Shown: in pieces, positions 1-64,000 of the stretch | How the letters are laid out: the number at the start of each line of letters is the position of its first letter | Numbering within the stretch: the first letter of the stretch is position 1 | Assembly (NCBI GenBank): GCA_002269645.1 | Contig: NIVC01001916.1 | Coordinates: 158,048 to 222,047, forward strand | DNA length: 64,000 nt | Reading direction: 5' to 3' | Origin: Macrostomum lignano | Lineage: Eukaryota | Notes under the pieces: generated by a model | Told to the model about the DNA's origin: nothing | Database searches by the model: none | What the model saw: the letters and a program-made list of their open reading frames with translations, nothing else | Translations under genes and position numbers: made by a program

Positions 1-13701
<13,701 letters not shown>

Positions 13702-14641
13702 TGCCTGGCTTGTTGCTGGGATGTCGCTAAGCGAGTCCGGTCATGAATTGATTATCTATTCGTTTTTAGTAATGCTACAAAAATGCAAAACTCATTAGCA
13801 GTCGCAAGATTTGAATAGCTTAATTGTATTAATTTGGGCGGACTAAATTGTAAAATATTTGTAAAAATCTAGGTAAAGTCTTTGAATATGTGACATTAGG
13901 TGTATATTTTGACAATTATATAAATACACAATATATAAATACATACATAATACACAAGTTATTTATATTGCCTATTGACTTTAGGTTTACATATATTTAT
14001 TTCTTAGGATATCATATATGTAAAGGTATTATATTTGTGAATGAAGAACTGCCAGCAAAATAAATTAAAGTCAACAAAATTTAAATATAAAAAGTGCTTA
14101 AGTTGAACTTAAATCAGAACTTTGACACTCAAAAAAACAGAAGCGGGTCGGAGCAATAAAAAATCTAAGCTTGTGTTTCTGGTAATCTTAGGTAAGTAAT
14201 ACAATGCAAAAACAGTATGATGGACATTGGTTTTAGGTTTAGGAACAGTGGGTTGTGATGCAATCGCCTCGCTTTTTGGCCAATGCCACACCAATTTGGC
14301 TAACAACTTTTTTCTCTATAATTTTATACTGAAAGCTTTATTTTTGTCTTAGAAATATTTCTGTCTCCACCACCTTTCAGTTGTTTCTACGGAATGAACC
14401 ATAATTATTGCTTAAAGAGCAAAATGAATTTAAAAATCACAGATGTAACGAATGTTAAATACTCGTAGCTGTGTACACAAAACAAATTGTTTTACTTATA
14501 ACACTTAGAAAAATGAATTATTGAGTTTATTGTGTTGGGTAATGCAAAAAATACGTCTTTGATATTCTAATGCTTTGTTATTTTTTAATTTTGCAATCTA
14601 TTTGTTGACTAATAATAATCCGGGTTTTTTAATGCTTACAT

Positions 14642-17600
14642 CACCCGACCAGCATGGATTTAATCGGTAGAAAAGGTAAACGTTTTCTACGATTAGATAG
14701 GGTAGATGGCATGTCGACTGCCAGCATAACATGCTTTCCTTCTGATTAAAAGCGGACTGTATATACTTGTATTGGGCAGTTATGGGCGCAATTCAAAAGC
14801 TACGCACAACCAATATTATAATGGCTCGACATATTTAATTAGTATAGGGCATTGTGTTAGTATGTATGAATTCAAGACCTAGACTAATAAAGCAGTTGTG
14901 TCTAGAGTCGAAAACTTTGGAAATGTGTCGCCCTAGCTTGCACAAAAAGCCATGTATGACATGACTGAATGAAATTTAATTAGGAGGTTAATGATTGTAA
15001 AATAAACTAGCTACTTGGACCTCTTGACAATGACAATAAGGATGAAATGGTCCTGTTGCAGGCAGATATTAATTGGCTTAAAAAAAGTAAAAGCTTGATG
15101 GCTAGCTAGCTAGGTGGCCTTGGCTCACCCAGTTATTGGCCTTATATTGGCCTTCTTATCAATATGTGGGCCATTTTGTATTGCATTCTGCTTTAATCTA
15201 CTTTGTTTTTCTTCTTTATTGCCAGGTATTTAGTATAATTTTTTAGCTCTTAGTTGTATTCTTTATTTTAATATCACTCTATACTTGTACCATGAAAAGA
15301 AACACAAAAGGCCTTGTCAATTTTAGGCCTATGATAGGTAGCTAGCTATGTTATTTTATTTTAGTAATAGGCCTATAGCTATTAAGAGTAGGCCTACTAA
15401 ATTATTAGTCTATAAAATGTATATGGTCTAAAATAGGCTAGCTATTTTAGACCCTATTATATTTTATGCTTCTTGTCTAACAATCTAATAATTGTTGTAG
15501 GCCAATATTATGAAATGTATAGGCCTAGCTATAGAAAAAGAAAAAGAAGCCAATAACCTTCCTAATGAATAAATTAATTAATATTAGTTCAGTTGTGTAT
15601 TTACTTTATATTTATTGTCATATGAATTATATACTTATATTGCATTTAGCCTAGGCCTATCTACTCTAGTCTGCCTATCCTCTACCTATGTCTGTTCTCT
15701 CAATCATTATATTTTTACTTTTTCCCTCTCTTAATTCCTTTATTATCATGCTTCTCAATTATCTCCCATCTTTGCCCCTCCCCAATTCCCTCCTATCCTG
15801 CCTATCCCCCAATTCCCTCCTATCCTGCCCACCCCCAATTCCCTCCTATCCTGCCCACCCCCAATTCCCTCCTATCCTGCCCACCCCCAATTCCTTCCTA
15901 TCCTGCCCATCCCCCAATTTCCGCCATCCTGCCCTTCAATCTTTTCACCCTTGGGTTTTAAGCTATAAACCCAAGGCAATTCAAAATCTAGAAATGGATT
16001 TCAAATTGGAAAATTGAATTCAGCATTTCAAGCACCTTTCAAAAAGGCGAAACTATAGAGCTAGAAAATATGGAACTATTTAACTACCTTAAGTTCAATA
16101 AGTTATAGTTGGATATTGCCAACTCTTTTCCAGGTGCCTCTATCTAGCTAATGCTAACAAAAATGTTGCAAGGTGTACTTTAATATTATATTTGTTCTAG
16201 TAAGCAGTTTTTCTGTGTCTCCCATTCTACCCCACCTTTCCCTCCCGTTCTACCCTTCCATTCCTTCCCATTCTACCCTCCATTCCCTCCCATTCTACCC
16301 CCACCATTCCCTCCCATTCTACCCTTCCATTCCCTCACATTCTACCCCCTCCATTCCCTCCCATTCTACCCTTCCATTCCTTCCCATTCTACCCTTCTAT
16401 TCCTTCCCATTCTACCCCTCCATTCCCTCACATTCTACCCCTCCATTCCCTCACATTCTACCCTTCCATTCCCTCCCATTCTACCCTTCCATTCCCTCAC
16501 ATTCTACCCCTCCATTCCCTCCCGTTCTACCCTTCCATTCCCTCCCGTTCTACCCTTCCATTCCCTCCCATTCTACCCTTCCATTCCCTCACATTCTACC
16601 CCCTCCATTCCCTCCCGTTCTACCCTTCCATTCCCTTCCCGTTCTACCCTTCCATTCCCTCCTATTCTCTATACCCTCCTTATACCCTCAATACTCTCCC
16701 TATACCCTCTATACCCTCCATATACCCTCCGTATACTCTCCATACCCTCCATATTTTTTCTATACCCATACATGGCCTCCTTGTACCCTCTATGCCTTCC
16801 ATATACCCTCAATACTCTCCCTATACCCTCCATACCCTTCTATACCCATTCTTACCCTCCATATACCCTCCATACCATCCCTATACCCTCCATACCATTC
16901 CTATACCCTCAATACCATCCCTATACCCTCCATACCATCCCTATACTCTCCTTATAACCTCTCCATACCCTCCATACCCTCCATACTTTTTCTATACCCA
17001 CCCATGGACTCCCTGTACCCTCTATGCCCTCCATATACCCTCCATACTCTCCCTATACCCTCCATACTCTCCCTATACCCTCCATACCCTTCTATACCCA
17101 TTCATACCCTCCATATACCCTCCATACCATCCCTATACTCTCCTTATAACCTCTCCATACCCTCCATACCCTCCATACTTTTTCTATACCCACCCATGGA
17201 CTCCCTGTACCCTCTATGCCCTCCCTATACTCTCCATACCCTCCTACTTTTCCTATCCTTCCCGCGTTATACTTTTCCCTATCCAGCCTCTACTATTCCC
17301 TCTTTCCACCTCCAGCGCCTCCCCCTCTCTAGCCCCTACCCTCTCTTCCTTTACTTTCCAGCCCCCATCCTCTACTCCCCTCCAGCGCCCACCCTCTTCT
17401 CCATCAGCCCCTACCCTCTCCTCCACTCCAGCGCCCTCCCTCTCCTCCACTCCAGCGCCCTCCCTCTCCTCCACTCCAGCGCCCTCCCTCTCCTCCACTC
17501 CAGCGCCCTCCCTCTCCTCCACTCCAGCGCCCTCCCTCTCCTCCACTCCAGCGCCCTCCCTCTCCTCCACTCCAGCGCCCTCCCTCTCCTCCACTCCAGC

Positions 17601-19069
17601 GCCCTCCCTCTCCTCCACTCCAGCGCCCTCCCTCTCCTCCACTCCAGCGCCCTCCCTCTCCTCCACTCCAGCGCCCTCCCTCTCCTCCACTCCAGCGCCC
17701 TCCCTCTCCTCCACTCCAGCGCCCTCCCTCTCTTCCACTCCAGCGCCCTCCCTCTCCTCCACTCCAGCGCCCTCCCTCTCCTCCACTCCAGCGCCCTCCC
17801 TCTCCTCCACTCCAGCGCCCTCCCTCTCCTCCACTCCAGCGCCCTCCCTCTCCTCCACTCCAGCGCCCTCCCTCTCTTCCACTCCAGCGCCCTCCCTCTC
17901 CTCCACTCCAGCGCCCTCCTCTCCTCCACTCCAGCGCCCTCCCTCTCCTCCACTCCAGCGCCCTCCCTCTCTTCCACTCCAGCGCCCTCCCTCTCCTCCA
18001 CTCCAGCGCCCTCCCTCTCCTCCACTCCAGCGCCCACCCTCTACTCTCCTTGGTTATCCCTTCGTTACGCTCTTCCCTCCTCTCTGTTTTACTTACTGTG
18101 TCATGCATAACCCGTCTGCTACAGTGTTTTTAAATAGCCTTTTATACCCTCCTCTTTCCCTAGCCCCTCCTCCCCCGGCGGCTCCCCTTCTCGTAGCTCT
18201 GCTAATAAAATCGTAATTCTTCTTCTCTTCAGAATAATTTGCCCAGCTGCGAACTGTGATGGTGCATACCGGGTACTCGCAATTTAAAAAGCGTATGCTT
18301 CTTACTGATTTACTGATTTAATTCCGACGCAACCAAGCAAATCGTTTACTTTCAAGTCCGTGCATTTTTCTTGTGTTTAACTTTTCACCGTTCGGCGTTA
18401 ATGCCGTGTGGCGTTGGTGTAATACTATCGCGAAATTCAATTTCCAATGTCATTATCTAACTATTGTCGCTTTTCTGTATTACAACTATATACAATACTT
18501 CTGCATTTATTGACGTAACATTGTGCCAATAATGTCACATTGTGTGGCCTCAATATGAATCTGTTGCTGAATGCAACTTATAGCCCATTGACCAGTTTAA
18601 TCGCTTGAAATACATTGTAATGTAATACTGTATCGCTTTTGGCAATCGAAACGAGACTTTAGCCAGACTCCTCACTGATCCAAATGCTCCTCAAGCAAAG
18701 GTACGAGTATATGGAAAGCAGACTGAGCTCCGCAGACTTAGTATATTTGATCTTCGGATCGCGGATAGAACCAAGGAAATCTTGGTACGTAAATAAAATT
18801 GGAGTCACTTTTCCTACTTCCACTTTCCCTGCTCTTTCCCTGACCACAGTCTGTGCCCCAGGCTCAAGTTAGACCAACGCAAAATACTAACCTGAATAGG
18901 AAGCAAGCAACTCACTTCCCACTCTAGTCTTTTTCTGCCACTGTTGTCTTGCAATACTCGCAAAGATCTCGTATGGCGTCCTATTTGAATTGGCGCGTCT
19001 CGTTGTTAACGTAGTCGAAAGCAATACTGGTGCCAATTATTTGTGTCGATCAAGTTTCCTAGAGAATGA
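14642..19069 (+). repeat. Left terminal inverted repeat arm
   Basis: AT-rich outer part, pyrimidine-rich minisatellites at ~15750-18170 (including the 24-bp unit CTCCACTCCAGCGCCCTCCCTCTC), unique inner part. Confidence 0.95.
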
Positions 19070-19559
19070 TTTGTTGATAACTGTATATTCGCTGTCTTAG
19101 AGCTGCACGCTGTGTTTAACCATTACTTTGTCGTAGAGGAGCTGATGAAGGGAGGCGTTGGGGCGGACCTTTTGGAGGGGCGGAGCTGATGGGGGGCGGT
19201 AGCGGCGGAGCTTTTGGAGGGGCGGAGCTGATGGGGGCGGTAGCGGCGGAGCTTTTGGAGGGGCGGAGCTGATGGGGGCGGTAGGAGCGGAGCTGATGGG
19301 GGGCGGTAGGGGCGGAGCTGATGGAGGTGGATCGAAGGGGCGGAGTTGATGGAGGATGGTTTTTCTATTTATTCGACCGATTGAAGTATACACAACGTGT
19401 ACGTGTATTCGAGCTACGCTGGTAGTGTAGTTGTTTGTCTAGTATAGTTTATACATGTGTATACTGTAATGTACATGTAGTCTCACAATCTCATCAAAAG
19501 CTAGACATTTTATTTCTTTGGTTAGTAATCGTGGGGATATTAGATCCACATGCAGCTAT

Positions 19560-20680
19560 CGTCATTCGGTGAAGTTATGAACCCAGTCCAGCTCGACCCA
19601 GTTGCACAGATTCTCAATTGGATTGCCAGTCCATGGTGCGGATGTTGTTCTCAGCAAGCTTCGGATCGTTGTCCTGCTGAAACTGGCAGCGCATCTACAG
19701 CCTCTGTCCATGATGCCCTCAATGCGAGTTATTGGCCCAGGTCCAGCTCTGGAGAATGCAGCCCACACCATGACATTGCCATCTACATGCTTCATGGAAC
19801 CAACGGGGCACCTGGAATCGAATTCCTCACCAGCTCGGTGGCGCACATACCGGCGACCATCAGAACCAGTGCGGGAAAATTTGCTCTCATCACTCCAGAT
19901 GACCTTGGCCCCAGTCCTGGGGTGTAGAGCTTGCATGTTGCTTCGCCCAGTTCAAGCGCCGCTTCCGGTTTTTGTCGGAGATGAATGGCTTCTTCCTAGC
20001 AATGCGGCCATGCAGTCCGGCAGCTACCAGACGGCGGCGGACAGTCATGGGGTGCAGCTGGACACCAAAAGTTTACGGCTGATGTCCACAGCGGTTAGCC
20101 GACGGTTGGACTCGGGCATTCGCACAATTCGTCGATCCAGTCGGTGGTCAGTTTTCGGTGCCCTGCCAGGTCTTGAGCCACAGTCTGTTTTGCCAGTGCT
20201 GCTGTGGCGCCTGAGTGCTTGCTGGACGCACGTTTTCTGCGTACGTGACTTTGGCACGCTGGGAAACTCCTTGGTCGAACAGGGCCCTGATTTTCCTACA
20301 CGATTCAGGCGATAGAGCTTTGCCTTTCCCATTCTAGGAGAGTTCGAGATCATTTTTGCTTGGAGTTGTATTGAACTTGATGTTTTGGACTTTGGAATCA
20401 GCAGGGGCCCCACTGTTGTAGCACCTACCTTTTAGCCCAATTAATTAAGTGGTCTTATTACTGTGTGACTTATCAAATTCGATTGTGAGATAAGGACTTC
20501 AATTAAACAGACTCAATTGTGAGTAATTACACAACACATAACTATAATTTTACTGATTGATACCACGGTTATCTATAACTGATTAGATTAAATGCTTCCG
20601 CAATCTGTGAAGGTTATGAAACTATAAAAGTTCGAATTTGTGTTAGGTGGTCTTAATTCATTGTGCGCCACTTTATGTAT
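19560..20680 (-). pseudogene. Degraded Tc1/mariner (DD34E-type) transposase and probable 5' end
   Basis: Broken frames encode RPGRAPKTDHRLDRRIVR..RRLTAVDI (HTH), KVIWSDESKF, GNVMVWAAFS, FQQDNDPK and NPIENL; candidate TIR near 20648-20678 has an inner direct repeat GTGGTCTTA near 20450. Confidence 0.88.
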
Positions 20681-20874
20681 AATGTTGCTGAGTACTTTCA
20701 AGGCTCAATCCAATTACATGTACCATGTCGGAGAGGCCGTCTAAATATGGCTAAAATTACACACTAAAAATAAAGCCTGAGAATTTGCATTTACATTGAG
20801 ATAAGTAGTAGACCTTGGAACTGGTTAACAGGCCTCAAAACGAGGCAAGTGTTTTAAATTGAAACTAAACTGAT

Positions 20875-21133
20875 TGATGGGTTTCGACCTTCGGGCTCCT
20901 TGTTAGGGAAGCCTTCGGGCCTCAGGCTCAGAAATAAATCAATTAGAGACCTGGCCCCCCACTCCTGTCAGATGGTCAGCCCCATGGTAACTTGATCGTG
21001 TGGCGAGCAGTCTAGGTCCTATAGCTAAGAGAGGGACAGCGAGAGACGAGCAGGGAGAATTTTGAAAGTAGAAATTAGCTAATCCGCAGATCAACTAACT
21101 TGCTGCCACCAGCCCGTGCGCCCTGGCTCACCA
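20875..21133 (+). repeat. ~260-bp repeat, inverted partner at 23039-23293
   Basis: Diverged reverse-complement match, e.g. ACTCCTGTCAGATGGTCAGCCCC and GGTCCTATAGCTAAG. Confidence 0.85.
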
Positions 21134-22149
21134 CACCGGGACTCTCGAAATCGGGCTTCCGACTAGAAGGGGCTTTGCACTTACCTGCCAACTAGTGTCT
21201 TTTTGCTGTCAATCTCGAAGTCATAGCCGATGATAAGGGACACTGCTGGGACTAGATCGCGTTGGCCATGCAGGTACAGAGGGGACTTGTGCAGGGGATT
21301 CTTGCGGTGGCGAGTCTATGGGGTAGCTACATGTACTATTACATTGCTAAATACGAAGATATGTACTTTTAGCCTTCAACGCGCCAACTAGCCTCTCATA
21401 GCGCTGATGATAGGCTAACTCGAACCTCAGAGACCGCATGATTCATTTACCCGAGCCGCTTGGCTACCCTAGAGTGCACAAAGTACATCTCTGGCGCCGA
21501 TTCTGCACTTTTGGCAGTTTTGCTCACTGATTTGTTAGATTGGTCGACTGAGAACTGCCTTGCCATTGGTCCACTGTGACCGGCGCCTACTAGCTTAGCT
21601 ACTCATCTGAGCCATCGGCGAACAAAGAAATAAAGCCGACAAAGATAACTGTTAGATTTAACCTTCTCCTTAATTCACTTCACACTTTAGATTGAATTGG
21701 AGTCTTAGACTACTGCTGGCAGTATTATTGAATGATTCCTGCCTCAGCAACAGCACTACTGAACAAAATGAGCAAAAGTGTGCGCCTAATTCAGCTACTG
21801 CAACAGGGGACAGAAAAGGGATCACCCAATCAAGCAAGTCTAGGTAGCCTCTCACCCAACCAATCAGAAACTCAACAGCCGGAGACCAGGTATTCCACAG
21901 TGACCGAATCGGCTCGATGCTCTGCAGCTGTAGACTCGGGATGATGCTGTCACAATCTTCGCTGTTAGCTAGCAGGTGATGCTCTTAACTGGATGTTCGC
22001 TGCTGTCGACCGGGGGACTCGTTCTTGATGATGATGGGGGAAGTTGCAATCCGGGGATCAAGAAACGACGGTCGTGCTCCGGGAACCAGAAGTTGCGCGC
22101 TGGGCCCGAGCCAAAGTAAGAAGAAGTAGTGTCCGAGCGGGCCAAAAAC

Positions 22150-22295
22150 TCCGGTTTAAATAGCCGCCAACTGGACCGTAGTTTGTTATAACGGAACACG
22201 TCGATTCTGATTGGCTGAGCCGTTTTGTTAAAATGAGCGCCGAATTTTCTGATTGGCTAAGCTCGTTGCTACCCAGAATCACGTGACCGAGAGAT
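22150..22295 (-). promoter_or_regulatory. Promoter-like cluster inside the foldback spacer
   Basis: E-box CACGTG, two CCAAT boxes (CTGATTGG on +) and TATTTAAA on the minus strand, ahead of a GC-rich tract. Motif-level inference only. Confidence 0.35.
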
Positions 22296-23329
22296 CCTAT
22301 CAGTTCCCACAGGGTCGTAAAAAGATGACAGGTGCGGCCATAAATCACTCAAAATCGCAACAAAATGATTTATGATTTTTCGCGTAGGATTGACAGAAAT
22401 TAATGAAAAAATATACATTAGAAAGCTCTTATTAAATAGAAAGTGAAGATAATGAAGAGAAATCGCTAATCCCAAGGTACTTTTAGGGGTAAAACGCATA
22501 GCTGTCAAAGCTGTCACACGCTTGAGTGAATCCGAACAATAGGCTTTGACCTCATAAATCTTGATGGCCTGTCAAAATGATGAGAAAAAAGCTACCGCCC
22601 GCATCCTCTCAGACCATCTGGCGCCCGCTTCAACACTGAGTGAGGCGCAGGTGGCTGTCAGATCAGCTTCGAAAGCGATGATTTATGACCCAAAAAGCTG
22701 CGCCTGAGTTATTATGACTACTAGTATGGCCAGACATTATATCTAGTATAGATTCTATGACAATTTGCAGAAAAAAGATAAAAATGCCCCTTGCCCACTG
22801 TTAGTAGGCTAGTAAGTTTCGAGCCCATGTGCTAGCGCGGGATTTGGGAAAAAGTGCGTCCTCATCATGATACTGAAATTGAGCATGAAAAAGCTCATTG
22901 AGCATCATTTTCTCTATAATGCAGCTGCTATCTCACGGGAGCTGCAAACACAGCTTTTAAATTGGGCTGAGTAGCTGATTGGGCCGCCTTGTTTCCACGG
23001 CGCCTCCGGTGTGCAGGGAATACAGGTAGCTGCATGGTTTGGTGAGCCGGGGCGCACGGACTGGTGGCAGCGGGTTAGTTAATCCGCGGGTTAGCTAATC
23101 TCTACCTTTCAAATTCTCCCTGCTTGTCTCTCGACTCGCTGTCTTCCCTTAGCTATAGGACCTTGCTGCTCGCCACACAATCCAGCTACCACGGGGCTGA
23201 CCATCTGACAGGAGTGAGAAGCCAGAGTTCTAAGTGATTCATTTCTGAGTTCTGAGGCCCAGAGCTACAGGCTTAAAAAGGCCGAACCCATCAGAATGTT
23301 GCGGAGCTGCGTCATGCCATTGAAAACGC

Positions 23330-26300
23330 TCATTCTCTAGGAAACTTGATCGACACAAATAATTGGCACCAGTATTGCTTTCGACTACGTTAACAACGAG
23401 ACGCGCCAATTCAAATAGGACGCCATACGAGATCTTTGCGAGTATTGCAAGACAACAGTGGCAGAAAAAGACTAGAGTGGGAAGTGAGTTGCTTGCTTCC
23501 TATTCAGGTTAGTATTTTGCGTTGGTCTAACTTGAGCCTGGGGCACAGACTGTGGTCAGGGAAAGAGCAGGGAAAGTGGAAGTAGGAAAAGTGACTCCAA
23601 TTTTATTTACGTACCAAGATTTCCTTGGTTCTATCCGCGATCCGAAGATCAAATATACTAAGTCTGCGGAGCTCAGTCTGCTTTCCATATACTCGTACCT
23701 TTGCTTGAGGAGCATTTGGATCAGTGAGGAGTCTGGCTAAAGTCTCGTTTCGATTGCCAAAAGCGATACAGTATTACATTACAATGTATTTCAAGCGATT
23801 AAACTGGTCAATGGGCTATAAGTTGCATTCAGCAACAGATTCATATTGAGGCCACACAATGTGACATTATTGGCACAATGTTACGTCAATAAATGCAGAA
23901 GTATTGTATATAGTTGTAATACAGAAAAGCGACAATAGTTAGATAATGACATTGGAAATTGAATTTCGCGATAGTATTACACCAACGCCACACGGCATTA
24001 ACGCCGAACGGTGAAAAGTTAAACACAAGAAAAATGCACGGACTTGAAAGTAAACGATTTGCTTGGTTGCGTCGGAATTAAATCAGTAAATCAGTAAGAA
24101 GCATACGCTTTTTAAATTGCGAGTACCCGGTATGCACCATCACAGTTCGCAGCTGGGCAAATTATTCTGAAGAGAAGAAGAATTACGATTTTATTAGCAG
24201 AGCTACGAGAAGGGGAGCCGCCGGGGGAGGAGGGGCTAGGGAAAGAGGAGGGTATAAAAGGCTATTTAAAAACACTGTAGCAGACGGGTTATGCATGACA
24301 CAGTAAGTAAAACAGAGAGGAGGGAAGAGCGTAACGAAGGGATAACCAAGGAGAGTAGAGGGTGGGCGCTGGAGTGGAGGAGAGGGAGGGCGCTGGAGTG
24401 GAGGAGAGGGAGGGCGCTGGAGTGGAAGAGAGGGAGGGCGCTGGAGTGGAGGAGAGGGAGGGCGCTGGAGTGGAGGAGAGGGAGGGCGCTGGAGTGGAGG
24501 AGAGGGAGGGCGCTGGAGTGGAGGAGAGGGAGGGCGCTGGAGTGGAGGAGAGGGAGGGCGCTGGAGTGGAAGAGAGGGAGGGCGCTGGAGTGGAGGAGAG
24601 GGAGGGCGCTGGAGTGGAGGAGAGGGAGGGCGCTGGAGTGGAGGAGAGGGAGGGCGCTGGAGTGGAGGAGAGGGAGGGCGCTGGAGTGGAGGAGAGGGAG
24701 GGCGCTGGAGTGGAGGAGAGGGAGGGCGCTGGAGTGGAGGAGAGGGAGGGCGCTGGAGTGGAGGAGAGGGAGGGCGCTGGAGTGGAGGAGAGGGAGGGCG
24801 CTGGAGTGGAGGAGAGGGAGGGCGCTGGAGTGGAGGAGAGGGAGGGCGCTGGAGTGGAGGAGAGGGAGGGCGCTGGAGTGGAGGAGAGGGAGGGCGCTGG
24901 AGTGGAGGAGAGGGAGGGCGCTGGAGTGGAGGAGAGGGAGGGCGCTGGAGTGGAGGAGAGGGTAGGGGCTGATGGGAGAAGAGGGTGGGCGCTGGAGGGG
25001 AGTAGAGGATGGGGGCTGGAAAGTAAAGGAAGAGAGGGTAGGGGCTAGAGAGGGGGAGGCGCTGGAGGTGGAAAGAGGGAATAGTAGAGGCTGGATAGGG
25101 AAAAGTATAACGCGGGAAGGATAGGAAAAGTAGGAGGGTATGGAGAGTATAGGGAGGGCATAGAGGGTACAGGGAGTCCATGGGTGGGTATAGAAAAAGT
25201 ATGGAGGGTATGGAGGGTATGGAGAGGTTATAAGGAGAGTATAGGGATGGTATGGAGGGTATATGGAGGGTATGAATGGGTATAGAAGGGTATGGAGGGT
25301 ATAGGGAGAGTATGGAGGGTATAGGGAGAGTATGGAGGGTATATGGAGGGCATAGAGGGTACAGGGAGTCCATGGGTGGGTATAGAAAAAGTATGGAGGG
25401 TATGGAGGGTATGGAGAGGTTATAAGGAGAGTATAGGGATGGTATGGAGGGTATAGGGATGGTATTGAGGGTATAGGAATGGTATGGAGGGTATAGGGAT
25501 GGTATGGAGGGTATATGGAGGGTAAGAATGGGTATAGAAGGGTATGGAGGGTATAGGGAGAGTATTGAGGGTATATGGAAGGCATAGAGGGTACAAGGAG
25601 GCCATGTATGGGTATAGAAAAAATATGGAGGGTATGGAGAGTATACGGAGGGTATATGGAGGGTATAGAGGGTATAGGGAGAGTATTGAGGGTATAAGGA
25701 GGGTATAGAGAATAGGAGGGAATGGAAGGGTAGAACGGGAAGGGAATGGAAGGGTAGAACGGGAGGGAATGGAGGGGGTAGAATGTGAGGGAATGGAAGG
25801 GTAGAATGGGAGGGAATGGAAGGGTAGAACGGGAGGGAATGGAAGGGTAGAACGGGAGGGAATGGAGGGGGTAGAATGTGAGGGAATGGAAGGGTAGAAT
25901 GGGAGGGAATGGAAGGGTAGAATGGGAGGGAATGGAGGGGGTAGAATGTGAGGGAATGGAGGGGTAGAATGGGAAGGAATAGAAGGGTAGAATGGGAAGG
26001 AATGGAAGGGTAGAATGGGAGGGAATGGAGGGGTAGAATGGGAGGGAATGGAAGGGTAGAATGGGAGGGAATGGTGGGGGTAGAATGGGAGGGAATGGAG
26101 GGGTAGAATGGGAAGGAATGGAAGGGTAGAACGGGAGGGAAAGGTGGGGTAGAATGGGAGACACAGAAAAACTGCTTACTAGAACAAATATAATATTAAA
26201 GTACACCTTGCAACATTTTTGTTAGCATTAGCTAGATAGAGGCACCTGGAAAAGAGTTGGCAATATCCAACTATAACTTATTGAACTTAAGGTAGTTAAA

Positions 26301-27745
26301 TAGTTCCATATTTTCTAGCTCTATAGTTTCGCCTTTTTGAAAGGTGCTTGAAATGCTGAATTCAATTTTCCAATTTGAAATCCATTTCTAGATTTTGAAT
26401 TGCCTTGGGTTTATAGCTTAAAACCCAAGGGTGAAAAGATTGAAGGGCAGGATGGCGGAAATTGGGGGATGGGCAGGATAGGAAGGAATTGGGGGGTGGG
26501 CAGGATAGGAGGGAATTGGGGGTGGGCAGGATAGGAGGGAATTGGGGGTGGGCAGGATAGGAGGGAATTGGGGGATAGGCAGGATAGGAGGGAATTGGGG
26601 AGGGGCAAAGATGGGAGATAATTGAGAAGCATGATATAAAGGAATTAAGAGAGGGAAAAAGTAAAAATATAATGATTGAGAGAACAGACATAGGTAGAGG
26701 ATAGGCAGACTAGAGTAGATAGGCCTAGGCTAAATGCAATATAAGTATATAATTCATATGACAATAAATATAAAGTAAATACACAACTGAACTAATATTA
26801 ATTAATTTATTCATTAGGAAGGTTATTGGCTTCTTTTTCTTTTTCTATAGCTAGGCCTATACATTTCATAATATTGGCCTACAACAATTATTAGATTGTT
26901 AGACAAGAAGCATAAAATATAATAGGGTCTAAAATAGCTAGCCTATTTTAGACCATATACATTTTATAGACTAATAATTTAGTAGGCCTAGCCTACTCTT
27001 AATAGCTATAGGCCTATTACTAAAATAAAATAACATAGCTAGCTACCTATCATAGGCCTAAAATTGACAAGGCCTTTTGTGTTTCTTTTCATGGTACAAG
27101 TATAGAGTGATATTAAAATAAAGAATACAACTAAGAGCTAAAAAATTATACTAAATACCTGGCAATAAAGAAGAAAAACAAAGTAGATTAAAGCAGAATG
27201 CAATACAAAATGGCCCACATATTGATAAGAAGGCCAATATAAGGCCAATAACTGGGTGAGCCAAGGCCACCTAGCTAGCTAGCCATCAAGCTTTTACTTT
27301 TTTTAAGCCAATTAATATCTGCCTGCAACAGGACCATTTCATCCTTATTGTCATTGTCAAGAGGTCCAAGTAGCTAGTTTATTTTACAATCATTAACCTC
27401 CTAATTAAATTTCATTCAGTCATGTCATACATGGCTTTTTGTGCAAGCTAGGGCGACACATTTCCAAAGTTTTCGACTCTAGACACAAACTGCTTTATTA
27501 GTCTAGGTCTTGAATTCATACATACTAACACAATGCCCTATACTAATTAAATATGTCGAGCCATTATAATATTGGTTGTGCGTAGGCTTTTGAATTGCGC
27601 GCCATAACTGCCCAATACAAGTATATACAGTCCGCTTTTAATCAGAAGGAAAGCATGTTATGCTGGCAGTCGACATGCCATCTACCCTATCTAATCGTAG
27701 AAAACGTTTACCTTTTCTACCGATTAAATCCATGCTGGTCGGGTG
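23330..27745 (-). repeat. Right terminal inverted repeat arm
   Basis: Reverse complement of 14642-19069; differs mainly in repeat-unit counts and small indels; mirrored ORFs (18684-18872 vs 23527-23715) translate identically. Confidence 0.95.
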
Positions 27746-28692
27746 GCTTACATATAACGCTAGCATTTTATTTCAGTTTATGATCGACAGCTTTTAGGTA
27801 AATTTTTACTTCTAAATGTTTAACTCTAGGATTTTACTGTAAGAAATTTATTAAGGAGGAAATAAAACAAAATATTATGACCTTATTGTTTGCCTTGTCC
27901 TGTACTTTTGTTAGCTTGAGTATTTGCATGCAATTTTAAACTCTCTCTTTTCTAAGAAAGCATAAGATAATTATCCGCGTGTTACTTCCGCTATATTTAT
28001 TGAATCAGGTGGCTATCTTATAAATACCAATAGTTTCTTGATTATAATAGGTATAAAAATGACTGCTGTTATAAAAACATTCAATAGTTTTACCATTAAA
28101 CTGTGATTAACTAAATATTTTTAAGTTAAGTTATACATCAGCTGATGGTTTTTTTTCTTGAAAGTTACTTCTTTGAGTTATTAAAAGCTTTTCCTCTTTG
28201 AGGATAGGCTTTTTGAAATTTTCTGAAAATGCTATGCTCCTAAGCGATTAATTCATTAAAGCAGATTTATTTTATAGCAAAGTAGTAATAGTATATCTTG
28301 GAAGAGTTGAAAATAAAAATATAAAAAAACTAGAAGATCCATGTTTTTTTTAGATTCAGTGCTTTTAACTTTTAGTATAAATTTATCTAGTTTTATCTTG
28401 TATATTCTAACTTTTCGCTCAATGATAGACCCTAAATGTAATAATTTTTGCTAAATTAACTATAGTGTCTATATATGAGCAAATTATGCCTTATACTTTA
28501 TGAATACTCTTGAAGCTTACATTACGAGTATATGATCTACTACCCTACTGTAAATAATAAAAATATCTTGCAATAAATTATAAACATAATATACGTTTTT
28601 ATGGTTCATGAATTTTTATTTCAACTTTGATAATTTAATGACACAATTGGCAATTGAAAATATTGCTGTTATTTCTGACTGATAAAAGAAAA

Positions 28693-31600
28693 ATGCCGGG
28701 ATCAAAGAAGCCAAGATCGGTTCGGCTGCTCACAGATCTGGCCGAACAGCTCGATCGACAGTTTGAAGGCGAAACGGCATTGCAGGAGCTCGCTGATTTT
28801 CTTCAGAGCCGCGAGATCCGCGCCGCTGTGGCCGCTCACGAGACTCTCAGACGGATGGAGAAACAGAAACGAAAACTCGGCCGTGGCATCGAGAAGAGCG
28901 CCTTCCCAGAGGCGGCGGGCACGGACTTTATTCAGGCCCTCCGGTCCGCTCTGGACACCCTCGAACCTGCGGCCGCCGGGTCCAACGACGACGCCTGCGA
29001 GCTGTACGACCTGCTGGCGTCCGCTCGGATGAACATCTTTGTGGACGCTCTGGAGGACATCGGACATCGAAATTATAAGGTTTGCCCGATACTCTGCTCC
29101 GTTTGCAGCATTCTTCATCCCTACAGACTTCCTCATCCTCCCATAGCAACAGAATTCATCAACCCTAGCAGCAGGCTTTCTCACCCCTAGAAACAGACTC
29201 CTCATCCCCTCATCCCTTGCAACAGACTTCGTCACCCCCTAGCAACAGACTTCCTCACCTCCTAGCAACAGACTTCCTCATCCCCTCATCCCTAGCAACA
29301 GGCTCCGTCACCCCCTAGCAACAGACTTCCTCACCCCTTAGCAACAGACTCCTCACCCTGAGCCGGCTTCCTCGCCCCTAGCAACAGACCAAATGTCCCA
29401 TCGTCAGGGCGAGCCGCCCCTAGGCCGAGTCTCCAGCCACGATCTGGTCGAGTGCAACGTTGATGAAAGCGAGCAGATGGCGGGCGGGAACCACAGCCTC
29501 CTCCGAGGCGCTGGCGCTCTGTCCGCCAGTCTGGGCGGCGGCTCCGAGCTGATTGGGCAGCCGCCGGACGGTCAGGATTGGCGCGGGTCGCGCGAAGACG
29601 ATTTAGACGAGTTTGGCCGGCCACAGAAGATGATCGCCTTTAGCAAGGTGAGAGGGCAGAGGTGCGAGTGTGGCGCCCCATCTGATGAAATGGCGCCCCT
29701 CAAATAAAAATGGCGCCCCTAGTCAATGAAATGGCGCCCCTACTCAATGAAATGGCGTCCCTACTCAATGAAATGGCGCACCTACTCAATGAAATGGTGC
29801 CCCTACTCAATGAAATGGCGCCCCTACTCAATGAAATGGCGCCCCTACTCAATGAAATGGCGCCCCTACTCCATGAAATGGCGTCCCTACTCAATGAAAT
29901 GGCGCCCCTACTCCATGAAATGGCGTCCCTACTCAATGAAATGGCGCCCCTACTCCATGAAATGGCACCCCTACTTAATGAAATGGCGCCTCTTTGATAA
30001 AACGGCGTCCCTCTGATAAAATGGCGCTCCCAAAATGCTATGCCTTCGATACAACGAATAACAATGAGTGTTGGCCCATACAGTATCGGCTCGGACAAGT
30101 CACTCCACCAGCTTAGGAATCGAACTCATGACCTAAGTCGCCACTGACCATTCCAGGCGCCAGGAGAGGACCTGGGCATCACTGTGGGGACAATCGAATG
30201 GTACGATGAGAACACGGGCCAGAGCGGTCTGGACATTGTGGTAGAGCGCATCATGGCCGGGTCCAGGATCGACCAGCAGAACACCCTGAAGCCCTATGAC
30301 GTCATCAGGGAAGTGAACGGCATCCCGATTGACTCACCAGAGAAGCTGCAACAGGTGATGCGGAAAGCCAGCGGAAATATCACCTTGAAGGTGCGGTCTG
30401 GATTCTACGAAAGCTCCAAGCCTGTACAGGTAATTACGAGTATAATTTACTTTTTTTACTACTGACGAGTAGAACGTATTGAATATTATTAATAGTAGTT
30501 ACAGGAGGGCTGGTTTGACTTTCTAATCGTCAGGCATGCAAACTCTGTGCCTTGGGTGTACGTTGGCCCCTTGTTAAGTTGGCACGTTAATTGCACGAGC
30601 AGAGCCAAGCCGAGATTCCAATTTAGCCCCAAATTGATGTGACTGCACTTGGAATCGAGCCTGGGACGCTGGTACATCAGAGCGCCGCGCCTGACCACTG
30701 GGCTACGGTCCCCCTATGCTGTAATTGCTCCTTAATATCCTCTAATTACTTACTTAATGACAATAAACATTTATTTCATACTCTCTACTCATAGTATCTA
30801 ATCTGAACAGTATCTAATTAATTATAACATACGAGTATTGGTACTTCAACCGTTAATTCTAACCCATGCAATTCCAGGAAGCATTCGTAAGTCTATTATG
30901 TCAGTTGTTGATTTTTTATTCTATAACTTTTTTAAGCACAAAATTATTTCACTACTCTGCAATTGTTCTTTCATTGATCGTTATGCACTACTATAAGCAT
31001 GATTTTTAGTAGTCTGTTGCGAATCTGCCATCTGGAATTTAAAATTACCAGTAGAAGATATTTTATTTAGTAGAAAAATCCAATCTGAAAAAAAATACTG
31101 TTCCAGAAATATCTTGCCTGTGGCACTAAATGTGGCGCTAAATCGGCGCTCATTTGGTGCTAATGTGGCGCTAAATCGGCGTTCAATTGGCGCTAAATCT
31201 GCGCTAAATCGGCGTTCAATTGCCGCTAAATCGGCGCTAAATCGGTGCTAAATCGGCGCTCATATGGCGCTAAACCGGTGCTTATGTGGCGCTAAATCGG
31301 CGCTCATGTGGCGCTAAACCCATGCTCATGTGGCGCTAAATCGGAACTAAACTGGCGCTAAATTGAAGCTAAAGTAAATTTGACAGAAATAAACAAGCAT
31401 TTGATAAAAATCAAAAATAATCTTTCCTAAAAAAACCCTACAGACCTACGTGAAGGCGCTGTTCTCCTACGACCCTCAATACGACGGCCTGCTCCCGTGT
31501 CGCGAGGCTGGCCTGAAGTTCACCGTTGGCGACGTGCTGCAAGTGCTGTCGCAGGAGGACCCGAACTGGTGGCAGGCGCGGCTGTGGAGCAGCCAGGGCA

Positions 31601-34600
31601 GAGCCGGCCTCATCCCCTCCCTGACTCTGCAGGAGCGGCGGGTTGCCTTCGTCCAGTCAGCCCCGGATAAGGACGCCATCAACTACAAGGTGGGAGACGT
31701 GCTGTGTGGGGCTGTGTCCCAAGCTGTGTGGGGCTGTGTCCCAAGCTGTATGGGGCTGTGTCCCAAGCTGCATTGGGCTGTGTCCCAAGCTGTGTGGGGC
31801 TGTGTCCCAAGCTGCATTGGGCTGTGTCCCAAGCTGTGTGGGGCTGTGTCCCAAGCTGTGTGGGGCTGTGTCCCAAGCTGCATTGGGCTGTGTCCCAAGC
31901 TGTGTGGGGCTGTGTCCCAAGCTGCATTGGGCTGTGTCCCAAGCTGTGTGGGGCTGTGTCCCAAGCTGTGTGGGGCTGTGTCCCAAGCTGTGTGGGGCTG
32001 TGTCCCAAGCTGTGTGGGGCTGTGTCCCAAGCTGTGTGGGGGCTGTGTCCCAAGCTGTGTGGGGCTGTGTCCCAAACTGTGTGGGGCTGTGTCCCAAGCT
32101 GTGTGGGGCTGTGTCCCAAGCTGTATGGGGCTGTGTCCCAAGCTGCATTGGGCTGTGTCCCAAGCTGTGTGGGGCTGTGTCCCAAGCTGCATTGGGCTGT
32201 GTCCCAAGCTGTGTGGGGCTGTGTCCCAAACTGTGTGGGGCTGTGTCCCAAGCTGTGTGGGGCTGTGTCCCAAGCTGTGTGGGGCAGTGTCCCAAGCTGC
32301 ATTGGGCTGTGTCCCAAGCTGTGTGGGAGCTGTGTCCCAAGCTGTATGGGGCTGTGTCCCAAGCTGTGTGGGGCTGTGTCCCAAGCTGTGTGGGGCTGTG
32401 TCCCAAGCTGTGTGGGGCTGTGTCTCGAGCTGCTGTATGGGGGCCGTGTCCCAAACTGATATATTGGGGCCAGCACCAGGGGCGCCAGCACCAGGGGCGC
32501 CAGCACCAGGGGTGCCAGCACCAGGGGCGCCAGCACCAGGGGCGCCAGCACCAGGGGCGCCAGCACCAGGGGCGCCAGCACCAGGGGCGCCGGCACCAGG
32601 GGCGCCAGCACCAGGGGCGCCAGCACCAGGGGCGCCAGCACCAGGGGCGCCAGCACCAGGGGCGCCAGCACCAGGGGCGCCAGCACCAGGGGCGCCAGCA
32701 CCAGGGGCGCCAGCACCAGGGGCGCCAGCACCAGGGGCGCCAGCACCAGGGGCGCCAGCACCAGGGGCGCCAGCACCAGGGGCGCCAGCACCAGGGGCGC
32801 CAGCACCAGGGGCGCCAGCACCAGGGGCGCCAGCACCAGGGGCGCCAGCACCAGGGGCGCCAGCACCAGGGGCTATTCTGCTCTAATTCGTTTGGAGAAG
32901 ACGGAGTAAAAAAGTAAATAAGTAGAACACACATGTCGCACTCTGACAGGTCATGGGTCTCGGACTTACCAGCAAGAAAAGAAAAGTCAAAATGTCCTAC
33001 AAGGCCAAGTTGTCGCAAACGTACGAGAAGTCGGACCTGACCATCTACCAGGAAGTGGCTCGGGTGCCGCCATTTAAGCGGTCTCTTGTGCTGTTGCTGG
33101 GCGCTCCAGGGATTGGCAAATACTCGCTTATTGATCAGCTGATCAGGTAAGGTTGTCAGCACTCTTTCAATTTTCACAAATCGGCACTGATTGGTCAGCT
33201 GTAGCCTCGCACCACCCCACTCCTCGCTGATTGGCCAGCGGTAGCCTCACACCCACCCCACTCCTCGCTGATTGGCCATCTGTAGCCTTGCACACACCCC
33301 ACTCCGCGCTGATTGGCCAGCTGTAGCCTCACACCTACCCCACTCCTCGCTGATTGGCCAGCTGTAGACTCACACCCACCCCACTTCTCGCTGATTGGCC
33401 AGCTGTAGCCCTGCACCCACCCCACTCCGCGCTGGTTGGCCAGCTGTAGCCTCATACCCACCCCACTCCGCGCTGATTAGCCAGCTGTAGCCTTACACCC
33501 CACTCCGCGCAATTTTATACACCTGTCAGACAGAGACCGGAAGAGTTCGCCAGGCCAATTCCGCACACCAGCCGACCTCAGAGAGACGGAGAGTTGAACG
33601 GCGAGAAATACCTGTTCGCTGGGCAGTCCGAAATGGAGGTGGACATTCGGCGTGGCGGCTACCTGGAACACGGACAGCTCAATGGCCACCTGTATGGGAT
33701 TAAGATGGACACGCTGAGGTCAATGGCTAAGCAGGTGAGGACAACAGAGCAGAAAGTCAAAGTGCCGCTGTGCACCCTGTGTGAGCGTGTGTATGAGTGT
33801 GCGTGCCTGCGGACAGTGTTGGTGCGGTTGTATGTGGAGTCAGCGGAATGGCAAGGTGTTGCACCAGGGTGCCCACAGCGGATATTATGAGTAATTTTTT
33901 TTATAACCCCGCAGGACCGAACCCTAATCCTCGACTGCGCCCCAGAAAAGGCCCGGCTGGTGTGCACAGCGGAGTTCAAACCCTACGTTGTGTTCGTGGC
34001 AGCCCCGAGCTTCGAGTGCATGAAGTCAATGTACGAGCTGGGCTCGTCTCTCGGACTCACGCGAAAGCTGAAGCGGGTGAGCTCGTTATTTACGAGCTGA
34101 GTTTATAGATGAACGTGCAATCTGACGAGTTCCTAGGATTTTGACTGTGATTTTTTTTCGATTGGGGATTTGAAATTGTTATTGAGATTTGTGTATTTTG
34201 AAAAATAGATTTTTTATTTTAATTTGGGATGTCTGGCTTTTGGTTTGGGATTTTTTAAGATTTTAAGTTGGCATTTTTTAAGATTTTGAGTGGGGATTTT
34301 AGTTTTTTGATTTGGAATTTTGGGATCATGATTTGGGATTTGTGGGATTTTGATTTGGGATTTTGATTTGTGATTTTTTTGGAATTTTAATTTTGGATTT
34401 TCGGGAATTCGATTTGGGATTGTTGGAAATTTTGGTTTGGGATTTTTTGGGATTTTGATTTGGGATTTAGGGATTTTGATTTGGGGTTCTTGAAGTTTAA
34501 TTTTTGGCTTTTTGCCTTTTTATTATGGATTTTCAGGCTAAAGACTTAAGTGGTTCTACGTGCTAAAGAGAAAAAATATGATTGTTCGAACCGAATTCCC

Positions 34601-34783
34601 CGGCAGGATGAGGACTTTCGCCGCTCCATCCAGGAGTCAATTCGAATCGAGCGCTCCTACAGACACCTGTTCAATGCCGTGCTCATCTGCGACAACTTTG
34701 ACGCCTGCTGTGAGCAGCTGGAGACCCTGCTGGACTCGCTGAGCAGGGAGCACCAGTGGCTGCCCGTCAGCTGGCTGTATTGA
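28693..34783 (+). CDS. p55/MPP-subfamily MAGUK scaffold (L27-PDZ-SH3-HOOK-GK), ~648 aa
   Basis: Exons 28693-29079, 29348-29647, 30157-30429, 31444-31689, 32950-33146, 33530-33734, 33915-34076, 34607-34783, all phases consistent. SH3 YVKALFSYDP..LPCREAGLKF..GDVLQVLSQEDPNWWQA; GK LGAPGIGK, PHTSRP, YLEHG..NGHLYG; C-terminus QWLPVSWLY typical of MPP proteins. Confidence 0.95.
29140..29390 (+). repeat. ~22-bp degenerate array carrying repeated 3' splice site CCCTAGCAACAG|ACT
   Basis: About 9 copies across the end of MAGUK intron 1 and the start of exon 2. Confidence 0.85.
29690..29995. repeat. 21-bp minisatellite AATGAAATGGCGCCCCTACTC
   Basis: MAGUK intron 2. Confidence 0.93.
30490..30714 (-). 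mobile_element. tRNA-derived SINE
   Basis: Minus strand reads GGGGGACCGTAGCCCAGTGGTCAGG (A box TAGCCCAGTGG) ... GGCTCGATTCC (B-box-like), then a non-tRNA body and an AT-rich tail; in MAGUK intron 3. Confidence 0.7.
31110..31370. repeat. Degenerate GGCGCTAAATC array
   Basis: MAGUK intron 3; motif resembles the satellite at 46415-49790. Confidence 0.85.
31700..32872. repeat. Compound minisatellite: 22-bp GGGGCTGTGTCCCAAGCTGTGT then 15-bp CCAGCACCAGGGGCG
   Basis: MAGUK intron 4; source of long repeat-derived ORFs. Confidence 0.96.
33190..33505. repeat. 41-bp CCAAT-containing minisatellite; inverted sister array at 35925-36200
   Basis: Unit GATTGGCCAGCTGTAGCCTCACACCCACCCCACTCCGCGCT; its reverse complement is at 35925-36200. 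Confidence 0.9.
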
Positions 34784-37024
34784 GCTGCCGTGATTGCTTT
34801 GTTGCCATGGTGACCGAAATTTCATGGCTGTTGACTTCTCGTTGAGATTTTTACTTTGCATAGAAAAACGTGCTGCAGAATGTTGTGGGCCTTGACATTT
34901 TATGATTTGACTTCTCTGTTTGAAACTGGCTTAGCGGTGTGCTCTGCCCTCTAACCTCACCCTCCTCTCCCTCTCCCTCTTCCTCTCCACCTCCCTCTCC
35001 ACCCCCTCTCCCTCTCCATCTCCCTCTCACTTTCCCTCTCCCTCTCTTCTCCCTCTCACCCTCATTCTCTTCTCCCTCTCCATTTCCCTCGCCCTCTTCC
35101 TCTCCCTCTCACTCTCCCTCTGTTCTCCCTCTCACTTTCCATCTCCCTCTCACTCTCCCTCTCTCCTCCCTCTCACTCTCCCTCTCTTCTACCTCTCACC
35201 CTCCCTCTCTTCTCCCTCTCCATCTCTCTTCTTTACATCTCCCATCTGTCCATCTCCCTCTCACTCTTTCTTCCCCTCTCTCTCTCTCTATGTGTGCTTC
35301 ATTTTCGATTTTTTACTATCGTTAGTTTAAAGTCAAGTACTTCTTCGAGTGCAACTTCTTTGAATCATGTTACAAGTAAGATAGATTTACAATCTGATAT
35401 AATTACACCTTCACTTGATTCTTCATGCTTTCATTATAAACATTTAACATTCCGTAGTTTTTATCATATAGTTTCGCAATTTATGATTAAATTTTGATGT
35501 ATTTTCCATTGCAATAACAAATTTATGAACGTAAAAAGTAGAAAACTATCTTTCAACACATCGGAAATGGGTTGTCAAGTTTTACAATTCCTGTTTTACC
35601 AAATTTTCATCTTTTTTAGCTATTCAATATTTTTAGATGTTCAAAATTGTAGTTATCAAAGTTTTTTAATCAACTGTAAAAAGGATTTATTGATTTTTAC
35701 GATCGATATTTTTTCTTGCATTCCAATAATACTGTCTGTGTCCTCCAGTGCAATAAAATAATTTTAACTTTTTGGTCACAATTTTAATGACCTGATCCCT
35801 GCGCGCGAAACACTGAATTCAGAGTATTTTATTTGCTACAAAAGTCTCAAGCTTACACTAAGAGTAACAATTAATTAACAAGTAGGAAGATGCGCAAGTA
35901 CAATATGTCCTTTAAACGAAGTGGGTGGGTGTGAGGTTTCAGTTGGCCAATCAGCGCCGAGTGGGGTGGGTGTGAGGCTAAAGCTGGCTAATCAGCGAGG
36001 AGTGGGCGGGGTGTGAGGCTACAGCTGGCCAATCAGCGCGGAGTGGGGTGGGTGTGAGGTTTCAGCTGGCCAATCAGCGCGGAGTGGGTGGGTGAGATTT
36101 CAGCTGGCCAATCAGCGCGGAGTGGGGTGGGTGTGAGGCGACAGCTGGCCAATCAGCGCGGAGTGGGGTGGGTGTGAGGCGACAGCTGGCCAATCAAAGA
36201 GTGCCTTGTATTCGAAAGTAGCCATGCATTCAAGCCAGGAACACTACCAGATGCTCAGCGGCTTGGCCATAGACATTCCAATTGTCTTCTTGTGGGTTGG
36301 AGAGAATTCCGGGGCTGGCGGGCAGCCGGGCCCAGTCAGCAGGTTGGTTGGTTGATTGGTTGTGAATCTTGTATATGGATTGCTTCCAATCCATGATAAG
36401 ACAAATCCAGTGACAAATTCGTCCAGTTCAAAGTTTCGAGCAAATGTACTTCAGTATACTTTCTAAGAAAAAGTCGCATAGAAACTGCACATTGCATATC
36501 AGCTTTATATCAGAAACAGCGCAATAGGATGCGATTCAATAAAACAACTATTCAAAACTTCTTTAGCACAAGCAATAGAAATCGGTAGCGAAGCTGTAAG
36601 TACAAGTACATACGCAGGGGGCATTGGCTAGAAATTGCTACAAAAGAACCCAAGCACCGGGGAAACCAAAATCCGGGCTGACTGTAAAGTGCTGGGTCCG
36701 GAACCTCGCAACTACAAAATATTTCTAAATTTTAAATAATTCAATAAAGAGCAGTTCGCACTTATTACAGGTATAGTTTTGGAAACGCGCTCAATAAAAA
36801 ATAGGAATTGTTTCGGCACAAGTTATGAATATGTGCATCATATAGACAGGCGTCGAGTTTGCAATACGAGCCTACGCGTTAATACGATGAAGGGTAAGGC
36901 ATCTGAGTTTTCTGGCGCCAGCAGAAAAGTGCTTTCGCGGGCGCCTATCCGAGACGGTCAGCTTTGCTTGTGCGAAATAAGTTGCTTTATAAGTTTTTTA
37001 AAGAAAATGTTCAAACACTTCCTG

Positions 37025-38224
37025 TCAGTTGTAAACTGCATCGGCTGGGGACGTCTCCACCCGCAGCCCGGAGCCGTACACTCCGCTGTCGCTGGTGCCC
37101 GACGGTGATGCCTCCGCCTGCTTTGACGGCTGCTTCTTCGATTCGGACTGGATAGTGTTGCTGCTGGCGCTGCTGCAGCAGTCCATCTGCAGATCCGTGT
37201 CATCGATGTAGCAATAGGTGTGCTGCTCGGCGCCTGCCGGGTCGTACAAGGCGTACACTTGCGGGTCGCTGCTGGTTGAAGAGGTCGGCCGCAGCGGCTG
37301 CGAGATCGGCGGCGGTGGCGGAGGCGGTGGAGGCGGGGGTGGTGGCGGCGGCGGCGTCGGAGTCGGTGGCAGCGGGTCCAGGTAGAAGCGGTGCTGCAGC
37401 GGCCCAGCTGGAGTTCGACAAGCGGCAGCTGCGGAGTCGCTCTCGCCGCTCTCGTCCGATCCGCGCTCGCCGATGGCGCAGGCGGCGAACACGTGCAGCA
37501 GGCTACGCATCGGCTGCTGCGGCTGCAGCTGCGGCTGTTGAGATCGGCGACCTCGTTGGCGCTGTTGCGGAGTTTTTGGCCGCCCAGCCGACGAGTTCGT
37601 CGTCGTTGTGGTGGTTTTCGTAGATGACTTGGTCGTCGCGGCTGCGGTTGACTGCGGCGAGAACGAAAACTTCCGACCAGCCGTGGCGGCCGTGGGGGTG
37701 TTCGGCACGGAGCTGTGCTTGCTGGCTGCTGGCAGCTGTTTCGACAGTCGGCGAACACTTTTCGGCGTTAGAGAGGTGACTGCTTCTCTGAGGGTGACCG
37801 CGGCGGAGCTGACCGCGACAGTTGGACTGCCGGGCAGCTGCGCGGGCGGCTGTGTCGTGGTCGTAGTCGTCGTGGTCGTAGTCTTGACCGTCATTGTGGT
37901 CGAGGATGATTTCGGCGTCATTAGAGGCGGCACCTGCTGCGGCGGGGGCAACGGCAGCTGCGGCGGGGGCGTCTGCGATGGCTCCGAGTCCGGGCCGGGC
38001 GAGGACGAGTCGGAGTGCACCTGCTTCTGCTCCTCGATCCAGCTGGACAGGATGGCCGCGGCCTCCTGCTTCTCGAGTGCGCCGGCTCTGGTTGCGGATT
38101 CGAGCAGGTCCACCACCACGCTGGCTCGGTGCGGGTCGAGGCTCATTGAGTCCGGCTGTCTGGGCTGCGGTGTCGCTAGCTGACTGAACAGCTGGGTGGT
38201 GACAGTTTCGGCTGAATCTGTCAT
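37025..38224 (-). CDS. Low-complexity Ser/Thr/Pro/Gln-rich protein (399 aa), possibly a signalling-adaptor tail
   Basis: Uninterrupted GC-rich ORF with poly-T and poly-P tracts, Tyr motifs (YALYD, YCYID) and a short N-terminal amphipathic segment. May be a terminal exon (CTCAG lies just upstream of the ATG). Confidence 0.7.
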   Translation of the reverse strand: MTDSAETVTTQLFSQLATPQPRQPDSMSLDPHRASVVVDLLESATRAGALEKQEAAAILSSWIEEQKQVHSDSSSPGPDSEPSQTPPPQLPLPPPQQVPPLMTPKSSSTTMTVKTTTTTTTTTTQPPAQLPGSPTVAVSSAAVTLREAVTSLTPKSVRRLSKQLPAASKHSSVPNTPTAATAGRKFSFSPQSTAAATTKSSTKTTTTTTNSSAGRPKTPQQRQRGRRSQQPQLQPQQPMRSLLHVFAACAIGERGSDESGESDSAAAACRTPAGPLQHRFYLDPLPPTPTPPPPPPPPPPPPPPPPISQPLRPTSSTSSDPQVYALYDPAGAEQHTYCYIDDTDLQMDCCSSASSNTIQSESKKQPSKQAEASPSGTSDSGVYGSGLRVETSPADAVYN

Positions 38225-39019
38225 ACGTGCTGAGTTCTGTATTGTTATTTATCCTTTTCTCGATGGAAGCTTTAGGTGGGAACCGGTCTCGGCCTGGCCC
38301 TGAGGTCACTGGCTCGTAGCGGTCCGAGAGACCGCTGCTCGGCTCAATTTTGGAATTGGCCGCGCGGAGGTTGAGGCGGGCGGGCCCCTGGAACTGGTCC
38401 TGCTTGGGCTTATCTCGAGTCCATGCTCAATGTTGGTTGGCTGAGAGATCATCGAATCGCTCTGAATTACTAAATTGCTCTCGAATGTTTTGCAATTACG
38501 TTGGTACTATGGAGCGAATAGTAAAGATAGTAAAATTTTGGCTATTGTTTTGGCCCTGGCAGAGGGCAGAGTCAAGTTGAGGTGTCACGCGGTGGAGTGT
38601 GGCTCTAAGTGGTTCTACGCTCGTAGTAAAAAAGTCAGTTTAGCTGCTCAAGCAGACGGCAAGATAACCCATGAGCTAAAGTAGGTGCGAAGATCGGTGA
38701 CAAGGTAAGGCTAGGAGGTTGGGTGTGTGCAGTTCGTTCTGGAAAACTGACTTCACTAAGAAGGTGTGAAGATTTTCAGGATAACATGTTAACGTGTTCG
38801 CTCGTATTTGGGTGAACTGTAGTATATTGACATGCTGTAGGACACTATCACTCTCACTTGACAAAAGTTTTTTTATTGCTTGACGACTGGCTTATGGTGA
38901 GACAGAATTTTAAATGGTGAGATACGATAAGGATTATACACGATGAAGTGTTAATTGAGAATTGATGAGCTGAAAACCAAATCAATCACCAAGTTTACTA
39001 ACCACTAAATCCTCACCCC

Positions 39020-39550
39020 AATGAGCAGTGGGCATTAATGAGTAGTGGGCATTCACCTTGATGAGCAGTGGGCATTCACCCCAATGAGCAGTGGGCATTC
39101 ATCCCAATGAGCAGTGGGCACCTTAATGAGTAGTGGGCACTCACCTTAATGAGCAGTGGGCACTCACCTTAATGAGCAGTGGGCATTCACCTTAATGAGC
39201 AGTGGGCATTCACCTCAATGAGCAGTGGGCATTCACCTTAATGAGCAGTGGGCATTCACCTTAATGAGCAGTGGGCACTCACCTTAATGAGCAGTGGGCA
39301 TTCACCTTAATGAGCAGTGGGCATTCACCTTAATGAGCAGTGGGCATTCACCTTAATGAGCAGTGGGCACTCACCTTAATGAGCAGTGGGCATTCACCTT
39401 AATGAGCAGTCGGCACTCACATTAATGAGCAGTGGACATTCACCTTAATGAGCAGTGGGCGCTCACCTTAATGAGCAGTGGGCACTCACCTTAATGAGCA
39501 GTGGGCATTCAACCCAATGAGCAGTGGGCATTCATCCCAATGAGCAGTGG
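39020..39550. repeat. 23-bp minisatellite CACCTTAATGAGCAGTGGGCATT
   Basis: Tandem array seen directly. Confidence 0.95.
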
Positions 39551-40226
39551 GTGACTGCTGACTGGAAGTTCACCAAAATAAGTAGCTGTTGCCTGTTAGT
39601 AACCCGAATGAGCGGACGGTACGTCTTCGTCCCCAACGAGCGAATGAGCAATGAGTTAGTCACTCCCAATGAGCCAATGAGCACGAGCAGTCGGCATTCA
39701 CGCCAATGAGAGGTAACTAATCAATATGGAGTGAATTTGCAGTGAGCATTCACTCCATTAAACCCCCAGAACTCGTAAGAGATCTGTTTACAACCTCAAA
39801 TTTCCGGTCGAAGAAATTTCTAGTTTGTAAACTCTCGGGCTCGTAAAACGATTTTACAAGTTGCCACACATGATTATTGACCCTTATCATGCCAACTAAT
39901 TTGAACTAACCTTAACCACCACTCAAAGGCAGCAAATTAATTGTTTTCGCGCAATACAATGTCTATGTTCTGAAACTAAGAATTATATAAATAACAAGTA
40001 AATTTAAGTAAACGGCAGAGGCGAGATAAGACACGCTTAGTGTGCTCGATAAAGCGCGTTTAAATATGAATAATTTACATTCAAGTAAAGGCAGGCTCTC
40101 TTTCCCACGGATCGTTCTTTCTCTCTCTCTCTCTTACCCTCTCACGTCTCTGCGTACACGCCGGTTTTTATTTTAAGGGTTGAATGTACGTCCCGTCAGT
40201 TGGACAAACCCCCCTCCCCACCTAAC

Positions 40227-40322
40227 GGCCCGCCGCTAGCGGAGCCCATCCCACGCTAAAAATAGCCCGTTAACGGGACCCAGCCCACGGTGGGATGGGC
40301 TCCCTTAGCGGGGGCCAGCCCA
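40227..40322. mobile_element. ~95-bp palindromic MITE-like repeat; second, inverted copy at ~49959-50054
   Basis: Internal inverted arms GCTAGCGGAGCCCATCCCAC / GTGGGATGGGCTCCCTTAGC; no TSD recognised. Confidence 0.6.
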
Positions 40323-43045
40323 TGAGCGGAGAGGGAGAGGTGGGGTGGGTGTTGGGTGAGTGTGGAACGCCAGTGCGCACTAGCGTACTAGCACTGTACT
40401 AGCAATGAAGCTAGCTGAAAACACTGCACATCCGTGACTCATTTCTCGTATATTAATGTATGCTGGATGAAGACGGCTCTTTGTCTTTCCCAACTCTCCC
40501 AAAATTAAAAAACTCCTAGAACGCATTTCGTTTTAAGCTGCAAGGAATTGTATTCTTTAAAGAAACGCGTTTCATTCAACGTATAGTTTCTACTTTTTAA
40601 TACATATCATTTATCAAACTATTTGACTCAGTTGAATCTTTAAGATCTTGAGATTTATTCTTAATACGCTCGTAAGGCTTTCGTTATTTCTTTATTCCAA
40701 AGGTAAGCAAACGTTGGTTCTTAATTTGCATTGTACTCATTGTATTTTCTTTTATGTCTAGCTTATAATTGCAATATGCTAGGAATCTTATATTCTTCCA
40801 AAACCTTAAAGGTGGAAATATGGTCAAAGAAAAATAGTACAGGCGCAAGAAGTGAGGACGACTAGCCATCCATTTCGTTTCAAACGTAAAAGATTTAAAA
40901 AAACAAACTTAGCAAAGTAAGGTACTAAGTGAGATATTCTAAAATTGACAGACAGGCTAATTTCCTAATTCGCAGAATCGCTGAGTCCCAGTTTTCTAAT
41001 TTCTATAGATTGGACTTGTCCTTTAGCAGTTATCTTTATTTTCAGAATACTCGTATACTGCATCCGTTTGTAAATATTGTCAAAAAAGGCGGAAAAATAA
41101 ATTTTGAATTTCCGCACAAAGTTAAAAAATTAGGAATTTGAACAAAATTTAAATTCACGCGGATATTCAAAATCTCACGTTCGATAAATTCTGGCAATCT
41201 GGCGCCCCCTTTGGCACTTCATTGGCCCTGAAATACTTGAATTGTGGTTGCTGTATGATCTTATTTCCTTTTCTAGTTTAGGAAGTCAAATAAAGAGTAA
41301 AGTAGTCAAATAAATTGATCTTATGCTGGAGTACAAATAGATACTGAATGTTAGCATTTTAAGCAAAGCGATAATATTGTTTGGAATTCTGTTTACACTA
41401 GAGCAAACTGATCTTTCGGACCCGCTCGTATTTAAGATAAAACTTTGAAAATAAAACAAAAATGGTAGAAAAGAAACAATTAAAAAGGGATAATAATTAC
41501 CCAGTGTTGGGCACGATACTCAGAAAAAGTATCGGTTAAAAGCGATACTCTGATACCCTGTCTGAAAAAATATCGCCCTTCGATACATATCGGCTGTTTT
41601 GTGATTTTAATTTACAGTTGCTCAGGTTGCACTGAAGTCGCAATCCGCCGCAATCAACCCGCAGGTGACAGAATCCGCTGCCAGCAGACCTCATGGCTGG
41701 CTAGCCGTGGTTTGGCTACTCGGGACGCTGTTCACCTCCCCTGCTGAACGAGGCCATCGCTGATTTTGTCCGCTAAGATGGCGTTCCGCAACGATGGCCG
41801 GCCGGCGGCCACGTTCTGATGCTTGGCGGCGCCGCCTAGTGAGTCATTGCATCCTACCACAACAGATGAGCACATTCCATCCATAATTGACTCGTCTAAA
41901 ACAAATAGCCCCAGTCGGAATCCATAAATCCTTATCTGATTACAACTGTATCGTAAATTCTGAATTGTACTTCTGAATTGTACTTCTGAATTGTACTTCT
42001 GAATTGTACTTCTGAATTAACACCCCTCGTAAATTGAATTGCGAAGTATAAAAGTTCAGTAAAACAGAAATACTGAAGTATACTGAACTGACTAAAAATG
42101 ACACTTTTAAAATATTTCGCAACAGCTGTAGCCAGGGGCGCGGATTTAGGGGTCTGGTGGGAGCGCCACTCCTCCCAGCGCTCCCTAGGAACTTTTATTA
42201 CCTGGATACCTAGGTACTTCTTCCTAGGTACTAGAATTTACCTTGGCTAGTAATCGACATACTGATTTACTTTGCTAAAATTCTACAGTTTTTGACGCAA
42301 GCAAGGCTGGGCCGTTAAATCATTGATGAAACAAGTTACAACCTTAGAAACTGTAAATTAATATCACAAAACAGCCGGCATGTATCGAAGCAACGAAACT
42401 AACCAGTCAAAAACACATTTTGCACTCTCATCCAGATTCTGCCCGATCGCTACGAGGGCTTCTAGCGCGCTCTGCCGTTGCCGGAGTGCAGAGGGCGAGA
42501 TTGCCGCCTGGCCACTCGGCTGCCGGCATTCTTTGTCCAGCCGGACCTGGAGCCCAGGATGTACAACGCCTATGGCCTGGCCGCTGCGATGTCATAGGGG
42601 CACCACAAACCTGCACTTGGATATCGCCTGGATACTTTGGTCACCATAGCAACATTAATAGAAAATGAGAAGCAGATGAATGTTTATTTAAAACCAGTTT
42701 GATTACTTTTATCCCAGATTTAGACTATGAAACACCCGATGGCCGATATGATACGAACTAAGTTTTGTTATTTTTCAGTTTCAACTGCTCCTGTCTTTTC
42801 GTGGTTCATATTTTCAGAATTTAACTAGCAATCAGCGCCCCCCCTTGGGGAGCCAAAAAATGCAGTACGAGTTTTTTTAATAAACTACATGTAGATTGTA
42901 GTGTCTCTTTGCAATAACCTCAGCAATCGCTTGTAAGCGTTGACATCTCAGCAATTCCTCCCCCCACAAGTCTTAACATATCAAACCCCCCCCTTGAAAT
43001 CTGAGCGATGACCCCCATAAGCCTTGAAATCTTAAAAAATCTGTC

Positions 43046-43069
43046 AACCCTAACCCTAACCCTAACCCT
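43046..43069 (-). repeat. Interstitial telomeric repeat (TTAGGG)4
   Basis: (AACCCT)x4 on the + strand. Confidence 0.85.
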
Positions 43070-43599
43070 AAAGCATTGCCATTTTAGTAATTCTCCCCAA
43101 GAGTCATTATAACATTACAGCATTATAGCAATTCCTCCAAGCCTTGACATCGTAGCGATTCCCAAATGAATCTCCTAACTTTGACATGACTCTTCTTTTA
43201 TATCTACTTTCATCTGTTTAAAATGACGCTTCTTCTATTAGCGCCCCTCGTGGGGAACTAACAAAGAATGTAATAAAAAAGTGAATAAACTACATGTAGC
43301 TTCTGAATTTTACCTAGGCATCTCAAAAATCCCTCATAAGCATTTACGAGTACATCTCAGTTATTCCCCGTGAGCCTTAACATCTCAGTAATTCTCCTCA
43401 AGAGTCACAGCACAGTTTCACGTGACTCTTCTTTTATTTTGAAATGACGCTACTTTTTGACATGACGCTTCTTTTTACATGATGCTTATTGATTTTTACG
43501 TAATGCTTCTATTTTTTTACATTTTTTTACTTTTTTCATTTTTACATAAAGCTCATTTTCTTTTCTACATGACGCCTCTGTTATTTTTACCGGACGCTT

Positions 43600-44240
43600 T
43601 TATGATTTTTTACATGACGCTTCTATGATTGTTTACATGACGCTTATATGATTGTTTACATGACGCTTCTATGATTTTTTACATGACGCTTCTATGATTG
43701 TTTACATGACGCTTCTATGATTTTTACATGACGCTTCTATGATTTTTACATGACGCTTCTATGATTTTTTACATGACGCTTCTATGATTTTTTACATGAT
43801 GCTTCTATGATTTTTACATGACGCTTCTATGATTTTTTACATGACGCTTCTATGATTTTTACATGACGCTTCTATGATTTTTACATGACGCTTCTATGAT
43901 TTTTTACATGACGCTTCTATGATTTTTACATGACGCTTCTATGATTTTTTACATGACGCTTCTATGATTGTTTACATGACGCTTCTATGATTTTTACATG
44001 ACGCTTCTATGATTTTTTACATGACGCTTCTATGATTTTTTTACATGACGCCTATATGATTGTTTACAGGACGCTTCTATGATTTATTACATTATGCTTG
44101 TATGATTTTTACCGGACGCTTCTATGCTTTTTTACATGACGCTTCCATGATTGTTGACATGATGCTTCTATGATCGTTTACATGACGCTTCTATGATTGT
44201 TTGCATGACGCTTCTTTCATTTATACATGACGCTTCTTTT
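43600..44240. repeat. ~21-23-bp minisatellite ACATGACGCTTCTATGATTTTT
   Basis: Tandem array seen directly. Confidence 0.93.
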
Positions 44241-44559
44241 TTTGCTTTTATTAGCTGTGTTTTGATATTAGAATACACATACAGGCGCAGTCCCAAGGCT
44301 TTTTGCCGAATTTTGCGGACACGTTTGTGGACAAGTCTGGCTTGAGTTTATGGTTTGACAGCCACTTTGACTTGTCATTTTCTTCTACCAAAAACCGATT
44401 AAAGGCTTTCAAACCTTTCGATAAAAGGTGCCATAAATATTTATGCGAAGACTACATCTATATTTACTTGTATAGCTAAAGAAACTAGAACGTCAGAAGC
44501 TTCCCCTCACCATTCCCCTCTGAGGGATATAAACAAGTGCATCTTATCAGGGATAAGTA

Positions 44560-45200
44560 ATTAGAAATCGTGGATTCGGATTCCAACATGAGGAACCAGG
44601 GATATAAATTTAGAAATCGTGGATTCGGATTCCGAAATGAGGAATCAGGGATATGGAATTAAGAATCGTGGATTCGGATTCCAACATGAGGAATCAGGGA
44701 TATGGAATTAGAAATTGTGGATTCGGATTCCAACATGAGGAATCAGGGATATGGATTTAGGAATTGTGGATTCGGGTTCCAAAACGAGGAATCAGGGATA
44801 TGGATTTAGGAATTGTGGATTCGGGTTCCAAAACGAGGAATCAGGGATATGGATTTAGGAATTGTGGATTCGGGTTCCAAAACGAGGAATCAGGGATAGG
44901 GATTCGGAATCGGGGATTGAGATAAAAAAAAATGAGCTTCTCACGGTTCTATGATAGCTGGCAGTCTTTCAAACATTTAGAAAAAGGTGCCATAAGCTCC
45001 TCTCTGCCTTATGAATTATGATAAATGATCCAGTCTTTCAAACATTTAGAAAAAGGTGCCATAAGCTCCTCTCTGCCTTATGAATTATGATAAATGATCC
45101 AGTCTTTCAAACGTTTAGAAAAAGGTGCCATAAGCTCCTCTCTGCCTTATGAATTATGATATCTGACCCAGTCTTTCAAGTTTCTCGCAAAAGGTGCCAT
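44560..45200. repeat. Adjacent 49-bp and 69-bp tandem arrays
   Basis: 49-bp unit GAGGAATCAGGGATATGG.. at ~44560-44915; 69-bp unit starting CAGTCTTTCAAAC at 44962, 45031, 45100, 45169. Confidence 0.88.
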
Positions 45201-45791
45201 ATGCCCTTCTGGGAAAGGGAATTAAGAATCGTGGATTGAGATTAAAAATGAGCTTTTCTAGGTTCTATGATTTCTGGCAGTCTTTCAAACATTTAGACAT
45301 TCAAACATTAAACATCAAATATTGTTTCATACATTATATATACTACACCTTGTGGGATTACACGCAGGTGCGGTTTTAGTTGGGGGGGGGGGGTTAAAGG
45401 CCTATTCAAAGGCTTAATAAACTTCATTAGGAAGATTTCCGTCTGCGAAAACTCTGATTCCCGCCCTCATGCGCCCTATCTCCCCCCCTCCCCCCCTACT
45501 CCTGTAGGTTAGGGTGATGAAAGATCAGAAGAGTGATATACTGTAAAGGAGAGGATCGCGAGATAGGACAATAGGTAGAGATACAGACTACCTATAGGGT
45601 AGGACGAGAGTAGCATGACTGAATGGCCTGGAGGAAGGTGATAAAAAGCGATAAAAGCGATATGGGCGATTCTGTGTGGCAACATAACTCATCACTAACA
45701 GTGCATCGAGTGGGTTAAAGATTAAGACAAAGGCATTACACAATTAAGTAGTAAAAGTAAATCATAAGTTAATTATAATAACTTCGTAAAT

Positions 45792-46266
45792 CTCAGCAAC
45801 ATCGAAAAGTCGCCATCACAGAAGTCTGTGGTCGTCACTTTTGAAAGTGCAGGTGAAGTCTCTCAATCTTTGCGAGTGACGCAACGCCACGCGGCAGACT
45901 TGAGTTGAGGAATGAAGTGGGGGAGCGGTGTGCGAGGGTTGAACGGATTAAAGCAGCGGTTCTCAACCTTTTTTCAGGCGACCCTAATTTATTCACTTGC
46001 ATCATTTTTAATGTTCGCGACCCCTTTTAAAATTAATATACATGTAATGCATTATTATGTATGACAACTCACACATTTCTTCGTGCTGCGACCCCCAGAA
46101 AATGGTCACGCAACCCCACTGGGGGTCGCGACCCATAGATTGAGAACCACTGGATTAAAGCTACCTTGATTAGTTTATATCAGATATTTTATTTATAATA
46201 TTTTAAAATAGTCCAAGAGATATTACTCACTGGCGCATAGAGTGGCGACTTTTCAATGTTGCTGAG
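45792..46266. mobile_element. Older TIR element hosting the hAT MITE
   Basis: 24-bp inverted repeats CTCAGCAACATCGAAAAGTCGCCA / TGGCGACTTTTCAATGTTGCTGAG; no clear TSD. Confidence 0.55.
45954..46152. mobile_element. hAT-type MITE, 199 bp
   Basis: TIRs CAGCGGTTCTCAACCT / AGATTGAGAACCACTG; perfect 8-bp TSD GATTAAAG at 45946-45953 and 46153-46160. Confidence 0.93.
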
Positions 46267-46414
46267 TAACGATATTTAGTAGATCCTGAACTCTCAGCAA
46301 ACAGTGATCTAGATGGAGTATACCTAATTGAAAAATAATCAATAACAAAACAATAAACAATAACAAGTCCGAAAATGACACTTTTGATTTTTATAGTGCC
46401 AAATAGAAATAAAT

Positions 46415-49400
46415 CTGCTCAAAGCTCAAATCGGCGCTGGAAAGCTCAAATCGGCGCTGGAAAGCTCAAATCGGCGCTGGAAAGCTCAAATCGGCGCTGG
46501 AAAGCTCAAATCGGCGCTGGAAAGCTCAAATCGGCGCTGGAAAGCTCAAATCGGCGCTGGAAAGCTCAAATCGGCGCTGGAAAGCTCAAATCGGCGCTGG
46601 AAAGCTCAAATCGGCGCTGGAAAGCTCAAATCGGCGCGGGAAAGCTCAAATTGGCGCCGGAAGTCAAATTTGGCGCCAGGATCACCAAATCTACGCCAGG
46701 GATCGCCGAATCAGCGCCGGAATGCTGAAATCCGCTCGAGAAAACCTAAACCAGCGCTAGAGAGCTGAAACCAGCGCTAGAAAGCTCAAATCGGCGCGGG
46801 ATAGCTCAAATTGGCGCAGGATAGCTCAAATTGGCGCAGGATAGCTCAAATTGGCGCAGGATAGCTCAAATTGGCGCAGGATAGCTCAAATTGGCGCCGG
46901 TCGGCGCCAGGATCACCGAATCAGCGTCGGAATTCTAAAATCAGCGCCAAAAAGCCCGGACCAGCGCTAGAAAGCTCAAATCGGCGCAGGATAGCTCAAA
47001 TTGGCGCGGGAAGTCAAATTTGGCGCCAGGATCACCAAATCGGCGCCAGGATCGCTGAATAAGAGCCGGAATGCTGAAAACAGCGCCAAAAAGCCCGGAT
47101 CCAGCGTTGGAAAGCTGAAATCGGCGCAAGATAGCTAAAATTGGCGCGTGAAAGCTCAAATTGGCGCCGAAAGTCAAATTTGGCGCCAGGATCGCCGAAT
47201 CGGCGCCAGGATCATCAAATCGGCGCCAGGATCGCTGAATCAGCGCCGGAATGCTGAAATCAGCTCAAGAAAACCTAAACCAGCGCTAGAAAGCTCAAAT
47301 CGGCGCAAGATAGCTCAAAAAGGCGCGGGAAAGCTCAAATTGGCGCCGGAAGTCAAATTTGGCGCCAGGATCACCAAATCGGCGCCAGGATCGCTGAATC
47401 AGCGCCGGAATGCTGAAATCAGCTCAAGCAAACCTAAACCAGCGCTAGAAAGCTCAAATCAGCGCTAGAAAGCTCAAATCGGCGCAGGATAGCTCAAATT
47501 GGCGCGGGAAAGCTCAATTTGGCGCCGAAAGTCAAATTTGGCGCCAGGATCACTAAATCGGCGCGAGGATCGCCAAATCAGCGTTGGAATGCTGAAATCA
47601 GCGCCATAAAGCCCGGACCAGCGCTGGAAAGCTTAACTTGGCGCGGTAAAGCTCAAATTGGCGCCGAAAGTCAAATTTGGCGCCAGGATCGCCGAATCGG
47701 CGCCAGGATCATCAAATCGGCGCCAGGATCGCTGAATCAGCGCCGAAATGCTGAAATCAGCTCAAGAAAACCTAAACCAGCGCTAGAAAGCTCAAATCGG
47801 CGCAGGATAGCTCAAATCGGCGCGGGAAAGCTTAAATTGGCGCCGGAAGTCAAATTTGGCGCTAGGATCACCAAATCGGCGCCAGGATCGCTGAATCAGC
47901 GCCGGAATGCTGAAATCAGCTCAAGAAAACCTAAACCAGCGCTAGAAAGCTCAAATCGGCGCAGGATAGCGCAAATCGACGCGGGAAAGCTCAAATTGGC
48001 GCTGGAAGTCAAATTTGGCGCCAGGATCACCAAATCGGCGCCAGGATCGCCGAATTAGCGCCGGAATGCTGAAATCAGCTTGAGAAGACCTTAACTAGCG
48101 CTGGAAAGCTCAAATTGGCGCTAAAAAGCCCGGACCAGCGCTGGAAAGCTCAAATCGGCGCGGGAAAGCTCAAATTGGCGCCGGAAGTCAAATTTGGCGC
48201 CAGGATCGCCGAATCGGCGCCAGGATCATCAAATCGGCCCCAGGATCGCTGAATCAGCGCCGGATTGCTGAAATCAGCTCAAGAAAACCTAAACCAGCGC
48301 TAGAAAGCTCAAATCGGCGCAGGATAGCTCAAATAGGCGCGGGAAAGCTCAAATTGGCGCCGGAAGTCAAATTTGGCGCCAGGATCACCAAATCGGCGCC
48401 GGAATGCTAAAATCAGCGCCAAAAAGCCCGGACCAGCGCTAGAAAGCTCAAATCGGCGCAGGATAGCTCAAATTGGCGCGGGAAGTCAAATTTGGCGCCA
48501 GGATCACCAAATCGGCGCCAGGATCGCTGAATAAGAGCCGGAATGCTGCAAACAGCGCCAAAAAGCCCGGACCAGCGTTGGAAAGCTCAAATCGGCGCGG
48601 GAAAGCTCAAATTGGCGCCGGAAGTCAAATTTGGCGCCAGGATCACCAAATCGGCGCCAGGATCGCTGAATAAGAGCCGGAATGCTGAAAACAGGGCCAA
48701 AAAGCCCGGACCAGCGTTGGAAAGCTCAAATCGGCGCAAGATAGCTAAAATTGGCGCGTGAAAGCTCAAATTGGCGCCGGAAGTCAAATTTGGCGTCAGG
48801 ATCACCAAATCGGCGCCAGTATCGCCAAATCAGCGCTAAAAAGCCCGGACCAGCGCTGGAAAGCTCAAATAGGCGCGGGAAAGCTCAAATTGGCGCCGGA
48901 AGTCAAATTTGGCGCCAGGATCACCAAATCGGCGCCAGGATCGCTGAATCAGCCCTGGAATGCTGAAATCAGCTCAAGCAAACCTAAACCAGCGCTAGAC
49001 AGCTCAAATCAGCGCTAGAAAGCTCAAATCGGCGCAGGATAGCTCAAATTGGCGCGGGAAAGCTCAATTTGGCGCCGAAAGTCAAATTTGGCGCTAGGAT
49101 CACTAAATCGGCGCGAGGATCGCCAAATCAGCGTTGGAATGCTGAAATCAGCGCCATAAAGCCCGGACCAGCGCTGGAAAGCTTAACTTGGAGCGGTAAA
49201 GCTCAAATTGGCGCCGAAAGTCAAATTTGGCGCCAGGATCGCCGAATCGGCGCCAGGATCATCAAATCGGCGCCAGGATCGCTGAATCAGCGCCGAAATG
49301 CTGAAATCAGCTCAAGAAAACCTAAACCAGCGCTAGAAAGCTCAAATCGGCGCAGGATAGCGCAAATCGGCGCGGGAAAGCTCAAATTGGCGCCGGAAGT

Positions 49401-49806
49401 CAAATTTGGCGCCAGGATCACCAAATCGGCGCCAGGATCGCCGAATTAGCGCCGGAATGCTGAAATCAGCTTGAGAAGACCTTAACTAGCGCTGGAAAGC
49501 TCAAATTGGCGCTAGAAAGCTCAAATCGGCGCAGGATAGCTCAAATTGGCGCGGGAAAGCTCAAATTGGCGCTAGAAAGCTCAAATCGGCGCAGGATAGC
49601 TCAAATTGGCGTGGGAAAGCTCAATTTGGCGCCTAAAGTCAAATTTGGCGCCAGGATCACCAAATCGGCGCCAGGATCCCCAAATCAGCGCTGGAATGTG
49701 CCAACGAGCGTAGAAGTGGCAGCATATATCAGCTTGCTACTTCTGGGCGCCAAGTTTAATATACCGGCGCCAATTTCAGCCTTTGGGCGCCAATTTTAGC
49801 GCCCTG
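46415..49806. repeat. Complex GGCGC(C)-core satellite with a 1550-bp higher-order duplication
   Basis: Starts as pure ~21-bp AAAGCTCAAATCGGCGCTGG(A) units; block from ~47430 recurs from ~48980; ends TTTTAGCGCCCTG. Confidence 0.92.
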
Positions 49807-50333
49807 GCAAGGTCAATGCATTTAGTTCTCACTCAATGGAGCCGAAAAAAAAGTTTTTTTTCTATTTTGAATTAGTGCCATGTATCTTGACAACCAATGC
49901 GAGTCAAGTTCTGGCGTCTGCTTCTCCACAGCCCCGCAATGGCATATCCTAACCATTGTGGGCTGGCCCGCGCTAAGGGAGCCCACCCCACCGTGGGGCG
50001 GACCCCGCTAACGGGCTATTTTTAGCGTGGGATGGGCTCCGCTAACGGGCGGCCATAAACTGCCCTCCCCCGCTATTTAGAAAAGCAAGCAATGTACATT
50101 CAGTCAGTTTGTACGCGCGGGAATGAAATAGACGGGCAGCCCAGTATGTTCCAAATGGCCAAGTGGACAGAGAGAGAAGCACAAAGCACGAACTAGGAAC
50201 TAACTAAACCCACCAAGCGAGATAAAATGTGGCGGCGGAGCCAAATATTTTCCTAGAAACGCAATACGAACTGCCGAAAACTGCCAAAAAAGTATAGTTG
50301 ACAAGGACGCGTAAAAATTAAAACCTATTTAAA

Positions 50334-52924
50334 ATGTCTGAACAGCAAAGAGCTAGCGGCATCGGCGGTAAAGTCACCATTCTCAGCTCTGGCCAACCGG
50401 CTCAGACATCTTTGGAGGGCAGCGGAGCTTCATCAACAGCAGCAACAACCGTTCCCAAAAACGCAGCTAGTTCTAGAAATTCCCGACGAAAAGTTGGCAC
50501 AAATTTGGAGAGATCGTTTGTAGATCCAGGCGCTGGGTCTGCTAGGCAGGCTCAGCAAGGCCAAGAGGCTCAACAGCAAAGACCAGTGCTGAAAGCCGGC
50601 AAGTCCGTCACAAGCGCGCCAACTCCCATGCAACAGAGACCGATGAGCGATCTCGAAAAGGCCTTCTCCGAGAAGCCTGTACAGGACCAGCGTTGGCTAT
50701 TGAGCTTCCCTCTGGCTCTGAAGCAATTGTACTTCGGTTTTGCCGAGTCAACAAACCACGAGCAGACTCTGTTGGCTTTGATTAATCGATTTCCTGAACT
50801 GCTTGCTGGCAACGATCAGCACCCGTCAGCTATTCTCATTGCTATTCGAAAAGGCAACTGGACACCCGCTTTGCACTTTATTGAGGCTTGCATCAAAGGA
50901 GAGGTAAGATTGTGTTAAGAATTTGTGGGGTTTTCTGCAGTTCAGTGTGGGAGTGGACTGGGGTGCTGGGGCTGTGGCTGCAGATCAGTGAGGGAGTGGA
51001 CTGGGGTGCTGGGGCTGTGGCTGCAGATCAGTGAGGGAGTGGACTGGGGTGGTAGGGCTGTGGCTGCAGATCAGTGAGGGAGTGGACTGGGGTGGTAGGG
51101 CTGTGGCTGCAGATCAGTGAGGGAGTGGACTGGGGTGGTGGGGCTGTTCCTGCAGTTCAGTGAGGGAGTGGACTGGGGTGGTGGGGCTGTTCCTGCAGTT
51201 CAGTGAGGGAGTGGACTGGGGTGGTGGGGCTGTGCCTGCAGTTCAGTGAGGGAGTGGACTGGGGTGGTGGGGCTGTGGCTGCAGTTCAGTGAGGGAGTGG
51301 ACTGGGGTGGTGGGGCTGTAGTTTCTAGAACTGGAGTCGCTCAATTGAGACACTAACAAACAGCTAGGTTACAAGTTAGTAGGTACCTCCATGCCCCCAG
51401 CCTGGTTTGTGTACAGCCAAATGCGGTATAAAAGCTGTGCATTGAAACTGGGACCTAGATATTAATTTTGACTGGTTGGGAAATAACACTGTTGAACTAC
51501 TTGTACTCTTATTCTGCTAATTTCCTGGAAAACCAAAAGTTTTCGCTTTTGCTTCCCAACTGTGCGCTATTCTTGCTTAGCTAATGACGGTAGTGTGCGT
51601 GTATTCTATCTCTAATAATAACACATTACTCATTCCTCCATTTTCTCATGGTCTATTCCTTCTCTATCCCGCTCCATTCCTTCTCTATCCTGCTCCATTC
51701 CTTCTCTATCCTGTTCTATTCCTTCTCTATACTGTTCTATTCCCTCTATCCTGTTCTATTCCTTCTCTATCCTGTTCTATTCCTTCTCTATTCTGTTCTA
51801 TTCCTTCTCTATTCTGTTCTATTCCCTCTCTATCCTGTTCTATTCCCTCTCTATCCTGTTCTATTCCTTCTCTATTCTGTTCTATTCCCTCTATCCTGTT
51901 CTATTCCCTCTCTATCCTGTTCTATTCCCTCTCTATCCTGTTCTATTCCTTCTCTATCCTGTTCTATTCCTTCTCTATCCTGTTCTATTCCTTCCCTATA
52001 CTGTTCTATTCCCTCTCTATCCTGTTCTATTCCTTCTCTATACTGTTCTATTCCTTCCCTATACTGTTCTATTCCCTCTCTATCTCTATATTTTCAATTT
52101 CCACTGTATTCTAAAATCAAGTGGTTACTAAGCAGGCCAATTAATTGCCAAAGCAACTAAAATTGCCATAATTTATCGGCATATTTCAGCAAACCAGACA
52201 GCTCACACAGCGCTGCTCAGGTGCCGAGCGGCGGACATTTCTAATTGAAGCTGTTCTCAGAACTGCTGAAGAGAATGAGAACTCTGACATCGGGCCAGCC
52301 ATGAAGGTGATGACCACCTTGGCTGAGGCTTGCCCTGAGCTTTTGTCAACCACTGACTCGGCTGGTAAAAACCCGCTGCACTATTGCTCTGAACAGTCTA
52401 AGTGGTACTCAACCTTGCTTCTGCCATTGCTGACCGAACTGAGACAATTGGCTTTGAATTCTCAAATCTTAGCCCGTCGCCTTGGCAACGCCCTGGCAAC
52501 CGGAGATTTATCTGGCAAGAGGCCCATAGATCTATTAGAAATCAGTTCGGCTGAAGGAATAAATATTCAAAAAGCTTTGCAAGGCCTGATGGCGGAGCTG
52601 CCTGTCGGTGAGGAGGACCAGGAGCTTGAAGGAGACGAATCGATGCAGTCAAGTTCTGCTACATCGCTGCTTCTTCCGAGCGGCCCAGAAGCCATGGACA
52701 AGATCTGTTCGGAATTGGCTATGCAAAAAAAATCTGCAGAGTTTGTGGAGTTGTTGAGTAGCAGTTTGAGTGCAGTGGATCCCCAAGCAATGCTGTTGAG
52801 CACAGTGGAGCAGCCAGAGAGAGTGGCGTTGCAGTGGTTCGGCAAAGCTCAACCTGACGCGGTCAAACAGGCTCTGAGTAATGTGGGACTTGGCGAGTTT
52901 TGCGGACTTGTTGATCGACTTTGA
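50334..52924 (+). CDS. Ankyrin-repeat-like protein with C-terminal death-fold-like domain, ~434 aa
   Basis: Exons 50334-50903 (GAG|GTAAGA) and 52190-52924 (TTTCAG|), phase 0. Ankyrin-like motifs SAILIAIRKGN, AGKNPLHYC, SGKRPIDLL; tail EQ..VALQWFGK..DAVKQALSNVGL. Domain calls made by eye. Confidence 0.75.
50940..52085. repeat. Intronic 43-bp G-rich array (50940-51320) and 21-bp CT-rich array (51650-52085)
   Basis: Tandem arrays seen directly in the ankyrin-gene intron. Confidence 0.92.
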
Positions 52925-54021
52925 CTTTTGCGACGCCAGAAGAAAAATACTGCAACTCCTCAATTTCATAACTTAAGTGTCCAAAAACAAGCCTTTAAAT
53001 AGGTAAAAAAAACACGCAAAATTTCATTCTTGCTTGTGTGTTTTCGCCAGACCCGGCCGATCCTAATTAACTAGAGGTTTTTAAGAGTAGTTAGTGCGTC
53101 TGCGACGTTACCCTTAACGATTGTTGTCAATATCAGCGCATATTCTGATATAATGTCAATAACTTTAATGTTAATGTTATACAAATATAATGTTAAACTT
53201 ATGTAACCGATTTCGTTCATACTGTTTCACTGAATTAAAAAACAATAAAACATTCTTTCGTTTAAAAATTACTGCGAGGGGGTGCCCGGATAGTTTGGGA
53301 CACTTTTAATCCGCGAGCAAAAACAGATTAAAGTAGCTGTAAATTTTGGTCATTCTAGTCCAAATCGTTAATCGTAATGCCAGCTGATATTCCCAGGGGC
53401 GTCGCCATGGATTTTATGTTGGGAGAGACAAAGCCAAGAGTTGTACTGTACATGTACATGTATACATGACTAAATTCCTACATGTACATTAGTTTCAGAA
53501 TCTGTGTGTCAGCGTTCATTTTGGCGCCGCAGGCACTCATTTTAGCGCCGCAGGTACTATATGTTTTGTCGTCCTGAAGCAAAATTATAGATTTCCATAA
53601 CGGGTCACAAGGTGGGTGAGGGAGAGCATTGGCATGTCCCCCATATAGGTTTTATTGGGGGTGGGGTGTGCCCCTGGTGACGACTATATATACCTGTATT
53701 AAGTGACAGATTTACTTTATAGAACCTACAATTACTGTCTTTAATCATCATCATAATTATCACTCTTCAAAGCAGCGTTCTTAACAGTTCTCCGCCCGTA
53801 GCAACACACTTCTCTTCTCATGCAATGTACATGTATTTTAGGCTACGTAGAATTACTGGATAGCACAAAAACTTATAAAGAGAGACCCATTCAAGTTCAA
53901 TAAAATTATTATCGCTGTTTTACAACTGTAGATCCGATAATAAATAGGTTTCCGCAAATTTTGCTTGCTCAACGGAGGGCGCCAGCTGCAGCATTTCAGA
54001 AGCTGAGTTGCAGATCAGCAT

Positions 54022-56431
54022 CTACAGCATGAAAATTAGCGCGTACCACACGCAGCTGCAGACGAGCGCAAACGCATTGGACATCAGCAGGCAAAGACCC
54101 AAACGCCAAACGAATCCGACAACTCTGCTGCTGAAGTCGCTGACTTCCTCGAACACCGGAAGGAGGCCGTCGCAGTGGCCGATGTTGGCGAGAGCGCTGC
54201 GCAGGAGGTCGTCCAGCAGATCGACGGCCTTCGGACGAGACGCGTCGACGCTCTGGTTGAAGCGCAGCTCAATCAGACTCAAGTTCCGAGTGAGGCTGTC
54301 GAAACCGACTCGAAATTGGTCGAATCGCGTCATCAGCTGACCTGTGAAGTGTCCGAGCACTCTGTCGCTCTGCAGCGAGCTGAAGTTGTCGCGAAGCTGC
54401 ATCAGTCCGTCTTTGATGACGGGCGCGCGCTCCGACCAAGCCGACTGCAGCTGGCCGGCCCACACCATCAGCTCGAAGCCCCTCGGGTCGGTACTGTTCT
54501 CGCGGAGGACTCTCCGACCGAGACTCCGCAGCTCTCCGGTCATCGTCTGCAGCTGAGTGTCGTTCAGACCGATCACCGGCTTCGACAGCTCGGCGATGCT
54601 GCCGGAGTTACGGAGTAGTCGGCCGAGTCCACGAGGCGCACAAACGGTTCCAGCTGAACAGCGAGGTCGGCCACGTACTGCTTCGAGATGAGCGACTCCG
54701 AGTTGCGGTTCTCAAGCTGTGACGTCAAACTGCGACGCAGTTGAGCAATCTGCCGAGAAATCAAGTCCGAGTCGACGAACCGAGTCGAGTCGACCATGCT
54801 CAAAAGACCGAGAATCTGAGGCAGCGTTTCTTTGTTAGGCGGACCGCATCGGCTCAGCATGCGCTGCAAGATTCCAGTCGGCAGCTCTTTGGAGAACTTG
54901 AACGGCAGCGGAATGTCCGTGACCGACTCCAGATATCGGCGAAGTCGGGGCCAGCCCGCGTCTCGCACGAAGGTGTCTAGGCTGCCGTCCAGGTCGCGTC
55001 TGCCACTTTCTGTCGTGATCGGCGCGACTAAATCTCGTTCAGCGACGATCCCGACTGTGAGCACGAGACAGCCGCAGGTGAGCAAGACTATGATGAAAAG
55101 CATCATGACAATGGTAAGTACTGCAATAAAACGTTTTCTTGAGTTGCAACGGTTATTATTCGGTTCTATCTGCCGCCGGTTAATCTCTTTTCTAAGCTCT
55201 GAAATGGAGCAAAGGACTGCGCTTATCACAGTCAGAGAAGTTAGCACCGACAATGCGAGAATAATATAAACGCCAATCCTGGGATAGTTGGCGTATGCTT
55301 CGACATCAGGGCCCGTGACGTGATCCCGCATCGTTTCGCCAAACTTGGCGATCTCCGACAACCAGGTTTGGAACTCTCGAGACACTGTCCCAATCAGCTG
55401 ATTCAGCAAGTTCTCAACATACGTGTCCACGGATCCAATCATGTTGTTTAGCAACTCCTTGGCTTCCCGAAGGCGAACATCTAGCTGAGTTATGTTTAGG
55501 TTAAACAGCCGCTGCAACGTCACAACCGAAACGCTCACGTCCGTGTCAATAGACGACGAGTTCGGACCGATAGTTATTTTGCCGAGATGCTTTGTAAGAC
55601 TGCTGCACTCTGAACTGTTTGAGGCAAAACTGCCGTATGCGCACACAGAGACCAGTGTTCGATTGATTTTGGAATGCAGCTGGTTTAGGATTCCAGTCAG
55701 ATGTGCCAACTGAGTCAGGACGCCACTTCGTGCTCGAGAAATGGACTCCATGCTGCTCATGATTCGGTGCGCAGTTGCCAAGAAAGTGTCTAACAAATCG
55801 AAAAGCGGCTTTAGGCTGGAGTTGGAAGCCAGAGCGTTGAGCAGGTTGGTTGAAATGCCTCTCAACAGGCCCTGGAGCTTTGGCAGCGCATTCCAACGCA
55901 GAGTGAGCAGAGTTGAGTTAATTCTACGAACGCTGCTGTCTAAGAAGACCATGGACTGGTCAACAACGCTAGTCATGGTGTCCTGGACTGAACCGGGGCT
56001 CGGCTGCGGACTCTGTTAGTCGTAGAGTTGTTTACCATAGCCGTAGATCGAAGCAGTGTCGCTGAATGGTACCAAAATAGCGCACTAAAGGCCATCAGCC
56101 CGACAATCGATATGCACATAACGGCGATCTTGACTTTGCTCATTTTGTATTTCTTGGTTTTTAATTTATTGAAGCAGAAGCACATCAAGACGCAAGACAC
56201 GGTGAGTACCAAGCAGACTACAGTGGGACAAATTAAAACGTCAAGGTTCGATTTGAACCAGTCGAAAATTGCCGACCAAATACTTTCGTTGGACGATTTC
56301 GTTTCGCCATCACCAATGATGCGGGCGGCGCTGCAGAATTGTATTGACGAATTCAGACATTTTTGTTTATTAAGCTTTGTGTTTTCTCCGGTTGAGTCCT
56401 GCGTCTCGCTACTCATTGGATATTTATTCAA
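54022..56431 (-). CDS. Prominin-like pentaspan membrane glycoprotein, intronless, ~803 aa after repairing two 1-nt deficits
   Basis: Three consecutive ORFs join at ~56016 and ~54608. Five hydrophobic segments with prominin spacing: Cys cluster after TM1, two large N-glycosylation-rich loops, IGHC..L..F...VW.LG before TM5. Confidence 0.8.
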
Positions 56432-57898
56432 ATATACAAAATAGAGTTTGCTGGTGACAATAGCGGCCGCTGAGGAATGCGCTGTAATACACTTATGAAC
56501 TTAAATTTGAGCCACCCAGACTGTGACTGCTCTTTGAGTAACTATTCAACTCTTGGTTTTGCACACTGCTTTTATATCTAGCTCATCAAAGCTAGTTTTT
56601 CCTTAATTTCAGGAAATTTCGCAGATAAGAAATAGGTTATATGCCTTCATCCGCGCCTAAGAAGGATGGCTATTATTTATCAATTTATCAAAAGATAATA
56701 ATAAATTAATAATAAATTAATTAATTGCTTTTGTCTAGGATGGAGTGCAGTTCTATAGGATATTGACAAAATGCCAGATCGTTCACTCATTCGTTATAAA
56801 TTCGCTAGGCAATTTCGCGTTCCCGTCAAGATTCTAACTACTCGTTGAGTTTACTAATAGTAGCTTAACTAAAAACGAGGAAATTAATAAAAAATCATTA
56901 AGGAAATCATTTTTTTAACTTGAACTAGATGCTAAGACACAATATACCGTAGCTCGCTATTCCACAACGGCACAACAAGCAATGCTGTGAACAGATCACT
57001 GTACTATTAGAAGACATCTTCGTTGCAGAAGCATCCGCGCTCAGTGGCTCTGTTGGTCAAAGGCAAAGCACAAAACGATGCAGCATACTAAGAAACGACT
57101 AATAGACTAATTAAATAATAATAGAAGGCTGGGAAACTGATCTACGGATTGACAAAAATGCATTTGCTGATCTTATTGCCTTCAAAACAAAAGCACCTGA
57201 TTGGCTCTGGTTGGCAGCGACTGTATCGAGTGAACTCGGCACAAAAGAATGAGCAGAACAAACATATACAAAACTGATTTTATCCAACCTGTTAAACCCT
57301 GATACAATTTATCTAGACTTAACTCGGTTGCTCTACGAATCTAATCGTCCTCGTCACCATGGCAACCAGCTTAAAAACTTCGTTCCAAAGTCGATAGAAT
57401 TGACTCAAGTTGCTCAATGTTTGCCGCGCGGGCAGCAGCCGGTTTGGCAGCGAGTTTTCCTTATCGTCAATAATTTATGCTTCTTAAATTGGTGCTGATA
57501 ATTTTTGCCAAACCGGATCTGCGCAAGCAGTTTTTCTGCTGATTCTGCTGATGTGTGTTTTTTCTCCTTCCTGGACGCTGGGGCTGGGGGCCGATAAGCC
57601 GCCGGGCAGATAACGCACAGGAGTCTGAAGCAAATAAAGTTTTTTGGCTATACGTCAGAGCACAGTTGGAACCCTCGTGCTCAATCGGTCTGTTCTTATT
57701 GCTCTGCTTTTGTCACGTTTTCAAGAGGCTGCAAGTACTTGTTTAAGAAGCATCTTTTCTCCCAGGACAAGAAAGATCACATGACAGAGAAATTGGTGGT
57801 GTGTCCGACACAAGTAGCGCTCTGTTTGCTCTGCGTATCTGACCGCATCCGATCTCCATAAGAACTGGGGAGAATCATCTACTGAGGCCTCCCACATC

Positions 57899-60800
57899 AT
57901 GCACTACGGTCAGGCCTACTCCCTAGAGATGCCATCGGCCAGGCGGTGCCATCCGAGCGGTCTCTGCTACCACATCTACTGTCGGCTGCGCGCACTGCTG
58001 CGCTGGCTCTGCCTGCTCGCCGTCCGCTGCTGCTGCAGTCGGCGACGCGTTGCCGACGGCCGCGCAGGCGGAGGGCCGACAGTTGGCGCCGAGCCGCCGT
58101 CATTCACCCCGACTACCATCACCACCATCGCCTCAGGAGTGAGTCCGACGGCCGGTGGAAGCGGCGGTGGCAACGTCACGCCATTCCGATTCCCCTCCAC
58201 CGCCTTCTTCGGCCTGTCTTCGGACAAGCTGAACCGCTGGAGCAGCATTCTGAAGGAGGACAAGGCTGACGATTTCGTCTGCCTGCTGGAGGACAACCGG
58301 CACCAGTTGACCCTAGTGTACGACCATCCGTCCTGCAACTACATCTCGTTTCACCGACTGACTCACCTGTGCGCCTTCAACTCGGCCATCAACTGTATGC
58401 GCCAGCTGGTGAGCCGGTACGAGACTCCGATTTGGTGTGCCAAGGACACCAACGAGAGTACAGTGTTCCACGCCCTCTGCTGGGGCGCGCACTACCAGAA
58501 GCGGCAGGAGACTGACTACATCAGCTTGTACCGAGCGGTTTGCGCCCTGATCAAGACCGAACGGTTGAAGGAGCTCCTTCTGTCGGAGGATCTGGGCGGA
58601 TTTCGACCTGTTGAGTTAGCCATCAAGCTGAGATGCTTCCGTCTGGCCGTGGAGATTCTGGAGACGCCGGGCGTCTATCAGGATTCGAGTCTGCGCGGCA
58701 ATCTGCAGGTGAAGCGCTACTACCTGCACGGCTATTTTCGTTGCGGCAAAGGCGCCGTGTGCAGGTCGTTGCGCAATCCTGTACTGCTGCTGTCCGAACT
58801 CAGGTATCAATTTAAACGACAACATGTTCAAACATGTCAAATGGTACATTCATGTGTAGTCATTGACACCAAGTTTCATATTGTATTCTTGAAATTTTCT
58901 TCGCCTGCAGAAAAGCCGACTTCAAGGATCTGCGCAGCAGCAACATTATGAACCATCCGGTGGTGAAGTACCTCATCTCGCAGCTGTGGTACCGCAACGT
59001 CCTCATCTGCATCCTGTTGGCGCTATTCTGGCTGGCGCTGATCATCATCATGCAGATTCCGCTAGAGATGCAGATGCAACAGGTAACCACGGACAGCGAC
59101 ACCTGCTTCAGCCAGGAGGCCATCAAGGTGGCATTCTATACTATTGTGGTTCATGACCTCAAAGTACTGGAGAATGTCAGCGTTCGCGCGATTGAGAACA
59201 AAACTCGCGGAGGCCAGTGGGGACTGTGAGTAACCGGCCAGTGACAATCACTGAATTTAAGATGCTCTGAACAGTCAAATTTCTGACCCTAAGACATCCT
59301 GAAAAGTCAAATTTCTGACCCTAAGACGTCCTGAACAGTCAAATTTCTGACCCTAAGACGTCCTGAACAGTCAAGTTTCTGATCCTAAGACGTCCTGAAC
59401 AGTCAAATTTCTGATCCTAAGACGTCCTGAACAGTTAAATTTCTGACCCTAAGATGTCCTGATGTCCTGAACAATCAAATTTCTGATCCTAAGATGTCTT
59501 GAACAATCAAATTTCTGATCCTAAGATGTCTTGAACAATCAAATTTCTGATCCTAAGATGTCTTGAACAATCAAATTTCTGATCCTAAGATGTCTTGAAC
59601 AATCAAATTTCTGATCCTAAGATGTCTTGAACAATCAAATTTCTGATCCTAAGATGTCTTGAACAATCAAATTTCTGACCCTAAGATGTCCTGAACAGTC
59701 AAATTTCTGACCCTAAGATGTCCTGACCAGTCAAATTTCTGACCCTAAGATGTCTTGAACAATCAAATTTCTGACTCTAAGATGTCTTGAACAATCAAAT
59801 TTCTGACTCTAAGATGTCCTGAACAATCAAATTTCTGACCTTAAGATGTCCTGAACAGTCAAATTTCTGACCTTAAGATGTCCTGAACAGTCAATTTTTT
59901 ACTGTACTCGTAAGGCGTACCGAATAACCAACTTTGTGACAGACAAATGATGATATTCCATTAATAACTACAGACAGAAAAACCTTCACCAGTTTCACAA
60001 TTATCTTTACAGCAAAAATGCGTCGAGTACAAACGAATCGACAACCGAGCACCTAGCCCTGGCAACCAGTGGTACCCACGCCAGCCAAGATGTGTGCAGC
60101 CTGTTTTCGACTATCCGCTACACCTACGTGGCTGTGAGCGTGTTCCTGGTGCTGTGGCACGCCCTGACCATCTGCCAGAGAGTCTGGATCAAGCTACGGA
60201 TGCGTCGGCAGGGTCAGCTGGTGTACAAACGGTTCCTGAACTCGGTGGAGACTGGCTGGATGGACCAGGACTGGCTGTCCTATCTGTGCCGGTTCTGCCT
60301 CATCCTGTTCTCCGTGATTCTGTGCTCGGTGCGCATAAGCACCCTGCCGTGCCCTCAGAGTCCTCTGTACGACTATCTGATCCACTACAGGAGTATTTTG
60401 AGCAGGGTGAGTTCGCGACCATAACATTGGGAGCGCTTCACATTCACAACCCCCCGGAGACTTCACAACCCCAAGACTTCACAACCCCCGAGACTTCACA
60501 ACCCCCGAGACTTCACAACCCCCCGGAGACTTCACAACCCCCTATACTTCATTCTATGGAATTCTCAGCAGCTCGAACGCATTTCTACAGTATCACTTGC
60601 CTCCCCTGTCACCATTTGCAGGATCACATCACGGATATATTTCTAATTCTGAGAGTGATATTCCACCTGTGCTACCTGTTCCTGCACATCCTGCTGGTGT
60701 ACTACCTGGAGATGATACCGCACCTCGGTCCGGTTGTGCACGCTTTCCGCTGCATGTTCTCAAGATTTCTATCGTTTGCAGCCATCTACCTGGTAGTGCT

Positions 60801-61242
60801 GTGGGTTTTCTCCAGCATCTTCTATTCGGTCAGCTTCGCTTCGGTGCACACGCACCAGGACCGGGAGAAACTCGAGAACCTCACGCATTACTATTCTCAC
60901 CATCTCCGGCAAGTGTACTACGCTTTCACTGTCAGCCTGAACATGGAGAAGCCGTCGGAACTGGTTGCCAAGCGCGACCAGATTGGCAACTCGGAGGCCA
61001 GCGTTGTGCATCTGATCTTCGTGCTGGTGTTCGCCGTTCTCGTGCTCAACTTCATCATAGCCCTGCTAGTCAGCGCAATGAACGAAGTGAACGAATACCG
61101 GGACATTTTCTATCGCATCAGGACCACCAGGATGTTTCTGCAGATTGACGCCGTCTGGTATCCGGTACTGGCCAGGCTGTCCGACATCACAGGCTGGCAG
61201 CTGGCCGGACAGGAGACTTACACCACTGTCACTCCCGTGTAG
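57899..61242 (+). CDS. TRPV-like channel (ankyrin N-terminus, 6TM), ~744 aa
   Basis: Exons 57899-58803, 58911-59225, 60013-60406, 60622-61242, phases consistent. Ankyrin-like STVFHAL and GFRPVELAIKL; ETPGVY..G linker; S4-S5 YYLEMIPHLGPVV..F..MFSRFLSF..Y; S6 LVLNFIIALL followed by a TRP-like helix. Confidence 0.85.
59265..59895. repeat. 32-bp minisatellite GAACAATCAAATTTCTGATCCTAAGATGTCTT
   Basis: TRPV intron 2. Confidence 0.94.
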
Positions 61243-62338
61243 CCATGCACTCTTAAGACCAAATATAAACTCATTTTTATGTGACAATAATACCCCCCAC
61301 ACCCGCATCAACTGTTATTAACCCGCTTACAGGTACCCAATACATGCAAGATTGTCGCTTATCCACTGGTTCAGGATATGCCATAGACAAGTAGCTGCCG
61401 CTTACCCTTCACTTTGAAGAAGATTTTGTTGCAATTTTCTGTTCTCTTCTCTGTAAGATTCGTTGTCAGTTTTTAGTGAAAGAAAAACAAAACTATAGAC
61501 GTAATAATATAAAAATTATATTCGGAGAAGGGTTGCGGGGCACCTTGACGCAACGTACGCGCCGCGCCTTCAGCGAAATCGTCTCCCACACCCAGCGCTG
61601 ACGGCAGTCCTGCCCGTTCCGCCGAACTCCGGAGCGCACTCATACACACTCTCACACAGGGTGCACAGAAGACTTATTTGTCTAGCGTGGTTTTTTAATA
61701 GTCTATGGTCGCAACCCCCACGAGTGTATTCCGCCCCCCCCCCCCCCAACACAGAACGTGGCACTGACTGTGTGACTTCTATGGTAAAATTATATGGTAA
61801 AATATCAATAAAAATCTTACGTTTATGCTTAAATTAGTGCCTTTCTTTCACAGGCTCAATCTAGCTTTAGAATTTGAGATGAATTGGCCCTTAAAATTTC
61901 GCCGGCTCGTGTGTACATGTATATGGCCTTTAGAGACTATAACTACATACAGATGCGAAAATAATTGACATCACAATCAATGTTACCATGACAACTAATT
62001 TGTTCCACAAAGGTAATCCACAATCTGAATAGAGACAGGGAGAAAGGAAGAGAGGGCCACACGGTACAATCTAATTAGCTAATTCGCATTGAGAGCGTTG
62101 TGATGGCCTCAGAATTGGGCCATTGTCCCGCTCCGGTTGCTGAGTGGCCCCTGACGGGAGAGAGTGGCCACCAGGTAAACGGAAACAGCCAATGCGCAGA
62201 GTTTATAGTAGCGGAGTTTCGGTGTTTACCTGGTTAAACAATCCACCGTACACGCAATGCAGGGCTGTTATATAAAATGGAAAAAGTCAGAAACTTTCCT
62301 CTCAAGAATTTCGGCATCAGTTTCCAGCATCCAGCACA

Positions 62339-63352
62339 ATGATGCCGTCATCAAGCAATGCTGACCGGCTTGTCATTCTGATCCTCGCCAGCTCCGCAGT
62401 CTGCGCTCAGAATAGCAGCAGCAGCAGCAGCAGCAGATTCGATTCACAGCCAATCTGTCCGAGCGCTCTGTCCGACTGGTCAGTCCTGGACGTGCCAGTG
62501 TCCGGAGTGACTCGGCCGAACTCCTGCATAGTGGAGTGCGCAGTCAGGCCCAACTGCTCAGCTGTTCACTACAACAAACCGCCGCGTCCTGCTGGACAGC
62601 CTCCGGCTGGCAGTGGCAGGACCGCTGGGGCCGGTCGGCGACGCCGTCCGCTGACTGTCTGACATTCACCAAACGGCCCAGTCCAGCCCAGCAGCTGCCT
62701 GCGACCCTCCAGGCCAGCCTGACGCTGTGGTACAGCTTCCGGTACTCGCTGGACAACCTGGCAGGCAATGGCACCGTCCAGCAGGCGGTGGCAGGCCTGA
62801 GATTTGGCGCCGTCAGGAACGCCTCCGGCCTGGTGCTGAACCCCAGCACCGAGTCGCACGCGAATGTCAGCATCCCGGGTGGCGGCAATCTTGAGTCGCT
62901 GTTCTCAAGCGGGAAATTTTCGGTCTACATAAAGGTGACAGGAGGCCCAGAGGCCAGGAGGTGAGCTACCTGCAGACCTCGGAGTCCAGCGGCAAGGCTG
63001 TGACCTTCATGTCTGAGGCAGCTGACGGCAAGTTCACCGTGGGCTGCAGGCTCTACGCGCAGCGGAGCCAAACCACGACGCAGGCGGTGCTGAAGACCCC
63101 GATAGCCGCCGGCTGGGTGTCTGTCGGCTTCAGCTACGACGGCAGCGCCTTCCGCGTCTTCAACAACGCCACGATGTACGCGACTAGCAACGATGGCAAC
63201 CTCCGGCGGTGTCGGCCTCCACGGAGACTCGGATCGGCGGCAAGTACGGCGACTCCACGGCCACCCTGGACGGCCGGGTTCTGTGCTTCGGCTTGGCCAA
63301 CAGACAGCTCAGCTTGTCCGAGTTTGAGACGCTGGAGGCCGCTTGCGACTGA
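62339..63352 (+). CDS. Secreted PAN/apple-like plus LamG (ConA-like) protein, intronless, ~338 aa after repairing three 1-nt deficits
   Basis: Hydrophobic signal-like LVILILASSAVCA; C...C...PNC.AVHYNK...C PAN pattern; LamG-like GWVSVGFSYDG..FRVFNN and TRIGGKY..TLDGRVLCFGLANRQLS ending in TGA at 63350-63352. Confidence 0.7.
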
Positions 63353-63464
63353 CAAGGACAACTGAAGTAACATATACTTAAGTTGTCCTTGGCGACTGAG
63401 CGGGCTGCGACCTCGTGCTTCGCTTGGGGACATTGGACTGCAGCACATTGGCTGCTGAGCTCTG

Positions 63465-63925
<461 letters not shown>

Positions 63926-64000
63926 CTTGTTGAAATTTGATTCTTTTAATTAAGTGTATTTTATCAGTTTGAACAAAAAGAAATACACAAGATGAAAAAT

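What the first reader, a model, noticed from the sequence alone, without database searches (positions are those of the whole stretch)
14634..27753. 13.1-kb foldback element with 4.4-kb terminal inverted repeats and an 8-bp TSD
Seen: termini CACCCGACCAGCATGG.. and ..CCATGCTGGTCGGGTG are flanked by a perfect GCTTACAT duplication. The arms (4428 and 4416 bp) are near-identical, are internally modular with several minisatellites, and enclose a 4.26-kb spacer. Known: TIRs of most cut-and-paste elements are tens to hundreds of bp; multi-kb repeat-laden TIRs occur in Drosophila FB and Galileo. 8-bp TSDs fit hAT, P or Merlin, but CACCCG ends match none of their usual consensus that I recall. No matching transposase is inside. 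Inference: a recently active, possibly unclassified family of giant non-autonomous foldback elements able to carry cargo.
Basis: partly seen in the sequence, partly recalled or inferred. Interest (0 to 1): 0.85.

Follow-up and report, generated by a model that had tools for sequence, protein, structure and literature searches.

The report
Foldback-type transposon in a flatworm genome
A 13.1-kb piece of mobile DNA with two almost identical 4.4-kb inverted arms sits between two genes of the flatworm Macrostomum lignano. It is a real insertion of the long-known "foldback" type with no working transposase of its own, so it is a large, clean specimen rather than a new kind of element.

Summary
The element spans 14642-27745. 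Its ends, CACCCGACCAGCATGG and the reverse complement, abut a perfect 8-bp direct repeat (GCTTACAT). The arms are 4428 and 4416 bp and enclose a 4260-bp middle segment. Over 4403 aligned positions they differ by 5 substitutions, all inside minisatellites, plus short slippage-type indels. The window is from Macrostomum lignano or a very close relative.

The best reading is a non-autonomous foldback-type cut-and-paste DNA transposon, inserted between the 5' ends of a TRPM-like gene and an MPP-like MAGUK gene.

- Tandem repeats cover 37% of the window outside the element and 42% of the arms, so repeat-laden arms are a property of this genome.
- The middle segment holds a decayed Tc1/mariner copy that cannot account for an 8-bp duplication, and no other recognisable gene.
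- Only one copy could be examined, so "family", "recently active" and "unclassified" remain untested.

The superfamily is unresolved. Mutator/Phantom fits best. The hAT terminal motif is not met. P and Zisupton are not excluded.

Verdict: new member of a known kind, moderate interest.

The parts
14634..14641 (.). Left copy of the 8-bp target-site duplication, GCTTACAT
   Evidence: identical to 27746-27753
14642..19069 (+). Left arm (4428 bp) of the terminal inverted repeat
   Evidence: 4403 positions align with the right arm, with 5 substitutions
14642..14657 (+). Terminal motif CACCCGACCAGCATGG. Inferred to be the transposase recognition and cleavage end.
   Evidence: found only at the two ends of the element in 64 kb
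14658..14698 (+). Subterminal imperfect hairpin, ATTTAATCGGTAGAAAA..TTTTCTACGATTAGAT
   Evidence: DNA fold of the first 119 nt, z = -3.4; 81% self-complementary over 42 nt
14642..15772 (+). Outer domain: non-repetitive and AT-rich (33% GC, CpG o/e 0.35)
   Evidence: no ORF longer than 44 aa apart from one that runs into the first minisatellite
15324..15659 (.). Cluster of five copies of the palindromic 8-mer TAGGCCTA, mirrored at 26720-27060 in the right arm
   Evidence: 10 hits in the window, all in the arms, 0.75 expected. Function unknown.
15773..15934 (+). Minisatellite, 26-bp unit x 6.2
16219..16668 (+). Minisatellite, 23-bp unit x 19.4
16439..17244 (+). Minisatellite, 20-bp unit with 192/232-bp higher-order periods
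17357..18046 (+). Minisatellite, 24-bp unit x 28.9. The right arm has 27.9 copies.
18047..19069 (+). Inner domain of the arm: non-repetitive, with no ORF over 62 aa
19070..23329 (.). Middle segment (4260 bp). It is not inverted-repeated and has no intact gene.
   Evidence: across all six frames the only Pfam hit is the Tc1 HTH domain
19135..19355 (+). G-rich minisatellite (17/24/41-bp periods) at the left edge of the middle segment
19550..20690 (-). Decayed Tc1/mariner copy. The HTH and DDE pieces are split across reading frames. The 5' end is of the IR/DR type (inverted repeat containing direct repeats). The 3' inverted repeat is missing.
20917..21137 (.). Left copy of a discrete inner inverted pair of about 220 bp (partner 23036-23260, 83.7% identical)
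23036..23260 (.). Right copy of the inner inverted pair
23330..27745 (-). Right arm (4416 bp), a mirror image of the left arm with the same module order
27746..27753 (.). Right copy of the 8-bp target-site duplication, GCTTACAT

Best explanation

Shown:
- Two inverted ends terminate precisely at a perfect 8-bp duplication of the target.
- The element sits in the roughly 2.5 kb between the 5' ends of two divergently oriented host genes.
- It encodes no usable transposase.

Inferred:
- A transposase encoded elsewhere in the genome recognised the CACCCGACC... ends, excised the element and joined it to a target cut with an 8-bp stagger. Repair of that stagger produced GCTTACAT on both sides.
- Among superfamilies with this duplication length, Mutator-like elements (MULEs) of the Phantom group are the most likely source (my estimate about 0.35-0.4). 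Most foldback elements fall there, that group makes 8-10 bp duplications, and it occurs in flatworms.
- P (about 0.15), hAT (about 0.15, since its terminal motif is not met) and Zisupton or unknown (the remainder) are not excluded.
- The 4.4-kb arms are probably a secondary, recent product: an inverted duplication of one end region, or continued gene conversion between the arms. They have no substitutions in non-repetitive sequence, whereas the cargo between them is old and decayed.
- The minisatellites in the arms most likely reflect this genome's general tendency to form such arrays, not arrays of transposase-binding sites. They start 1.1 kb from the ends and are as frequent in the surrounding DNA.
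For: - Precise ends and 8-bp TSD. The chance of such a repeat is about 1.5e-5 to 5e-5 (arithmetic).
- The flanks are different, gene-bearing sequence. On the left is a TRPM-like N-terminal exon at 12684-13217 on the minus strand, which aligns to residues 36-124 of Nematostella TRPM2. On the right is the L27 exon of an MPP-type MAGUK at 28654-29190 on the plus strand.
- Arms: 4403 aligned positions with 5 substitutions, all in minisatellites.
- No coding capacity apart from a decayed Tc1 remnant.
- The arms lack inner copies of the terminal motif, so they are not complete elements in themselves.
- Tandem repeats cover 36.7% of the window outside the element and 42% of the arms.
- Host identity: 99% identity to UniRef100_A0A1I8GZR0 of M. 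lignano.
- Literature: most foldback elements belong to Mutator, and Tetris has the same domain order (flanking, tandem-repeat, inner) with 8-10 bp TSDs (PMC4079207). Muta1 makes 8- or 9-bp TSDs and is a foldback-type MULE (PMC5225508). [quoted passage not shown] Phantom occurs in Platyhelminthes with 8-10 bp TSDs (PMC6446971). Galileo lengthens its TIRs by recruiting internal sequence (PMC3573991).
Against: - Only one copy is available. No other copy, empty site or autonomous partner could be examined.
- No superfamily-specific terminal consensus was matched.
- In well-studied foldback MULEs (Muta1, FB) the tandem repeats begin right next to the terminal motif and bind the transposase. Here the first 1.13 kb is non-repetitive.
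- A 13-kb element with near-perfect 4.4-kb arms should be prone to hairpin or cruciform formation and deletion, so its persistence is itself unexplained.
- The read-level correctness of the assembly could not be checked.
Confidence: 0.75

Rival explanations
1. A shorter, asymmetric transposon inserted here, and the 4.4-kb arms formed afterwards at this locus. One end region would have been copied in inverted orientation, by fold-back or template-switch repair or by gene conversion. On this reading the giant inverted repeat was never itself mobilised.
For: - No substitutions in about 2.5 kb of non-repetitive arm sequence, whereas the middle segment carries a heavily decayed Tc1 copy and an inner inverted pair only 83.7% identical.
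- TIR lengthening by recruitment of internal sequence is documented for Galileo (PMC3573991).
Against: - No direct evidence favours this over the main reading. Both predict the same sequence at this single locus.
- The arm/middle-segment junctions show no informative microhomology (read directly).
Confidence: 0.15
2. Assembly artefact: a chimeric fold-back long read (for example a PacBio read with an undetected adapter) produced a false palindrome.
For: - Published M. lignano assemblies rest on PacBio continuous long reads and are described as difficult and redundant (PMC5730564).
- The single-base homopolymer differences between the arms look like residual consensus errors.
Against: - A fold-back read gives a palindrome with no spacer, or only an adapter, and mirrored flanks. 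Here there is a 4260-bp non-palindromic centre.
- The two flanks are different gene-bearing sequences of 14 kb and 36 kb.
- The arms end precisely at an 8-bp direct repeat.
- The arms differ in minisatellite copy number and carry variant repeat units, so they were assembled independently.
Confidence: 0.04
3. Composite element: two inverted copies of a complete 4.4-kb transposon bracket a captured 4.3-kb genomic segment and moved as one unit using only their outer ends.
For: The architecture (repeat, unique DNA, inverted repeat) resembles composite transposons. The middle segment is a mosaic of unrelated sequence.
Against: The terminal 16-mer, even with 3 mismatches, occurs only at the two outer ends, and the 29-mer likewise. 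Each arm therefore has only one transposon end and is not a complete element.
Confidence: 0.03
4. Not a mobile element: a local inverted segmental duplication whose flanking 8-bp repeat arose by chance.
For: - This genome is full of repeats and holds other inverted repeat pairs nearby, such as 33187-33501 / 35923-36201.
- No other copy of the arms is in the window.
Against: - An 8-bp perfect direct repeat placed exactly at both ends of the inverted repeat has probability about 1.5e-5 to 5e-5.
- No source copy of the duplicated 4.4 kb lies nearby.
- Inverted duplications do not produce direct repeats of the flanking DNA.
Confidence: 0.02

Closest known systems
Tetris, a foldback transposon of Drosophila virilis (PMC4079207)
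   Same: - Non-autonomous, with no ORF.
- The long TIRs have the same order of domains: an outer non-repetitive flanking domain (up to 866 bp in Tetris, 1131 bp here), then tandem repeats, then an inner domain.
- A variable middle segment.
- TSDs of 8-10 bp.
- Superfamily assigned only by TSD length.
   Different: - Tetris TIRs reach 1.7 kb and carry one ~220-bp repeat type. Here the arms are 4.4 kb with four unrelated minisatellite blocks.
- Different phylum, and no sequence relationship was tested.
Mutator-like foldback elements: Drosophila FB, Muta1/Phantom, Tm1 of Meloidogyne (PMC5225508, PMC5499845, PMC6446971, PMC3169594)
   Same: - Long composite TIRs.
- TSDs of 8-10 bp (Muta1 8 or 9; Tm1 mostly 9).
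- Many non-autonomous derivatives with heterogeneous middles.
- Phantom is recorded in Platyhelminthes.
   Different: - In Muta1 the tandem repeats of the TIR start immediately after a 10-bp terminal motif and enhance transposase binding. Here they start 1.1 kb inside.
- Muta1 TIRs are 145 bp.
- No MULE transposase is present, so homology cannot be tested.
Galileo (P superfamily, Drosophila) (PMC3573991)
   Same: - A foldback-like element with internally repetitive TIRs.
- The longest TIRs are found in non-autonomous copies.
- TIRs grow by tandem-repeat expansion and by recruitment of internal sequence.
   Different: - Galileo makes 7-bp TSDs and its TIRs reach only about 1.26 kb.
- It encodes a THAP-domain transposase, and none is present here.
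TU elements of the sea urchin Strongylocentrotus purpuratus (Liebermann et al. 1983; Hoffman-Liebermann et al. 1985). Recalled from memory; the papers could not be opened.
   Same: Modular foldback transposons in a non-insect invertebrate. They have long inverted repeats with outer and inner domains, and middle segments made of unrelated dispersed repeats. As I recall, the target duplication is 8 bp.
   Different: Their outer domain consists of short tandem repeats that start at the ends. There is no sequence comparison, and the 8-bp figure is unverified here.
hAT superfamily
   Same: 8-bp TSD. The central TA of GCTTACAT resembles the NTNTANAN-type target consensus listed for hAT families (PMC3014272).
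   Different: - The hAT terminal motif YARNG is not met: CACCC fails at positions 3 and 5.
- hAT TIRs are typically 11-16 bp.
- No hAT transposase is present.

Membership tests
Foldback-type (FB-like) DNA transposons, a structural class | Very long terminal inverted repeats that make up most of the element | tested here: met
   The arms total 8844 of 13104 bp (67%).
Foldback-type (FB-like) DNA transposons, a structural class | TIRs that are internally modular and contain tandem repeats | tested here: met
   Four minisatellite blocks cover 42% of each arm. Caveat: the surrounding genome is 36.7% tandem repeat, so this feature does not discriminate here.
Foldback-type (FB-like) DNA transposons, a structural class | Target-site duplication showing transposition (8-10 bp in FB-like families) | tested here: met
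   Perfect 8-bp GCTTACAT on both sides. Range taken from PMC4079207 and PMC3169594.
Foldback-type (FB-like) DNA transposons, a structural class | Dispersed multi-copy family with variable middle segments | not testable with these tools
   No second copy lies in the window. The host genome is absent from the DNA and contig collections, and arm ORFs have no protein hits.
Mutator-like (MULE) / Phantom superfamily | MULE DDE transposase in autonomous copies | not testable with these tools
   None is found in the element, and autonomous copies cannot be searched.
Mutator-like (MULE) / Phantom superfamily | TSD of 8-11 bp, usually 9 | tested here: met
   8 bp. Muta1 gives 8 or 9 bp (PMC5225508). Phantom gives 8-10 bp and occurs in Platyhelminthes (PMC6446971).
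Mutator-like (MULE) / Phantom superfamily | Long TIRs (>100 bp), in foldback-type members with subterminal tandem repeats next to the terminal motif | tested here: inconclusive
   The TIRs are long (met). However, the first 1131 bp are non-repetitive, and no subterminal tandem repeat adjoins the terminus.
hAT superfamily | 8-bp TSD | tested here: met
   PMC3014272
hAT superfamily | Terminal motif 5'-YARNG | tested here: not met
   The terminus is CACCC: position 3 is C rather than R, and position 5 is C rather than G (consensus from PMC3014272).
P superfamily (P, Galileo, 1360) | THAP-domain transposase; TSD of 7 bp (Galileo) or 8 bp (P element, from memory) | tested here: inconclusive
   No transposase is present. 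An 8-bp TSD is compatible with the P element but not with Galileo's 7 bp (PMC3573991).
CACTA/Mirage/Chapaev/Transib group | CA..TG (often CAC..GTG) termini with 2-5 bp TSDs | tested here: not met
   The termini CAC...GTG fit, but the TSD is 8 bp (PMC12730594).
Tc1/mariner, as the mobilising system of the whole element | TA target duplication and Tc1-type ends | tested here: not met
   The flanks are ..ACAT|CACC and GGTG|GCTT, with no TA duplication. The Tc1 remnant inside is decayed cargo.
Zisupton / KDZ | 8-bp TSD and a KDZ transposase | tested here: inconclusive
   The TSD length fits (PMC12730594). No transposase or terminal consensus is available to test.

The most novel reading that the evidence does not exclude
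The element represents an unclassified, currently active lineage of giant foldback transposons in flatworms, defined by CAC...GTG ends combined with an 8-bp duplication. Its multi-kb arms would be regenerated or homogenised at each round of transposition by hairpin-templated synthesis, and it could shuttle several kb of unrelated DNA between gene promoters.
Probability: 0.1. Interest if true: 0.65.

Novelty: new member of a known kind. Interest (0 to 1): 0.35.

Why it matters
- If more copies and an autonomous partner exist, this would be the first foldback-type DNA transposon characterised in Macrostomum lignano. Published transposon work held in the searched library concerns LTR retrotransposons.
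- M. lignano is a flatworm with established stable transgenesis (PMC8717057). An endogenous active cut-and-paste system there could become a genetic tool.
- A near-perfect 4.4-kb palindrome between two promoters is also a potential source of double-stranded RNA, of replication trouble and of rearrangements.
- It is a good case for asking how very long inverted arms are kept identical.
- For genome annotation, it shows that in this genome minisatellite content alone should not be read as a transposon feature.

Tried and rejected
Searches for other copies or relatives (all negative):
- Other copies in the window: BLAST of the element against the rest found only weak low-complexity matches. The terminal 29-, 16- and 12-mers were found nowhere else above chance.
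- Public DNA: the 22-mer terminus had 0 hits in metagenome contigs (the first two tries failed) and 0 in viral contigs.
- A control 28-mer from a host exon also had 0 hits, so the metagenome null is uninformative.
- Protein route to other copies: a concatenation of arm ORFs found no homologue. Contig look-ups for a window ORF and for the M. lignano protein P0001 were empty.

Host identification:
- Two word-index protein searches with host exons found nothing.
- The full HMMER scan succeeded.

Coding capacity and RNA genes:
- Pfam on all six frames of the middle segment gave only the Tc1 HTH domain.
- The arms contain no ORFs apart from minisatellite translations.
- Rfam and tRNA scans of the whole window found nothing.

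Ideas rejected:
- Composite-transposon idea: rejected because the arms have no inner ends.
- The inner 220-bp inverted pair as a remnant of once-longer arms: the alignment shows no homology between the pair and the arm boundary, so this is left open, not adopted.
- Minisatellites as transposase-binding arrays: judged unlikely.

Literature that could not be opened: the TU-element papers, the Galileo PNAS paper and the first M. lignano genome paper.

Full report
OBSERVATION

- GCTTACAT lies at 14634-14641 and again at 27746-27753.
- Between these copies the element runs from 14642 (CACCCGACCAGCATGG...) to 27745 (...CCATGCTGGTCGGGTG).
- The terminal 29-mer occurs only at these two places in the 64-kb window, in inverted orientation, with none expected by chance.
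- The bases just outside the two ends (T and G) are not complementary, so the inverted repeat stops exactly where the direct repeat begins.
- A global alignment of the left arm (14642-19069, 4428 bp) with the reverse complement of the right arm (23330-27745, 4416 bp) pairs 4403 positions.
- The arms differ by 5 substitutions, all inside minisatellite arrays. There are also ten single-base length differences in short C or T runs, one TAGGC duplication and one 23-bp repeat unit.
- About 2.5 kb of each arm lies outside tandem arrays (arithmetic), and it has no substitutions.
- The middle segment is 4260 bp.
- A perfect 8-bp direct repeat at precisely these two positions has a chance probability of about 1.5e-5, or about 5e-5 allowing for the AT-rich flanks (my arithmetic).

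ANATOMY

Reading inward from its end, each arm has these parts:
- A 1131-bp non-repetitive, AT-rich outer domain (33% GC).
- Within it, an imperfect subterminal hairpin at 14658-14698.
- Also within it, a cluster of five copies of the palindromic octamer TAGGCCTA. All ten occurrences in the window lie in the two arms, against 0.75 expected.
- Four minisatellite blocks with 26-, 23-, 20- and 24-bp units. All are C-rich on the strand that reads inward from the terminus.
- A 1023-bp non-repetitive inner domain.

Outside the minisatellite translations no arm ORF exceeds 62 aa.

The middle segment contains:
- A G-rich minisatellite at 19135-19355.
- A decayed Tc1/mariner copy on the minus strand, about 19550-20690. 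It gives an HTH_Tnp_Tc3_2 hit at E = 4e-15. Its DDE motifs are visible but split between reading frames. Its 5' end is of the IR/DR type (an inverted repeat that contains direct repeats). Its 3' inverted repeat is missing.
- A discrete inner inverted pair of about 220 bp, 20917-21137 / 23036-23260, 83.7% identical.
- Nothing else recognisable in any of the six frames.

Rfam and tRNA scans of the whole window are empty.

CONTEXT

- A host exon at 60601-61239 is 99% identical to UniRef100_A0A1I8GZR0 of Macrostomum lignano. The window therefore comes from this flatworm or a very close relative.
- The element lies between the 5' ends of two divergently oriented genes.
- To the left is a TRPM-like channel on the minus strand. 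Its exon at 12684-13217 aligns to residues 36-124 of Nematostella TRPM2.
- To the right is an MPP-type MAGUK on the plus strand. Its L27 exon starts near 28.7 kb.
- Without the element the two coding starts would be about 2.5 kb apart.
- Tandem repeats cover 36.7% of the window outside the element and 42% of the arms.
- The published genome description also stresses an unusually high load of simple and tandem repeats (PMC5730564).
- The repeat-laden look of the arms is therefore the norm for this genome and not a hallmark of the element.

WHAT IT IS

Precise inverted ends plus a target duplication are the signature of integration by a DDE-type transposase that makes staggered cuts. With no usable transposase inside, the element is non-autonomous.

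Its layout is that of foldback-type elements: very long modular TIRs making up 67% of the length, and a heterogeneous non-coding middle.

The closest described architecture is Tetris of Drosophila virilis. Tetris has the same order of domains (flanking, tandem-repeat, inner), no ORF and 8-10 bp duplications (PMC4079207).

Alternatives considered:
- Composite of two complete elements: rejected, because neither arm has an inner copy of the terminal motif.
- Fold-back assembly chimera: very unlikely. There is a 4.26-kb non-palindromic centre, the two flanks are different gene-bearing sequences, there is a target duplication, and the arms differ in repeat copy number.
- Chance inverted duplication: excluded by the target duplication.

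WHICH SUPERFAMILY

This cannot be settled from one non-autonomous copy. I tested what could be tested.
- hAT: 8-bp duplication met, but the YARNG terminal motif is not met, since the terminus reads CACCC (PMC3014272).
- CACTA/Transib-type group: CAC..GTG ends met, but its 2-5 bp duplication is not (PMC12730594).
- Tc1/mariner: no TA duplication.
- Galileo: 7-bp duplication, not met (PMC3573991).
- Mutator-like/Phantom: the 8-10 bp duplication and long TIRs are met. Muta1 makes 8- or 9-bp duplications. The group occurs in Platyhelminthes. Most foldback elements are assigned to it. However, the subterminal tandem repeats that adjoin the terminus in Muta1 are absent here.
- The P element proper (8 bp, from memory) and Zisupton (8 bp) remain possible.

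I therefore rank MULE/Phantom first, at roughly 0.35-0.4, and leave the question open.

HOW IT LIKELY WORKS

Shown:
- The element was integrated with an 8-bp staggered target cut.

Inferred:
- A transposase supplied in trans recognises the terminal CACCCGACC... motif, and perhaps the subterminal hairpin. It excises the element and re-inserts it. If the enzyme is MULE- or hAT-like, excision would proceed through hairpins on the flanking DNA, as shown for Muta1 (PMC5499845).
- The arms carry no substitutions in non-repetitive sequence, whereas the cargo is old: a frameshifted, truncated Tc1 copy and an inner pair only 84% identical. Two explanations fit. The long arms may have been made recently, by inverted duplication of one end region. 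TIR growth by recruitment of internal sequence is documented in Galileo. Alternatively, the arms may be kept identical by gene conversion within the element.
- One copy cannot distinguish these explanations. It also cannot show whether the arms already existed when the element last moved; that alternative is the main rival, at 0.15.
- For the same reason arm identity does not date the insertion. 'Recently active' is plausible, given the intact duplication, but it is not demonstrated.

WHAT COULD NOT BE DONE

- No other copy, empty site or autonomous partner could be retrieved.
- The terminus is absent from the metagenome and viral collections. A host-exon control is equally absent, so these nulls say nothing.
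- M. lignano contigs are not in the contig index.
- Arm ORFs have no protein matches.
- Repbase and Dfam are not available here.
- In the held literature I found no description of foldback or other DNA-transposon families in M. lignano. Work there has focused on LTR retrotransposons.

VERDICT

This is a genuine, well-preserved, unusually long-armed foldback-type non-autonomous DNA transposon in Macrostomum. It is a new member of a known structural kind, with its superfamily unresolved.

It is worth a genome-wide follow-up, because M. lignano is a transgenic model and because 4.4-kb near-perfect arms exceed those I could cite for Galileo (up to 1.26 kb) and Tetris (up to 1.7 kb). It is not categorically new.

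Interest is 0.35. The most novel reading not excluded is an active, unclassified lineage whose arms are regenerated during transposition; I put its probability at about 0.1.

Noticed in passing
window 19550-20690 (minus strand): Decayed Tc1/mariner copy inside the middle segment. It has an HTH_Tnp_Tc3_2 domain, DDE motifs split over two frames, a 5' end of the IR/DR type (direct repeats at 20445-20467 and 20643-20665), and no 3' inverted repeat.
   Followed up: partly
window 20917-21137 and 23036-23260: Discrete ~220-bp inverted pair, 83.7% identical, inside the middle segment. It has no clean target duplication and no continuity with the main arms. It may be two copies of a short dispersed repeat or an older inner palindrome.
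   Followed up: partly
window 33187-33501 and 35923-36201: A second inverted pair in the window: arrays of a 41-bp minisatellite (containing a CCAAT/ATTGG motif) in opposite orientation, 2.4 kb apart, within an intron of the MAGUK gene. The arrays are 86-93% alike and I saw no clean target duplication. This may be a degenerate foldback structure.
   Followed up: partly
window 40220-40322 and 49959-50060: Two copies (90% identical) of a ~100-bp, GC-rich, internally self-complementary sequence that looks like a small MITE. They bracket the region holding the 3.2-kb minisatellite.
   Followed up: no
whole window; largest array 46421-49632: Tandem repeats cover 35% of the 64 kb (36.7% outside the element). 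Nearly every intron carries a minisatellite with a 11-49 bp unit. One array of 20-bp units is 3.2 kb long.
   Followed up: yes
window 43046-43071: Short interstitial telomere-type repeat, (AACCCT) x 4.3.
   Followed up: no
window 15324-15659 and 26720-27060: The palindromic octamer TAGGCCTA occurs five times in each arm and nowhere else in the window (0.75 expected). It lies within a weakly self-complementary stretch, 15336-15559. It may be a protein-binding site or a degenerate nested palindrome.
   Followed up: partly
window 54573-55976 (minus strand): A 467-aa uninterrupted ORF that looks like a membrane protein. It has no Pfam family and no homologue in the word-indexed protein search.
   Followed up: partly
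window 57899-61242 (plus strand): TRP-like channel gene. The segment 60601-61239 is 99% identical to a 190-aa M. lignano UniRef entry that its source names 'Piezo_RRas_bdg domain-containing protein'. That name appears to be a mis-annotation of a fragmentary gene model.
   Followed up: partly
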